Positions 1-64,000 of a stretch of 64,000 nt of DNA are shown in pieces. Each line of letters starts with the position of its first letter. Position 1 is the stretch's first letter. The position numbers and the translations under genes were made by a program. This stretch comes from an uncultured archaeon. Its GTDB lineage: Archaea; Thermoplasmatota; Penumbrarchaeia; JASLWR01. The DNA is taken from assembly GCA_964430885.1 (NCBI GenBank), contig CAYSHM010000011.1, positions 1 through 64,000 on the forward strand, in the 5' to 3' direction. Below the pieces are notes generated by a model. That model was not told where the DNA came from, searched no databases, and saw only the letters and a list, made by a program, of their open reading frames with translations.

Positions 1-117
1 AAGAAGGACAAGAAGGCTAAGGCCAAGCCGAAGAAAGATAAGAAGGACAAGAAGGCTAAGGCCAAGCCGAAGAAAGATAAGAAGGACAAGAAGGGTAAGG
101 CCAAGCCGAAGAAAGAA
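1..117 (+). repeat. 39-bp coding tandem repeat (three copies, 13-aa unit KKDKKAKAKPKKD)
   Basis: aagaaggacaagaaggctaaggccaagccgaagaaagat at 1 and 40; near-identical copy at 79. Confidence 0.9.
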
Positions 118-168
118 AAGAAGGACAAGAAGGGCAAGAAGGGCAAGGACAAACCCAAGAAGGACTAA
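1..168 (+). CDS. 3' end of a protein with a Lys-rich, histone-H1-like repetitive C-terminal tail (partial; starts before window)
   Basis: Frame 1 is open from base 1 to TAA 166-168 and reads KKDKKAKAKPKKDKKDKKAKAKPKKDKKDKKGKAKPKKEKKDKKGKKGKDKPKKD*. Confidence 0.75.
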   Translation, partial: KKDKKAKAKPKKDKKDKKAKAKPKKDKKDKKGKAKPKKEKKDKKGKKGKDKPKKD

Positions 169-246
169 AATGATAAATCAAAATAATTTCTAAAATCAGT
201 AATCAGTAATTCTAGTAGAATAATAATAGTTAATAGGTGTATTAAA

Positions 247-1371
247 TTGAATAATGAATCGCATTTGGAAGATAGTCATTATATGGATGAATTGGATGAT
301 TCTACTGCTTACTTTTTGATGGCAGATAAATCTCTTAGAGGTTTAAAGGAAGAATTGGATATAATTATGGGTGAAGATCAGGCTGGAGAGTTATTTTATC
401 GGATGGGTTTTAGAGCTGGAGAGGAGGCTGTAAAGGATAATGTTGTAGATACTGATGACTTCGATTCAATCGAGAAATTAAAAAGAGAACTGCCCGAACA
501 TTGGATCCATATTGGGCTTTCCAGTATAGAAGTGCTGGATGGGGATGTGACCAATTTCAATGTAGCACTATCCGACTCCTTGGAAGCCAAAGCAATGAGG
601 TCCCTTCCAGATTCTGGCTGTAATTTCACTAGAGGATTCCTAGAAGGTGTTGTAAGTACACTTTTCAGCAGTAAATATGCAGCAGAGGAAATTAAATGTG
701 TGCAAACTGGTGAATCCCAATGTATTTTTAACCTCAAGCTTGATGAGGACCCATTGCTCCCAATACATGAGGACATAAGTTCATCCAATCAGAAATTCAA
801 GCTCAAACAGGGAGTATCATATATGATAGATAGTGCGACTATCGATGATGCACTGGAAGTATTTACCGATCAGGTTACCCACGGATTTGAGGGTATCATA
901 ATTACACGAATGTATCCTACAACACTCAAAAATGAATACGGTCTTAAAAAAACACCGGTTCTTTGGCTTTCAAAAGAGCATCAGGGCGATGTTCCTATCC
1001 TCCAGCCAGGTCAATTGGGTTTGCTTCATCATAAAATTGATCAGTTCTTTAAGAAGAGCAGTAAGGGAGTGGTGTTATTGGATGGGCTCGAATATCTAGT
1101 CACCCAGAACAGTTTTTATTCGGTCCTTAAGGTTGTTCAGTTAATTAGAGACAAGGTTTCCAGATATCAGAGAAACCTGATTGTTCCTCTGAGCCCTCAA
1201 GCTTTTGACCAAAAGGATTTTTCATTAATTGCCCGGGAGTTGGTGCCTTACAATATCAAAAAAAGAAAGCAATCAATAGAGGCTGAAAAGGAAACCAAAA
1301 TGGATACGTCAGATGATAAATCAACCCCGGCCAAAAATCGTTTTTCGAAGCTGATTAGAAAATCGATATAG
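247..1371 (+). CDS. V4R-domain / DUF835 (inactivated KaiC-like ATPase) fusion, putative signalling protein
   Basis: N-half has V4R features (LFYRMGFRAG, CNFTRGFLEG, EIKCVQTGESQCIF); C-half has DUF835 features (IITRMYP, PVLWLS, VVLLDGLEYLVTQNSF); SD AGGTG before TTG. Confidence 0.8.
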   Translation: MNNESHLEDSHYMDELDDSTAYFLMADKSLRGLKEELDIIMGEDQAGELFYRMGFRAGEEAVKDNVVDTDDFDSIEKLKRELPEHWIHIGLSSIEVLDGDVTNFNVALSDSLEAKAMRSLPDSGCNFTRGFLEGVVSTLFSSKYAAEEIKCVQTGESQCIFNLKLDEDPLLPIHEDISSSNQKFKLKQGVSYMIDSATIDDALEVFTDQVTHGFEGIIITRMYPTTLKNEYGLKKTPVLWLSKEHQGDVPILQPGQLGLLHHKIDQFFKKSSKGVVLLDGLEYLVTQNSFYSVLKVVQLIRDKVSRYQRNLIVPLSPQAFDQKDFSLIARELVPYNIKKRKQSIEAEKETKMDTSDDKSTPAKNRFSKLIRKSI

Positions 1372-1495
1372 TTATCCCATTCAGGCGCCAAACTGGCCTT
1401 TTTATATTTATATAGGGGTTAACATTAAATTTGAAAAGGACCTTTCAGCAGATATCAATTGGAAAAAATCACGTATACCTTGAAGAGGAAAAAGT

Positions 1496-2044
1496 ATGGA
1501 ACAGAGGTCCATTAAGAGGAAGGTATGTCTACTTGGAAATCCCGCAGTAGGGAAGACAAGCCTTATCAGAAAATACATTTTCGATAGTTTCTCAGATAAA
1601 TACATCTCCACTGTGGGCACTAAAGTTTCAAAGAAGGATATTGAGATTGAAATTAAAAAGATCGACCTGAAGCTAACATTGACCATGATGGTCTGGGATA
1701 TCTTGGGTCAATCAGGATATCGTTCTCTCCATTCCATGTTCTATAAAGGTGCATCTGGAGCCTTGATAGTCTGTGATCTGACACGAAGGGAGACCTATGA
1801 CAGCTTGAAGATATGGGGAGATTCCTTAACGGAGGTAACAGGCGAGATACCTATTGTATTCCTTGGAAATAAGAAGGACATGTCTGATAAGTATGATTTT
1901 GACCCCCAATCCCTGAAATCAATTTCAAATAATTACAAAACCTTTAGTTTTTTAACATCGGCTAAATCAGGATTGAATGTTGAGAATGCCTTCAGCCGGT
2001 TGGCCCAAATGATAGTAAGGGAATACCTTAGAGATCACCTTTAA
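1496..2044 (+). CDS. Rab-like (Ras superfamily) small GTPase
   Basis: G1 GNPAVGKT, G2 YISTVG, G3 WDILGQ, Rab-like YRSLHSMFYKGA and CDLT, G4 NKKD, G5 TSAK; no C-terminal Cys motif. Confidence 0.93.
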   Translation: MEQRSIKRKVCLLGNPAVGKTSLIRKYIFDSFSDKYISTVGTKVSKKDIEIEIKKIDLKLTLTMMVWDILGQSGYRSLHSMFYKGASGALIVCDLTRRETYDSLKIWGDSLTEVTGEIPIVFLGNKKDMSDKYDFDPQSLKSISNNYKTFSFLTSAKSGLNVENAFSRLAQMIVREYLRDHL

Positions 2045-2238
2045 ACCACGATATTATTATAAATATTGTGTTTTTTCATTCAGCCAATAAATGCTTTTTA
2101 TTAATTATGGTTGAATTGCACAGCTCTGTTATTCGAATATTTATTTATAGAAATGGATAATAGTGTACCAATGAATGTTAAATAATAGAGCAGATGAATT
2201 TATGGATTGATGGGATTCATTTTATTTGAGTTGATAAA

Positions 2239-3429
2239 ATGCAGATAGGAATAGTCGGAAAACCTAATGTGGGTAAATCCACCTTTTTCAATGCCGCTAC
2301 ATTGGCCAAAGTAGAAATGGCGAATTATCCCTTCACTACAATTGATGCAAATATAGGTATGGCATATGCAAGATCGCCTTGTCCTCATAATGAATTGGGA
2401 ACGGATTGTGACCCTAATAATTCCAAGTGTATAAACGCTACTCGATTTATACCAATTAAATTAATTGACGTGGCCGGACTGGTCCCTGATGCTCATGCAG
2501 GCAAAGGGTTGGGTAATAAATTTCTTGATGACATTAGGACAGCTGATGCTTTGATACACATAATAGATGCATCAGGTTCAACCGATATGGAAGGCAATCC
2601 AGTGCCTGTCGGAAGTCATAATCCTCTAGATGATGTTCGTTTTCTCGAGAATGAGATAGATTGCTGGTTCAAAGGGATATTATCAAAGAATTGGAGGACC
2701 GTTTCCAAAAGAGCCAATCTTCAGAAGAAGAAAGTGGCGGAGCTTATATATGATATACTTACCGGATTGGGAATAACTCGGGAAGATATTCTATCAGCTT
2801 TGCAGAAGGTCAAACTTACCAGCAACCCTGAAAAATGGAACGATGCAGATCTTCTCGTACTTGCCAGAGAACTTCGCAGGACCAGCAAACCAATGATCAT
2901 CGCAGCTAATAAATGTGATGTAGCCCCGAAGGAAAACCTAGAAAGTCTCAATGAGCTGGAAGATTATATTGTTATCCCCACCATGGCTGAGGTGGAGTTA
3001 GCACTCAACAATGCGCGTCAAGCTGGGATTCTTATTTATCATCGTGGATCTGGAGATTTCGAAGTAAAGGAATCAGCACCTCTTACACCAAAACAGAAAC
3101 AAGGTCTGGAGACCATAAGAAAATATCTAAATGAATATGGTTCTACCGGGGTGCAGAGTTCCCTGGAAGCTGCCATTTATGATCTTTTGGAGTTGATCCC
3201 AGTATATCCTGTTGAAGATCATACTAAATATATCGATCATGACGGAAGGGTGCTCCCAGATGTTCATCTGCTTAAAAAAGGTTCAACTCCTTTGGATCTG
3301 GCTTACAAGGTCCATACCGATCTAGGTGATAATTTTATAAGAGCTATAGATGCACGATCTAAAAGAACACTTGGTAAGGACCATATCCTTGAGAAAAATG
3401 ATGTGATTAGTATAATGGCTAACAAGTGA
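2239..3429 (+). CDS. ychF: Obg-family ribosome-binding GTPase/ATPase YchF (archaeal type) with TGS domain
   Basis: GKPNVGKST, NYPFTTI, DVAGLVP, GLGNKFLDD, NKCD; C-terminal TGS (DLAYKVHTDLG). Confidence 0.93.
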   Translation: MQIGIVGKPNVGKSTFFNAATLAKVEMANYPFTTIDANIGMAYARSPCPHNELGTDCDPNNSKCINATRFIPIKLIDVAGLVPDAHAGKGLGNKFLDDIRTADALIHIIDASGSTDMEGNPVPVGSHNPLDDVRFLENEIDCWFKGILSKNWRTVSKRANLQKKKVAELIYDILTGLGITREDILSALQKVKLTSNPEKWNDADLLVLARELRRTSKPMIIAANKCDVAPKENLESLNELEDYIVIPTMAEVELALNNARQAGILIYHRGSGDFEVKESAPLTPKQKQGLETIRKYLNEYGSTGVQSSLEAAIYDLLELIPVYPVEDHTKYIDHDGRVLPDVHLLKKGSTPLDLAYKVHTDLGDNFIRAIDARSKRTLGKDHILEKNDVISIMANK

Positions 3430-3451
3430 ATGGGATCGAAAAACCAATAGT

Positions 3452-3469
3452 AAAAAGAGAAAAAAAGGG
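3452..3469 (-). terminator. Putative U-rich archaeal terminator downstream of tfb
   Basis: Plus-strand aaaaagagaaaaaaaggg gives oligo-U on the minus strand about 40 nt after the tfb stop. Confidence 0.35.
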
Positions 3470-3509
3470 AGCAATCAATTTTGGAGTGCCCCCTTGTAAA
3501 AGCATAGAT

Positions 3510-4442
3510 TTAAATCTCAATATCTATACTCAATTTTTCGGTGAGTTCCTTGTACCTGTTTCTAATGGTAACTTCGGTCACACCTGCGACTTCCGCTACT
3601 TCTCTTTGAGTTCTTCTCTCGTTGCATTTGATGGACGAGACATAAATCGCCGCAGCAGCTACACCGGTGGGACCTCTTCCCGACGTGAGCTCTTTCTTTT
3701 CAGCTTCTTTCAATATATTTATAGCTTGGGCATGGACCTTTCCGCTCAATTCCAGCTCGGAGCAGAATCTAGATACATAGTCCTGTGGTGATGTCGGCAG
3801 CAGTTTCAACCCAATCTCCCTGGTCATAAATCGGTAGGTTCTTCCAATTTCCTTCCGGCCCACCCTTGAGGTCTCAGCCACTTCATCCAAGGTTCGGGGT
3901 ACTTTGCACTTTCTGCAGGCGGCATATAGAGAGGCTGCGACAACACCTTCTATGGATCTCCCTCGTATGAGGTTCTTGTCCACCGCTTTCCTGTAGATCA
4001 TGGCCGCGTTTTCTCTGACGCTTTTAGGCAGATCCATGCTTCCGGCCATCCTATCTAGTTCACTGAGGGCAAAAGCAAGGTTTCTCTCGGTTGCATCAGA
4101 TACTCGGATTCTTCTCTGCCATTTTCTCAGGCGGTATAGTTGAGCCCTGTTTTTGGTCGGAATGGTTTTCCCATAGGAGTCCCTGTTTTTCCAACCGATC
4201 TGGGTTGACAAACCCTTGTCATGTTTAGAGTAGGTAATGGGAGCACCGGTTCTAGCTCTCTTTTTTGCCTGCTCAGCGTTGAATGCCCTCCACTCAGGAC
4301 CCTGGTCTATATAGGTGCTTTCCAGAACGAGTCCGCATACCTCGCAGATCAGTTCACCACGCTCGTAATCCCTGGATAAATGTTCACTTCCGCATTCCGG
4401 GCATTCGGTTATTTGCTCAACTTCAAATTTTTCTTTTCTCAT
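3510..4442 (-). CDS. tfb: Transcription initiation factor IIB (TFB)
   Basis: Zn ribbon CPECG...[15 protein letters not shown]-reader, cyclin repeats ([26 protein letters not shown]); ATG 4442 with SD GGAGGG preferred over track start 4493. Confidence 0.97.
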
Positions 4443-4505
4443 TATTAATCCCTCCTTTTTTGGGTGTTTGAGATATTGTTCCTGTATTGGCACTGGATTA
4501 GGGGC

Positions 4506-4736
4506 TCAATTCAAGAAATAGTTCCTTTTTGCTCCCATCAATAGATTCTTTTTCACCAGAGGTTCGGCTTTTATGTAGGGTGACTTCACAGAGCCGAATA
4601 TCTTTACAATTTTAGCGACCCTGTCCTTTCTATTGTTGTATATGTATCGAACTCTGTGCACTTTATCAATACCATCTGCACAGCGGCCTATTAAGAATCC
4701 GTCAGGAGTCATATTCAATAGGTCAATTCTGATCAT
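4506..4736 (-). CDS. gar1: H/ACA RNP protein Gar1/Naf1-like
   Basis: VAKIVKIFGSVKSPY resembles the Gar1 core motif; lies directly upstream of tfb as is usual in archaea; SD GGGGTGA. Confidence 0.75.
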   Translation of the reverse strand: MIRIDLLNMTPDGFLIGRCADGIDKVHRVRYIYNNRKDRVAKIVKIFGSVKSPYIKAEPLVKKNLLMGAKRNYFLN

Positions 4737-4985
4737 TTTAAGTTTTTCACCCCTGGATATGATGTGTTTTCCATCTATATTTATATATACCAGTGCAAAT
4801 ATAATTACGTGTACACCAACATTTATATATGTTATTAATGGTATATAAAAGGGCCCATCATTTTTATATATAATAATTTTAACTGGATTTAAACATATGC
4901 CAGAAATCCAAATGGGTGCGAAATAAGCTGTGCCGTATTACACATCTCCAGAAGTCCAAGATATAAAAAAGAGAGGTTATACAGT

Positions 4986-6077
4986 TCAAATAGAAAATTC
5001 AAGGCTTCCTTCCAGATTTAATTTTTGCCGGAGTATCGTAAGCATTTCCTGTTCATCATTATCGATCACTCCGTCCTCAAGACATTTTTCCAATGCTTTC
5101 AGATATATCTTGAGGTTCCTCCTCCTCTGTTTTTTCACCTCATCTTCAAGCTCTTCATGCTGTTCAGATGTGATTCCAAGTTCTGATTTGAGGTAATCCA
5201 ATTTTTCAATCTCATCACTGGTTATAACACCATCTGCCCATACTTCCGCCAGTATTTCCTTGTAGGCTTTGAGGCTATTTTCATGGCTTTCTTCATCCCA
5301 TTCTGCAACATAATTCTCGGGAATTCCCTCTTCAATTTCGTCTTTACTACTAATAGCTTTAGTTGTCACTTTTGGCATCTTATACTCCAGTCCGAGATCG
5401 CTGGCGGCATTTGCTGTCATAATGGCTTGCTTTGCCATCTTAACGGACTCGAGAGCGGTGTTTACAGCTTCGATGTACTCTTCACGTTCAAAAGGCTCCC
5501 TTGCCTTGACAAAACGATCGATTGCGGTTTCTATGTCAACATTATATTCCTTGAGTTTCCGCAACCTTTTCTTTGAGAGTACCAGTATATCAACAGTGAA
5601 TTTGTAAAGAATGGATTTTGCTTCCTTTATAGCATACGTAGAGAATTCTTTTGCTCTGCTGAAATCCTGTCTCTGGTGGGCATAAAGCGCCTGAAGGTAG
5701 AAGTTTTCGGCCTTTCTTGCATCCCCCTTGACCCATCTGACCTTGTTGATAAGATCCTTAGCTTCCGTGAGGGCTTTGCTTATCTCAACAATATTGGTAT
5801 CTGCCTTGGGAGCAGTCTTAGGTCGATGTTCCTTTTGGTTTATAAGTTTTAGATCATATTCTTTTCTCCTATCTGAATCAAGAAGTACTTCCTTTGCAGC
5901 GTTTATTTTCTGCATCTCCTCGGTGGCGACCTTCTGGAGACGAGGCCCCAGGTTAGCAACCTTATCGGGATGATACATAATGACCATATTCTTGTAAGCT
6001 TTCTTTAATTCCGACATGGTTGAATCCATCTGGATACCCAAAACATCATAATAATTCTCATTTTCCATGGATAACAC
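4986..6077 (-). CDS. J-domain (DnaJ-like) protein with helical middle region and C-terminal TerB-like DGxI repeats
   Basis: NYYDVLGI...LKKAYK...YHPDK J-domain; C-terminal WADGVITSDE and LEDGVIDNDE; likely ATG at 6068 after AGGTG. Confidence 0.8.
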   Translation of the reverse strand: MLSMENENYYDVLGIQMDSTMSELKKAYKNMVIMYHPDKVANLGPRLQKVATEEMQKINAAKEVLLDSDRRKEYDLKLINQKEHRPKTAPKADTNIVEISKALTEAKDLINKVRWVKGDARKAENFYLQALYAHQRQDFSRAKEFSTYAIKEAKSILYKFTVDILVLSKKRLRKLKEYNVDIETAIDRFVKAREPFEREEYIEAVNTALESVKMAKQAIMTANAASDLGLEYKMPKVTTKAISSKDEIEEGIPENYVAEWDEESHENSLKAYKEILAEVWADGVITSDEIEKLDYLKSELGITSEQHEELEDEVKKQRRRNLKIYLKALEKCLEDGVIDNDEQEMLTILRQKLNLEGSLEFSI

Positions 6078-6132
6078 CTAAGTATTGGTATATATGGAGT
6101 TCCGAAGTTACTCCAATTTGAAATGTGGTTTT

Positions 6133-6203
6133 ACCAAGCGTTATCAGAACTCATAGGGTTCATCACAGTTCAGCGATTCTATTCTCATCATATAACGCTT
6201 GGT
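6133..6203 (-). ncRNA. Box C/D guide sRNA, predicted guide for Cm34 of elongator pre-tRNA-Met (sR-tMet-like)
   Basis: Minus strand reads ACCAAGCGTTAT-ATGATGA(C)-GAATAGAATCG-CTGA(D')-ACT-GTGATGA(C')-ACCCTATGAGTT-CTGA(D)-TAACGCTTGGT; four consensus boxes and an 11-12 bp terminal stem. Confidence 0.9.
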
Positions 6204-6406
6204 GGATTAGAAATCCTTTTTCCCTATTTAGTTCAGTATGATTATTCAAATATTTAATTATTTAGGGAATCAATTCTTCAAGATTTTTAATATTGCTTAT
6301 TGTAATAGTTTTTTGAAAAAAGAAACTACTAAAAAATTAAGCGGGGATTAATGAACTTAAAATGGAAATTGTAATGGGTGCACTGATTTCCTGAAATCCT
6401 AACATT

Positions 6407-6428
6407 TCCTTCAGAAATTCCTGAAGGA
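6407..6428. other. 8-bp perfect hairpin just downstream of tsr3 (possible terminator or processing signal)
   Basis: tccttcag-aaattc-ctgaagga. Confidence 0.3.
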
Positions 6429-6458
6429 GTAAGACCATCTACCCCCATATCTTAGATT

Positions 6459-6980
6459 TCAAACATAGTCATCCTGAATGCGGATGATGTCGGTGCTATC
6501 CTCAGCCTTGGAGTATCTCTCAAGGGGTTCCTGGTTCAATGAAATGAAATTTTCGCCCCATGCCGTGATCCCCAAAATGTCCTGGGCTTTTTCCTTGTAA
6601 CCAAGTATATAGAGAGCAGCGGAAAAGGCTTCCAGAGTGGATAATTTAAAAGGTTTCCCCCAATTAATGGGATTAGAAGCCAAAAGAAAGGGAAGGGACC
6701 TGCACTCGTACCTGCTGTAGATCATTTTTTTAGAAAAAATCTGTTCTGCTCTCTCCCATGAACAATCTATAGCCCCAATTCCCTTCTTTTTCCCGAAAAT
6801 AATGTCCTTTGGGGAGATGGATCGCTGAGCATAGGGAGTTAGAAGTATGGTCCTAGGGGGAAAGCGGTATATGTTCTCAATAGGCTGAGCCAAATTCAAG
6901 GAAAGCATTTTTATTGCAGAACATTTTTTGGGATCATCTTCCCTATAATTTAATATCCACAACTTGATAGAAGGATCCAA
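6459..6980 (-). CDS. tsr3: 16S rRNA aminocarboxypropyltransferase Tsr3 (DUF367)
   Basis: DDPKKCSA, IDCSW, RSLPFLLASNPINWGKPFKLSTLEA, WGENFISLN; SD GGGTGA before TTG. Confidence 0.93.
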   Translation of the reverse strand: MDPSIKLWILNYREDDPKKCSAIKMLSLNLAQPIENIYRFPPRTILLTPYAQRSISPKDIIFGKKKGIGAIDCSWERAEQIFSKKMIYSRYECRSLPFLLASNPINWGKPFKLSTLEAFSAALYILGYKEKAQDILGITAWGENFISLNQEPLERYSKAEDSTDIIRIQDDYV

Positions 6981-6991
6981 TTATTCACCCT

Positions 6992-7633
6992 TTATTGATG
7001 TTGATTCAGAGATTCAAATACCTTCTGCATTTTGTTTTTCAGTTCCTCTAAACTTCCCTTGTTTATGATCATATAGTCTGCTGTAGCTATAACATCGCCT
7101 AAACCATAACCCAATTCTCTGCTGTCCCGTTCCTTGAGGGCCGTTAAGCCGCTTTTGTCATCATCTCTTCCACGTGATAGCAATCGGGAGTATCTTAGGT
7201 CTGGAGCTGTATGAACCGCAATTGTAAGAGTATTCAAGTTCAAATCAGTCTTAATTAATTTCAGTTCAGATAATGATCTTACACCGTCCACGACAATGCC
7301 CTTTTTCCCTTGATCATTGGATATTTTATTAATCTCTTCTACAAGTCTTATGGCCAATATGTCCTGTCCGAGTTCTTTCCTAAGATCGTTTGCAGTCTTT
7401 CCAACATTCTCAGCGCTTGTGGGGATGCCTCTACTTTTTACTTCATTTCTAACAATATCACCAAGGCTTTTAACAGTAAATCCCCTATCCTTCAGGAATG
7501 TGATGCATTCACCTTTGCCAGATCCGGGCATTCCAGTAACAAATATTAACACCATATATATCGGCCCCATTGCCCCTTCATCAATTATCTGAAAAGTATT
7601 TCTATTATTAGGATGAAGGCGCTTGGATCTCAC
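6992..7633 (-). CDS. Nucleoside-monophosphate-kinase-fold protein (archaeal dephospho-CoA kinase-like, COG0237)
   Basis: GMPGSGKG P-loop, SLGDIVR, VVDGVRS, RGRDDD, RDSRELGYG; probable real start ATG 7555. Confidence 0.85.
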   Translation of the reverse strand: MRSKRLHPNNRNTFQIIDEGAMGPIYMVLIFVTGMPGSGKGECITFLKDRGFTVKSLGDIVRNEVKSRGIPTSAENVGKTANDLRKELGQDILAIRLVEEINKISNDQGKKGIVVDGVRSLSELKLIKTDLNLNTLTIAVHTAPDLRYSRLLSRGRDDDKSGLTALKERDSRELGYGLGDVIATADYMIINKGSLEELKNKMQKVFESLNQHQ

Positions 7634-8313
7634 TTCTGTGCGTCCCTTTCCTTGGATATGGCGAAAACCCTCTCAGTAGCATCTTCAGGCTCCATATCCC
7701 TTTTCTGGATGATACGATTGATTATATCGTGTTTACCATAGCCCTGTTCCAGTAACTTGGTTATGAGTTCCTTAATCCCTTTTTCAAGATCAGTCTCATC
7801 GCAGCAGACATTTTCAAGACCTCCCATTTTATCAAGGAGCCATTTTGTTCCATATATGAGGGCCTGAAGAGCATCATTGAACTCTCTCTTGCTCAGGGAT
7901 TCCTGATTTATCTCCGTTCGGAGTGCCAAGGTGTTCTTTACCCCTGCCAGATAGTATTTAACGAAAAGATCCTTGTTGTTCCTTATCAAGAGATCCCGAA
8001 AAATATCCCTCTGCTCTTTAAGGGTCATTGTTTTGGTGGCCATATTAGTAAAAACGGTTATCTGAATGACATCGTTCATGATATAAAGTCCAACCTCAAA
8101 TGGGAGATTATTGTTGGAAACAATAAAAGCATGAGAATTTCCCTGAATATTTTTAAACTCCCATTTGTCATCAATGATCATTTCACTATTTTCATCCACT
8201 TCTTGGAACCACTTCTTGATCTTCTCTATGTTTTCAGTTTCCTCAGGCTTCAGTTCATCCAAGGGATCACCCGCGAATCTTGTGGTAATGAAGGAAATAA
8301 GCTGAGCACCCAC
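7630..8313 (-). CDS. Hypothetical protein, YbjN-like (T3SS-chaperone-fold) domain plus helical C-terminus
   Basis: 227-aa ORF in tight operon spacing; pattern IFRDLLIRNNK...KYYLAG...LALRTE...LSKREFNDAL resembles the YbjN family. Confidence 0.5.
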   Translation of the reverse strand: MGAQLISFITTRFAGDPLDELKPEETENIEKIKKWFQEVDENSEMIIDDKWEFKNIQGNSHAFIVSNNNLPFEVGLYIMNDVIQITVFTNMATKTMTLKEQRDIFRDLLIRNNKDLFVKYYLAGVKNTLALRTEINQESLSKREFNDALQALIYGTKWLLDKMGGLENVCCDETDLEKGIKELITKLLEQGYGKHDIINRIIQKRDMEPEDATERVFAISKERDAQK

Positions 8314-8642
8314 TATCTATTCATACTTTAATAATATTATGGTAGCTATTTAATCAACAATGATTTTTCTACTCAGGTTGCAGAAGATGTATTCTCAATT
8401 TTTAAAAATTCTAACTTTCGCATCCACTTCAGATGCTGTATTGATATATATTATAATTCAATAACTGGTAAACCTATATTATTTATAGGAAAGAGAATAA
8501 TCACTTGCATAAATCCAAATGGTGGTTTAATATTGGTTAACTGATTTAACTGATTCTACATTATTCCCGCCAGTCCATAGGTATTGGTGGGGGTTAGATC
8601 AGAATGTCATTCAGTAAGTAATTTAGTCAAGAGGTGATATGT

Positions 8643-9551
8643 GTGGTATTTCAACTGGACCTGGAAAAATTAAAATTCGGCAGTGAGCTTATAAAGAGAG
8701 GTTTTGCCAAGATGCAGAAGGGCGGAGTAGTTATGGATGTTACAAATGCAAGAGAAGCACGGATTGCAGAGGAAGCAGGTGCTGTGGCAGTAATGTCCTT
8801 GGAAAGGGTTCCTGCGGACATCAGAGCAACTGGTGGGATCGCACGTATGGCAGATCCGGCCCGTGTACAGGAAATCATCAATATGGTTACCATCCCGGTC
8901 ATGGCCAAATGTCGGATCGGCCATATAGCCGAGGCTCAGGTTCTGTCCACATTGGATGTGGATATGATCGATGAGAGCGAGGTTCTAACTCCTGCAGATC
9001 CTTTTAGCCATATCGACAAGAGAAAGCTGCCAATCCCTTTTGTTTGCGGTTGTCGCAATCTGGGCGAGGCATGCAGAAGAATAGGTGAGGGGGCTGCAAT
9101 GATAAGGACCAAAGGGGAGGCTGGAACTGGTGATGTTTCCGAGGCAGTAAGGCACATGACCATGTTGAAACGTGAGATCGCCCACCTGCAGACCCTCGAA
9201 GAAGATGGAATAAAGGAGTTCGCCAAGGAGATTAACGCCCCCCTAGATGTTCTGCTTGAGGTCAAGGAGCTTGGCAGATTACCAGTAGTAAACTTCGCAG
9301 CAGGAGGTATCGCTACGCCTGCCGATGCTTCTCTTATGATGCAGATGGGATGCGACGGGATATTCGTCGGCAGCGGAATATTCAAATCTGAAAATCCCAT
9401 GGAGGTGGCCAAGGCTATTGTAAAGGCTACAACCCATTTCGATGACCCGAAAATAGTTGCCGAGGCCTCCAAGAACCTAGGCGCAGCCATGAAGGGCCAG
9501 GAAGTTAGTTCCATACCGGAGGAAGATCGTCTCCAAACTCGTGGCTGGTAA
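8643..9551 (+). CDS. pdxS: Pyridoxal 5'-phosphate synthase lyase subunit PdxS
   Basis: [61 protein letters not shown]; GTG 8643 after SD GAGGTGA. Confidence 0.97.
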
Positions 9552-10086
9552 TCAATCCACTATAATTTCTGATAAAATGACTGAACAATTTGCAGTTTAC
9601 CGATGTCCTAAGTGCATGAAGGCAAAGGTGGTTCAGGGCAGAAGCAGGTCCGCAACTTGCTCCTTTTGTCAAAGCGGTTTTAAGGTATCCGGTAAGACTG
9701 CATATATCAGGACAACTTGCATCCAAACTGCTATTCAGGCAGTGGGTCGCTTGAACTCGATGCATGCAAAGGATCAGGGTACCTTTCAGTCTGAGGTTAT
9801 AGATGTGAGCGTTTTTCCTCCAGCTTCCACTGCCCCTTCGTCCTTTGATAGCGTTCATGATTACATTGGTTTCAGAATAAAGCATATTAAAGGGAAAAAG
9901 AAAATATTATCTGCAGCAGTTGGATTTTTGACCGATGAAATTGGAGATTTTTCCATAGATGATATTCTCTTATGTTTGGAGGAATCAGGACACAGGATGG
10001 AGAGAGTTGAAGAATACCTGGATTTGATGTTGGATGAAAATGAGATAATAAGGGTCGCCAGTGATAGATTCAAGGCCCTTCGGTGA
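9541..10086 (+). CDS. Zn-ribbon plus winged-helix conserved archaeal protein (DUF1922/DUF5817-like)
   Basis: CPKC...CSFC N-terminal ribbon; C-terminal wHTH-like [16 protein letters not shown]. Confidence 0.55.
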
Positions 10087-11286
10087 TTGGAGAGTGGGCT
10101 AATGACAGAAAAGCATTTGAAGATAGGAATAATAATCAATCCTATTGCCGGGATGGGGGGGAGAGTAGGTCTGAAGGGGACTGACGGTTCAGATGTTTAC
10201 GCCGAATCAATCAAACGGGGGGCAGTTCCAATAGCGCAGGAATACATGGAACAGTGTATTACCTGGTTTTATGCAAATATTAAATCAGAAGACGGTTTAC
10301 TTTCGAACATTGAGTTTTTGATGTGTTCCAGCCCCATGGGGAGCAAACTTATTCAATCGGATGCCCAGAAGAATTGCCCTTTGGGTTATAGGATTATCTA
10401 TGATCCAGAGTATGAACATACCAGGCCTGAAGATACGGTCAAAGCAGTGTTTTCTTTATGCCGATATTATGCAGATATTATACTGTTCGCCGGTGGTGAT
10501 GGAACCGCAAGGGATGTAGTGATTGGATTGGAAAGGGCGTCCCGAACCGGGTATGATCTTCCACCTATTCTAGGAGTGCCAGCCGGTGTTAAGATGCACT
10601 CATCTGTTTTCGCTCTCTCTCCAGATATGGCCGGGGAGGTTTTGGTATCACATATTCGTGGCGAAACCTCAGTTCAGCAAAGGGAGATATTGGACATTGA
10701 TGAGATTGAATACCGGAAGGGGATACTTGATGTAAAGATGTACGGCAGTGCAGGTGTATCAATAGTCAATGAGATGGTGCAAAGTTCCAAATCACCGTCG
10801 CCCCAATCAGCAGAGGCCGAGCTTCATGGTATTGCTGAAGAAATGGCAGATATTATCAAGCATGATGATGGAACACTGTATCTCCTAGGTGCAGGGTCCA
10901 CTCTTTTTGCAGTAAAGAGGCATTTGGGTATCGACGGTACGCTATTGGGCATCGATGCGGTATTGGATGGGGAACTTTTAGCCAAGGATATCTGGGAAAA
11001 ACAGATGCTTAGTATGGCTGATAAATACCCAATTAAAATAGTGGTAACCCCCATTGGAAGGCAGGGTTTTCTTTTCGGAAGAGGAAATCAGCAATTCTCA
11101 CCGGAAGTAATGGAGATGGCGGGTTTCGAAAATGTTGAGGTCATTTCTACAAGATCCAAGATCAAGGAGTTGGATCGCCTATTTGTTTTTTTAGGGGAGA
11201 AAAAGGAGAAAAATGAAATTCCCGCGTATTTGAGAGTTATGGTGGAACCGGGTATTTATCGTATGATCGAACTAAATTTACTGTAA
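10087..11286 (+). CDS. ATP-NAD/AcoX kinase family protein (COG3199)
   Basis: INPIAGMGGRVGLKGTDG, GGDGTARD, GVKMHSSVF, GTLLGID, GFLFGRGNQQ. Confidence 0.88.
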   Translation: MESGLMTEKHLKIGIIINPIAGMGGRVGLKGTDGSDVYAESIKRGAVPIAQEYMEQCITWFYANIKSEDGLLSNIEFLMCSSPMGSKLIQSDAQKNCPLGYRIIYDPEYEHTRPEDTVKAVFSLCRYYADIILFAGGDGTARDVVIGLERASRTGYDLPPILGVPAGVKMHSSVFALSPDMAGEVLVSHIRGETSVQQREILDIDEIEYRKGILDVKMYGSAGVSIVNEMVQSSKSPSPQSAEAELHGIAEEMADIIKHDDGTLYLLGAGSTLFAVKRHLGIDGTLLGIDAVLDGELLAKDIWEKQMLSMADKYPIKIVVTPIGRQGFLFGRGNQQFSPEVMEMAGFENVEVISTRSKIKELDRLFVFLGEKKEKNEIPAYLRVMVEPGIYRMIELNLL

Positions 11287-11369
11287 TCAATTCTGCAGTG
11301 TATTGCAATTTTTGATATTTCGAGATATAATATTATTAAAAGTCAAATTATTACATACTTATAGCAGAT

Positions 11370-14120
11370 ATGAAGTTACTCAATATGAGTTTCAATGAAG
11401 AAGAATCAAAGAAGGTGATGGAGACCATGATTAAAGGTATGGATGAATATTTTTATAGTATTAAAAAGAATTTGTTCCTTCCCGTAAACAGACGTATTGC
11501 GGTCTTACTGCTGATATCTGGGCTAGTTATGTTTAATCTTTTCATTCCAGCGTTCAACCCGGGTTTTCAATCCTCTGCATATATTCGCACCTCCTCCATC
11601 CAAAACTCCGATCCGCTATTGGAAAATCAAAATTTTCAAGCTTGGCGCCCTAACGAAATGATCAAAAAGGCTTCTCCCTCGGCCGCAGCATCTAGGAGCG
11701 GTAATTATCCCCAATGGCTCTTAGGCGACTATTTCAATTACACCCAGACATACCACAATCCCAATTACTACAATTCCTATTCAATGACGAGTTCTTACGA
11801 GGTAAAGAACATCACTACTGAGACCACGCCGGCCGGAACCTTCAATGTTTTTGGTGTTTCCGGCACCAGCAGTGCATTCTGGACCGGAAATCCGCCCCAT
11901 ACTTCCGGCAGTTATCAGATGCAGTCATCCAACTACTATGCCGCGGGGAACCTGTCAAGTGTTTCCTCCTATACCTATACCGATGCCTCAACATATTATT
12001 CCACCAGCAATATGTATTACAGTCCGCCCCAGGATATTTGGGATTATCCTATTGGTGCAGATGAACAATGGAATGTATCCACGACCTATTATTACGATAC
12101 AGTTACGGTTATGAAAGGATCGGGAGATGTGTATCCAAATTCAGGTTCATATACCTACACATCCGAATATGACTGCAGGGGTAGGACAACTGTGAACGTG
12201 GAAGCGGGATCATTTACCGTTCTGGAAATAATTGTCTCCTCAGACCCGACCTCATATTCGAAAATTTATTTCGATCCCCAGATGGGCTGGCATGTTAAAA
12301 TGGAATCCTATTCCCAAGGAGTCCTGCACAGCATTATTGAATTGAACCATACAAACTTTCAGCCGGGTCCAGCGGTCAATTCCCAGAATTTTGACATATC
12401 CATGCTTGAAGATACTACTTATACATCCCTGAACTGCAGTGATATATTCACCAGCGAGAAGGAATTATCCTTCAACTCATCGTCTTCAGCCAAGTTGGAT
12501 GTGATCATAGGTCAGGGGGGCGGAGTTACCATCAGACCGCAGAATAATTGGTTTGGTGAAGCCGCATTAACATTGGAAGCTACCGATGGTACTAAATCAG
12601 TTTCCAAGGAAATAATGGTGACTGTGAATCCAGTGAACGATGCACCTTATCTGACTGGCTTCGATTCAGTTGAGCTCTCCGAGGGGGGAAGCATTACAGG
12701 CATAGACCTTTTTGAACATGCTCATGACGTAGATGACCCTAATGATGACATTATCTTCGATGTTGGCCAGGGCACCCAGATCACCACCGATCTTAGACAA
12801 GGCCATCTTTTGGACATTTCTTCACAGCAGCAGTGGTATGGAAGGGATAGCTTTGGCATTACTCTGTCCGACGGCGACAAATCCAAGGATTACTCAATTT
12901 CCGTCACGGTCACCAAGAGAAACGATCCTCCAGTTTTGGAAGCCCTTGATGATATGGAAGTACCGCAATATGATCACCTCAATTTCACTCTAGAGGCGGA
13001 GGACCCCGATTTTGAAGAGAGCCTCACCTTCAATACTAATATATCGGACAGTATTGAGGAAGAATATTATGGGGAACTCTTTCAATTCGATAGCTACACT
13101 GGCTTATTCAGCTTTCATCCGGTGAGAGAAGAGCTTGTGGGAGTACATTATGTATCATTCTGGGTTTCAGACGGAACAGTTTCAGATTATGAGAATATTA
13201 CCATCACAGTGGAGAATGTCAACGATCCTCCTGTGGTTGAGGGGGGCATCATTTTCGAGAGGAATCTAGAAATGGATTCTCTGAATGACGGGGGATTAAC
13301 CTATATCTTTCATCCGCCGGACGTGTTCGATCAGGATGGAGATCAAATAGACTACCTATGGAATTTTGGGGATGGAAGCAATGGGAACCCCGAGAAACAA
13401 TGCAACCATACATTCATGGAATCCGGGAACTACACTGTCACTTTATCCATATCTGACGGACATATTTCTGACTCAATTATTGTCGAGGCCGAAATCGAGA
13501 TAAATATTTATGATGATGATCCAGACAGCGATACCAGCAGCTCATCAGATGATAATACCTCTAGCGGTGGGGGGAACGAAACTTCCGGAACCGATTCCCA
13601 AACTGATGATGATGACAAGGGTGATGATAGCGGCGATAATACCGGAGATACTTCAGGCGAAGGATCTGAACTTGGATCTGGAAAGGATAATGACGATGAT
13701 TCAGAGGATTTGAATCCAAATAAAAACTCTCAAGGGACCGAGAGCAGTGGAATATCCGGTGCCATTATATTTTTGATAATAATTATTGTCATTATTTTAC
13801 TAGCGGTACTAGCGGTGCTGATAATTCTTATAATGCGGAAATCAGGAGGGGAGGAAGAGCAGGATGCCCAAAATGATTTCAAACCCCAAGATACGATGAT
13901 GGAGTCACCGGAGAGATTCCAGTATTCCGATATGAATGAATATGGTGGACAGCCGATCTATGAAACATCCTACGAACGGCTCTATGGAACGCCAAGCAGC
14001 AGAACTGAATTACCAGTCCATCTCCCTCAGTTACCGGAACCTGCCGAAGGCCAGGAATACAATTATCCCCATGATGATTATACCTATTACGGCCCCGAAA
14101 ACGAGGATTATCCATACTAA
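11370..14120 (+). CDS. Large surface protein: cadherin/Ig-like (VNDAP) repeats, PKD domain, Asp/Ser linker, C-terminal TM and Tyr/Pro-rich tail
   Basis: N-terminal hydrophobic segment; VNPVNDAP, RNDPP, VNDPP; YLWNFGDGS PKD; TM AIIFLIIIIVIILLAVLAVLIILIM followed by RK. Confidence 0.8.
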   Translation: MKLLNMSFNEEESKKVMETMIKGMDEYFYSIKKNLFLPVNRRIAVLLLISGLVMFNLFIPAFNPGFQSSAYIRTSSIQNSDPLLENQNFQAWRPNEMIKKASPSAAASRSGNYPQWLLGDYFNYTQTYHNPNYYNSYSMTSSYEVKNITTETTPAGTFNVFGVSGTSSAFWTGNPPHTSGSYQMQSSNYYAAGNLSSVSSYTYTDASTYYSTSNMYYSPPQDIWDYPIGADEQWNVSTTYYYDTVTVMKGSGDVYPNSGSYTYTSEYDCRGRTTVNVEAGSFTVLEIIVSSDPTSYSKIYFDPQMGWHVKMESYSQGVLHSIIELNHTNFQPGPAVNSQNFDISMLEDTTYTSLNCSDIFTSEKELSFNSSSSAKLDVIIGQGGGVTIRPQNNWFGEAALTLEATDGTKSVSKEIMVTVNPVNDAPYLTGFDSVELSEGGSITGIDLFEHAHDVDDPNDDIIFDVGQGTQITTDLRQGHLLDISSQQQWYGRDSFGITLSDGDKSKDYSISVTVTKRNDPPVLEALDDMEVPQYDHLNFTLEAEDPDFEESLTFNTNISDSIEEEYYGELFQFDSYTGLFSFHPVREELVGVHYVSFWVSDGTVSDYENITITVENVNDPPVVEGGIIFERNLEMDSLNDGGLTYIFHPPDVFDQDGDQIDYLWNFGDGSNGNPEKQCNHTFMESGNYTVTLSISDGHISDSIIVEAEIEINIYDDDPDSDTSSSSDDNTSSGGGNETSGTDSQTDDDDKGDDSGDNTGDTSGEGSELGSGKDNDDDSEDLNPNKNSQGTESSGISGAIIFLIIIIVIILLAVLAVLIILIMRKSGGEEEQDAQNDFKPQDTMMESPERFQYSDMNEYGGQPIYETSYERLYGTPSSRTELPVHLPQLPEPAEGQEYNYPHDDYTYYGPENEDYPY

Positions 14121-14131
14121 GCAATAGAGGA

Positions 14132-14881
14132 ATGATAAAAATGAAAAAACTTCTACCCCCGTATTTTGCAATAGCCGGACATTCCAACACAGGTAAGACC
14201 ACAATGATTGCGAGATTGATAAGAGAACTGGTTAAAAAAAAGATCAGGGTTGTATCCATCAAACATTCTGAAGGAAAGTTCTCGATGGATACACCTGGGA
14301 AAGATACCTGGAAACACAGAGAGGCCGGTTCATCCATGATAGTGTTTTCAACTGCAGGGGAAACCTCATACATTCTGCCCGAACCGCTGGACCTCGAAGA
14401 TGTTCTGAAGCACATATCATCTATTATCAATCCGGATATAGTTCTGATCGAGGGTTTGATGAGCGGGGAAATTCCAAAGATAGTATTGGGCGGTACTGGG
14501 AATCGTTCAGATGACGTAGACCGCGAAAAATTGTTTGAAAATGCAATGGAATCTATCTTGAAAGAAATTAAAATACATAGACTGCTGGTCAGGCTTCCAA
14601 ATATGGATTGTCAGAGATGCGGTTTCAGATCCTGCAGTGAATTGGCTGACGCTATTTTGAAAGAGGAAGCGGAAATCGAAGACTGTAAGCAGCTGCTCAT
14701 GAAGGAGTCCGTACCTTTTTTGGACCTTCTTGTGAACGGTAAGAGTATCGAACTTTCACCATTCCCTGCTGCCATGCTGGAGAGCGGAATAACTGGAATG
14801 CTGACTTCCTTGAAAGGCGTGGAACATATTGGTGAGGTGGAGATACGCTACCGCAGACCTGATGGAAATGAAGATGCCTGA
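14132..14881 (+). CDS. mobB: Molybdopterin-guanine dinucleotide biosynthesis protein MobB with Fe-S domain
   Basis: GHSNTGKTT, SIKH, DTPGKDTWKH, VLIEG; LPNMDCQRCGFRSC...C Fe-S motif. Confidence 0.88.
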   Translation: MIKMKKLLPPYFAIAGHSNTGKTTMIARLIRELVKKKIRVVSIKHSEGKFSMDTPGKDTWKHREAGSSMIVFSTAGETSYILPEPLDLEDVLKHISSIINPDIVLIEGLMSGEIPKIVLGGTGNRSDDVDREKLFENAMESILKEIKIHRLLVRLPNMDCQRCGFRSCSELADAILKEEAEIEDCKQLLMKESVPFLDLLVNGKSIELSPFPAAMLESGITGMLTSLKGVEHIGEVEIRYRRPDGNEDA

Positions 14882-14892
14882 ATGGATTACCC

Positions 14893-16308
14893 CTATAGTT
14901 CAGTATAATATCTTTTCAGCAGAGGCCGTTCAAGGTACTCTGGTTTCCCTTGGAATTCAGGATAATGGACCATGCATGATATCCTGTACTTATCATCGCC
15001 CACAAGGTCCTCGGCCTGGAAGTTCTTTTTGAAATCTGTTACTATCTCACCTTCGTATAGGAGCGTTTGTCTGTTACCTCTGTTCATACAGGTGTCGTTT
15101 TCAAATTGACATTTGCTGAAACCAATATCAACATGTGTTGCGTCAGAAAGAAGGAAGGGCATGGATCCTCTAGGGGTTCCTCCGGCCTTTTCAGGCGGAA
15201 TAATTACCACTTCTCCCCTGAAGGACAGGGGTATTCCAGCACAGACGATATCTTTGGGCCTTCCGTCCTTCCCACCCAGTCTCAGGGCTGAAAAGATTGC
15301 GGGGAAGTCCATTGATAAGATCTGGCATTCATCAACCATAAAAGCTCTGGATTTCTGAACATCATCCCTGTTATAGAATTCCCAAGGGTCGCCGTTGTCA
15401 AAGTAAGTGGCTTTTCTTTTTATCCACAGGAATTTCTCATTGGCTCGATCGGCAATTGTCCTAGAATCGAAATTTCCCTCATCACGAGTATCCCCTTGTG
15501 GTTTGAAATATATAATGTCATCATGGGGTGCCATTTTCTCAAGGTCTCTTATGGATCGTCTAGTCTTTCCAGTTCTCATAGTACCCGAGTGAACTGTAAG
15601 GGACCCTGGTTGGATTTTCTCCTCAATGGCGCGTTTTTGAAGGGGTTCAATGAACTCTTCCCAGGGAGCTCCGGGTCTTCTAACATGCATATCGCAAACA
15701 GGTTTGAATTCAGTATCAGGGGTGATTTCGAAGGGATCTATGTTGAACTCGGAAGGTTGTCCGTCTATTAAGCGTTGGAGGTTATAAGACGGCCTGCCAC
15801 ATACATGGCAGGGCCTCGGATTTTTAATAATCCTATCCGACCTGCACAGCACCTCAGGGTAAATGGGATCCCCGTTACAGTCATTGTCCGGAAATACTGT
15901 GACTACATAGGAACCTTTTCTCACCAGTTTATCTATGACATCGATTATTCTGCGGTCCTTGAAGAACTGGAGTCCGTAGATTCCAACAACATCAAGATCC
16001 CCTATCTTTTCTATCTCTTCGAGAAGTTCAACTGCATTCAGAGGATCAATGGCCTTTGACATTACTTTACCATATGTTTCCACATCTGATTCAGGGTGGA
16101 CCTCCATACCTAGAATGTCGAATCTGTCATCCACATCGATGTTGGGGTGGAAGATGCGGGTTTTGTATCCGAGAGTTCTTTCCCATTTCCCTATCTCGAC
16201 ACTCGCTTCCTTGTATTTCGGAGTACCTACGGGTCCCGTATATGTCACCAATGTGTATGGTGTCGGCCCATATGGAATAATTGAATTGTTCCCTTTTATC
16301 TTCATCAT
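14893..16308 (-). CDS. Tandem (two-domain) type II / TK1-like thymidine kinase; N-domain degenerate
   Basis: Domain 1: GPVGTPK, VVGIYGLQFF, CHVC...QRLIDG...CDMH. Domain 2: GTMRTGKT, FKPQGDTR, VDECQ, AGIPLSFRGE, C...C...YRISCMVH. Confidence 0.75.
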   Translation of the reverse strand: MMKIKGNNSIIPYGPTPYTLVTYTGPVGTPKYKEASVEIGKWERTLGYKTRIFHPNIDVDDRFDILGMEVHPESDVETYGKVMSKAIDPLNAVELLEEIEKIGDLDVVGIYGLQFFKDRRIIDVIDKLVRKGSYVVTVFPDNDCNGDPIYPEVLCRSDRIIKNPRPCHVCGRPSYNLQRLIDGQPSEFNIDPFEITPDTEFKPVCDMHVRRPGAPWEEFIEPLQKRAIEEKIQPGSLTVHSGTMRTGKTRRSIRDLEKMAPHDDIIYFKPQGDTRDEGNFDSRTIADRANEKFLWIKRKATYFDNGDPWEFYNRDDVQKSRAFMVDECQILSMDFPAIFSALRLGGKDGRPKDIVCAGIPLSFRGEVVIIPPEKAGGTPRGSMPFLLSDATHVDIGFSKCQFENDTCMNRGNRQTLLYEGEIVTDFKKNFQAEDLVGDDKYRISCMVHYPEFQGKPEYLERPLLKRYYTEL

Positions 16309-16414
16309 ACGCTGGCTAATTGTCTTTTTTGATTATATATTTTATTTCAAAAGTATTGCTGGTGAATTTTTTGCAGTAACAATGGTAGATTATTCAATTC
16401 AGCCAGCCGACGGA

Positions 16415-19015
16415 TCAATTTCTTGAAGGTATGTGGGGCAGGAAGGCGGGATCGCCGATAATATTGAATTCCTCAACAGTGTCGCTGTGGGCGTCGGCAT
16501 TCCCCATTCCGATCTCTTGAATATAGAGGTTCTTTGCCTTCATCAGAGCGGCCCCATAGGAATTCACGGGATCTACCGTCTTGAAAGCATCAGGTCCTCT
16601 CTCGTATACTTCTCCTATCATATATCCGTACATATACAATCCGATATAGGCCCCCAGGGTTTCACCTGACTCAGTAGAAAGGGGTGAAAAACCTCCCCAG
16701 GATAATCTTGATGATCCGACATACATGACCATGCCCGAATGCAGAAAGGAAAGAGATATTGCATTGGTTTGGTCCAGACCGTCTATCTTCCCGGTTACAC
16801 ATGAGGCTCCGAATATGGATGATGGACCGAATTCCATATTGTTGACATTGGCAGGATAGAATCCACCTCCGACACTTGTGTCCTTGTAACCTGGGGGAAC
16901 GAACCAGTAATAGAAACCGTGTGCACAGAAATAGATGAGATTGGACCGTTCATAAACAGAATAGGATATCTTTGAATCCGAAGCTGGACCGTCATGAGTG
17001 GAATCCACTGTATAGCCTCCATCGGAGAAAATCTTATCCAGTTTCTTTGTTACCGTTTCGGAAAAACCCACAGGGATCTGGGTGCCGAAGGTGGTCATGG
17101 CTGTATTGGCGAATTTCTCCCCTGAATGCCCAACGCTCTTATCGGCAATATCAGAATAGAAGAAGGTCTTGGCAAGAAGCACGGAGACATCCTGAGCATC
17201 CCATCCGGCTAGTCTTCCAATACCTAGTTCCAGTGAAACAGTGGAGCCGTCGATCTCATTGAAATGATCGGTCAAACTGGCATCTATGTCAGAATATATA
17301 TTATCCGATGGGATGCCGTATCCCTCCCTGGATCCGTAATGCTCCTGCTGCGGTTCAGCCTCGTAATAATACCACGGGATCATGTTTGTATCAGCTATAA
17401 CGCCAATAAGAAGAGGATCCTCCAGACTTTGTTTATAGGTATTGGCCAATGATGTGTAGTCATCGATCTTTTTAACCGGAGTGCCCGCTAGTTTTCCTAG
17501 AAGTTCATTGAGATGACCTTTCACCTCATATGCTTCTGCATTCACCTGTTCAAGCAGGGGAGGGTTCAGAGACGGATCCCCGCAATTGGGGTTCTCCAGC
17601 AGTTTCTCAGAGAATTGAGTGAAATCCGGGTTTGCCAGAACCAACCCGCCTCGCACTGCGGCGAGATACGGCGCCATGGATGATATTCCGGGAATCAGGG
17701 GATAATTTGGATGTGAGAGTTTCTGTGCCTTTACCGTGATGGTATATGTTGATTCAGGCAGAGGCGCCCACGGATTGATCTGATAATGGAGAGTAGCAAG
17801 GAGCTGGACAGCATGTTCGCCTGTACTTCTGAAAACCGGTTTTTCCGTGTACCCGTGAGTTGAGGTCCCGAGATCCTCATAACCGAGGGAGGGCGAGAAG
17901 AACTGTAGATGGTCATCATTATCTGGGTCATCGATCATCTCACCATCCTTATCACTGTCCACACCGAAATAGGTGTAGCTTCTCTGTCCGTCCTGTTGAG
18001 GTGTTCTGCCGGGTATTGCCGAGGAGGAATATTTCACTTTAGTATCAAGTATGATTTTGGCCCAGGTGTAATCTTCAGGGATTGTAAAATAATGTGTAGG
18101 GGCGTTTGCATCGGATGAGGGATTGGATGTGGAGCCTGAGGATTGGGAAGCCACAGTGCCTGTGAATACTTCCATTGTTTCATCAAGAACCTCAGGGATA
18201 TCAATATCTTTGGGATTTGCCATTGCAATATATTTAACTTCGTTGATATTCATTCTATCCTTCAGCAAGGACAGTTTCTGCCCCTCATGCTCAACACCTG
18301 CGGCTATTAAATCCTGTACCTGGGTGATATTGTCGAAGAACATGGTCTTTTTATAACCCTTCAGGCCCCCGCATATCAATGTATAGCGTACATTCAATGA
18401 CTTCAAGGTGTCTTTTACGTCCTCCGTATCATGTGCTATTAAGACCGGAATATTAAGATAACTTGCTATGGGGACCACATTGACAGCCATATCGTATCCG
18501 GCCTGTGAATCCTCAACAATAATTGCACCGTCGGAGTATTCCCAGTACGCCATTGCCAAAGCTTCTGAGGTGTCGCAGTGACAATGGGATATGAAAGGAG
18601 TAATGACCTTGAAGATATTCAATTCTTCCATGACATCGTCGCCTACTCCGCCGATGGCCAGCACCTTTGCGGGCGAATACTGCATCAGGAAACGTGAAAC
18701 GGCCTTGGAAATGCCTGATTCCGCGGTAGAAGGATTAATACCTGCAAGAAGCATGGGTCTTAACTGGAGAGTAGTATTTTCATAGTAGGCCGCCAGGGGT
18801 GTTGCTGAAAGAACATTATATGGATCGTCATATGGAAGGACTATCGCTTCGAACTCAAATCCCTTTTTCTGTGACCTGCTTGATAAGAGATCAGCTATAG
18901 TAGCTCTGCTGATGCCATCATTTTCTTCAATATTGTTGACATATACCAGTAATCCCCCTGCTATAATGACGCCTACCAGGATTACACAGATTATCTGTTT
19001 GGTTTTCTTGTTCAT
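16415..19015 (-). CDS. Membrane-anchored/secreted protein with C-terminal gingipain-like (peptidase C25) domain
   Basis: N-terminal TM/signal; SDNIYSD, IGRL, FCAHG, ASCVTG (His/Cys dyad), YGAALMKAKN, FNIIGDPA. Confidence 0.7.
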   Translation of the reverse strand: MNKKTKQIICVILVGVIIAGGLLVYVNNIEENDGISRATIADLLSSRSQKKGFEFEAIVLPYDDPYNVLSATPLAAYYENTTLQLRPMLLAGINPSTAESGISKAVSRFLMQYSPAKVLAIGGVGDDVMEELNIFKVITPFISHCHCDTSEALAMAYWEYSDGAIIVEDSQAGYDMAVNVVPIASYLNIPVLIAHDTEDVKDTLKSLNVRYTLICGGLKGYKKTMFFDNITQVQDLIAAGVEHEGQKLSLLKDRMNINEVKYIAMANPKDIDIPEVLDETMEVFTGTVASQSSGSTSNPSSDANAPTHYFTIPEDYTWAKIILDTKVKYSSSAIPGRTPQQDGQRSYTYFGVDSDKDGEMIDDPDNDDHLQFFSPSLGYEDLGTSTHGYTEKPVFRSTGEHAVQLLATLHYQINPWAPLPESTYTITVKAQKLSHPNYPLIPGISSMAPYLAAVRGGLVLANPDFTQFSEKLLENPNCGDPSLNPPLLEQVNAEAYEVKGHLNELLGKLAGTPVKKIDDYTSLANTYKQSLEDPLLIGVIADTNMIPWYYYEAEPQQEHYGSREGYGIPSDNIYSDIDASLTDHFNEIDGSTVSLELGIGRLAGWDAQDVSVLLAKTFFYSDIADKSVGHSGEKFANTAMTTFGTQIPVGFSETVTKKLDKIFSDGGYTVDSTHDGPASDSKISYSVYERSNLIYFCAHGFYYWFVPPGYKDTSVGGGFYPANVNNMEFGPSSIFGASCVTGKIDGLDQTNAISLSFLHSGMVMYVGSSRLSWGGFSPLSTESGETLGAYIGLYMYGYMIGEVYERGPDAFKTVDPVNSYGAALMKAKNLYIQEIGMGNADAHSDTVEEFNIIGDPAFLPHIPSRN

Positions 19016-19328
19016 TTTTTCCCCCCGGATATAATTATCTAGGTTTGGTAAAAATTGACATCTATATTACACTGTATTTAGTAAATCACGATATATAATG
19101 ATTGAGATGCAGAAATGAATTACAGCAAAAGAGGAATTGGGTCAGTTCGTAAGTATAATTCAATCTGTTAAAATTTTTAGATGATTTTATTACAATCCCG
19201 AGTTGAAGAAGGAATTTTATTAAGTGGCAATATGGATTAACATTCAATCATAAAATATTCAAATGATTCAACTATTGTAATCTCCAACCTATAACAATAA
19301 AACAGTAAGTATTTGGAGGGTATTTGAA

Positions 19329-20444
19329 ATGAGCAAAGTATATTTCTACGCATTGAATCAGGGACATACAAGAGATGATGTATTATCTGGTATTGAAAAA
19401 TTGTTCAGAGAAGCCAATTTCTCATCAGTATTGAAAAAGAATGATTTCACAGCTGTGAAGGTCCATTTCGGTGAGCGGGAAAATAAAAACTATGTTCAAC
19501 CCGAATTCGTTTCCAGAATTGCTGAATTGGCTTCGGATAAGAACGTTAAATGTTTCATTACTGATGCCAATACCATCTACAGGGGCGGCCGCTCAAATGC
19601 GGTTGATCATCTCTTAACTGCTTATGATCATGGATTTATATATTCAGGTACGGGTTTTCCGGTGCTTATATCCGACGGTTTATCTGGTAAGGATTACCGG
19701 GAGATATCTATCAACGGACAGCATTTCAATAAAATAAAGGTTTCATCTGCAGCCGTAGATTCGGATTCCATGATAGTAGTAACACATTTTAAAGGTCACA
19801 TGCTGGCAGGTTTTGGTGGAGCTTTAAAAAATGTAGGCATGGGATTGGCTTCCCGAAGCGGTAAACAGGAGCAGCACAGCGATGTGAAACCCACCATATC
19901 AGAAAAGATGTGCATTCGATGCTTTCAGTGCATTAGTGCCTGTCCGGTCGATGCCATTGTCGATAATGGGGATTCAGCCAGGGTCAGACACGATATCTGC
20001 ATCGGCTGCGGGGAGTGTACGGTAGCTTGCAGAATTGGAGCGATTGAAGTCAGATGGAGAACGGATAACCTGACTTTTCAGGAGAAGATGATAGAGTATA
20101 CCTACGGAATATTGTCCCATTTCAGGGGGAAGGCGGCATATATGAACTTCCTCACCGATATTAGCCCTCATTGCGACTGTATGGAGAGCGATGATCCTCC
20201 GGTAGTAGGAGATATTGGGCTTCTTGCTTCTTTGGACCCTGTTGCCTTGGATCGGGCAAGTATTGATATGGTGAACGCCTCCGAGGGCCGTACTTCATCC
20301 AATTTCGGCGAGAAAATAAATGCCATGGAAAAGGGAGACGATAAGTTCAGAAAGATACATGGTGTTAATTGGGACCATCAGCTGAAATACGCTGAAAGAT
20401 TGGGCGTTGGCTCGAATGAATATGAACTCATAGAGATCAGATAA
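19329..20444 (+). CDS. DUF362-family Fe-S protein with 2x[4Fe-4S] ferredoxin insert (COG2768)
   Basis: AVKVHFGE, TDANTIY, HFKGHMLAGFGGALKNVGMG, CIRCFQCISACP, CIGCGECTVAC, CDC, DPVALD. Confidence 0.88.
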   Translation: MSKVYFYALNQGHTRDDVLSGIEKLFREANFSSVLKKNDFTAVKVHFGERENKNYVQPEFVSRIAELASDKNVKCFITDANTIYRGGRSNAVDHLLTAYDHGFIYSGTGFPVLISDGLSGKDYREISINGQHFNKIKVSSAAVDSDSMIVVTHFKGHMLAGFGGALKNVGMGLASRSGKQEQHSDVKPTISEKMCIRCFQCISACPVDAIVDNGDSARVRHDICIGCGECTVACRIGAIEVRWRTDNLTFQEKMIEYTYGILSHFRGKAAYMNFLTDISPHCDCMESDDPPVVGDIGLLASLDPVALDRASIDMVNASEGRTSSNFGEKINAMEKGDDKFRKIHGVNWDHQLKYAERLGVGSNEYELIEIR

Positions 20445-20510
20445 TCAAAGTTCAGAAATTCATATTGAAAAAATACAGCCGTGAAGAATTTAATTTTTTT
20501 TAAAAAAAGG

Positions 20511-20557
20511 GTATGTGAGAGAGTTTGGCTTGTTTCATCCAAATCTCTCTCAAATAC
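20511..20557. terminator. Imperfect long hairpin between convergent genes (possible bidirectional terminator)
   Basis: gtatgtgagagagtttgg (20511-20528) pairs with ccaaatctctctcaaatac (20539-20557), with one bulge and one mismatch; T/A runs directly upstream. Confidence 0.45.
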
Positions 20558-20585
20558 TATTTAGCCATTTAAACGGTCCGAATAT

Positions 20586-21500
20586 CTATTCTCTTTTTCT
20601 TCTGAAAACAGCTACTACACATACTAGGGCCAGTATGGCAAATAATGGCTCAAAACCGGGGATATAGATACCCTTATCCCTGATAAACAGAGAATATTCC
20701 TGAATTTCAGGTGATAGACCTTCTTCAGTACTGGTTTCGGCTGTTACCTTTATATCAACCTTTGACACCCGATTCCGATATAATGTCCAATCCTGAGGTG
20801 AGGTGACCGAGATCTTAACGATATCTTCTTTCCCCTCCTCAAGCATGATGGTCCGCGCACCAGTGGATACTACCCAATCTTCTTCTGCGAGCTTATCCAG
20901 GTTGGGGATTTCGATCTTCATTCTCTCCTGGGCGTTGCCGTCATTCTTGATCTTCAGGTTGAACACCAGAGGGTCTCCCGGATTGATCTCAATATAAGGT
21001 TCGTCGCAGGATACGGTAACCATATAATAAGGCTGGATGGTTATAATACCGTCAGTAGGCTGTATGTTATAGAGAACAGGGGAACCAGGAATTGTCTGTA
21101 CAGTTCCGGAAACGGTTAATTGCCCCTGGGTCTGGAAAGAAGTGAAATTGGGAACTCTGACAACAGCTTCGAATGTCTTGAGACTGCCAGTCTCAGCACT
21201 TGTGAAATAAAGTGTTGTTGGTGAAATGGTTGTAGCCCATCCGCAGTCGGCCTGAAGCCTTACAACGATAAGCTGGACATTCTGTCCGGGACCGATCATA
21301 TCAGCAGACACGGTTCCGGGAAATCTAACAATTCCTGTCTGACCAGGTCCTACCTTTGCTTCCTGTTCTGTAACGTCCAAGTTTATTGTGGCTATAGGCT
21401 GTGAAGCTTCCGCGTCATCTGATACAAACTCGGTCAGAATAAATATCCCCGCTGCCAGAACAACGCCGAGCAATATCATTCTTAAAGCTATGTTCTTCAT
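20586..21500 (-). CDS. Surface protein (choice-of-anchor-T-like Ig folds) with PGF-CTERM archaeosortase signal
   Basis: Signal peptide; C-terminal IPGFEPLFAILALVCVVAVFRRKRE. Confidence 0.8.
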   Translation of the reverse strand: MKNIALRMILLGVVLAAGIFILTEFVSDDAEASQPIATINLDVTEQEAKVGPGQTGIVRFPGTVSADMIGPGQNVQLIVVRLQADCGWATTISPTTLYFTSAETGSLKTFEAVVRVPNFTSFQTQGQLTVSGTVQTIPGSPVLYNIQPTDGIITIQPYYMVTVSCDEPYIEINPGDPLVFNLKIKNDGNAQERMKIEIPNLDKLAEEDWVVSTGARTIMLEEGKEDIVKISVTSPQDWTLYRNRVSKVDIKVTAETSTEEGLSPEIQEYSLFIRDKGIYIPGFEPLFAILALVCVVAVFRRKRE

Positions 21501-21551
21501 ATTATAATCTCCTTTATTATCTTCGCTATCTATATGTTAGATAATCATCAG

Positions 21552-21597
21552 TTTTTTATATATGTCTTTCCGTGATAACTGTTCTAATGGTTATCAC
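21552..21597 (-). promoter_or_regulatory. BRE/TATA promoter with an adjacent 8-10-8 palindromic operator
   Basis: Minus strand GAAAGACATATATAAAAAA; GTGATAAC-N10-GTTATCAC at 21572-21597 immediately upstream. Confidence 0.5.
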
Positions 21598-21739
21598 TGC
21601 ATACTGGGTATAGCAATGGTTTTATTTTATGATTTCTAAATCTGTTTAAATAAATGCCAATTATCTGGATTTTGTGATAGTATTCAATAAAGCTTAGAAT
21701 TTCTGAAATATTGGTGAATGTCCTTTACTATATTTGACA

Positions 21740-22957
21740 TCAATTATATAGCGGTCTGTAGTCATCCAACGTTTCAGACATGCCGTGGAACAATCTGACC
21801 CAATATTTGGCGCGCATTTCAGGGTCGTACTCCACCCAGTGTAATTTCCATTGAAAATGCTCGGTAAAAAGGTCATAAAAGAATCTAGCTACACTCATTG
21901 GCTCGATTCCTTCCCTGAAAGCCCGATCACATATTATCTTGATCTCGGACCATCTTATCTTTGTAGAATCTTCCAGTATATGATCTATGGAATCAGGAAC
22001 CAATCCTTTATCCATGGACGGGAAATCCCGCATATTCAATTTGTCCCAATTTCCATGTATTCTAAACAGTTTTGATCCCATATACTCCTCATACATTTTA
22101 AGCCATCCTGGATCCCCGTAAGGAATTGTCACATTGGATGATTTTGCCAATTCAGTCACCAGCTTCCGGTTTCTGCGTATCTTGATCCTTTCCTCAAGGC
22201 TTAGACCTTCAGCTGGAATTGAATAACCAGTAGGAACATTATTAGCACACCAATCTGATCCCATTCGGTCGATGTATTTTTTCATGATATGTTTCTGATG
22301 AGATGAAAAGGCCAGCCTTACATCCCTCATGAAAAGCGGGTCCGCCCATAGATCCAGGTCGAGGACCATCATACTATTGTCTAGCCGGATGTCCTTCGGC
22401 TGCAAGTGTCCTTCATAGATCTCGTTGACCTTGCTGTAGAGGAATTCCATTAGTTTTCCAGATGCATCATGCACTCTGTTATGTGAGCAGGGTACGTCAG
22501 GGTTTCTGGAATGTGTTATTTCACTTGCTTTACCGAATTTATCCATCAGACCGAACACAGGGCTCCCCTCTTTGATCTTGGAAGCATAGTGGTAGCCTTG
22601 TCCGGTCATCAATTTGATATATTCAATGCCATATTGATCTAGGACCTTTTCCACACTTGAACAGAAAGGCTCCATCCTCTGAAAAACGCTTTCCTCTTGA
22701 TTGAACGGTTCGGAGTAATCTTTGGGATTATAATATTCAAGATCGAGAACAATAAGATAACAGTTCTTCTGCCAGACGCTTGTGAATCCATCAAGGTTCT
22801 TTTCCAGCATCCAATCGAGGAGAGTTGGTCTTACGGATTTGAAGGTCTGAAAATGGTTCTTCTCTAGATATTTGCCGAATCCTACCAAATAGACTGAATC
22901 CGGAATGTATTCAAGTATTCTTTCTTTAAATGCTGGATGGGGGTAATATTCACTCAT
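21740..22957 (-). CDS. Stand-alone archaeo-eukaryotic primase (AEP) superfamily-like protein
   Basis: Motif I LDLEY (DxE), motif II TGQGYH, motif III DLDLWAD...RDVRLAFSSHQK, resembling the PriS D...R..R.P.S.H.K pattern. Confidence 0.55.
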   Translation of the reverse strand: MSEYYPHPAFKERILEYIPDSVYLVGFGKYLEKNHFQTFKSVRPTLLDWMLEKNLDGFTSVWQKNCYLIVLDLEYYNPKDYSEPFNQEESVFQRMEPFCSSVEKVLDQYGIEYIKLMTGQGYHYASKIKEGSPVFGLMDKFGKASEITHSRNPDVPCSHNRVHDASGKLMEFLYSKVNEIYEGHLQPKDIRLDNSMMVLDLDLWADPLFMRDVRLAFSSHQKHIMKKYIDRMGSDWCANNVPTGYSIPAEGLSLEERIKIRRNRKLVTELAKSSNVTIPYGDPGWLKMYEEYMGSKLFRIHGNWDKLNMRDFPSMDKGLVPDSIDHILEDSTKIRWSEIKIICDRAFREGIEPMSVARFFYDLFTEHFQWKLHWVEYDPEMRAKYWVRLFHGMSETLDDYRPLYN

Positions 22958-23111
22958 GATAAAATCCTCAGATTGTCAAATTCCATATCAAGTGTCCTGT
23001 GAATTACACTTTCATTTAATAATACTTTTCCTATTTGTCTGCAGGTCTTCCATTTATAGAATTATTATGAGCCCTATTGAAGCGGATTTGTAGAAAAGAA
23101 CGACTGGAAAA

Positions 23112-23804
23112 CTAGATGATGATCTGATCCCAATACCTTTTGATTATGTCCTGAAAACCTCCTCCCCAGTTTTCATCGGAAATATAATCCGCAACCTGTT
23201 TTGCTTCATTTACCGCATTATTTACTGCTGCACCTATTCCGCAGCTTTTTATCATGTCCACATCGTTGTGGGAATCACCGATGGCTAGAACGTTTTCCAA
23301 AGGGATATCAAGTATTCCCAGGGCCTTTTCGACTCCTCTGAGCTTATTGACATGGATTTGTGAGATATGATAGGCAAAATTGGTATCCTCCGCCTTGAAG
23401 CCGTTCATCCGGGCTTCTTTGTTCAGGATTTCAAAATCCATATTCCTTTTCAGAACATACTCGCTCATTCTCCACGCGTCGCTTGGAAGGGTTGACACTT
23501 GGTAATTGGAGAAGATGTCCTTCATGAATTTATCCAATTTTCCCCTGTCCCCGAGAACATCTAATATTCCCTTTTTTTCCCAAGCCACCACCCCTCCGTT
23601 CTCAGCAACGATAGGATTATCCAAACCAATGAACTTGGCCAAATACATTACTACGGGGTAGGCATTTCCCGAGGCCAGAATTACAGGTGAATTCTTTGAA
23701 TCAATCACCCGGATAAGCTCAATGGCACCCGTATCAATTCTTCGGTGTTTATCTGTTATCGTAGCGTCAATATCAGTAACCACAGCTTTTATTAGAGGCA
23801 TCAT
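23112..23804 (-). CDS. HAD-superfamily phosphoglycolate phosphatase (archaeal SPP/Cof type)
   Basis: TDIDATIT, LASGN, AENGG, NKLRG, IGDSHND; ATG 23804 after GGAG. Confidence 0.88.
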   Translation of the reverse strand: MMPLIKAVVTDIDATITDKHRRIDTGAIELIRVIDSKNSPVILASGNAYPVVMYLAKFIGLDNPIVAENGGVVAWEKKGILDVLGDRGKLDKFMKDIFSNYQVSTLPSDAWRMSEYVLKRNMDFEILNKEARMNGFKAEDTNFAYHISQIHVNKLRGVEKALGILDIPLENVLAIGDSHNDVDMIKSCGIGAAVNNAVNEAKQVADYISDENWGGGFQDIIKRYWDQIII

Positions 23805-23829
23805 TATATCTCCGTGAAATGTGATCTGA

Positions 23830-24507
23830 TCAAATGATTTTTCCATCCTTCAATATGATTTTTCTATCAGCGAGCTCAGCTATGACATCATCATGGGTAG
23901 CCATTATAATAGTGACCTTTTCTTCTTCATTTATTCGGGTCAGAATTTTTCCGATATTGTCTCCGCTAATGGAGTCAAGCTCCCCTGTGGGTTCATCCGC
24001 CAATATTATCTTGGGTCTGTTGGCAAGGGCCCGGGCAATAGCGACCCTCTGCTGTTCTCCGCCTGATAATTGGTTGGGGAAGTGACGGATTCTCTCGCCT
24101 AGTTCCATCATATCCAGTAGCTCTATTGCTCTTTTTTTTCTTTCCCTTCTGCCGATTTTCCCTTCCTTCATGGGCAGTATCACATTCTCCAAAGCATTCA
24201 TTGTAGGTATTAGATAGAACCGCTGGAATATGAAACCGATTTTTTTCAATCTGATCTTACTAAGCGCAGAATCCCTCATTCTGGATATGTTCTCACCGTC
24301 AAGAATTACCTCTCCGGCGGTGGGCCGGTCAATTCCTCCGATGAGATTCAGAAGTGTTGTCTTCCCGGAGCCCGACTTGCCCTGTACTGCAAGAAATGTT
24401 CCTTTGGATACATTAATATCTACTGCTCTGAGTGCAAACAGATCCTTGCTTCCCACCTTGTAGGATCTGGTCAATGAATTTGTTTTCAAGATGATAGATC
24501 TGCTCAT
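23830..24507 (-). CDS. ABC transporter ATP-binding protein (LolD/MacB type)
   Basis: [37 protein letters not shown]. Confidence 0.93.
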
Positions 24508-24573
24508 ATTCTTATCAGCCCAATTATAATTTAAGATTTTAAGGATTATTTGATAACCGATGCAGGTGTGACA

Positions 24574-25155
24574 TTATTCAATCAGGGCGGTCATTTCGCC
24601 GTAGTCCGAGGATACTTTCTTTCTGATCTCAAACTTGCATTTTATACATGCGAGTAAACGTCCGCGCCTTTGGAATGTGTTACCGCATGAATGGCATACT
24701 GATTTCATGATACCCATATCTTCCTGGGCCGTTGAAACCATGATGGATGGTTCAACCTGGATTACCAACCCTTTTACTATATCATTTTCAGACATTTCGT
24801 TCTCAATGTTATTGATATGTTTTCGGGATATCATTGATAAATGTATTCTTGCCCTTTTGCTTTTGAATATGGGCCTGAACTTCTGCCGGGGTTTTTTTTT
24901 CTTGTAGTATATGTCAATAAAAACATGATTCTTTGAAAACTTCGATACCCTACCAAGTACAGTATCGTTTTTTTGGACATCTTCACAATAAGAACCCGTC
25001 GGGATAACTTCTACAAGCATTTCCTCCTGATCGACCATTTTCATCCCTTTCACAGAGGAAAATATTCTGCCGGATTCAACAAAGGTTCCCTTTCCAGGTA
25101 AGTATTCCTCACATGATGCTATGTAATCACCAGGCAGCAATGGTTTTTCTTTCAA
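24574..25155 (-). CDS. csl4: Exosome RNA-binding subunit Csl4
   Basis: LPGDYIASCEEYLPGKGTF, S1 domain, Zn ribbon CHSCG...CIKC, RKKVSSDYG; SD GGAGG before TTG. Confidence 0.9.
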   Translation of the reverse strand: MKEKPLLPGDYIASCEEYLPGKGTFVESGRIFSSVKGMKMVDQEEMLVEVIPTGSYCEDVQKNDTVLGRVSKFSKNHVFIDIYYKKKKPRQKFRPIFKSKRARIHLSMISRKHINNIENEMSENDIVKGLVIQVEPSIMVSTAQEDMGIMKSVCHSCGNTFQRRGRLLACIKCKFEIRKKVSSDYGEMTALIE

Positions 25156-25283
25156 TTAATGTCCTCCGTCAATTGAGAAGTAATTCCGAGACAGTTTATG
25201 TAACTACTGGAACAATGAAATATTTTTTCCAATTCAATTTCAAAATAATAAAAACATCCCCTGAGGGATTATTGGAGCAAATC

Positions 25284-25311
25284 AAGGAAAAAAGAAAAAG
25301 GAAGGAGAAGG
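25284..25311 (-). terminator. Pyrimidine/U-rich putative terminator after the RPA operon
   Basis: Plus-strand aaggaaaaaagaaaaaggaaggagaagg about 100 nt past the stop at 25413. Confidence 0.3.
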
Positions 25312-25412
25312 TACACATCTCCAATTCATAATTAGAATGAATTTGTTTCTACTTATGTCAATTTACAGAGAGATCGTATGAATCATCTGAATGTTCCTGA
25401 GTCGATCCAAAA

Positions 25413-26390
25413 TCAGACCAATTTTATTCTTCCAACAATAGGCTCGAAGATACTTCCGTTGTTGTAGAGATCTTCCATTATCTGACTGAGTGTCTCTTTG
25501 TTCAATCCGTTATTGAGGCCTTCGGTCACGATTTCATCCCAGGAAGCGCCGTCTTTTTCCTGATCCTGCTGGTCCACATCCTTGATAATTTTCAGGACCA
25601 GGTTCTCCAGTTCCTCCTTTGTTGGTCCGGCATCCTCCTCGGATCCATCTTCTTCTGTTTTGCTGTCCGAACCATCGCGTGTATTATCACTTGGATAGGT
25701 TTCAAAGGAGGTCATGTATTCATCTTTTTCCTTCATATCCTGAAAAGCTTCCAGATCGGATATTCCATCCTTCTTGAGCACTGTGGAAAGAGCGGATACC
25801 GAGTTTTTAAAGAAAGGTGTGGTATCGATCTCACCATAATATTCCAATGCCAGCATAGCACCCTCGCTTTCAGCTTTGGTGAACCCGAGATTATTGAGTT
25901 CTTCCGCTGAGGGCTGATGCATCTTCAGTGCTTCCCTGTAGGCCTCTATCCTTCTGACGGTAGTTTTTGCAGTCTTAACGAACCAGTAATCTCTGGCTTT
26001 TTGATCTATAGTTTTAATCATTTCAGGACTTATGGATACTAGAAGTCCCCCCCCTTCAGGTTCGAAGCTTCTCACCTTTCCCATTACAGCAACATAGGAT
26101 GGGAAATCAATATCGCTTAGAGTCGTTGCCATATTGGGATTGAACTGTCCCGCTGTCAGATAGAAGGTCCCAGTGGTATCTGATACCTTTGCTCTGAAGA
26201 ATGGCTCCTCATCGCTTCCTCTGTTCTCAACGTCTATCAGAACTCCGCAGAGATATATCCTGTTCATTTTGGAGCCTAAGGGACTGATGACATAATTGGG
26301 TGAATACTCTCCTTCACCTCTTGTCCTTATGTTCGAACGGTTGAACTCCTCTGCAAATACTCGGTGTGCCCTCTCTCTTCCAATGCTCAT
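25413..26390 (-). CDS. RPA-associated / RPA2-like OB-fold protein with C-terminal winged helix (COG3390)
   Basis: RERAHRVFAEEF, SPNYVISPLG, NRIYLCGVL, SDTTGTF, AGQFNP; C-terminal GSIFEP. Confidence 0.88.
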   Translation of the reverse strand: MSIGRERAHRVFAEEFNRSNIRTRGEGEYSPNYVISPLGSKMNRIYLCGVLIDVENRGSDEEPFFRAKVSDTTGTFYLTAGQFNPNMATTLSDIDFPSYVAVMGKVRSFEPEGGGLLVSISPEMIKTIDQKARDYWFVKTAKTTVRRIEAYREALKMHQPSAEELNNLGFTKAESEGAMLALEYYGEIDTTPFFKNSVSALSTVLKKDGISDLEAFQDMKEKDEYMTSFETYPSDNTRDGSDSKTEEDGSEEDAGPTKEELENLVLKIIKDVDQQDQEKDGASWDEIVTEGLNNGLNKETLSQIMEDLYNNGSIFEPIVGRIKLV

Positions 26391-26394
26391 ATTA

Positions 26395-28062
26395 TCATAC
26401 TCCTAGTTCCTCTAAAAAATCTGCGGCTTCCCTTTCAGGTGAAAAATCAGTGAAATCGAGAGACCGTGCGATCATCATTATTCCGTATTCGTCGCAGGTG
26501 ACGTTACCTCTAACTGTTATGGGTTTGGCAACTAAAAGGTCAAAGAGCTTATCAGCAAGAAAATCAGGATTTCTCATATTCTCCTTAGTTAGTTCAATGG
26601 CCTGCTCCAAATTCGTTTCAAGCATATTTTCAGTAATATTCCTGCCGGCAATTAGCTGAACAGCTCCAGTACCATCATCCAATATGGCCTTTATCCTGAG
26701 GTCAGGTTCACCTTCGACCTTCTTATGAATGGTGCAGGAGTCCTTGTGGAGTATCCTTCGGCATATTGGACAGCGCCATATTAGTCCGCTACCCTTCTGG
26801 ATGTCGAGGATGACACCCTCAACCTTTATGTTCATTCCCCCCTCGCTCTCAATGAGTTCCTCTATGGTTCGGAGGTTTTCTCTGCAGATCTCTTCAGTGT
26901 CCGGCAGCTCCTTCCGATCTAGTTTAGTCACGGTGGTGTTGTCACCAAGGGTTAACTGTGGTCCTCGCCATTGTTTGACATAGGATCCTTTGATTTCCAC
27001 TACGTCATCCTTTTCCAGTTCGAAATCCTTCCATGCGGTGAAGCTGCAGGTTCCGGTGTCATCACCGCAAATTCCGGAGAACATAATCTTGGTTCCCCCC
27101 TGAACATTTACTTCTCTGCTGTTTACCTCGATGATCCTGACCTTGATATTCACATACTCCATTCCATCTTTAAGGTCTTCCACCTTGAAATGGGAAGGTG
27201 CGATGTCATCAGCGTCCTCTCCTACCATCTTTTTGATCTCGGTGGAATTGTTGAATCCTAATTGAACCCGGTCGTTCCAGGTCTTGGTGTAAGCATTTTC
27301 GATCTCTAAAATATCCCCAACCTCGTATTCGAATTTATCCCATGCACTGAACTGAACTGAACCAGTTTTATCTCCGAGTATACCGCTGAAAACGGTTCTT
27401 GGCTGTCCATCAACCTCAACACTACGCTCTCTAATGTCCAGTATCTTACCTTTTACTACAAGGTTGCCCATGCCTCCTTGCAAGTCTCCAATTTCTGCCT
27501 TCACCGACTCGAAATTTTCGGATGAGGGTATTTCACCTATTGATTCAGCCGGTACCCTTTCAATAGATACACGGTTGCCAAGATTAATCTGCAACCGTCC
27601 TCTGAACTTATCCTTGACGTAGGCATTCTTGATTAAGACCGCATCTCCTTTCTGGAGTTCAGTATCGCCCCAGAGCGTAAAGGGCAGTACGCCTGTGGGA
27701 TCACCCATTAGACCGTAGTGAATAATTCGTTCACTTTCATCAAATGAGATGGTTTTGGGATTTATGGCCAATATCTTTACCTTGAGGTTGATGGAGGGTT
27801 CATTCTCCGTCAAGCTCATAAGTGTTCGGGGCATTCCCAATTGATCAGTATCTCCGCCGTAGTTCTTGACTATCGCTTTTTTTGCCGAGGGAAGGTCTAT
27901 CAAGAACTTCTCAGTATATTCCAATAATTTTTCTTCAATTATCTTTCGGTCAACTTTTCCGCCTAGCACCTTTTCTATCTCATCAATATGAGGTGCGATA
28001 TTATTTCTTTGATTTAACATACGTTTACCTCCAATTTTTATCACCCGACCTTCTTTTCTCAC
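26395..28062 (-). CDS. rpa: Replication protein A large subunit (multiple OB folds plus Zn finger)
   Basis: Repeated GDxTG...F..W OB folds; CPICRR...CTIH; DLRIKAILDDGTG; probable start ATG 28020 after GGAGGT. Confidence 0.9.
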   Translation of the reverse strand: MRKEGRVIKIGGKRMLNQRNNIAPHIDEIEKVLGGKVDRKIIEEKLLEYTEKFLIDLPSAKKAIVKNYGGDTDQLGMPRTLMSLTENEPSINLKVKILAINPKTISFDESERIIHYGLMGDPTGVLPFTLWGDTELQKGDAVLIKNAYVKDKFRGRLQINLGNRVSIERVPAESIGEIPSSENFESVKAEIGDLQGGMGNLVVKGKILDIRERSVEVDGQPRTVFSGILGDKTGSVQFSAWDKFEYEVGDILEIENAYTKTWNDRVQLGFNNSTEIKKMVGEDADDIAPSHFKVEDLKDGMEYVNIKVRIIEVNSREVNVQGGTKIMFSGICGDDTGTCSFTAWKDFELEKDDVVEIKGSYVKQWRGPQLTLGDNTTVTKLDRKELPDTEEICRENLRTIEELIESEGGMNIKVEGVILDIQKGSGLIWRCPICRRILHKDSCTIHKKVEGEPDLRIKAILDDGTGAVQLIAGRNITENMLETNLEQAIELTKENMRNPDFLADKLFDLLVAKPITVRGNVTCDEYGIMMIARSLDFTDFSPEREAADFLEELGV

Positions 28063-28429
28063 ATTTTGTTGCCGGGCAAACCAAGTATTGCACTTATTGT
28101 TTATATAGCTTTAGAAGAGGGTGAGAGAGGTGAGTAAAAGTAAGTTATGCCATTCTGAAACACCGTTAAAAAGGGAATAAAGATATGGGATATCACTAGA
28201 ATCTATATTAAATCCGATGTAAAGCAGCTTCGATCTTTCAATGCAATTTGAATAATAGCAGTCCAGGTTATTCTGGCATAGTAAATTTAAGGTGAATATA
28301 ACATTGTGATATTTTTATAATTAAAATGTAAAATGACCCAAAATAAATAATATATTCGTGTGTATATTAGTTTAGTCCATATTCAATAATATCATAATCA
28401 ATTGAGTGATATATATTTGATGTCAATAA

Positions 28430-31400
28430 GTGGTAGGTTCTGCAATGAACCTTGTAAATGAAGTTATTATCGATCAGACCATATTCTTAATTCCCTTAAG
28501 GGAGAGTATATTAATGATAATAAAAAAACAAAATGTTCTAACAATCATAGTATTATTGTTTTTGATCAGCCCAGTCGTTCTGACCGCAGACCTCAACGCT
28601 TCAGGCATTCCCGATTCCCGTGATCAAAAGAAATGGACCTTTATGGTATATCTTGATGCTGATAGTAATCTGGACCCTTACGGACATGATGATCTTGCTG
28701 AAATGAAGGCTGTCGGTTCGGATTCAGATATCAATATCATCGTTCTTTGGGATGGTGCACCGAACAATGACGGGGCTCTGTATTATGTTACACAGGGAGA
28801 TGTGGATGAATTCCCTGTTTCCGATGCTGGCATCCCTAATGAACCGGATATGTCCAATCCCAGCACGCTGGATTCATTTCTCCAGTGGGGATTAACGAAT
28901 TACCCCGCGGATCATTATCTGCTGTCCCTTTGGAACCACGGCAATGGCATATTCAGAAATAATGAGGAACCGGTAACAAAGGGTTTCTGTGGTGGAATGA
29001 AGATATGGGAACTCAATCAGGTGCTTGGAAATGCCAAGACCACTGCTGGAAAAAATATTGATATTGTGGGATTCGACGCCTGCCTGATGGGTGCTATAGA
29101 GACGCATTATCAGATGGCCCCCTTTGTGGATTTCGGGATTGCTTCAGAGGCTACTGAACCGGGTCCTGGGTGGGATTATGAAACCCCTCTGGAAGCACTA
29201 TCTAACAATCCCAATATGAGTCCATCGAATTTTGCCACTGAGATAGTCAACAGTTATGTGGATTATTACAATAGCGGAACAATCACTCAAGCTGCTATTG
29301 ATCTCAACAGGCTTGTTTCTCATTTTATGCCCCTTCTCGAGAATGTAACTGTGGACCTAATCAATTATATGTATTATCATGAATCCGCTATCCAAACTGC
29401 AAGAAGCAATGCCCAGACCTTTAATGGTTATACCAATATGCGGGACCTTTACGATTTCGTCAGGAACCTGCAGCAAACAGGCTCGCTTCCAGCAGTTCTA
29501 AGGAATGATGCCTCGGCCCTCTTGAATGAATTCCCCAATACGGTAATTGCAGAGGGCAATAAAGGTGTGACTGAAGCCCATGGGATGGTGATCTATTTCC
29601 CCACAGACGGTCCTTCCTCAACCTATCAGAACAATATCGATATGGCAGCGGGTTCCATGTGGGATGAGTTTCTTGAGGAATATGTCAATCCCAAGGAACA
29701 CTATGATGTGGTTGTGGAGCTTTACGATGACGACGGTGATGGACATAATGATGATGTTAAGATAACCATTCAGAATTTCGTTGCTGAGCCAGCCTCCGGA
29801 TCGGAGGTATGGGTGGATCAGGTAAGTATTGGAACAACGGATGGGAATGGGGTGATACTGCATTTGGATTCCCCTAAGGGAATGCATCAGGTAAGGGCTA
29901 GGGTGGGAAATCTAGACATTTACGGTCAATTCAAAGTAATCAATAGAGTCCCCGCAGCCGGAGCGATCATTCCTGATGCCATAGACGCAGGGCAGAGCAT
30001 AGTATTCGACAGTTCATTGTCATCAGATCCCGACGGGGATACTCTGTCCTATGAATGGACCTTTGGTGATGGGGGTGGTTCTCCTCTGGCAAATCCGGAA
30101 CATGTTTTCCAGGATGATGGTGTTTTTACGGTCACACTTGTAGTGATCGATACTGATTCGGCAGAGTCAGACCCCTTTACATTCGATATGACGGTGAACA
30201 ACCTAGCTCCGGTTGCTGATGCTGGGACTGCCCCTACTGGGAATGAGGATGAAGTTATCTACTTCGACGGTTCTGCTTCTGAAGATACGCCCCAGGATAA
30301 AGCGAATCTTGAATATAGGTGGGATTTCGGGGATGGTCTAAGTACGGCCTGGTTATCTTTTTCATATGTGAACCATACCTTTACAAATGATGATGTTTCA
30401 AATTCTTCCAAGACCTACAATGTGGTGCTGTCTGTCAGGGATGACGATGGTGAGATTTCCACTGATACATTGGAAGTAGTGATAGATAATGTGGTCCCTG
30501 TAGCCGACGCGGGAATGGATTTCACCCTTTATGAGGACGAGATCGCCTTCTTTGACGGACGCAATTCCTCCGATTCAATATCCGATCAGGCCTCATTGGT
30601 ATTTGATTGGGATTTCGATGACTCCGATGGGTTGGACTATACCGATGCTGAAGGTGCTGAAGTAAGTCATGTGTTCCATACCTCGGGAAATCAAAAGGTA
30701 ATGCTGCGTGTTACTGATGACAACGGAGATTTTTCTACTGATGCTGTCCATGTCAATGTTGTAAATCGAAACCCTGAAGCTGTTGTTACGGAAGAGTATA
30801 TGGATGTAAATGAAGGAGAGATATTACTTCTTGACGGCAGTCTTAGCGAGGATACGCCCTCTGACCTTCAATTGCTGGAATATGAATGGTCTCTGGATAA
30901 TGGTATGTTCTGGTATGGAGAAGAGGTCAACCTTACTCTAAATACCAGTGGGGTCTACAATGCTACTCTTACAGTTAAAGATGATGATGGGGCCTCGGAT
31001 TTTACTACATTCAGGATCAATGTATCAAATCTAGTGCCAATGGCCTTTCTGACAGTGGATCAAAATCAGATCTATGAGGATTCAACGTTCATCCTGAATG
31101 CAAGCAGGACCACGGACACACCCAATGACCTGCCGAATTTAATGTATCACTGGGACCTGAACCATAAAGATGGGGTTCAATTTTCTGCAGAGAAAACCAC
31201 CAATACTCCATTTCTGGAGTATATCTATACTTCCAGCGGCACTAAGGAAATCATTCTGAAAGTGGTTGATGACAATGGTGCATGGGATACTACTGAGCTC
31301 ATCATTTCCGTGGAGAATATTAAACCCGAAGCCAATCTTACCCTTATCACTGAAAATATCGTTGAAGAAAAATCCGCCCTTTTCGATGCCAAGAACTCCA

Positions 31401-32149
31401 CTGATACTGAAAGCGACGCACCTTCCCTTATCTATAGATGGTATGTTAACGGTGAGCTTGTTGATGAGGGTAATTCTACTCTAACATATGTTTTCAAGGA
31501 TCCAGGCGTTCAAACGGTACGGCTTGAAGTAATAGATGATGATGGTGGTAAGGATGAAGCGATGATGTCGGTGGATGTGGCGAAAAAGGAAAGTGAAGGT
31601 ATTGGAAATATGCTCATCTCCCCAACCTTTGCCAATGGGGGTTTGTGGCTCTACTTTGTGATAATCATACTCGTAGCAATACTTCTCATAGCGGTCCTGG
31701 TGGCGCGGAAGAGGAAAAATAAACGTGAACCCAAATCAACAAAACCTGATAAGAAGGGATCTAAGAAATCAGAACTAAGGAAGAAGACCCCTGAGGAAAA
31801 GAAGTCCGAGTATGATAAATTATACGGCCCCCCTTCGTCATCAGCCAGCACCTTAAAGAGAGGTACTGAGAATAATTATTACCAAGATGAATACGGTAAT
31901 GAAGATATCAGCAATGAGTTCTTCGAACCTGGTTCAACCGAGACTCAGGATGATATTGATTTCTTTGATGATGGGGATGTAATCATGGAATTTGATGACG
32001 AACCTTCAGATTATCAGGGAACTGATTTTGACCAGGGGAAGGATGATGACGGGATATCGTGGTCCTCATTTACAGAAACGGATATGGATGATGATTCCAC
32101 TTCTGAAAAGGATGATTTCGCCAAGGTTTTTGATGACTGGGATCTGTGA
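28430..32149 (+). CDS. Clostripain-family (C11) cysteine peptidase with ~6 PKD domains, C-terminal TM and acidic tail
   Basis: WTFMVYLDADSNL, WNHGNG (His), GFDACLM (Cys), ASEATEPGPGWDY; repeated WxFGDG / TVxDDDG; probable start ATG 28514. Confidence 0.88.
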   Translation: MVGSAMNLVNEVIIDQTIFLIPLRESILMIIKKQNVLTIIVLLFLISPVVLTADLNASGIPDSRDQKKWTFMVYLDADSNLDPYGHDDLAEMKAVGSDSDINIIVLWDGAPNNDGALYYVTQGDVDEFPVSDAGIPNEPDMSNPSTLDSFLQWGLTNYPADHYLLSLWNHGNGIFRNNEEPVTKGFCGGMKIWELNQVLGNAKTTAGKNIDIVGFDACLMGAIETHYQMAPFVDFGIASEATEPGPGWDYETPLEALSNNPNMSPSNFATEIVNSYVDYYNSGTITQAAIDLNRLVSHFMPLLENVTVDLINYMYYHESAIQTARSNAQTFNGYTNMRDLYDFVRNLQQTGSLPAVLRNDASALLNEFPNTVIAEGNKGVTEAHGMVIYFPTDGPSSTYQNNIDMAAGSMWDEFLEEYVNPKEHYDVVVELYDDDGDGHNDDVKITIQNFVAEPASGSEVWVDQVSIGTTDGNGVILHLDSPKGMHQVRARVGNLDIYGQFKVINRVPAAGAIIPDAIDAGQSIVFDSSLSSDPDGDTLSYEWTFGDGGGSPLANPEHVFQDDGVFTVTLVVIDTDSAESDPFTFDMTVNNLAPVADAGTAPTGNEDEVIYFDGSASEDTPQDKANLEYRWDFGDGLSTAWLSFSYVNHTFTNDDVSNSSKTYNVVLSVRDDDGEISTDTLEVVIDNVVPVADAGMDFTLYEDEIAFFDGRNSSDSISDQASLVFDWDFDDSDGLDYTDAEGAEVSHVFHTSGNQKVMLRVTDDNGDFSTDAVHVNVVNRNPEAVVTEEYMDVNEGEILLLDGSLSEDTPSDLQLLEYEWSLDNGMFWYGEEVNLTLNTSGVYNATLTVKDDDGASDFTTFRINVSNLVPMAFLTVDQNQIYEDSTFILNASRTTDTPNDLPNLMYHWDLNHKDGVQFSAEKTTNTPFLEYIYTSSGTKEIILKVVDDNGAWDTTELIISVENIKPEANLTLITENIVEEKSALFDAKNSTDTESDAPSLIYRWYVNGELVDEGNSTLTYVFKDPGVQTVRLEVIDDDGGKDEAMMSVDVAKKESEGIGNMLISPTFANGGLWLYFVIIILVAILLIAVLVARKRKNKREPKSTKPDKKGSKKSELRKKTPEEKKSEYDKLYGPPSSSASTLKRGTENNYYQDEYGNEDISNEFFEPGSTETQDDIDFFDDGDVIMEFDDEPSDYQGTDFDQGKDDDGISWSSFTETDMDDDSTSEKDDFAKVFDDWDL

Positions 32150-32217
32150 GGGAAATATTGAACTCTAGTGGACGATCATTTCATATCAAAAATAATAGCA
32201 GGTATACCGTGTATATT

Positions 32218-32814
32218 TCAGCCAATGCTAATAGCTTTCCAGATTATTTCGTTCGCATGTTCTAAAGCTTCTAGTCTGTACATGTTTCCCAATAGGTCCT
32301 CACCAAGTGTCACTGAACCATGCCTCTTGAGTATAATCGTATCGTGGTCAGCTATCAGAGGTTCGATGGATTTAGGGACATCATCCGTACCAGGTTGAAC
32401 AAATCCGCATACGCCAATTTTTCCGCAGTACAGAGGAACCTCCGGTAAAACAGGCTTATTGAAATCAAAATCTTTCAGTGATAGAGCAACAGTGTGTATG
32501 GGATGAGCATGGATTATACTGTTAACATCCTTTCTTTTACTATAAATTGTAAGATGCATACCAAACTCTGTTGAAGGTTCCAGGTTTTCCGGATTGACCA
32601 AAATATTCCCCTGCAAATCCGTTTCAATTATCATATCCTTTTGGAGCCGTCCTTTACAGAATCCTGAAGGAGTTATGAGGATATTTTTGTTTGAAAGCCT
32701 CATGGACAGGTTTCCTTCGTATGATGCTATGAACCTTCTTTCATACATCCGTTTACCGATCTGACAGATTAATCGTCTTTTTACGGTTCTTTCTTCATCC
32801 AGATCCAGGTTCAT
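32218..32814 (-). CDS. Class II aldolase/adducin family (FucA/MtnB-like)
   Basis: EGNLS, ITPSG, PSTEFGMH, IHAHP, LKRHG. Confidence 0.9.
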   Translation of the reverse strand: MNLDLDEERTVKRRLICQIGKRMYERRFIASYEGNLSMRLSNKNILITPSGFCKGRLQKDMIIETDLQGNILVNPENLEPSTEFGMHLTIYSKRKDVNSIIHAHPIHTVALSLKDFDFNKPVLPEVPLYCGKIGVCGFVQPGTDDVPKSIEPLIADHDTIILKRHGSVTLGEDLLGNMYRLEALEHANEIIWKAISIG

Positions 32815-33181
32815 ATCAACACCTCATACGATGAAATATGTTCTTAGTTCCATCTATTATTTGTGCAATAATGTTTCAAAGCAGATAAATATAATTCAAC
32901 TCCGCATTCTATTGAGAAATCCAAACAATTCTCCAGAAATCTATCTTCCCATAGACATTATATGTAATTATGTAATGATATTTTTTTCTTTAAATTGAAT
33001 ATGAATTTTAAATTGTTGTAGTAATTATAGATATTCTAATAATTCGGAATTTATTTTATACTGAATTAATGGCTTCAATAGTTTTAAATCTCCTGGAGTA
33101 TTTTGCTTGATGAATTAAGCAATATAATAGTTACATACTTTTCTGCTTGCTTACCCATAAATAAACAAAGGGAGCGTTAGG

Positions 33182-33997
33182 ATCGAAGGAAAACGTAAAG
33201 ATAGAAAGGGTGCTGGATCCCGAGCTCGTCCGCTTGTTTCAATCGTGATTCCAGCTTGGAATGAGGAAGGGATTATTAGAGATACATTGACCGCTTATTG
33301 TTCGTACTTTGGAAATCGTTATCCCTTTGAGATCATAGTCATAACCGACGGTTGTACAGATAATACCGTTGATATTATCAAAGAGACTTTGAAGAAATCC
33401 CCCAATATCCGGCATTTTGATTATCCTCATAAACTCGGAAAGGGTGGAGGAGTATTAAAGGGATTCAAGAAAGCGGAGGGCAGTTTTATATCCTTTACTG
33501 ATGCAGACGGGGCTACCACTCCACAGGATCTAGATAAATTGATAAAAACAGCAAAGAAAATCGATGGTGCTATTGGGTCCAGATGGATGGCGGGTTCGGT
33601 TCAGTTGAAAAGTCAGCCCTTGAGCAGAAAATTGGCTAGTAGAGGATTCAACTTTTTGGTCCGATTACTATTTCATTTTCCCTACAGGGATACGCAGTGC
33701 GGTGCAAAAGTGTTCAGATCCGAGGTTATTAGGGACATCCAGAACGACATAGGTATAAATAATTTCGCTTTCGACGTTGATCTGCTTTACAAGATACATA
33801 AAAAGGGATATGATATAAGAGAAGTGCCAATTAATTGGACGGATCATTCGGGATCCAGTGTTGATATAAGAAACGTCATTCCAAGAATGTTCATTTCCAT
33901 ATTGGGTCTTAGATTAAAAACGACTCCCCTATGGAAATTAATGCCGAAATGGCTTGAGATATCCATTTACCGTCTGATAAGCGGCAAAGGAGGATAA
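33182..33997 (+). CDS. GT2 glycosyltransferase (dolichyl-phosphate sugar synthase / ALG5-like)
   Basis: VSIVIPAWNEE, DGCTD, GKGG, FTDAD, GSR, DTQCGAK, FAFDVDLL; frame is open upstream of track GTG 33245, candidate ATC start 33182. Confidence 0.88.
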   Translation: MEGKRKDRKGAGSRARPLVSIVIPAWNEEGIIRDTLTAYCSYFGNRYPFEIIVITDGCTDNTVDIIKETLKKSPNIRHFDYPHKLGKGGGVLKGFKKAEGSFISFTDADGATTPQDLDKLIKTAKKIDGAIGSRWMAGSVQLKSQPLSRKLASRGFNFLVRLLFHFPYRDTQCGAKVFRSEVIRDIQNDIGINNFAFDVDLLYKIHKKGYDIREVPINWTDHSGSSVDIRNVIPRMFISILGLRLKTTPLWKLMPKWLEISIYRLISGKGG

Positions 33998-34001
33998 TCT
34001 G

Positions 34002-35102
34002 TTGAAATTACTTTTCATGAACTGGAGGGATATAAGTCACCCTGAAGCAGGTGGCTGTGAACTGCATCTGCATGAGATAACCAAAAGGTTAGCTAAATGG
34101 GGTCATGACATAACGCTTTTCTGCGGTGCCTATGAAGGATCCAAGGAAGAGGAGGTGGTAGACGGCATCAGGGTAATAAGAAAAGGAGGCCCCTATACAG
34201 TTTATTTCAGATCTGCCCTTGATTATATATTCCGGTTGAGAAAGAAAAGGTTCGATATTGTTGTGGATGACATTAACGGTGTTCCTTTTTTCACACCTTT
34301 CTACATAGGCCGGCCCAAATTGGCCATACTGCATCATCTGGTGAAGGATATATTTTTCAGAGAGCTTCCAGTCCCTCTGAGACCCGTTGCCTATCTGGCA
34401 GAACGCTCTATTCCAGTTTACTATGGAAGGACAAAATTCGTAACTGTTTCGGACAGCACAAAAAATGAGATGATCGCAGCCGGAATTCCATCAGATAATA
34501 TCCATGTCATTCACAATGGTATATCTGGCGATTATTCTCCGGATAAAAATAATCGTTCTCAATTTCCCCATCTGGTTTACCTGGGACGCCTGAAAGCATA
34601 CAAACAGCTAGATCACCTCTTAAAGGTTGTGGGCATCCTTAAGAATGATTTTAAGAGACTCCACCTCTCTATTGCTGGGACCGGTGATGCGGAGGAGGAT
34701 CTGAAGAAGAAAGCCGGAGAATTGGGAATTGGGAATATGGTGGATTTTTTGGGATTTATATCTGAAAAAGAAAAAGTTGAACTCCTTCAAAGTGGCTGGT
34801 TATTTGTTACACCGTCGGAAAAGGAAGGTTGGGGTCTTACAGTAATCGAAGCCAATGCCTGTGGACTTCCCACTGTGGGCTATGATGTACCAGGGTTGAG
34901 AGATTCGATAAAAAAGGATAAAACCGGATTGCTCGTGGAGAATATGGAGCCGAAATATCTTGCTGAAGGAGTTAGGGAGTTATTGTCCAATGATGGCAGA
35001 AGGGAAAAAATGGCTGAAAATGCACTGAAATGGTCTGAGAATTTCAGCTGGGATAAGACAGCTAGAAGGTTTTTGGATCTAATTTCAGAAGAAATGTTAT
35101 GA
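34002..35102 (+). CDS. GT4 (GT-B) glycosyltransferase
   Basis: NWRDISHPEAGGCE, YLGRL, PSEKEGWGLTVIEANACG. Confidence 0.92.
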   Translation: MKLLFMNWRDISHPEAGGCELHLHEITKRLAKWGHDITLFCGAYEGSKEEEVVDGIRVIRKGGPYTVYFRSALDYIFRLRKKRFDIVVDDINGVPFFTPFYIGRPKLAILHHLVKDIFFRELPVPLRPVAYLAERSIPVYYGRTKFVTVSDSTKNEMIAAGIPSDNIHVIHNGISGDYSPDKNNRSQFPHLVYLGRLKAYKQLDHLLKVVGILKNDFKRLHLSIAGTGDAEEDLKKKAGELGIGNMVDFLGFISEKEKVELLQSGWLFVTPSEKEGWGLTVIEANACGLPTVGYDVPGLRDSIKKDKTGLLVENMEPKYLAEGVRELLSNDGRREKMAENALKWSENFSWDKTARRFLDLISEEML

Positions 35103-35280
35103 GAATTCCTTTTCTCAACTCCAAGAAATTAATAATCAATGTTCTATAGTAGCTTATTCATAAATAACGGGTTTTTATTATTGAAAAATGATATGTATAA
35201 TTAGACACCTGTTAAAAACCCAAAAAATGGATTTAAGGAATAATCGGATGACAGCGCAGTAAAGAGAAGCGGGTATTGAA

Positions 35281-36876
35281 ATGGGCAAGAAGGTAATTCT
35301 AATTGGTGTGGACGGAGCAACCTGGGACCTAATAATACCATGGGTGGAACAGGGTGAACTTCCAGCTTTCCAGAAAATCATGTCTCATGGGAGCTGGGGC
35401 AAGCTCCAGAGCACCATTCCACCTTTATCCCCGCCGGCTTGGACGTCCATATTTACAGGTACAAATCCGGGAAAACACAACATTTTTGGTTTTCTAAAAA
35501 GAAAAAAGGATTCCTATTTTGTAACTCCCATAAGCTCCAATGACAGGGAGGCAGTACCTCTATGGAAATATATATCGGGGAGCGGCAGACGCAGTGTACT
35601 TCTTAACATCCCCTTCAGTTATCCCCCCGATAAGATCAACGGCATAATGACAACAGGTCTGGGCACTCCATCGAGGGATTCGGATTTCACCCATCCCAAG
35701 GATTTCAAAAAGCGCCTTCTGAAGGAATTTCCCGAGTTTGACGTGGATTTCAACGAGGATCTCATAGAGCTGGGTTCGGACAGGGACCCTGCAGATCATA
35801 TTATCAAGATCACTGCCAGCCAAATTGCTGCAGCAAAGAAGTTGCTGGTAGAGGAAGAATGTGATCTCTTCGCAGCGGTCTTCAGGTCCACCGATGTTGT
35901 ACAACACTACTACTGGTATCAGGAAGAAATGGTTCTGAAAACCTACAAGCAGATCGACTGCTTCATGGAATGGGTTCAGGAAAACCTAAGACCGGACCAG
36001 ATACTTATGATCTGCTCGGATCATGGTTTTGCACCCATCCATACAAATATCTATGTGAATAACTGGTTGGAGAGAGCGGGTTTTTTATCATTGAAGAAGG
36101 GTCTGAAAAAGAAGAAGAAAAAAGGCACTAGCGGAGTACTGCCCAGTGCAGAGGCCATACAGGTCATGATGCTGAAAATGGGATTGAAGAATCTGGTGAG
36201 CAGGCTTAAACGCTCCTCATTGGTGGAACCTTTGATCAGGTCCTTATTTTCTTCAGACAGAGTTCAGTATTTGTTCGATATTGATTGGGAAAGAAGTAAA
36301 TCCTATTTCCTTGACGGATCATTCGGTATGATAAATATCAATCTTAAGGGTCGGGAGCCCAAAGGCTGCATAAGTAAAAAAGATAGAGAGAAAATGATTC
36401 AAATAATTATGCGGAAAGCCCGGGATATTAAAGATGCAGCATCCGGGGGCATGGTTATCGAAGAGATTTTCAGAGGTGAAGATGTATATCACGGGCAATC
36501 TTCCCGGATTCCGGATATTGTTCTTGTAAGTAAAGAGGGATACAATCTTGTAGGCGGATATAATTATTCAGGAGAAATAACTGAAAAGGTGGAGAGCCGA
36601 TTCGGTGAGCATTCCAAATATGGAATTTTTGCCCTCCAAGGTCAGGGTGTTGAGAATAAGAAGGATATTGATGGTTTGGAAGTTTATGATATATCTCCCA
36701 CTATAATGAGGGTATTGGGTATGGATATACCTCGTTCCATGGACGGGAAGGTAATGGGTGAAGTTCTGGATCATAAACTCTTTTCCTCTTCAACGGAAAA
36801 ACCTGCTCTGGAAGTCGAGGAATCCCTATTGATAAGTGAGCATATTGGGAAAATAGACTGGAAAAAGAAACTATAG
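35281..36876 (+). CDS. Alkaline-phosphatase superfamily phosphodiesterase / nucleotide pyrophosphatase-like (COG3379)
   Basis: IGVDGA, STIPPLSPPAW, TGTNPGKH, DVVQH, SDHGF, GEH. Confidence 0.88.
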   Translation: MGKKVILIGVDGATWDLIIPWVEQGELPAFQKIMSHGSWGKLQSTIPPLSPPAWTSIFTGTNPGKHNIFGFLKRKKDSYFVTPISSNDREAVPLWKYISGSGRRSVLLNIPFSYPPDKINGIMTTGLGTPSRDSDFTHPKDFKKRLLKEFPEFDVDFNEDLIELGSDRDPADHIIKITASQIAAAKKLLVEEECDLFAAVFRSTDVVQHYYWYQEEMVLKTYKQIDCFMEWVQENLRPDQILMICSDHGFAPIHTNIYVNNWLERAGFLSLKKGLKKKKKKGTSGVLPSAEAIQVMMLKMGLKNLVSRLKRSSLVEPLIRSLFSSDRVQYLFDIDWERSKSYFLDGSFGMININLKGREPKGCISKKDREKMIQIIMRKARDIKDAASGGMVIEEIFRGEDVYHGQSSRIPDIVLVSKEGYNLVGGYNYSGEITEKVESRFGEHSKYGIFALQGQGVENKKDIDGLEVYDISPTIMRVLGMDIPRSMDGKVMGEVLDHKLFSSSTEKPALEVEESLLISEHIGKIDWKKKL

Positions 36877-36920
36877 ACCTAGTTCAAGCTGAGTGGATTC
36901 TTGGGAATCATAGATAATAA

Positions 36921-38642
36921 ATGGAGGTAGGCACAATGAAAAGGACGAAACGGAAACGTGCTGGTCACGGCCATCGGATTATTAATTCATCATCTGTCTC
37001 AGCCTCCTCGTCGGTCAAAAATCCAAATGCCGCAATGAAAAAGAATGGCGGAAAATATAATTATTCAAACAAAAGGAAAATGCTGATAGTGGGATTTGAC
37101 GGAGCTTCGTTTTCACTCTTGAATAAATGGGCAACCGCCGGCCCCCTCCCTACATTCAAGGGATTAATAGAGAAGGGCGGTTACGGGATGCTGAAAAGTA
37201 CAATTCCGCCTATTACCTTTCCAGCAATACCCAGTTTTATGACCGGTCAGAATCCGGGGAAACATGGGGTTTCCTCGTTTTTCAGACCCAAAAAGGACAT
37301 GTCCCTAGGGCTTGTCCATTCAGGTTCGTTGAAGGGCGAGTTCTGGAACCTAGGAAATTTAAAAAATATGAAAAAGCTACTGATAAATCTTCCTCTCACA
37401 TATCCGGCAAAACCTATAAAAGGTACACTTATCACCGGCGCCCTTACTCCCGATAAGGAAGATGATTATTTTACCCACCCCAAGAGTCTGAAGGATGATT
37501 ATTCCTCTATATTCAAGAATTATATCATTGATGTTGATCTGACCTATGCACCAGGTATGGAAAAACAGTACTGGGGTGAGTGCAGGAAGACGGCTGAAGG
37601 AAGGACCGATCTTGCAGAGGTGTTGCTGAAGGAGCGGGAATGGGACATCGCAATTATTTACTATACTCTTCTCGATAGACTCCAGCACAATCTATTCGGC
37701 CTTGACAACAATGAATGGATCCGGAAAGGCTATCAATTGGCGGATTCCATCCTGAACCGATTGATGGCAAATATCCCTGAGGGTTCCACCACGATGGTGT
37801 TCTCTGACCACGGGTTCGGAAGGTCCAAAGGCCGATTCTATCCCAACGCCTGGCTGGCTGAAAAGGGACTCCTGGTCTACAAGGATGGGGGTAAAGGCAG
37901 TTCGCTCATGGGCAAGCTAAGGGCCAAGCAGGGAAGCAGCGGGATGAAGATGCTGTCCCGCCTGATACCTGGAAGTGTTAAACAGAAACTCATAGGGCGG
38001 ATGGAGAGCAAAGGCGGGTCTTATGACATGGGATCTGTGGATTGGGAGAAAACCAGTTATTATGCCACCATAAACGGGATATATAAGAATAAGAAGGGTC
38101 TCGCCGATCCGGCAGTCAGTCTTGATGAAATATGCACGTCTCTTAGAAACCTCAAAGATCCTTCGACTGGAAAACAATTGAAAGTTACGGTCTGGAAAAA
38201 AAGTGAACTGTATGAGGGTCCTAGGGTAGATGATATGCCGGATATAGTATACAGCATTGGGAACTATGCATTTGAGCCCTTTGCTTCATTTGAAAACCTC
38301 CCCTATCTGCAGTCATTTGAGAATGTGTACAAGGGCTGGCACAGGGAAGAAGGTATATTTTTGTCATCGGGCCCCCAAATAAAGCAGGGTGAGCTAAAAG
38401 ATATTCAAATATTTGACCTGGCCCCCACATTCATTCATCTTTTGGGGAATGCTGTACCTTCAGATTTGGATGGACGTGTGATACGTGCTATCTTGAAGGA
38501 CGGCGGAGCTTCTGTTGTTGTCCGGGATGGCCCTGAAGGAGAAGGGGGCTCCGGTACAGAGATAAATGAAGATGATACACTATCAGAAAAGACCCTCATT
38601 ACAAAAACAGTGGGTGATATGTTCAGAAGGGGGGATATCTGA
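36921..38642 (+). CDS. Alkaline-phosphatase superfamily phosphodiesterase / nucleotide pyrophosphatase-like (COG3379), paralogue 2
   Basis: VGFDGA, STIPPITFPA, TGQNPGKHG, DRLQH, SDHGF, GWH. Confidence 0.87.
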   Translation: MEVGTMKRTKRKRAGHGHRIINSSSVSASSSVKNPNAAMKKNGGKYNYSNKRKMLIVGFDGASFSLLNKWATAGPLPTFKGLIEKGGYGMLKSTIPPITFPAIPSFMTGQNPGKHGVSSFFRPKKDMSLGLVHSGSLKGEFWNLGNLKNMKKLLINLPLTYPAKPIKGTLITGALTPDKEDDYFTHPKSLKDDYSSIFKNYIIDVDLTYAPGMEKQYWGECRKTAEGRTDLAEVLLKEREWDIAIIYYTLLDRLQHNLFGLDNNEWIRKGYQLADSILNRLMANIPEGSTTMVFSDHGFGRSKGRFYPNAWLAEKGLLVYKDGGKGSSLMGKLRAKQGSSGMKMLSRLIPGSVKQKLIGRMESKGGSYDMGSVDWEKTSYYATINGIYKNKKGLADPAVSLDEICTSLRNLKDPSTGKQLKVTVWKKSELYEGPRVDDMPDIVYSIGNYAFEPFASFENLPYLQSFENVYKGWHREEGIFLSSGPQIKQGELKDIQIFDLAPTFIHLLGNAVPSDLDGRVIRAILKDGGASVVVRDGPEGEGGSGTEINEDDTLSEKTLITKTVGDMFRRGDI

Positions 38643-38644
38643 AA

Positions 38645-41600
38645 ATGCCCTTATCTGACAGTGAGGACCCCGATATGAATGGTTCATCGAGGGACCCGCC
38701 AGGCTCTACAGGTTCAAGAAGCATATTGGGAATAGTAAAAGAAAAGCTCACAAGTGAAAGGTCCAAGATGATATTGAAAACCTATTATCTTCCAATAACA
38801 ATATTCTTGGTGCTGTCATTGCTTATTCATCGGAAACTGCTTTTTACAGACGGGATGATAGTCAATGGGGATATGGTTCGCCCACCTTCCCTTGGAAGGT
38901 ATTTCGGTTATTTTTATCCAATGTGGAACGAATTTGACAGTGTTACTGTGCTGTCCCGGCTGCCTCAGCTTCTGTTCTACGCCCCTTTTTTTGCTTTATC
39001 TTTCCTTTTTGGACTGGATACAGCTGGAATGGTAATGCTTGTTCTGATATTCATAAAGGCACTTGCAGGAATATCCATGTACTTTTCTATCAGGTATTTA
39101 CTGAAGAAGACCTTTAACTTAGAAGATGATGAAATAAAGGGTCTAAAAATCTGGGCAGCTTGTCTTCTTCCGGCCCTTCTTTATATGTGGAGTTCCTACG
39201 GGATATACCATGCATTTCATCCTGCCATAATGGCAGCTTATGCTCTGGGTCCATTGATGTTCCTGACCCTTGTGAAGGGTATAAACGAGAGGAATCCCAA
39301 GATGCTGATCCTTGCAGGGTTTCTATGGAGTGTATCATGTGGGGCCGTCCATTGGACCATTTACGGGCCGCTTCTGCTTCTCGGATACATTTTCTATAGT
39401 GTCGTCAGAAGGCTTATTGCCATAATTATCCGGAAAAAGAGCAGAGCGGAAAATGACCGTAACAAGAGAAGTGATTCAAAGAAGTATTTTATTACCCATC
39501 TCAGCTCTCTTTTTATTCTGTTGGTCAGCTTTGCAGGTTTCTCGGCATACTGGCTGATCCCGGGTTTTTTCATGGGAGGTACAGGCCGTTATTCCGGTAC
39601 AATGGACGCGTCCTCATTGGAAATGAGCTATGCTCGCTCTTCGATCATGGACATATTTACCAGATATTCATCCCATGCTGTTGAATCGGATATCTATATG
39701 TCCCAATCTGCCTTTGCGAACGGTGCAGGTTTTGAGGGAATAATCACAATTATGGGTATTTTTGTTTTTCTGGTCGCCATATCGGCCATTTTTATGAAAC
39801 CCCGAAACAGATATGTTCAGTTCTTCTTTATTTTCGGATCATTGATAGTTCTACTTACCGTGTTGGTTCATTATTTCCCTTCGACTGGTAATTGGCTGAT
39901 AAATAACGCTCCTTTTTCAGGGATATACGGCTGGTCTCTAAGAACGCCGAAAATATCCCAATTTATTGTTCTAGCTCTCTCCTTCCTATCTGCTTTCAGC
40001 ATATACCTTATCCTCCAAAAGATAAAGGGAATGAATATAAAGGTCAGGGTCGTACCGAAAACCCTAAGTCTTCTCTTCGTGGTATTGCTGTTGACTTCCG
40101 CAGTATTGCCCAACTGGCCTTATGCAACCGGTGATATGAACGGAGCTTATTCCCATGTGGAGATGCCTGATGAGTTTCAACAAGCCAATCAATGGCTTTC
40201 TTCCAAAGAAGGTGATTTCAAGGTGCTGTGGATACCTTCTTACAGCGGCCGGAATGTATTCTGGAACAAGGACCACCGGACCTTTCGAGATATTGCTTCC
40301 CTTTCTTCTTCTCAACCTACCTATCACTACGATACCGCCAATATGGAGCCCAACGGCTATGGAATATATTATCTCGAATCAATTATCTCCGATCTCGATC
40401 CCCACTCACTCCTAATGGCAAATGAAACCGTGAATTTGGGGAAGATAATAGCACCCTTGGGAATCCGATATCTGATCTTCCATAATGACAATGGAACCTA
40501 TGTTGACCCTGAAAAAATTATCAATAATATTGAATCACAGGAAGACATGCAATTGATCAGGAGTTTCGGATTTATCCACATTTTTGAAAACCTTGCATTT
40601 ACAAATTCTTTCAAAGAACATTTCTCCATTTGGGACCGCAGTTCTTTTTTCATGGGCGATATGTCCTCACTTTCAAATCTTTGCTCCATTGATGATTTTG
40701 ATCCTTCAAAAAGCGGTTTGATATTTGGAGAGCAGAAGGGCTGCGATATCGAAGAATTTGATGAACTGGTGGATGAAATTATTCTCACGAAAGGAAGAGT
40801 TGCTGATGATATTCCATTTACTTTCATAGATGAGAAATACCTTCTCGAACCCGGGAAATATGCAGGTTCGGATTCTCCGGACGAGACCTGGCAGGGTTTG
40901 GATATGAAGGATATAATGACCTTCAGAAATCAGCGCTGGGGAGGTTTGAAGGCTTGGGACTGGGGATACGGGGCCACTGTTGCACATACCTGGAACACAG
41001 GAGATTTTGATGAAGAAATGGAATTGGGAGAACATCAACTTTATCATTCCTTGGACATGGAGGACGGGACTGGATTATTTTCAGTGCAGACCGATAATAT
41101 CACCCTGGAAAATCCCGAGAGATCAACTTCCGGTAAGTTTTCTCTTTCAGGCACTCTGCCTATAGGAAGTCCTCTGGATGACCAGATAATTGTATCAGAT
41201 ATAATGCTCATAAAGGAAGGTTCATATAGATATAGAATGGCCTTTGATCTAGAATGCCAGGATGTTTTCAATTTTCAATTCGTAGTGAAGTTATTCGATA
41301 CTGATAAAAATATAATTGGAAGGGAGTTCCTTCTATCACAGGGAGGTAGTTTTAATTTCAAGGAATTCTATGATGATATGGAGTTTCCATCCAATACTGT
41401 TTATTACCAGATCAAGCTGAAATCAAACAATGATCCTTACAAGGAATCCAATTGGTACCTGGACAACATCCGCTTCTACGATCTTGAAGAATTAATAGTT
41501 CCCAATACTCTGGAATTTGATTTCAATGTTGCTTCATCGTCGGAATATGATATTTTCATCAGATCTCACTCTGGAATGAAGGGCGGAAGGTTTAGGATTG

Positions 41601-44254
41601 GGATTGATGAGACCTATAAGGAAACCATTGAAACCTATTCTGAGGACAGCAGCTTTCAGTGGGGCTTTTTAACCCGTAAAATTTTAGAAAAAGGCACCCA
41701 CAGCATCAACTTGGATAACCTGGTTGGATATAATGCTGTGAATTTGATAGCGGTAATTCCAAGCTCGGAACTGGAAGTGCTGAGAGCGGAGCTTCAATCT
41801 CTTCTAGAGAACAAACCTATAACCGAGATATATACCTTGAGCGGTGAGGAAAAATTGGATTATGGAAGCCCTCTGAAACTTCATCTGGATGCCCCTCAAA
41901 CAGCGGATTATTCCTTGATGGTGCGGAGTCAGGACGGTAGGATTTCCGGACAGCTTTTATTGAAGTCGGGATCTGACAGATTCCAGATGCTTTCGGGGGA
42001 TGAAATTGGCAGCAATGGGATGTTGCAGAGTGATGAATTTCCTTCCTATGTTTGGAAGAATGAGACCATCAGCACAGAATCATGGGAACTGGAAGCATCC
42101 ATGCCCTTCGAGGAGGACTGGGTGCATTCACATGAATATAACGGCAGCTGGTCCCAGCCTTTGAATGAGACGATCATAAACGAGGCATCAACCAAGAATT
42201 ATGTTCACAACTGTTCATTTGAGAGCGGGTGGAATCAGTCTATGTTTATTCCTGAAAACTGGACCGCTCCGGCAAATGGTTTTCAGGTTTCACTGGATAC
42301 CAAAAACTCTACTCATGGAAAAAATTCTTTGATGATCACCTCCAATGAATCATTCCAGGGGGAATGGAGCAGTATGGAGGGTCAGCTTCCTGACCTCATG
42401 GAAAATGATACGTATGTTATTGGAAGCGATGTGAGGTTCGTCAACACCAATAAGAGCCACATTAAAATCCAGGGCTATTCAGAAGAGGCGAATAAATGGA
42501 AGGATATTGGTAATCTGCTGACAAGGTCACAGGGTACTGGCAGTTCAGATTGGATGGAGCTTTCCAAGGAGTTCACAGTTCCATTGAACATTTCTGAGAT
42601 CCGAATGAAATTGAATGCAGGAAGCAAGCTCGATCCAATGGGGCCTGATGCGGTGTTTTGGCTCGACAATATTTCCCTTTACCAAAATAATGTCAGCATC
42701 GAAGTTGAAACAATAAAATTCACTGCTGAAAATGATGGGTCGAAGCACACCCAGGGAGCTTATTCACTCATGGTAACTACAGACTGCACTGATCCTAATA
42801 AGTGGAGCTCAATGGAGAGCTACAATATTCCTGTTGCTGGAGGTGCCGATTACCTGGTTGATATAGATGCCAAGTTCAGCAATACAAATAAATCATTTAT
42901 CAAACTGCAGGGCTTGAATAGTTATTCAGGCGAATGGGAAGATATTAAGAGCATTGTGTCCCGTGAAGACGGGACCGGGTCAGGAGATTGGATTACCTAC
43001 AATAAGAGTTTCATATGTCCTATAAGTGTCACCCATATCAGGCTAAAGGTTAATTCCGGCAGTGTATTGGATTTGCAGTCAGGAAACGCTACCACTTGGC
43101 TCGATAACTTCGCCTTGGAGAAGCATGTTCTCAGCACTTATCAGAACCCTGTTTTATCCCTTAACTATCATAGCCATGCTGTGGGGAATGATACATCCAT
43201 TAAGGGTATCAGCACGTGGTATTATATTCCTTCAGTTTCACTCCTCCAAGGAGCAAATGAACTTGACATCGAATCCTTGCCATTGGGTCCCTTTGTCTTT
43301 GGATCATCATTTGAGGATATTGCGAAGGGACAGGCCTGGACTTTTAATGATGGAAATGAACTCGACATAACCACCTCCTCTCAAATGTCTAGCAAAACTG
43401 TTTTACCTTGGTCTGCGAGACTTGACCATGGTAATTTTACGCACGGCGATCATTCTCTGAGTCTGACAGGTGATAGGGATGGGAATGATGGAGAATGGAG
43501 CATAATTACCAGGGACCTTCTATTGGATAAGGCTGGCGATTATTACTTGAGCCTCGATACACGCTCCACCGAAAGCGGAGGGATATTCGCCCGCATTGCG
43601 GGGTTCAATATTTCCAGTTCCCATTGGGAAGAACTAGTGATAATTCAGGGCAGTGAAGGAACTCCTTTGGAATGGAGGGAGTTATCAGGAGGTTTATTCA
43701 TTCCAGATCACATATCCCGCATCAAGATATCTTTAGGTATGAATGCATCAATGGATGATAATGACGATGATTTTTCCATTTGGTTCGATAGCCTGAGATT
43801 CAATTTCCTGGCTTTAAATCAGGACACATCAGCCTTTGATATGGCGATTCTTCATTCAGAAACGGACGTGAGAATTCCTGAGGACATATTTGACCATGAA
43901 AGCTTAGCTGAAATCCTGTATACTGAAGAGATTTCCCCCTTGAAGTACAGGTTAGATATCACATCCGGCGGACCATTCATTCTGTCCCTAAGGCATACCT
44001 ATGATGAGTATTGGGTTGCCCGTGTTGAAGGCGGAGGTGACAGTGAGAGTATAGCTGTCCAAGGAATGCTGAATGGCTTTTATATCAACCGGACGGGGAA
44101 CTATACAGTTACAGTTGAGTATTTACCCCAAAAATGGTCCGTCAATGGAATTTACGTAACTATAATTTTTGTATTGGCTTTGGACATCTGCCTTCTATTT
44201 TGCCGTTTTGGACCCCTTGGGCCCTGTAGAATAAAGAAACGAAAAGGGGTCTAG
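38645..44254 (+). CDS. Giant multi-TM GT-C (AftD/YfhO-like) membrane protein with four CBM4/9-like beta-sandwich repeats and C-terminal TM
   Basis: About 12-13 N-terminal TM segments with GD loop; FKVLWIP, LGIRYLIFHND; repeats ending W[LF]D[NS]; YDEYWVA, LNGFYI and terminal TM. Confidence 0.65.
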   Translation: MPLSDSEDPDMNGSSRDPPGSTGSRSILGIVKEKLTSERSKMILKTYYLPITIFLVLSLLIHRKLLFTDGMIVNGDMVRPPSLGRYFGYFYPMWNEFDSVTVLSRLPQLLFYAPFFALSFLFGLDTAGMVMLVLIFIKALAGISMYFSIRYLLKKTFNLEDDEIKGLKIWAACLLPALLYMWSSYGIYHAFHPAIMAAYALGPLMFLTLVKGINERNPKMLILAGFLWSVSCGAVHWTIYGPLLLLGYIFYSVVRRLIAIIIRKKSRAENDRNKRSDSKKYFITHLSSLFILLVSFAGFSAYWLIPGFFMGGTGRYSGTMDASSLEMSYARSSIMDIFTRYSSHAVESDIYMSQSAFANGAGFEGIITIMGIFVFLVAISAIFMKPRNRYVQFFFIFGSLIVLLTVLVHYFPSTGNWLINNAPFSGIYGWSLRTPKISQFIVLALSFLSAFSIYLILQKIKGMNIKVRVVPKTLSLLFVVLLLTSAVLPNWPYATGDMNGAYSHVEMPDEFQQANQWLSSKEGDFKVLWIPSYSGRNVFWNKDHRTFRDIASLSSSQPTYHYDTANMEPNGYGIYYLESIISDLDPHSLLMANETVNLGKIIAPLGIRYLIFHNDNGTYVDPEKIINNIESQEDMQLIRSFGFIHIFENLAFTNSFKEHFSIWDRSSFFMGDMSSLSNLCSIDDFDPSKSGLIFGEQKGCDIEEFDELVDEIILTKGRVADDIPFTFIDEKYLLEPGKYAGSDSPDETWQGLDMKDIMTFRNQRWGGLKAWDWGYGATVAHTWNTGDFDEEMELGEHQLYHSLDMEDGTGLFSVQTDNITLENPERSTSGKFSLSGTLPIGSPLDDQIIVSDIMLIKEGSYRYRMAFDLECQDVFNFQFVVKLFDTDKNIIGREFLLSQGGSFNFKEFYDDMEFPSNTVYYQIKLKSNNDPYKESNWYLDNIRFYDLEELIVPNTLEFDFNVASSSEYDIFIRSHSGMKGGRFRIGIDETYKETIETYSEDSSFQWGFLTRKILEKGTHSINLDNLVGYNAVNLIAVIPSSELEVLRAELQSLLENKPITEIYTLSGEEKLDYGSPLKLHLDAPQTADYSLMVRSQDGRISGQLLLKSGSDRFQMLSGDEIGSNGMLQSDEFPSYVWKNETISTESWELEASMPFEEDWVHSHEYNGSWSQPLNETIINEASTKNYVHNCSFESGWNQSMFIPENWTAPANGFQVSLDTKNSTHGKNSLMITSNESFQGEWSSMEGQLPDLMENDTYVIGSDVRFVNTNKSHIKIQGYSEEANKWKDIGNLLTRSQGTGSSDWMELSKEFTVPLNISEIRMKLNAGSKLDPMGPDAVFWLDNISLYQNNVSIEVETIKFTAENDGSKHTQGAYSLMVTTDCTDPNKWSSMESYNIPVAGGADYLVDIDAKFSNTNKSFIKLQGLNSYSGEWEDIKSIVSREDGTGSGDWITYNKSFICPISVTHIRLKVNSGSVLDLQSGNATTWLDNFALEKHVLSTYQNPVLSLNYHSHAVGNDTSIKGISTWYYIPSVSLLQGANELDIESLPLGPFVFGSSFEDIAKGQAWTFNDGNELDITTSSQMSSKTVLPWSARLDHGNFTHGDHSLSLTGDRDGNDGEWSIITRDLLLDKAGDYYLSLDTRSTESGGIFARIAGFNISSSHWEELVIIQGSEGTPLEWRELSGGLFIPDHISRIKISLGMNASMDDNDDDFSIWFDSLRFNFLALNQDTSAFDMAILHSETDVRIPEDIFDHESLAEILYTEEISPLKYRLDITSGGPFILSLRHTYDEYWVARVEGGGDSESIAVQGMLNGFYINRTGNYTVTVEYLPQKWSVNGIYVTIIFVLALDICLLFCRFGPLGPCRIKKRKGV

Positions 44255-44269
44255 AGCGGAAAATTGATT

Positions 44270-45634
44270 TTATATCTCAGTACTATCCAGACTGTTTTCG
44301 AGTGTTTTCTTGTCTAGAAAAAGGGTTAAAAGCAGTATTATTGCAGATATTGCAATGTTTGATGCAAGGAATATCAAAAGAAAAATCCATAGTGTTTCGG
44401 AAACAGTGTAAAGTATCACCAGCTCGGTGATGGTGAGGATCAAGAAGGTATGGATGACTAATAACTTCTTTTTAGCTAGATTATAGTAGATTAAAAGGGT
44501 GGTTATTGAAAAAAAGAAAATAGTAAGGGCATATACGGGCAGGTATTTCTCCGCGCCTAGGAATTCCCTGCCGTAGACCAGTCTCAGCACGGTCGCTGGA
44601 AAAAAAGCCAGGACTGAGACCGCAAGACCTGCCAGCAGTATTGTAAAACCTAAGCTCTTAAGAAGTAGTTTTTTTTGATTATCATAGGTATTGAGTCCCT
44701 GAACCACCTTTGGGAACATAACGGTGGCCACGGCCATTGGCAGGAAGAATATTATTTTACCGAAAATCGAGGCGGCAGCATATAGACCAGTGTCCTGAGA
44801 GAACAGGTTTTTTACAAGTAGAACATCTATATTTGTGGGGGTCATTATACAAATGACCGAGAGAAATACCGGCAGGGAAAAACTTGATATGTTTTTGAAA
44901 TCCAATTTTTCATTCCTGACCTGATTCTTTATTTGGTCTGCTTTCTTTTTTCTGTATTGGTAACAATGTATTAGTATAAATGAAATAACAAGGGCGGTCA
45001 GCTGTCCCATAACGATACCGCTGACAGCTCCGTAAATACCCATTCCAATAAGTACCAGTGCAACGCCTACACCTAATTTCACAACCGCTTGGGAAACATT
45101 GGATGCGGCCAGGGACCAGAACCTCTGTGAGCCCTGCAGGAACCCCAGATTCACTGGCAATACGAATGATATCAGCAGTACAGCACCCACTGGGACTATC
45201 ACAAATACAGGGGACATATGCAGGAATTCCCCGATAACCCTGCTCATTACGCACATTACAATAAATCCAGTAAATGCGAACGCAGTCAGATAGAGAATCA
45301 TTTTTCGATATAGTTTTTCAATGCTCAGATTATCTCCTATAGATTTGAAACGAGAAATATACCTGGCTGCAATAAGTTTGATTGTCCTGCTGGATATTGA
45401 AAAAATAAAAAAAGATAGTGCGAAAACAGCACTGAAATCCCCATATGTGTCCTTGCCCAGACTTCTGCCCATGATTATATGATAAAGTTGGTTCAACAAC
45501 CCTGCGGTCATTGTAGCCAAGATCATTATGGTTCCCGATCTATATAGATCATCTGATTTCAATCTTGATATCAATCCCACAAATTCGTTCTCCGTATTCG
45601 ATTTTGATCCATGAAAGGTTTTTGGGTTGGTCAA
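44270..45634 (-). CDS. Wzx/MOP-family oligosaccharide flippase
   Basis: About 12 TMs; GRSLGKDTYGDF, GFLQGSQRF, NIDVLLVK, GLYAAA, VMFPKV. Confidence 0.88.
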   Translation of the reverse strand: MTNPKTFHGSKSNTENEFVGLISRLKSDDLYRSGTIMILATMTAGLLNQLYHIIMGRSLGKDTYGDFSAVFALSFFIFSISSRTIKLIAARYISRFKSIGDNLSIEKLYRKMILYLTAFAFTGFIVMCVMSRVIGEFLHMSPVFVIVPVGAVLLISFVLPVNLGFLQGSQRFWSLAASNVSQAVVKLGVGVALVLIGMGIYGAVSGIVMGQLTALVISFILIHCYQYRKKKADQIKNQVRNEKLDFKNISSFSLPVFLSVICIMTPTNIDVLLVKNLFSQDTGLYAAASIFGKIIFFLPMAVATVMFPKVVQGLNTYDNQKKLLLKSLGFTILLAGLAVSVLAFFPATVLRLVYGREFLGAEKYLPVYALTIFFFSITTLLIYYNLAKKKLLVIHTFLILTITELVILYTVSETLWIFLLIFLASNIAISAIILLLTLFLDKKTLENSLDSTEI

Positions 45635-45829
45635 TTGACAGCCGTGTAGGACCGAGACATGATGAAAATGATTTAATCTTTACCTGATTCTCTACCAAAT
45701 AGGGTCAAAATAAACGTAGAAATGTGATATTTATATACCTAAAAAGAGACAATCGGGTTGAATTATTAAGTATTGTTCAGCCAAAATGGTAATTATTGGA
45801 CCTACTGGAAAAAAAATTTATATATATAA

Positions 45830-48631
45830 TTGACCTTAGAATCAGGTATGAGAAGAGCAATAGCTGTCGGATTAATTTTAATTCTATGCATTAACGGGGC
45901 TAACCTATTTTTTCTAACTGCTGCCGAAAACGGAATTCAAACCATCGAACCTCAGGAGAGCTGGGTACTTGAATTGGATAATCTGGTTTCAGGGGATCGG
46001 ATCATTTGGAGTTGGAGCGTTGACGAATATCAGCTTGATTTCAGTCTAGTAGATCCCAATGATGGTATTGGCCATTATGATATATTAGATGAGGATTCGG
46101 ATTCGGGTTCTTTTACGGTGCCCATGGACGGTACGTGGACCCTATCATGGGAGAATACCATGGACCCCTCTGCTTCCTATGATTATTCAGTGGAGCTAAC
46201 CTGGGATGTGGAAGTTGAACCCAGGAATATACCACCTACTGCCATTATCCTCAATTCCGAGACCGATGGAACTGCTCCTCATACTGTTGTATTCAACGGT
46301 TCTGGTTTGGATATCGACGGTGAGATAGTATCATATCATTGGGATTTTGGAGAGGGTAATGAAAGCAATCAGCGCAATGTTACCTACACTTTCGATAATC
46401 CCGGTAAATATGTGGTCACTCTGAATGTTACCGATGACAGACTGGGCTATGATGAGACCAATGTGACAGTAAATGTAAATGAAGCCCCCGCAGCGATCTG
46501 TACGGCAGATCCTCTAGTGGAATATGTGGGTATGCCTATCCAGTTCACCGGATCAGGAACTGATAACGACGGGACCATTGAGAGCTATCACTGGTGGTTC
46601 GGAGACGGCAACGAGAGCACCACCCAGAATCCCGTCTTCTCCTATGAAAGACCCGGCACCTATACTGTGGTACTGAACGTAACAGATGACAAGGGGGCAA
46701 ACGGAACCGCTTCTTTAACAGTGACAATACACGGTGTGGATTCGGATTGGAGTATGGGAGTGTATGAGATAATGCTGCTAGATGGATATGAGGTGAAATT
46801 CAGTGTCATTCTTCTCCAGTTCAATCCTTATGCACTTCAGGATATTGTTCAGAAGGTTGAATGGGATTTCGGCGACGGCCAAACAGAGGATGTTATAGGC
46901 ATGTACGGGCTTGTCATCCACAAATATGCCGTGTCGAATAAATACAACTTCAAATGCAGGATCTACCTCAAGAACGGGTTGGTCAGCGATTGGCTTGAAG
47001 GCTCGGTTTCACCTTTAGCCACAGGGCAGAATTATATCTATCTGATCCTCGGTCCGATGGAATGGTCCGATGGCAATCCTATGAGTGGAGTTCAGGTTAC
47101 TCTGAATGGTGATACTAGGGCCTCTTACACCAAAACAACCAATGAAGGCGGTATAGCCGTTTTCGAAGATCCTGTGGATTTCGGAACTTATTCATATAAG
47201 ATAACAAAGACCGATGACGGAAAGACAGTTACCATATTCGAAGGTGATTTTACAATAGACGCCAATACCACTAACAACGCTACCTGGGCGCCCCAGGGAG
47301 TGGATTTTGAATCACCTTATACCGAAGATGAGTTCGATGAGCTCGCAGGTTTCAAGGAGATCCAGCCCCCTGAGGAGAAACTCGAACAGGTGGAAGAAAA
47401 GTTCTTGGAAGATGTTCCCAAGGACCTCTATGTGGGCGATAAGAAGGTATCTGCCACTGTGAAGAAGGAAGATGATGACACAGTGACCCTGGACCTTGAT
47501 AAGGCCAAGGGAGTAAAGCTGGATAAGAACCAGCCGGTTGAAGTGGACAGCGACGGTGACGGTAAGAATGATATGGAGGTCACCTACAAGGGCGACGACA
47601 GCCAGGGAAACCCAATATTGATATTTGAGGAAAAAAAGGCCAGTAGCGATACGGGTGACGGTGGTAATACCCTTGTCATTGTCATTGTAGCTATAGTGGT
47701 GGTTTTAATTGTTCTAATGGTAATACTCTTATTGGCCAGGAAGAAATCTTCTGAGGATGAAGAAGAACAGATGGATGATGAAGAAATTGCGGATGAAGAG
47801 GAGTATTATGAAGATACCGAATTAGATGAATCGCAGGATTACGATTTCAAGGATGATGAACTGGGGGATGTAGAGGTGGTGGACCATTCACTGGCTGCAT
47901 CTGATGGAGCAGTTGCCGAATTCGGGAAACAGGAGGAGGCCCAGTATGAATGTCCCGAATGCGGGGCTATGGTGGGTGAAACTGCATCTTCCTGTCCTGG
48001 CTGCGGTGTGCAGTTCTATGAAGAAGATATGGAAGAAATGGTGGAGCTTGAAGCTGAGGAAGAGGAGAGTGGAGAGGTAGAGGACGTGGGCTCAGCATCC
48101 GAAATGGAAGAATTGGAATCTTTGGATGAGGGCAACTCGGAAGCTCAAGATGACTATCAGGAGGAAGGGATGGTGGAGGATTCCTTAGTAGAATACAATG
48201 GCGAAAGTAATGCTTTGGATGAGTTTGGAGAATTGGATGATCTCTTCGATGATGAGGGTCAGCAAGAGGCTGATGAGGCCGATGGCTTGGATGAAGATGA
48301 TGAATTGACCATGGACGATATAGAAGAGGCTTCTGAAGAGGAAGGCGGGGATTTTAAAGCAGAAACTGATGATATGGTAACGGTCGAAGAGGATATGGAA
48401 GAGGATATGGAAGAGGATATGGAAGAGGAAATGGAGGAATCAGAAACCGAGGAAATTTCCCAAGAAGTGATGGAAGGAAGTGACGTCACTGCTGAAGATT
48501 CCTCGGAAGCTCAAGAAAGTGACACCCACGAAGATGAAGACGAGGAAGAAGATGATGTGGGTGATGATACAGAAAGTGACGATGTAGAAGACATATTCTC
48601 TGATCTGGACGACTTGGACCTGTGGGAATAG
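45830..48631 (+). CDS. Single-pass surface protein: PKD domains, TM, cytoplasmic Zn ribbon and very long acidic tail
   Basis: Signal peptide; WDFGEG/WWFGDG/WDFGDG PKD motifs; TM followed by RKK; CPECG...CPGCG; >250 aa D/E-rich tail. Confidence 0.82.
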   Translation: MTLESGMRRAIAVGLILILCINGANLFFLTAAENGIQTIEPQESWVLELDNLVSGDRIIWSWSVDEYQLDFSLVDPNDGIGHYDILDEDSDSGSFTVPMDGTWTLSWENTMDPSASYDYSVELTWDVEVEPRNIPPTAIILNSETDGTAPHTVVFNGSGLDIDGEIVSYHWDFGEGNESNQRNVTYTFDNPGKYVVTLNVTDDRLGYDETNVTVNVNEAPAAICTADPLVEYVGMPIQFTGSGTDNDGTIESYHWWFGDGNESTTQNPVFSYERPGTYTVVLNVTDDKGANGTASLTVTIHGVDSDWSMGVYEIMLLDGYEVKFSVILLQFNPYALQDIVQKVEWDFGDGQTEDVIGMYGLVIHKYAVSNKYNFKCRIYLKNGLVSDWLEGSVSPLATGQNYIYLILGPMEWSDGNPMSGVQVTLNGDTRASYTKTTNEGGIAVFEDPVDFGTYSYKITKTDDGKTVTIFEGDFTIDANTTNNATWAPQGVDFESPYTEDEFDELAGFKEIQPPEEKLEQVEEKFLEDVPKDLYVGDKKVSATVKKEDDDTVTLDLDKAKGVKLDKNQPVEVDSDGDGKNDMEVTYKGDDSQGNPILIFEEKKASSDTGDGGNTLVIVIVAIVVVLIVLMVILLLARKKSSEDEEEQMDDEEIADEEEYYEDTELDESQDYDFKDDELGDVEVVDHSLAASDGAVAEFGKQEEAQYECPECGAMVGETASSCPGCGVQFYEEDMEEMVELEAEEEESGEVEDVGSASEMEELESLDEGNSEAQDDYQEEGMVEDSLVEYNGESNALDEFGELDDLFDDEGQQEADEADGLDEDDELTMDDIEEASEEEGGDFKAETDDMVTVEEDMEEDMEEDMEEEMEESETEEISQEVMEGSDVTAEDSSEAQESDTHEDEDEEEDDVGDDTESDDVEDIFSDLDDLDLWE
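48386..48433 (+). repeat. 12-bp coding tandem repeat (EEDM x3 + EEEM)
   Basis: gaagaggatatg x3 then gaagaggaaatg. Confidence 0.85.
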
Positions 48632-48791
48632 AACTAATAACGTCAACATCTGAAATGATTCATTGGAGATATACATATCATCAGGATAAGTTAGGTTCCA
48701 CCCTTGCAATAACAGTAGAAAAACCTAAGCAAATAAATCATTTTTTTGTTCCAGAGTTAGAATTTCAAATTTTTCAAAGAGGTGAAGCGTA

Positions 48792-50213
48792 ATCAAAGCC
48801 ATAATACTGGGGTTGGATGGGGCGACGTGGAATCTCTTAAGGCCTCTAGCTGATAGGGGATATCTACCAACCTTCAAAAGGCTGATGACCGAAGGATGCT
48901 GGGGGAATCTCGAGAGTACAAATCCTCCTGTTACATTTCCTGCGTGGAAAAGTTTTTCAACAGGGATGAATCCAGGCAAGCTTGGGATATTTGGGCATAT
49001 TCAGCTGGAAAATGGAAAATTAATTGTATGCAATTCAACCACTGCAAAAAATAATACTGAAATATGGGATCATATGTCTGCAGTTGGTAAGAGAGTAGCA
49101 GTTATCGGCGTACCCATTACCTACCCACCCAAGCCAGTGAATGGAATAATGGTATCGGGACCTTTCTCGGTGGGACATAATTACACCTATCCGTCAGAAT
49201 TGGAAAAGACCCTGGAAAAGAAATATAATTATGATCCTTTTCCCGAGGAATTCCTTCTATCTGAGGAAAAGGATATTGAAGTACTAATAAGGAATGTAAA
49301 ATCCAAATTTGATTTTCTAGATGATGTAGTCGAAAAGGATTATGATCTGGTCTGTTCGGTCATTTTTGAAACGGATACGGCCCAGCATTTTTTATGGAGA
49401 ACAAAGGGATTGAAAAAATTCTGGAAGGTTATAGACCGCAGATTGAATGGTTTGGTCACTTTCATTGATAACAACCCTGAATACAATCTTATCATGTGTT
49501 CAGACCATGGATTTCATGGTATGAAAGGCGCTTTATATCTGAATGAATGGCTGAGGAAAAAGGGTTATTTGAAGTTGAAGGGTAAATTCAAATGGATTCA
49601 CGTCTTAAGTAAAATGGGAATCACCAGCAACTTTCTTTATTCAATGGCAAGAAGGTTAAGACTTCTGAAGATACTCCGAAAAACCTTTTCACCCGAGACC
49701 CTTAGAAAGATCGGAAAGACACTGCCTACAAAAAATAAAATGATATTAGACCAGGGGATTGGGAGTATTATAGACATGGACAGGTCCAGAGCTTTTTTTG
49801 TTGAAGGTGGTATTTATATTAAGAATCAAAGGGACAAGACAAAGATATTGAAGGAGTTATCCCGGTTGGAGGATAAGGATGGTATTAGATATCTGGATAT
49901 AAAAGATAAAACAGACGAATATTGGGGTGATTATGTTGATGCGGCCCCGGATATTCTAGTGTGGTCGAAGTATTACTCTTTAAGAGGCCATGTATCTTTT
50001 GAGAAGCGGAAGGAATTGGTGTCATCTGCCGAGGAAGATAAGTGGGTTGCAACTCACCAGAAACACGGAATTTTTCTAGCTTACGGTGCGGACATCAAGA
50101 AGGGGAAGAGGGTTGACGCCCATATCTATGACATTGCACCAACTGTACTATCAATGTACGGATTGAAGAAATCAAAGGAAATGGATGGGGAAGTAATAGA
50201 GTCTATATTTTGA
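48792..50213 (+). CDS. Alkaline-phosphatase superfamily phosphodiesterase-like (COG3379), paralogue 3
   Basis: (I)KAIILGLDGATW, STNPPVTFPAW, TGMNPGK, DTAQH, SDHGF; inferred ATC start 48792, 6 nt after SD GAGGTGA. Confidence 0.87.
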   Translation: MKAIILGLDGATWNLLRPLADRGYLPTFKRLMTEGCWGNLESTNPPVTFPAWKSFSTGMNPGKLGIFGHIQLENGKLIVCNSTTAKNNTEIWDHMSAVGKRVAVIGVPITYPPKPVNGIMVSGPFSVGHNYTYPSELEKTLEKKYNYDPFPEEFLLSEEKDIEVLIRNVKSKFDFLDDVVEKDYDLVCSVIFETDTAQHFLWRTKGLKKFWKVIDRRLNGLVTFIDNNPEYNLIMCSDHGFHGMKGALYLNEWLRKKGYLKLKGKFKWIHVLSKMGITSNFLYSMARRLRLLKILRKTFSPETLRKIGKTLPTKNKMILDQGIGSIIDMDRSRAFFVEGGIYIKNQRDKTKILKELSRLEDKDGIRYLDIKDKTDEYWGDYVDAAPDILVWSKYYSLRGHVSFEKRKELVSSAEEDKWVATHQKHGIFLAYGADIKKGKRVDAHIYDIAPTVLSMYGLKKSKEMDGEVIESIF

Positions 50214-50285
50214 AAAATCAGTTTGATATTTCAGCAATAAATTATGCTCATTTTAATTCTATACATGTGAATGGAGGTTTAGTGA

Positions 50286-50453
50286 GTGAATATAACCTAC
50301 GAGATCGATAAAGGACACCAGAGTGACATGTTGAAAATATATGATAATGATAAAATGATTCTGGCGTTTGAGGGTAATACTAAAGTCCGTATTTTTAGAA
50401 AGGATTATGTAGAGATTCGAGTGAAAGAAGATTTTCGAATTCAAAAGAAATAG
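50286..50453 (+). CDS. Small hypothetical protein (55 aa), not in ORF track
   Basis: SD GGAGGT 7 nt before GTG; MNITYEIDKGHQSDMLKIYDNDKMILAFEGNTKVRIFRKDYVEIRVKEDFRIQKK*. Confidence 0.5.
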   Translation: MNITYEIDKGHQSDMLKIYDNDKMILAFEGNTKVRIFRKDYVEIRVKEDFRIQKK

Positions 50454-50458
50454 TAATT

Positions 50459-50470
50459 GGCCCGCCCGGA
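50459..50470 (-). repeat. 12-bp duplicate of the tRNA-Pro 3' end (att-like remnant)
   Basis: ggcccgcccgga at 50459-50470 equals 50534-50545 inside the tRNA. Confidence 0.55.
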
Positions 50471-50531
50471 CCGCAGAAAAATTGAATATTTTTCGAGGAC
50501 TCTTGGGTCCATCATGAACTCAGGCGAATGA

Positions 50532-50604
50532 TGGGCCCGCCCGGATTTGAACCGGAGTCTATGGCTCCCGAAGCCACAAGGATACCAAGCTACCCTACGG
50601 GCCC
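50532..50604 (-). tRNA. tRNA-Pro (anticodon CGG), intron-less, CCA not encoded
   Basis: GGGCCCGTAGGGTAGCTTGGTATCCTTGTGGCTTCGGGAGCCATAGACTCCGGTTCAAATCCGGGCGGGCCCA folds as a cloverleaf; loop TTCGGGA; T-loop GTTCAAATC. Confidence 0.96.
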
Positions 50605-50950
50605 ACTTATGAGCGAACATTTGTGAGCGATTAAGTTGGTCTGTCAGCGAAATCTTTGATGTTGCTATACGGCTCCATTACGAGTGAAAGTTAAGCAATA
50701 CTCTATTGTAAAAGAGATGGCCTATCCCTCAAATACTTATTTTCTGGAAAATGTACCAATTCTTATTAAGATATTGCCTTGATAATTTATTTTAAAAATC
50801 CAAGAGGCGACTAAATATTTACATTGACTGAAGCCTTTTTTTCAATTTTTTCAAGGAAAGGAATGTTTTTTACTATAATGAAGATAATTTTTAATATAAA
50901 ATGCGCTATTTCCCTCTGGTTAAGAATATTTAAATTCAAAGGTGATATTA

Positions 50951-51331
50951 ATGGGATTGTGGCAAGGAAGGTCCAAGAGAAAGGAGACAGGTGGCCGAAG
51001 ACGACATACCAGGAAGAAAAGAAAATACGAGTTGGGTGATGACACGCTTTACACCTTCGTTGGTGAGAGAAAGACCCGAATGATCCGATGCAGGGGTGGA
51101 AAGGAAAAAGTAAGGCTTCTCAGAGCAGACATGGCTAATGTTATGGATTCAAAGACTAATAAATGTCAAAGGGTGAAGATAATAAGCGTACTGGAAAACC
51201 CTGCAAATGTTCACTATGTTAGAAGGAACATTGTCACAAAGGGAGCAATAATCGAGATTGAGGACGGCGGCAAAGCAAAGGTCACTTCAAGACCCAGCCA
51301 GCACGGCATTGTAAATGCTATCAAATTATAA
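50951..51331 (+). CDS. rps8e: 30S ribosomal protein S8e
   Basis: MGLWQGRSKRKETGGR, KRKYELG, NPANVHYVRRNIVTKGAII, TSRPSQHGIVNA; ATG 50951 after AGGTGA. Confidence 0.96.
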   Translation: MGLWQGRSKRKETGGRRRHTRKKRKYELGDDTLYTFVGERKTRMIRCRGGKEKVRLLRADMANVMDSKTNKCQRVKIISVLENPANVHYVRRNIVTKGAIIEIEDGGKAKVTSRPSQHGIVNAIKL

Positions 51332-51405
51332 TGTTGCCGATCTTTGAAATAATTATTGTTAGAGTTTAAGATGCAGGTATTAAAATTCAAAATAAAGATG
51401 ATAAA

Positions 51406-51786
51406 ATGGTATCCAAAAGAGAAGGTTTTTTAGTTTTATGGCCGACTTATTTTGATAAGGAGACATCCCGAAGGGATGGCCGTAGGATACCATCGTCATA
51501 TGCTGTGCCCGCTCCAAGCGGGGAGGATATTGCTTTCATCTGCAGCCGAATTAAACTTACACCTCATTTGCATAAGGAAGTGGCCCATCCACGGGAACCC
51601 TTGCAAAAAATAACCAGGGTATTGGTCAGAAAACCCACTCACAAAGGTAAGAAAATCTCTAAACAGAAACTTCTGAAAATTATCGGAAAGCGCTTATTCA
51701 AATGGTTCTCTGAAGTTACTGAAAAAAGGAGAAAACAACAATTGGCTCAGATCCTAGATAAGATCAAGGTTTACGAACAGGAATAA
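51406..51786 (+). CDS. srp19: Signal recognition particle protein SRP19
   Basis: VLWPTYFD...SRRDGRRIP...HPR...SKQKLLKII; adjacent to rps8e as in other archaea. Confidence 0.88.
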   Translation: MVSKREGFLVLWPTYFDKETSRRDGRRIPSSYAVPAPSGEDIAFICSRIKLTPHLHKEVAHPREPLQKITRVLVRKPTHKGKKISKQKLLKIIGKRLFKWFSEVTEKRRKQQLAQILDKIKVYEQE

Positions 51787-51916
51787 GAAATGTTCATTAT
51801 CACTACTGCCCTAAGATTTGAAAACGATTAGATAGATTAATAAGTTAAGATTGAAGTAATGATATTAACGAATACTGATTGGAATGGGAATTTGAATACA
51901 GATATGAGGGATTAGT

Positions 51917-52246
51917 CTGGGACGAGAAAACAGGTATAATAATACAGATGATGGGTACATCCGGGTTAAGCTTCCGCACAAAAAGAAAGGTGAGATATTC
52001 GCCATTGCGGAGGATCTTCTAGGTGGATCACGGCTTATTGTGATGTGTGAAGATGGCAAATCCAGGATGGCAAGGATACCTGGCCGTATGAAGAAAAGAA
52101 TGTGGATCAAACCTAAGGATCTCCTTATAATAAAGCCCTGGCAATTCCAGGATGATAAAGCAGATGTTGTCTATAGGTACATCAAATCTCAAGCAAGTTA
52201 TTTGTCCCGTAAGAATAGATTGCCTAACATTATTGATATTTTTTAG
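51917..52246 (+). CDS. eif1a: Translation initiation factor aIF-1A (non-canonical start inferred)
   Basis: In-frame RVKLP...GEIFAIAEDLLGGSRLIVMCEDGKSRMARIPGRMKKRMWI...PWQFQDDKADVVYRY; no ATG/GTG/TTG between upstream TGA 51905 and 52040; CTG 51917 follows GAGGG. Confidence 0.9.
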   Translation: MGRENRYNNTDDGYIRVKLPHKKKGEIFAIAEDLLGGSRLIVMCEDGKSRMARIPGRMKKRMWIKPKDLLIIKPWQFQDDKADVVYRYIKSQASYLSRKNRLPNIIDIF

Positions 52247-52364
52247 TAGCAAAATAACTGAAGGAATAATTGCATTTATTCCTTGTTGGAATATATTTCA
52301 GGCGTCCATTCCAAATAATTCTACATCCTGTTGAAGTTCCGTTTTTTATTCGAGAAATATTAAA

Positions 52365-53225
52365 ATGAACAATGAAAATATTGGAATAATATGTCTAAAC
52401 ATACGGAAGATTGGTAAGATGGGATCAAATGAGATGTATCAGCTGCTGGAGGAGAGGATTGATGGATATAGGAAGGTTAAAAGAACCAAGAGGGATGATT
52501 GCCAGAGAAAAGCTTTCAAAGAGGTTTTTGATAACTCCACATTAATGGTTCTCTATAAAATGATCACCAAGGGTTACTTGGACACCATTGATTATCCCAT
52601 ATCCACCGGAAAGGAGGGTAATGTCTTCAAGGCCACTGACAGGGATGGGAATCCCCTGGTGGCAAAGATATTCCGCACCACGGCAGTTACCTTTAAGAAT
52701 ATAATGAAGTATATAGAGGGGAATCCCCGTTACCGCAATGTGGGTGGGAATCGCCGTCAACTCATATTCACCTGGGCTAGAAAGGAGTTTGATAATCTCT
52801 CCCGTATGAGGAAGTACGGGATAAGGGCTCCAATTCCCTATTATGTTGATAAGAATATCATAATCATGGAGTATATCGGGAACGATATTTCTCCTGCACC
52901 GCTATTGAAAGCCGTACCCATTCCAGATCCAGATAAATTTTATTTAGATACCATAGATACCTATTTCAGAATGTTCAATGAGGCAAAATTGGTCCATTCC
53001 GACCTGAGTGAGTATAATATATTGGTAGGGGATAATATGGAACTAATTTGGATAGACGTGGGTCAAGCAGTCATTTTGGATCATCACATGAGCTATAGCT
53101 GGTTGGTGAGGGATATTAAGAATATATCAAATTTCTTTAAAAGACGCGGCGCGGAGACAGATTGGAAAAAGGCGGTGAGATATGTCCGCTCAGGGGAGTT
53201 GAACCCTGAAGGATTTCAATGCTAG
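52365..53225 (+). CDS. rio1: RIO1-family serine/threonine kinase
   Basis: EVFD, ISTGKEGNVF, WARKEFDNL, MEYIG, VHSDLSEYNIL, IDVGQAV. Confidence 0.93.
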   Translation: MNNENIGIICLNIRKIGKMGSNEMYQLLEERIDGYRKVKRTKRDDCQRKAFKEVFDNSTLMVLYKMITKGYLDTIDYPISTGKEGNVFKATDRDGNPLVAKIFRTTAVTFKNIMKYIEGNPRYRNVGGNRRQLIFTWARKEFDNLSRMRKYGIRAPIPYYVDKNIIIMEYIGNDISPAPLLKAVPIPDPDKFYLDTIDTYFRMFNEAKLVHSDLSEYNILVGDNMELIWIDVGQAVILDHHMSYSWLVRDIKNISNFFKRRGAETDWKKAVRYVRSGELNPEGFQC

Positions 53226-53249
53226 ATATCAGTTTACGGGGTGAAATAA

Positions 53250-53810
53250 ATGCAGTATGTAAGAATACCGAAGGACCGTATTCCAGTTCTGATAGGAGAT
53301 GACGGAAAAATCCGAAAACAGATCGAGGCCAAGACCGGAGCAATGCTTAGAATAGATTCATCAGAAGGAACAGTTACCATAGATCTCTCTAAAGCGGAGG
53401 ATCCCATGCATAAGTTGAAGGTCAGGGATGTAATCAAGGCAATTGGAAGGGGTTTTAATCCAAAAAAGGCTATGAACATAATTGACAGGGATCATTATTT
53501 TGAATTAATAGATATCAAGGAGTATGCTGGAAACAATCCCAAAAGGATCAAGCAGTTAAAGGGAAGGCTTATCGGTAAGGAAGGGAAAACAAGAAGGCTG
53601 GTAGAGAACCTCACCGACTGTCGCCTTTCAATTTACGGCCATACTGTTGGCATGATCGGGGAGGTGTTGAATGTTTCCATTGCTAAAACTGCTATAGATA
53701 TGCTTCTGGAAGGTTCAAAACATGCCAAGGTTTATCAGTACCTGGAAAGCAAGCAGAGAGATCTTCGGTACAAGGATGATAATTATTTTTACGATGGCGA
53801 AGAAATCTGA
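53250..53810 (+). CDS. KH-domain pre-rRNA processing protein (Pno1/Dim2-like)
   Basis: RIPVLIG, KAIGRGF, KGRLIGKEGKTR, GSKHAKVY; conserved aIF-1A-RIO1-KH cluster. Confidence 0.9.
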   Translation: MQYVRIPKDRIPVLIGDDGKIRKQIEAKTGAMLRIDSSEGTVTIDLSKAEDPMHKLKVRDVIKAIGRGFNPKKAMNIIDRDHYFELIDIKEYAGNNPKRIKQLKGRLIGKEGKTRRLVENLTDCRLSIYGHTVGMIGEVLNVSIAKTAIDMLLEGSKHAKVYQYLESKQRDLRYKDDNYFYDGEEI

Positions 53811-53871
53811 TCTTAACAATCAAGTATAACAAATAACAAACAACAACTGCTGTTTTCAGCACTTCTATATA

Positions 53872-56700
53872 TCACTGCAACCTGCATTTGCATTCAGGAC
53901 AGAGGAGCCATCCGTCTTCTACATCCGATCCGCAGTTGGGACAGCTAGGTGATTCCTGTAATTCGTCTTCGCTCTCGCTTTCGTCGAGAAGTTCAGCATC
54001 GATAGTTTTGGGTTTGATTGCTTTTTTCTCAACAACCTTAGGCGGTTTTGGAGATTGTACCGGCAGGTCTTCTGAAAGGGTCGATCTGGCCAGATCTGAT
54101 AGGTTCTGGTATGAATTGGCTTCATTCCTATAGCCGCTGGGAGGTCCCCGCTGGAATTCAGATATTCCAGGCAGATAGGACATATCAGACTCGGGGTATC
54201 CCGTACCTCCAAATCCCTGGCCTGCCGGAAGGGCCAATTGCTGATAGTTGGCCCCAAATCCCATAGGTCCTGGGGGAAGATAGGCATTCGCCGAATAGCC
54301 AGGATATGGAGCAGGCATGGGTAGTGCAGGATGTTGATAGAGTGGCCCGCCGTAAGGATAGGCCCCCATACCGGCACCTTCACCGCTGAGATCGGAAGTT
54401 CTCACCGAATAACCAGGTTGAACTCTCTCTTCTTTACTGGACTCGCCCATGGGTCCTACCATCTCTGGTTCTTCTTCTTCCTTTCCTTTACCCTTAAGGA
54501 GAAGCAGTACGCTTCCGGCTATTATCAGAAGAACAATGAGTATTATCAGCAACCACCAGTACCAATTTTCCATAATTTTCCCCATTTTATCGTCATCGCT
54601 CTCGGTCTTCGTCTTGGCATTGAAACGAAGTAATGATTCTTCGGTATAGAGCAATTCACCCCTTTCCTCAGACAGCTCATGGTCGTGGCGGTTACTGCTT
54701 TGAATCACCAATTTCAGGTTCACCAGGGGCTTTGTTACTTCATAGTCATCTATGATCTTTGTATAGCTTATATTGGCCGCAATTGAATCTATAGCTATCT
54801 TTTCCAAGGAGGTTTCTGGCAGGTCCTGGTTGGTAAAACTGATATTGATCTTTTCAATTGTCTCTGTTCCGCGGTTTTCGATCCTCAGTACCAATCCAAT
54901 CTTATCGCCCACATCGATTTTATCCCTATCAACATCATCAGCTAAACTCAATATAGGTATCACCAGATAGGGGCTTTCCAGAACCCTAATGGTGGTTGTA
55001 ATATTGGACGTAGCACCGTGGTCGTCGCTGACAGTTAGAGTGATCTGATGAAGGCCCGGTTCGAGGTTATTTATTAATGATGCACTTTTACCCAGCTCCC
55101 CTGAGATGTTGGATTCCCAGGTATAGAAACTGTCCCTGATATAGTCGCCGTCAGGGTCCTTGGTACCAGTAGCATCAAAGGTAATTTCTTCCCAGGTGTA
55201 ATACCCTTCTGAAGGGAATTCAGGGTCTGATAGTTTGATAACTGCGTTGGGGCCTTTGTTGGGTATCTTAATACTAGCCTCTGCTACCTCACCGTCAACA
55301 AAACTGTCATTGGGTATTACCTCGACCTTCCATGTATCAAAATGATTCAATTCAGTACCGGGGATCTGTTTTTTATCCACACCGGACAGTCCGCTCTGGA
55401 TCTCTCCGTTCCTGTACCACATATATGTATATGTGATGCGGTCTCCGTCGCTGTCCCTGGACGGCGAGGGATTATCCTTTGTGATTATACAGCTCAATGT
55501 CTCACTGCTGCTCTGGGTGTTGAGCTGAAGTTCAATATTCGGAGAATCAGGCGGATGGTTCACTACCTTGAAACTGTCTAAAACTATCTCTGAATTCTTG
55601 TAACCGTCAGTTGAGTAGAGCTCCATATAGTAGATATTGGCCATGGTGTTGGTATATTCATCTAGGTCCCCATAGGATAGTTCTTGATTTATTGTATATT
55701 CAGGCAGAGAAAGGGGAACCTCGTTTGCGATGGATTTCTCGTATGAGGGGGTAGCACTGATGCTGATTATGTATTTAATCTCTCTTTCGTCCTCAGGATC
55801 GGGGTCTGATGAAGGTGACCATGTGATCCTCGGTTCAAGTTCATGTGTGGTCAGTTCCTGGTCATCTATCTTCGTATCCCCGTCAACCTTGATGCCCACC
55901 GGTTTGGAGGGCGGAGTGTTCTCCTTGATCTCAAGATTCCTTTGACATTGGTCGGTCACATCGGACCAGAGTTCGTTTTCATCCATCACGCTGAATGTGA
56001 TCCTGTGAATACCTGATGTTAGGGGATTTTCAAGTTCCAAACTGGAGAATTGTCTCTCGTCACTAATAATTCCATCTATGCTGGATTCCCACTTATATTC
56101 AATGATATCATCGTTATCCTCGGTATCGGTTCCCTCTCCTTCAAATTCAACTTCGCGGCCTTCTCTTGCCGATGAGGGAGTAATTGAGGTTATGGAAGCT
56201 ACAGGCTTGGCATTGGTGGTAAATTTCCAGTTGGAGTATTGTCCCCATCCGTCCTCATCATGACATTTGACCGCCCAATAGTAGATTGTATCCATGATAA
56301 CCTTTTCCCCGGAGATCTGATGGCTCTTTGCGGACCCAATTTCTCCATCATAGATGTTCCCTGTAGCACTGTCGCTGTTGCATGGGCCCAGAGTGGATAT
56401 CTTGAGCCAAGTATTATCAATATCCTCGTGGGCGCCTCTGTATACCTCGGTCTGCTGCCAGGTCAGCTTAATAGACGGGCCTGTCAAACCTGTGGCGCCA
56501 TCCCCGGGAGAGGGATTCTTCGGCTGTCCGGGAGGATGTGTCGTTCTGCTGTCTGATTCCTCCATGGGCTGCGAGAAAACAGTTATTAGACCCAGACCTC
56601 CGATTAAAAGGGCACATATAATGAATAAAATCTTGATCTTCATCATCTTTTTTATCTCATGGTTATTGGATTTTCCTTTGATCATTCTATCACATTCCAA
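53872..56700 (-). CDS. Single-pass surface protein (FN3/PKD/CARDB-like repeats), Pro/Tyr-rich tail and C-terminal Zn ribbon
   Basis: Signal; PGQPKNPSPGDGA, YKWESSIDG, DPDGD, TVSDDHGA, IENRG; TM WWLLIILIVLLIIAG; CPNCG...CPEC. Confidence 0.8.
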   Translation of the reverse strand: MECDRMIKGKSNNHEIKKMMKIKILFIICALLIGGLGLITVFSQPMEESDSRTTHPPGQPKNPSPGDGATGLTGPSIKLTWQQTEVYRGAHEDIDNTWLKISTLGPCNSDSATGNIYDGEIGSAKSHQISGEKVIMDTIYYWAVKCHDEDGWGQYSNWKFTTNAKPVASITSITPSSAREGREVEFEGEGTDTEDNDDIIEYKWESSIDGIISDERQFSSLELENPLTSGIHRITFSVMDENELWSDVTDQCQRNLEIKENTPPSKPVGIKVDGDTKIDDQELTTHELEPRITWSPSSDPDPEDEREIKYIISISATPSYEKSIANEVPLSLPEYTINQELSYGDLDEYTNTMANIYYMELYSTDGYKNSEIVLDSFKVVNHPPDSPNIELQLNTQSSSETLSCIITKDNPSPSRDSDGDRITYTYMWYRNGEIQSGLSGVDKKQIPGTELNHFDTWKVEVIPNDSFVDGEVAEASIKIPNKGPNAVIKLSDPEFPSEGYYTWEEITFDATGTKDPDGDYIRDSFYTWESNISGELGKSASLINNLEPGLHQITLTVSDDHGATSNITTTIRVLESPYLVIPILSLADDVDRDKIDVGDKIGLVLRIENRGTETIEKINISFTNQDLPETSLEKIAIDSIAANISYTKIIDDYEVTKPLVNLKLVIQSSNRHDHELSEERGELLYTEESLLRFNAKTKTESDDDKMGKIMENWYWWLLIILIVLLIIAGSVLLLLKGKGKEEEEPEMVGPMGESSKEERVQPGYSVRTSDLSGEGAGMGAYPYGGPLYQHPALPMPAPYPGYSANAYLPPGPMGFGANYQQLALPAGQGFGGTGYPESDMSYLPGISEFQRGPPSGYRNEANSYQNLSDLARSTLSEDLPVQSPKPPKVVEKKAIKPKTIDAELLDESESEDELQESPSCPNCGSDVEDGWLLCPECKCRLQ

Positions 56701-56907
56701 TGAATTGTGTTGAATACGGCATTATTGCCCCATTATATCCAGGTTTAAACCATTTTCTAATACTAATAGATTTTTATCAATATTTCAAAGGGTCGAGAGT
56801 TATAAATTGCTGAGTTCAAAGACCAATTGGATATATCAAGGTTCTTGGAGGCTACATATAATATATTAGATTGCAGTTCCTGGTAGCTATTGAAATAAGG
56901 TGATTTT

Positions 56908-57702
56908 ATGAACGATCATGCTGATTATTCTGATGTTGAGATTTCACGAGCAATCATTACCAGATATTTCAACAAACTCGATGACCATTTGGAACTTGAT
57001 GTGGCAATAGGAGGTGCAGGTCCTGCGGGATTATGTGCTTCCTACTATCTAGCCAAGGCGGGATATAAGGTAGCTATATTTGAGAGAAGATTATCTCTGG
57101 GCGGTGGTATGTGGGGCGGTGGAATGATGTTCAACGAACTGGTTGTAGGACCCGGAGGGAAGAGGATACTTGATGAGTTCAGCATACCGAATGCTGAATG
57201 GAAGGAAGGTTATTTCACAGCAGATTCGGTACATTGTGTGGTGCAGATTGCAGCCCGGGCAATGAGTGCAGGAGCAAAGATATTCAATCTGATTTCAGTG
57301 GAGGACCTAATGGTCAATGACGAAGGTGTTGCAGGACTGGTTCTTAACTGGAGTGCGGTGGAGATGGGTGGTCTCCATGTTGATCCACTTTCAATCGGTG
57401 CCAAATACGTTATTGAGGCCACGGGCCATCCACTTGAGATAATAACAACCCTAGTAAGAAAGAATGATGTAAAGCTGAATACCTCAACAGGAGGAATTCT
57501 TGGAGAGACATCCATGTTTGCCCAGAGAGGGGAAAAAATGGTTGTTGAGAACACACGGGAAATTTTTCCTCATCTTTATGTAGCAGGAATGGCGGCCAAT
57601 GCAGTCTTTGGCAGTAATCGCATGGGGCCTATCTTCGGAGGTATGCTGGAGTCAGGAAAGAAGGTTGCTGAAGATATAATCAAGAAGCTGGAAAAAGAGT
57701 GA
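56908..57702 (+). CDS. thi4: Sulfide-dependent adenosine diphosphate thiazole synthase Thi4
   Basis: [21 protein letters not shown] (His at the DCR position), [14 protein letters not shown]. Confidence 0.95.
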
Positions 57703-59159
57703 TCGATATGCCTAGAGGCGTCCCTCCAGGAGTAATGTGTATTTCCGGGTCAGACCCTACTGCAGGGGCGGGAGCACAGAATGACCTTCTAACCGTGGAG
57801 TCGCTTGGAATTCCCTGTGCAACTGTAATAACTGCCCTGACTGCACAGAACACTTCAGAATTTATTTCTTCCTACCCGGTTGATCCAGTCTCAGTTAAAA
57901 CCCAGATCAGAGCAGTTCTAAAGGATATGGATATCCGATCTATCAAGATCGGCATGCTTCCAAATTCGGATATAATTGATACAGTAATTCAAGAGCTAAA
58001 TCACGAGCTTAAAAGGCGGGAAATGGAAGGATTGGGAATCCGTGTAGTAATGGACCCGGTATTAAGGTCAAGTTCAGGATTCGATCTTACTGATGAGAAA
58101 GGGATAGAACTCATTAAGAATAATTTGTTTCCCATCTGTTCTCTGATTACTCCCAACGTAAGGGAAGCTGCTATATTAACAGGTATGAATATCCAAAATA
58201 TTGATGATGCACTTGCATCCGGCCGTCTTCTACTTAATATGGGGAGTGATCAGGTTCTTATCACCGGCCTTATAGCTAGCGGAGACTCGGCAGAGGATAC
58301 CAAGGGAATACATCTGAATAATGAAGATCCCGAGTATAATGGTATTCTGTATAACGTTCTTGTTTGGGGTGATGGTCATTTCATTTACAAGGAGAGTTTT
58401 CTTGAAGGCCTGGACCCCCACGGGACCGGTTGTATGCTTTCATCGGCCATTTCAGCTTTTCTTTCACAGGGAAATAATATGAAGGAATCAGTTGCCGAAG
58501 CGATTTCAATGGTCAGAAGGGCTGTTACATATCCAAAAATGTATAAAAAAGGTTATTCTGTAGATCCTTTGGTCGGATTGAAGAATGAATCCCTGAGATA
58601 TACCCTGTTACAAAAGGTTCGTAGGTCCGTGGATGAATTGGTGCACGCAAATATTTATTCCCTCATTCCTGAAGTCGCCTCCAATTTTGTGGTATCTTTG
58701 CCGTACTCAATGACCACGGAGGAGATGGCCGGTATTGAGGGCCGAATCGTTAGATTCAAGGACAGAGTTCATTCTCATGGTCCTTGGTTTGGTGTTTCTG
58801 ACCATGTGGCAAGATTTCTTCTTGAACTGAGGAAATTCGATCCCGATGTGATAGCCTCTATGAACATCAAGCTGGTGGGGAATTGGGGAAACATATGTAA
58901 AGAACTGGGTCTTGGCGTGGAATATGCTCCCCGCTCTGAGGAACCCAAACAGACAAGGAACGTTGAGCAAAACACCATGAATTGGGCTGCGGAATACGTT
59001 ATGAAAGGTAGAAAAAAGGCTCCTGACATCATTGTAGATCTTGGAGATGTAGGCAAGGAGCCTATGATTAGGGTATTGGGGAAATCCCCTGAAGCCCTGG
59101 TGAATACAGTTCTAAAGTTTCATGGTCTTTGGATTAAGCACAAAGATAACAATAGCTGA
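57699..59159 (+). CDS. thiDN: Bifunctional HMP/HMP-P kinase and thiamine-phosphate synthase (ThiD-ThiN fusion)
   Basis: [31 protein letters not shown]; C-terminal [30 protein letters not shown]. Confidence 0.9.
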
Positions 59160-59171
59160 AATATTAATTCT

Positions 59172-60020
59172 TTAATTGAATGGATTCTTTTTCATGGGTA
59201 TTCCAAACACGGAATCGATATAAAGGACCCTGGCCTTTTTGGATTTCAGATCCTCAATCTTGAACTTCCATATGGGCAGATAAACAATATTTGTCTTCTC
59301 GAGTTTTGCCCCAAACATCTCCATGAGCTGTTTCGAAATGTATCTCTTGTTCACTCTTGGTTTTTCAGTATTTTTCGGAAGAAGTCCTACTGGAAGTTCC
59401 TTGAATTTGGTATTGCCATCAAGGTCCTTGATATTCTCCGGTTTTGCTGGAGTGATGTCGCTAAATTCCAGGCTTTCAGTAACCTGGAGCATTTTTCCGT
59501 TAAATCCATGGAAATAGAGGCTCTCAGAACTGATCTCATTTGCCCCGAACAATTTTTTCTTCTGGACACTGAATGACGCCTGGATGAGAGGAAGATACCT
59601 AAGCACCCCGGCTTCGACCTTTTCTAGGGGCTTGGAGAACAATCCGCCAGTTTTCTTCAACTGTTTTTGAGCTACCTTTGTTGCTTCGTTCTTTGGGAAA
59701 TTCATTTCCACAGTGGTCACGGTATCTTCTTTCGGCTGCTCTTCCTTCTTTTTCTCTTCCTTGGGTTTTTCCTTTTTCGATTTCTTATCCACGGGTTCCT
59801 TCCTAGGAGTTTCTACCTTCTTTTCTTCTTTTTTTCGGGTCATACCTTCCCCGCAGTCCCCGCAGAAGGCTGACCCCTTATCGTTGCCAGCGCCGCATTT
59901 TGGGCAGTCTTTTTTATTTTCGCTCTCCTTGAGGAGCTTGTTCCCGCATTCCATACAGAAAGCAGAATCATCTTCATTCTCAAATCCGCAATTTGAACAT
60001 TCCATCATGATAATCACCAA
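59172..60020 (-). CDS. Double zinc-ribbon protein with Lys/Glu linker and C-terminal globular domain
   Basis: CSNCG...FCMECG and CPKCG...FCGDCG; YLP repeats in the C-domain. Confidence 0.75.
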   Translation of the reverse strand: MVIIMMECSNCGFENEDDSAFCMECGNKLLKESENKKDCPKCGAGNDKGSAFCGDCGEGMTRKKEEKKVETPRKEPVDKKSKKEKPKEEKKKEEQPKEDTVTTVEMNFPKNEATKVAQKQLKKTGGLFSKPLEKVEAGVLRYLPLIQASFSVQKKKLFGANEISSESLYFHGFNGKMLQVTESLEFSDITPAKPENIKDLDGNTKFKELPVGLLPKNTEKPRVNKRYISKQLMEMFGAKLEKTNIVYLPIWKFKIEDLKSKKARVLYIDSVFGIPMKKNPFN

Positions 60021-60323
60021 AATTATTCAATTTCAGGTTTCAATTGAGGTTTTATTAGCCTATTATATTATTTAAGTTTCTTTGATATTATTCCTTAATA
60101 TTTCACAAGATCGAAAATGTGAGATTTAGTTGGTAATATAGGAGGATTTGCTGAAAATATATCGACTGATTCTTCCATCCATTATCAGTTATCTGGTTGA
60201 TAAACTAATACTTTGGTTTCATATAATATTATCGCAATATCAACGGCAATAATCAAGATCAAGGAAGCTTTAGGTAATTACTATTCAAATTTAGATTCAT
60301 TAAATAATGCCACGGTGGATAAA

Positions 60324-60557
60324 ATGTATGAGCGGAAATCCAAACCGAGAGATTCAAAGATATGTGATGTTACGGGATGTAAAAAGAATAAAAAACAGGC
60401 AGTGCCCGAGAATCCCTTGAAGGAAGCCCTTCCTGAAATGAAATATGATTCGGAAGGCAAGAACATCCAATTATGTAAAGATCATTACAAGGAATTCAAG
60501 AAGGCCACAAAGGACGACCGGGAGATGAATAAACTCAGAAAACGCTCCAGAAATTGA
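60324..60557 (+). CDS. Small putative Zn-binding protein
   Basis: ATG 60324 after GGTGGA; CDVTGC...LCKDHYKEFKK (CxxxxC...CxxH). Confidence 0.6.
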   Translation: MYERKSKPRDSKICDVTGCKKNKKQAVPENPLKEALPEMKYDSEGKNIQLCKDHYKEFKKATKDDREMNKLRKRSRN

Positions 60558-60572
60558 AATACTTTGAACAAT

Positions 60573-62834
60573 TTAGAAAAATGTGAAATTGGATATTCCA
60601 AGATCTCCAAAAAGTATCAATACGGATGTGACGTATCCGAGTATGGCACCCCCGTTAAGAAGGGGCAGTCCGGCCTGTGGATTTCCTTTTAGTACAAATC
60701 TCATAAGAACCGTATAGCCTATAAGGCTTCCCAGAAGAGTTGACAGAGCAACTATCAAGGCCTTGTCCAATCCTCCTATACTGCCAGAAGGCAGAAAGGT
60801 GTAAGTGGAAATTACTAAAAGTCCCGGTATTATTATATCGCCCAGACCCATGAACATCGCCCCTCTTTTCTTCTTTTTATCCAATTGCTTTTTCAATCCT
60901 TCCTGCCGTCTGAAAGAGTATTCCCGGCTTTTAGGGATCACAAGTAATACGGGCAGCCTCATCTCCATAACGTTATCTGCCAAGGAGATCATGTGTTTGG
61001 TCTTGTAGACCGAGATGGCATCGTATATGGCTAATAGTGTAAGAAGCACAAGTATTGGAAGGATACTCAGAGATATTCCTATCATTGCCATTGCTCCGAC
61101 GCCCATGAACATGGCTATTGTATCCACAACATACCATTCAGGGTATACTATAAGAAGTCCAACAAGGGCTATTGAAACGCAGGCACCCACGATCCAAACC
61201 CAAAGGTGTTCCTTATGGGGTTCGATCTCCAAAATTTTTAATCCGTCGGCCCCGTATATCTCCAGTTCGACATATCCGTCCCCGTCAAGGTCCGATGCAG
61301 TAGAACCGATACTTCCAATGATCTTGTTCTCGGTCCTTCCCCTGTACTTGCTCCAATTGTTCTTCTCAAATATATATAATAATCCATCCGCGAGAACATA
61401 CAGAGCCCTCTCATTCTCGGAATCCAAACTTCTTTCTATATTGATATGCTGGATATTTCTACTTGAGAATTTCACCATGTCCCGGGATGTGAAAATATCA
61501 TTTTCATCAATTTGTTGACCGCTGACAAGGTTATCGATATTTACATTCAGTCCTACATATTTCCTGCTGTTGTAGAAAACACGTCTATATGATTTATCAA
61601 TTGTATGGGTCCTATCACTCCCCATTATCTCAGATATTTCTATCTTACCTACATATCTGCTGCTGAGTTCAGGTCCAGAAACGGAAGCGCCGTTTCCGGA
61701 TAGGTTATCATTCTGTCCGGTTAATTCATAAAGGTGAAGTGATCCGTTCATCTCAAAACCCGTCAAAAAGTCTCCCTCCTTCAAGGAATCGAGAAAGATG
61801 CAGTCCTTGAGAATGTCGGATTTATATTCGGCACTTTGGATGGGATCCGGAACGATAATGGAATCTAGTTGTATATCTGATTTTAGCATATTATTGAGAT
61901 TGATCATGTTATTATCTGAGATGCTCAGCCCCCAGGATATCAGATTGATATCAACAGTATTGTTTTTTTCAGATGTATATGTTATCGAGTATACGGTGGG
62001 TATGGATGTGAGGGGGCCTATATCAAGGTCAAAGCAAATGTCCTTTCCCACAGTGGTATTGATATTATTAACATCCCAAACTCCATTAAGGCTGGACATG
62101 GAAAGAAATGATATGCTTTCCCCGTCATTTTGGTTCCTTCCGAATATCATCACTGCAATAGTATGGCCATCATTTTTTCTATTATTTTCAGGTTCCAAAA
62201 CTTTAGTGCTTATGGCTGCCTTCTCAACATAGGGATTTATGTCCTGGAAATACAGATCCTTACCGTTAAGTTCTATATGAAAGATCCCTTCCTTATCGAT
62301 ATAAAGGATGAATTTATCATCCTCCATATCAAGGCGTTGGAAATCCAGAAAGCTTTTGTCCGAATACTGTAGTGTCCAGCTTTCATCATAGTCGTATACC
62401 GCAGCATCTAGTACCGGAGCGATCACATAGATTATCACCATAAAAACAGAGAAAAGAAATATCCATTTCACTATCTTTTTTTTCCTCTTCTTTGCAATGT
62501 AAAGTATGAAAAGGGAAAAGATAATTATAAACGCGATATAGAAAAGCGGTATCGAAACAGCATCGGCATTCTTGAATGCTCTCATTCCCTTCTGGACAAA
62601 AATAGGAGATATGAACAGACCTACCAATATCGTCACTATAAATATTAGACCAATACCCACAGCTGAAAGGTAGTCAGAGTAGTTCAGGTCAGGTTTTTTT
62701 TCCTTTTTCCCCTTTCCTTCACGGTTTTCATTTTCACTGTCCAGACCCTGAACCTCTTCTGCATTTACTTCCTCTTGGCCGCCCGAAATTGTGTAAGTAT
62801 CGGATATTTTCTCATTTTCTTTAGTTTCTTCCAT
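60573..62834 (-). CDS. Presenilin-family (GxGD) intramembrane aspartyl protease with ~400-aa insertion
   Basis: PEWYVVD, AIYDAISVYKTKHMISLA (Asp1), FMGLGDIIIP (Asp2), PQAGLPLLN; hydrophilic insert at about 61206-62400. Confidence 0.9.
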   Translation of the reverse strand: MEETKENEKISDTYTISGGQEEVNAEEVQGLDSENENREGKGKKEKKPDLNYSDYLSAVGIGLIFIVTILVGLFISPIFVQKGMRAFKNADAVSIPLFYIAFIIIFSLFILYIAKKRKKKIVKWIFLFSVFMVIIYVIAPVLDAAVYDYDESWTLQYSDKSFLDFQRLDMEDDKFILYIDKEGIFHIELNGKDLYFQDINPYVEKAAISTKVLEPENNRKNDGHTIAVMIFGRNQNDGESISFLSMSSLNGVWDVNNINTTVGKDICFDLDIGPLTSIPTVYSITYTSEKNNTVDINLISWGLSISDNNMINLNNMLKSDIQLDSIIVPDPIQSAEYKSDILKDCIFLDSLKEGDFLTGFEMNGSLHLYELTGQNDNLSGNGASVSGPELSSRYVGKIEISEIMGSDRTHTIDKSYRRVFYNSRKYVGLNVNIDNLVSGQQIDENDIFTSRDMVKFSSRNIQHINIERSLDSENERALYVLADGLLYIFEKNNWSKYRGRTENKIIGSIGSTASDLDGDGYVELEIYGADGLKILEIEPHKEHLWVWIVGACVSIALVGLLIVYPEWYVVDTIAMFMGVGAMAMIGISLSILPILVLLTLLAIYDAISVYKTKHMISLADNVMEMRLPVLLVIPKSREYSFRRQEGLKKQLDKKKKRGAMFMGLGDIIIPGLLVISTYTFLPSGSIGGLDKALIVALSTLLGSLIGYTVLMRFVLKGNPQAGLPLLNGGAILGYVTSVLILFGDLGISNFTFF

Positions 62835-62937
62835 GAACTCATCACTTCATTTTATACGGCCATGAACCCTTTAATAAGCTAAAAAGGTCATGTTCAAAAT
62901 TCTTAAAAACAGGATTGATTATATCGATTCAGTCTTT

Positions 62938-63771
62938 TCACTCGGAATATAATATCAATACATTGGAATTGATCTTCTTTGCGATTTCGACCTTTGGCAG
63001 ATGGGTTGTCAATCCCATAAAACCGCATGCCTTGCAAGTTCTTCCAATTATCAGTAGATCATAATCCTTCAGGTTTATATCCCTGATTATCTCCTTTTCC
63101 ATGGACGATACTCCCTGCCAATCCTCTTCCAGTCTGGTATTGGCGAGATTTGAATCCATTTCAGCCTTCTTAAGCAGTTTTCCTCTTTCCTTCACGGAAT
63201 AATGAAAGGTTTTTAGATTTGCTTTTGAAGCTTCCTCAAGTATCTTTGCATATTTTGGAAGCAGTTCATTGGCCGATAAGGATGAAGTTATTGCTAGTAT
63301 GTTTTTTATGCTTCCCCCTCTTTCAACCCAGATGGGGATATTACAGTCATCGAATATCCTGTAATTAAGATTGGTTTTCTTCTTGTATTCAAGAAGTACC
63401 ATGTTAAAATTTTCATAACTAGATCTAAAGGTCCTATCGATAAACCTGTTGATCACATCGCTGAACTCTCCTTTTCTAATAGAGTAAGCACAGCTTTTCC
63501 TTCTTTCACCCAAGGATTGAGCGATCTTGTGTTTAACCTCAGTAGCGATGGATTCCATATGGGCGTCATATATTTCTTTTTTAATATCTTCTATAAGTTT
63601 CGGGGTCAGTGCATGTGTGCTCCCCATTGATATCTTGTTCACGGTCTTCGATTCGGCAATATAAAGGAAGATTATTTTGCTTTTAAAATTGTCGATGAAG
63701 AATTTTGTCCTTTCGATAGCCCTTTCCGGTATGAAATTTGATGATATTGGTACCAATATATTCTCGAACAT
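62938..63771 (-). CDS. Universal stress protein (tandem USP-like domains)
   Basis: MFENILVPIS, RKGEF, CNIPIWV, KNILA, YDLLIIG, NSNVLI. Confidence 0.7.
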   Translation of the reverse strand: MFENILVPISSNFIPERAIERTKFFIDNFKSKIIFLYIAESKTVNKISMGSTHALTPKLIEDIKKEIYDAHMESIATEVKHKIAQSLGERRKSCAYSIRKGEFSDVINRFIDRTFRSSYENFNMVLLEYKKKTNLNYRIFDDCNIPIWVERGGSIKNILAITSSLSANELLPKYAKILEEASKANLKTFHYSVKERGKLLKKAEMDSNLANTRLEEDWQGVSSMEKEIIRDINLKDYDLLIIGRTCKACGFMGLTTHLPKVEIAKKINSNVLILYSE

Positions 63772-63772
63772 T

Positions 63773-64000
63773 TTACCATAGTCCTATTAATTTCCAGTAT
63801 GATATTGCTATTAAAAACAGTATCAGAATTGAGATGATGGTGACGATTGAACCGGCCTTGAACAGGTCTTTGGTCCTGTAATAACCCGTTGAATAAGTGA
63901 TGGCATTACCGGGAGTGGCAATGACCAGTATGAAGGCCAATCCGCCTGAGAGAGCTATTATCATTGATGTTACTACTGGGCCTAGTTCAGGGATCTCATT
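63773..64000 (-). CDS. SLC13/DASS-family transporter, C-terminal part (partial)
   Basis: LAFILVIATPGNAITYSTGY...DLFKAG...YWKLIG; frame open to the window edge. Confidence 0.82.
   Translation of the reverse strand, partial: NEIPELGPVVTSMIIALSGGLAFILVIATPGNAITYSTGYYRTKDLFKAGSIVTIISILILFLIAISYWKLIGLW

Follow-up and report, generated by a model that had tools for sequence, protein, structure and literature searches.

A long-form presenilin homologue of an uncultured Thermoplasmatota archaeon, with a predicted extracellular propeller in the TM3-TM4 loop that may serve as a substrate filter in cis

What could an archaeal presenilin homologue (PSH) do with a domain of some 400 amino acids lodged between its third and fourth transmembrane (TM) helices, and is such a protein anything other than an artefact? 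The question is posed by one gene of the window, the stretch of 64,000 nucleotides of archaeal DNA analysed here. For most archaeal membrane proteases, PMC4343526 describes the function in the cell as poorly understood or uncharacterised, and PMC13507816 lists the admission of substrates to gamma-secretase as an open question. The gene, its upstream region and the parts of its product that belong to the protease proper are as follows.

60573..62834, minus strand: gene for P0001, a 753-aa long-form PSH, an intramembrane aspartyl protease of the GxGD type in the presenilin family; its stop codon occupies 60573-60575
62835..62937, minus strand: upstream intergenic region with TATAAAA, beginning 24 nt before the ATG (read from the sequence)
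62682..62834, minus strand: acidic N-terminal tail, residues 1-51, predicted to be disordered and cytoplasmic (pLDDT 38-46 for residues 1-40; 8 K+R, 15 D+E)
62394..62681, minus strand: TM1-TM3 of the PSH core, residues 52-147 (helices 52-81, 94-115 and 119-147)
60576..61205, minus strand: TM4-TM9 of the PSH core, residues 544-753, with the basic TM6-TM7 loop on the cytoplasmic side at 609-664 (14 K+R)
61020..61025, minus strand: YD motif, Y604-D605, with the first catalytic aspartate, in TM6 (helix 591-608); invariant in 103/103 long PSHs
60837..60848, minus strand: GLGD motif, residues 663-666, holding the second catalytic aspartate where TM7 begins (helix 665-680); invariant in 103/103
60663..60674, minus strand: AGLP motif, residues 721-724, before TM9; invariant in 103/103 and aligned with QAGLPP of the solved PSH

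The frame opens with an ATG and stays open over 2259 nt, with no internal stop and with even GC content along the whole gene, and the exact protein is recorded on two contigs. The NCBIfam equivalog for archaeal PSHs, NF041679, recognises P0001 with 286.5 bits against a cutoff of 125, as does Pfam PF06550 (E = 4.2e-70; 236.9 bits against a cutoff of 23.9), and the alignment with the solved PSH (PDB 4hyc) has an E-value of 2.5e-55. This alignment falls into two blocks, in which residues 53-140 of P0001 correspond to PSH 4-91 and residues 554-738 to PSH 111-290; because the match is split in two, an extra segment is located between TM3 and TM4. The AGLP motif of the PSHs we take to be the counterpart of the presenilin PAL motif. 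According to PMC2947513, a PAL motif near the C-terminus is a signature of the family, as are YD and GxGD. With its motifs intact, P0001 is predicted to be an active protease; the profile scores and the invariance of YD, GLGD and AGLP fully bear out the initial, sequence-only reading of this DNA, which had seen here an intact presenilin homologue. The N-terminal tail differs in length among the relatives of P0001. Read against the archaeal TATA consensus, the TATAAAA upstream of the ATG is possibly the gene's own promoter.

So what is the extra segment, and on which side of the membrane does it lie? Two features are needed here.

61206..62393, minus strand: all-beta insert, residues 148-543, predicted to be extracellular and to form a propeller of about seven blades, a figure derived from the list of 27 strands and not counted on coordinates (AlphaFold2, Foldseek, hhalign)
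61266..61292, minus strand: DLDGDGYVE, residues 515-523, the sole DxDxDG-type (FG-GAP/calcium-loop-like) motif left in the insert, in the last blade and adjoining TM4

The sequence-only reading had described a hydrophilic, beta-rich insert of about 400 residues at about 61206-62400, and neither its place nor its character needs much revision: the segment comprises 396 residues of the TM3-TM4 loop, is hydrophilic and acidic (36 K+R vs 65 D+E) and, in the AlphaFold2 model, folds into 27 strands and two short helices (residues 153-536). The model of the entire protein (pLDDT 82.2, pTM 0.78) combines this all-beta insert with nine TM helices; in a two-domain chain, a pTM of 0.78 implies confident relative placement of the domains, and the linkers that join the insert to TM3 and TM4 are 5 and 7 residues long, with a pLDDT of 85-95 for the junction blocks. 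In Foldseek searches, the TM part retrieves PSH structures (4y6k, 4hyg and 4hyc; TMt 0.53-0.54, 35-38% identity), and the best PDB matches of the insert are the seven-bladed propellers LGI1 EPTP, eIF3i, BBS9 and Lis1 (TMt 0.58-0.64); structure prediction followed by Foldseek was the check that the sequence-only reading had suggested for the insert. By the positive-inside count, the cytoplasmic loops carry 8+6+0+14+1 K+R vs 3+0+0+0 in the short outer loops, and the KKRKKK of the TM2-TM3 loop is cytoplasmic by its charge. Because these counts agree with homology to PSH and presenilin, the insert is predicted to face the outside of the cell; a cytoplasmic insert, which had been named as one of the outcomes that would speak against the original proposal, is not what the distribution of K+R indicates. 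The insert contains five N-x-S/T sequons (at 259, 291, 363, 377 and 493), to which attention had also been drawn, and this number is at chance level: shuffled sequences give 4.8 +/- 2.0, and 54% of 2000 shuffles reach at least five, so that an enrichment of N-glycosylation sequons is rejected.

The ancestry of the propeller is less readily traced than its fold. Pfam detects neither FG-GAP (PF01839) nor FG-GAP_3 (PF13517) in the whole protein at E<=1, and the insert alone matches no Pfam family at E<=10. A phmmer search of 1.84 billion representatives with the 400-aa insert returned no match at E<=0.001, its own cluster included, and when residues 145-540 were used in a word-index search of proteins with lengths of 414-1318 aa, P0001 itself was the sole match. 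Because phmmer found nothing with the insert, statements on its ancestry rest on profile and structure comparisons. A profile of the inserts of P0001-P0012, compared by hhalign with the corresponding profile from 91 further long PSHs, gives a probability of 97% and an E-value of 1e-10 over 304 columns, which shows, at the level of sequence profiles, that the inserts are homologous across the long-form subclades. Members of this second set of relatives have Pfam matches to FG-GAP_3, FG-GAP, Itfg2, BBS2_Mid and Beta-prop_BBS7; re-scanning of P0029, P0064, P0040 and P0016 placed FG-GAP/propeller matches upstream of the C-terminal PSH part, and 65 of 120 listed long clusters have precomputed FG-GAP/propeller Pfam domains (a hand count, among the matches listed). 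The nearest Atlas clusters of the insert are all FG-GAP, with scores of 0.80-0.83, which we treat as a lead only. Taken together, P0001 is almost certainly a stand-alone PSH-type protease with nine TM helices, the TM3-TM4 loop of which has grown into a propeller of about seven blades descended from FG-GAP repeats; the guess of a beta-propeller of FG-GAP kind was thus right at the level of the fold and, through homology to the relatives, of descent. The likeness to the integrin-alpha-type FG-GAP propellers consists of the FG-GAP, FG-GAP_3 and Itfg2 matches of these relatives, the one DxDxDG loop and the inferred seven-blade fold, whereas the insert of P0001 itself fails the Pfam models and its top structures are of WD40, EPTP and BBS type, with no integrins among them.

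The insert changes much faster than the protease that carries it. Between P0001 and its 11 nearest relatives, identity is 17.8% in the insert vs 49.9% and 66.1% in the two parts of the core; in three closer subclades the figures are 60-83% vs 90-100%, and in a fourth pair, P0002/P0003, 42% vs 72-83%. Conservation within the insert gathers at the two junctions, where W153 is kept in 94/103 sequences. The DLDGDGYVE motif, which had been noticed from the outset as FG-GAP/EF-like, was found at residues 515-523, and its D515, D517, D519 and E523 are invariant in all 12 nearest relatives; across the 103 long PSHs, D occupies positions 515, 517 and 519 in 60, 68 and 62 sequences, respectively, and E or D occupies position 523 in 80. 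Other recognisable FG-GAP motifs have been lost in the subclade of P0001.

Is P0001 an isolated oddity? The long PSHs form at least 1105 database clusters at 90% identity, and because of this number P0001 is no singleton but part of a large, undescribed subfamily; in the openly searchable literature, no paper was found on PSHs that carry a propeller or an FG-GAP domain. The short PSHs account for at least 5702 clusters of <414 aa, and among the 69 complete ORFs from species-representative genomes, 63 are short. The statement of the sequence-only reading that archaeal PSHs have about 300 aa and short loops thus holds for the characterised enzyme and for most entries, but not for the long clusters. 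The length of the TM3-TM4 loop is bimodal, with 2-17 aa in 63 rows, 320-397 aa in 18 and nothing in between, the insert of P0001 being the longest in this sample (397 aa vs 320-378). Eleven relatives with 36-39% overall identity have the same architecture at the same site. In the phylogenetic tree, P0001 is one of 13 rows in a subclade with full support, and 17 of the 18 long forms cluster together (SH-aLRT 94); a tree that unites all 18 is not rejected (p-AU 0.66, lnL 5.6 better), so that a single origin of the long-form architecture in a Thermoplasmatota lineage is, as far as sequences go, not rejected. Among 80 loci, no assembly contributes two, and the long form seems to have taken the place of the ordinary short PSH in its lineage.

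Comparison with known systems helps to frame the possible function. PSH/MCMJR1 of Methanoculleus marisnigri (PDB 4hyc, 4hyd, 4hyg and 4y6k), the sole solved archaeal presenilin homologue, belongs to the same family and has the same motifs and nine TM helices, but about 20 residues separate its matched blocks where P0001 has the 396-residue propeller, and P0001 has the 51-aa acidic N-terminal tail in addition. The other long-form PSHs of Thermoplasmatota share the architecture, the insertion site and homologous inserts with P0001; many of them keep FG-GAP signatures that Pfam detects, whereas the subclade of P0001 has lost these. In gamma-secretase, a presenilin core likewise acts on N-out single-pass substrates, and next to or over the substrate entry lies a large extracellular domain; that ectodomain is provided in trans by nicastrin, whereas the one of P0001 lies in cis within a loop and is a propeller unrelated to nicastrin, so that the likeness is an analogy of design and not homology. 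Nicastrin reportedly acts in gamma-secretase by steric hindrance. According to PMC13507816, the type-I substrates of gamma-secretase require prior shedding, and access routes lie between TMD2/6 or TMD2/3. The closest mechanistic precedent for a filter is Escherichia coli RseP, of the S2P family, in which a PDZ tandem in the periplasmic loop between two TMs is described as a size-exclusion filter (PMC7728848); unlike P0001, RseP is a bacterial metalloprotease with a PDZ fold and substrates of the other orientation. SPPL2a/b/c belong to the same peptidase family, A22, and have, like P0001, a built-in luminal or extracellular domain, although their PA domain is N-terminal, not in a loop, and of another fold; the PA domains of SPPL2 are stated to influence substrate recognition (PMC12043953), and PMC2947513 gives SPP-type enzymes a membrane orientation opposite to that of presenilin, with type II substrates.

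The hypothesis that we favour, with a probability of roughly 0.45, is that the propeller is an extracellular substrate filter acting in cis. It would lie over the outer opening of the protease, from where it would select those N-out (type I) single-pass proteins whose TM helix reaches the active site. The likeliest route would be size exclusion, such that only stubs left by ectodomain shedding or by damage are cut; alternatively, the propeller might bind the juxtamembrane stub as an exosite. In the modelled anatomy, the propeller is joined to TM3 and TM4 through a single conserved blade, the one with the DxDxDG calcium-loop-like motif, and the remainder of its surface changes fast. Such a surface speaks against a single conserved ligand and fits a steric role, and it fits equally well a domain that is tolerated or decorative. 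PMC2947513 reports that the short M. marisnigri PSH can cut substrates with neither an ectodomain nor a cofactor, and because of this a gate is not mechanistically required.

What else might the propeller do? It might anchor or position the protease in the envelope (in the S-layer, among surface glycoproteins or in membrane complexes) or stabilise the protein without any role in substrate choice, the enzyme performing the same housekeeping as the short PSHs, for example, clearance of TM remnants. We regard this as unlikely, and it does have the apparent replacement of the short form in its favour, together with the retention in the window of the S8e-SRP19-RIO1-KH genes that elsewhere flank the short PSH within 10 kb; exposed envelope domains, moreover, typically evolve fast, as the insert does. 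Yet a 400-aa domain that is present at one exact site in at least 1105 clusters, keeps its junctions conserved and shows no intermediate lengths suggests coupling to the core, and in the intramembrane proteases that offer a precedent, the extracytoplasmic domain has to do with the choice of substrates. Another reading is a sensor. The FG-GAP propellers of integrin alpha subunits bind extracellular ligand, glycan or Ca2+, and the propeller of P0001 might perceive one of these and switch the protease on or off via TM3/TM4, which would make it a one-component receptor-protease and no passive filter. The FG-GAP descent of the insert (with the Atlas leads) and the DxDxDG motif kept in the blade joined to TM4 are consistent with sensing, and the linkers could transmit movement because they are short and confidently modelled; but only a single such motif remains in P0001, the surface outside the junction blade is poorly conserved, contrary to what one would expect of a defined ligand site, and the gene context points to no ligand or partner gene, so that we consider a sensor rather unlikely.

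The filter hypothesis can be extended to a pathway, and here the surroundings of the gene come into play. Each of the proteins at 11370, 28430, 45830 and 53872 combines a hydrophobic stretch near the N-terminus with a single TM segment late in the chain and a tail of 88-291 aa, as expected for the four tailed type-I single-pass proteins singled out by the sequence-only reading, and that of 53872-56700 ends in a zinc ribbon; the two surface proteases it had listed are a C25 enzyme (16415-19015, minus strand) and a C11 domain inside the 28430 protein itself. A Thermoplasmatota lineage may have reached the design of gamma-secretase independently in one polypeptide, the propeller working in the manner of nicastrin or of the RseP PDZ filter and making cleavage dependent on prior shedding, as part of an archaeal presenilin-based regulated intramembrane proteolysis (RIP) pathway whose substrates would be tailed type-I surface proteins and peptidases, including the one with the zinc-ribbon tail, and whose freed cytoplasmic tails would act as signals; this we hold to be quite doubtful. 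The full model of the sequence-only reading, a dedicated cascade in which the peptidases shed tailed PKD ectodomains, the stubs are recognised by the propeller and signals come from the freed tails, is a special case of the filter hypothesis and strikes us as improbable. Beyond the inventory of the window, it can draw on the finding that 6/6 long-form loci vs 0/74 other loci have a peptidase gene within 6 kb (by tblastn, with queries taken from the long loci), and, like the filter hypothesis itself, on the higher frequency of tailed type-I proteins and peptidases near long-form genes, 7/57 vs 4/399 ORFs (>=300 aa) near short-form genes (Fisher p 7e-5, or p 0.04 in a conservative count), where the counts are small and confounded by lineage and neighbourhood. 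Against it, the genes are spread over 50 kb and none is conserved beside the PSH gene; the surface peptidase nearest to P0001 in the window is 28 kb away, and the peptidase families differ among the long loci (Trypsin_2, C1, S8, C25 and A24); the lineage may simply be rich in such enzymes. Finally, foreign or junk DNA might have been fused in frame by misassembly or during decay of the gene, leaving a non-functional protein. Here, the failure of phmmer and Pfam with the insert alone is the favourable observation; against it stand the open frame, the even GC content, the intact catalytic motifs, the confidently folding insert and its homology to those of 91 other long PSHs. That the insert might be unique to this assembly had been raised at the start, and with the exact protein on two contigs, eleven relatives with the insert at the same site and at least 1105 long clusters, we reject a chimera as scarcely credible.

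A fixed partner of P0001 was also sought. No conserved neighbour of the PSH gene was found across the 80 loci, and because the genes adjoining P0001, namely, a zinc-ribbon protein (59172-60020), a 114-aa ORF and a 277-aa ORF with a weak Usp match, have no matches in these loci, an operon partner is rejected. Among the 43 ORFs of at least 114 aa in the window, the Pfam families of nicastrin, APH-1 and PEN-2 are absent at E<=1e-5.

Should P0001 prove active, it would be a natural single-chain, cofactor-free presenilin with an ectodomain of its own, that is, a simple system for the study of ectodomain gating, and a handle on the turnover of surface proteins in uncultured, protein-degrading Thermoplasmatota. 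Its one-piece design could show how presenilin-type proteases pick their substrates, presenilin being the membrane protease of Alzheimer research. A minor observation concerns annotation: the pipelines name the long forms 'presenilin family intramembrane aspartyl protease PSH' or 'presenilin-like A22 family membrane protease', and because they are thus labelled as plain PSHs, their extra domain goes unnoticed.

The gene for P0001, the 753-aa presenilin homologue, occupies 60573-62834 (-) as a single ORF that starts with ATG and runs through 753 codons without interruption; GC content is even (0.38-0.39) over the gene and its surroundings, and the window is archaeal, encoding TFIIB, ribosomal protein S8e, SRP19, RIO1, Thi4, ThiDN and an exosome subunit. 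Profile matches place P0001 in Pfam PF06550 (E 4.2e-70) and in NCBIfam NF041679, the equivalog for archaeal presenilin homologues (PSH; 286.5 bits, cut-off 125). Its sole relative of solved structure is the PSH of Methanoculleus marisnigri (4hyc, E 2.5e-55), which it matches in two blocks (P0001 53-140 to PSH 4-91, and 554-738 to 111-290). Thus, P0001 has about 400 extra residues between TM3 and TM4, where the M. marisnigri protein has about 20:

Residues 148-543, nt 61206-62393 (-): insert
Residues 604-605 (-): catalytic motif YD, invariant in 103/103 long relatives
Residues 663-666 (-): catalytic motif GLGD, invariant in 103/103 long relatives
Residues 721-724 (-): AGLP motif, invariant in 103/103 long relatives

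The insert coordinates and the three intact motifs agree with those proposed in the sequence-only reading. By every criterion of sequence and fold, P0001 belongs to peptidase family A22 as a PSH, with catalysis predicted.

AlphaFold2, given full-length P0001 and 103 aligned long PSHs (those with a large TM3-TM4 insert), yielded a model (mean pLDDT 82.2, pTM 0.78) with nine TM helices (52-81, 94-115, 119-147, 544-563, 567-588, 591-608, 665-680, 691-715, 719-742) and, in residues 153-536, 27 beta-strands with two short helices only. In Foldseek searches of the PDB, the TM part matches PSH at 35-38% identity and the insert matches seven-bladed propellers, namely LGI1 EPTP (TMt 0.62-0.63), eIF3i (0.60-0.64), BBS9 (0.61) and Lis1 (0.56-0.62); the strand list of the model points to about seven blades. 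Only 5 residues separate TM3 from the first strand and 7 the last strand from TM4, with pLDDT of 85-95 at both junctions. Because these junctions are so short, the N- and C-terminal strands would close the propeller in one blade directly on TM3 and TM4. The closing strands would then run roughly perpendicular to the membrane, and so would the propeller axis, which would lay the domain flat as a plate, an arrangement that is reasoned and not read from coordinates.

The insert is predicted to be extracellular by the positive-inside rule: the predicted cytoplasmic loops carry 8+6+0+14+1 Lys and Arg residues (N-tail, TM2-3, TM4-5, TM6-7, TM8-9), the short outer loops 3+0+0+0, and the insert itself is acidic (65 Asp+Glu vs 36 Lys+Arg). 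This charge pattern agrees with the N-in orientation of presenilin that an excerpt of PMC2947513 assumes for MCMJR1. The N-x-S/T sequons to which attention had been drawn are at chance level (five, against 4.8 +/- 2.0 in shuffles).

So where does the insert come from? Searched by itself, it has no Pfam match even at E<=10, retrieves only itself from a word index, and has no phmmer match among 1.84 billion representatives; its nearest clusters in the protein atlas are all FG-GAP (scores 0.80-0.83), which is a lead only. Compared by hhalign, the insert profiles of P0001-P0012 (P0002-P0120 are long relatives from protein clusters) and of the 91 remaining long PSHs match with a probability of 97% (E 1e-10), and the 304 aligned columns span the whole domain. 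By profile homology, then, the P0001 insert is a propeller of FG-GAP descent that itself fails the Pfam FG-GAP models, and the original guess of a beta-propeller with FG-GAP affinity is borne out both by the fold and by homology to FG-GAP-bearing relatives.

The long form is a subfamily. When proteins of 414-1318 aa were searched with the C-terminal PSH part, 1105 clusters matched at E<=0.001. In the 11 nearest relatives of P0001 (647-706 aa, overall identity 36-39%), the same site holds an insert of 350-378 aa. By hand count, 65 of the 120 long matches listed have precomputed propeller-type Pfam domains (PF13517, PF01839, PF14783, PF23743, PF15907, PF25292). When six relatives were re-scanned, the C-terminal PSH part was preceded by such matches (FG-GAP_3, FG-GAP, Itfg2, BBS2_Mid, Beta-prop_BBS7) in P0029, P0064, P0040 and P0016; the near relatives P0002 and P0011 gave a weak FG-GAP_3 match only (E 0.0043) and no propeller-type match, respectively. 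An assembly chimera, which would make the insert unique to this assembly, is rejected, given the identical protein recorded on two contigs, the 1105 long clusters and the same-site insert in the 11 nearest relatives; an artefact appears exceedingly improbable. Within the propeller, P0002 and P0003 have a further Gly/Cys-rich stretch, about 40 residues long (about columns 425-470 of the alignment of P0001 with its nearest relatives), absent from P0001 and the other nine.

Short forms are commoner, with at least 5702 clusters under 414 aa among at most 8000 candidates, fragments included. Among species-representative genomes, we compared the best 80 of 582 stretches encoding PSH relatives, nearly all from records of Thermoplasmatota or Bathyarchaeota; 69 yielded complete ORFs, seven were missed by the motif-based ORF finder and four were cut by contig ends. 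The TM3-TM4 loop lengths are bimodal, 2-17 residues in 63/69 ORFs and 320-369 in 6/69, with none between, and all six long-form loci are labelled Thermoplasmata or Thermoplasmatota. Five short-loop ORFs (L016, L012, L031, L055, L070) have N-terminal extensions of 228 or about 90-105 residues from the first start codon, which could be real domains or over-called starts. Archaeal-type PSHs also occur in bacterial-labelled records, a 710-aa long form (P0018) under [Eubacterium] cellulosolvens and a short form (L064) in a 'Proteobacteria bacterium' MAG whose tree neighbour is a Thermoplasmatota sequence (L041); mis-binning seems likelier than gene transfer.

In a tree of the core columns, with the insert removed (81 rows: P0001-P0012 and the 69 locus ORFs, P0013-P0120 being left out), one group (SH-aLRT 94) unites 17 of the 18 long forms, and L075, on a long branch, is unresolved next to it. 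Constraining all 18 together improves the likelihood by 5.6 and is not rejected (p-AU 0.66), so a single insertion event is the simplest reading. Neither S8e nor SRP19 lies beside PSH in any of the six long-form loci, whereas the PSH-S8e-SRP19 neighbourhood is conserved across Thermoplasmatota: S8e lies about 0.7-1.7 kb downstream on the same strand in 39 of the 80 loci (within L003-L079), 31 of which also have SRP19. The window retains S8e-SRP19-RIO1-KH 7-10 kb from the P0001 gene on the other strand (50942-53810), and L075 retains RIO1. Since, in addition, each of the best 80 of 582 loci comes from a different assembly, the long form may, weakly, be read as the orthologue of the short form and not an extra copy.

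The genes around that of P0001 encode ThiDN (+), a soluble protein with a double zinc ribbon at its start (59172-60020, -), a 114-aa product (+) and a 277-aa product that matches Usp weakly (E 0.014); the last three have no match in the best 80 of 582 PSH loci, and across these the gene is without a conserved partner. A TATAAAA that starts 24 nt upstream of the ATG (within 62835-62937), with no obvious leader spacing, suggests an own promoter and perhaps a leaderless transcript.

The sequence comparisons and the model show an intact PSH core with a predicted extracellular propeller rigidly joined at TM3/TM4. What could such a domain do? According to excerpts of the respective papers, a short PSH is active by itself and type I proteins are substrates of presenilin-type enzymes (PMC2947513); gamma-secretase requires prior shedding of large-ectodomain substrates, with entry between TMD2/6 or TMD2/3 under discussion (PMC13507816); the RseP PDZ tandem, set in a periplasmic loop that links two TMs, filters substrates by size exclusion (PMC7728848); and SPPL2 PA domains influence substrate recognition (PMC12043953). 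A plate-like propeller on the outer end of TM3 would be placed to restrict approach to the entry side, and we tentatively propose, with a probability of about 0.45, that it is a substrate filter. An envelope scaffold that plays no part in substrate selection is unlikely.

A calcium or ligand sensor is rather unlikely as well. P0001 retains just one DxDxDG motif, in the last blade, where the conserved pattern is YVLxDG ... DxDxDG..E; D515, D517, D519 and E523 show no variation among the 12 nearest sequences and are frequent among the 103 long PSHs. Conserved insert positions sit at the two junctions, the other being the post-TM3 pattern AAVY.xGE.W, with W153 kept in 94/103. The insert evolves far faster than the core: identity between P0001 and its 11 nearest relatives is 66.1% in TM4-9 and 49.9% in TM1-3 but 17.8% in the insert; three closer subclades have internal identities of 60-83% (insert) and 90-100% (core), and the more divergent pair P0002/P0003 has 42% and 72-83%. 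Conserved junctions combined with a free-running surface are better accounted for by a steric filter than by a fixed site for a ligand. The dedicated cascade of the sequence-only reading, a special case of the substrate filter in which surface proteases shed the tailed type-I proteins of the window before intramembrane cleavage, is quite improbable. In the window, the nearest surface peptidase is encoded 28 kb from the P0001 gene.

The four tailed proteins (11370, 28430, 45830, 53872) are indeed N-out and single-pass, with cytoplasmic tails of 88, 142, 291 and 202 residues; the 28430 protein is a C11 peptidase with PKD domains. The most signal-like of these candidate substrates, judged by its predicted features, is the 942-aa product of 53872-56700 (-), with weak PKD matches and a tail that ends in a zinc ribbon (residues 919-937, Zn_ribbon_3 E 5.9e-4), hence a putative membrane-tethered zinc ribbon encoded 3.9 kb from the PSH gene. 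The PKD protein at 45830-48631 (+) has an unusually long and acidic tail (46% Asp+Glu). All six long-form loci have a peptidase gene within 6 kb of PSH (Trypsin_2, C1 with a lectin domain, S8 with FN3 twice, C25, A24):

L001, 10264-11133: peptidase gene near long-form PSH
L002, 8257-12468: the same
L013, 1021-4731: the same
L022, 1011-4685: the same
L028, 3485-5479: the same
L075, 7973-8923: the same

The A24 gene overlaps the PSH stop, and three of the six products are type-I anchored with cytoplasmic tails. With queries drawn from the long loci themselves, together with the C25/C11 domains of the window, tblastn gave no match in the 74 other loci (750 kb in total). In a crude screen of ORFs of at least 300 aa, tailed type-I proteins number 4/25 in the window, 3/32 in long loci and 4/399 in short loci (7/57 vs 4/399, Fisher p 7e-5; p 0.04 without the window and with the related L013 and L022 counted once). 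Given the small counts and the confounding by lineage and neighbourhood, these enrichments are a lead only.

P0001 is not a gamma-secretase: the nicastrin, APH-1 and PEN-2 families are absent among the 43 window ORFs scanned, and the propeller is unrelated to nicastrin, so the likeness is one of design only. Full-text searches outside subscription journals and bioRxiv supplements yielded no description of a propeller-bearing PSH; the sequences are already in databases, since pipelines name these proteins PSH.

Elsewhere in the window, a surface-glycan cluster (33245-50213) encodes GT2, GT4, a Polysacc_synt flippase, three type-I phosphodiesterase/nucleotide pyrophosphatase-family proteins and a 1869-aa protein (38645-44254) with about a dozen N-terminal hydrophobic segments, CBM_4_9 and a C-terminal anchor. 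At 247-2044 (+), the gene for a Ras-family small GTPase (1496-2044; Ras E 1.5e-35, Roc E 1.9e-28) comes after that for a V4R/DUF835 protein (247-1371), a pairing of V4R/DUF835 with an archaeal Ras-like GTPase.
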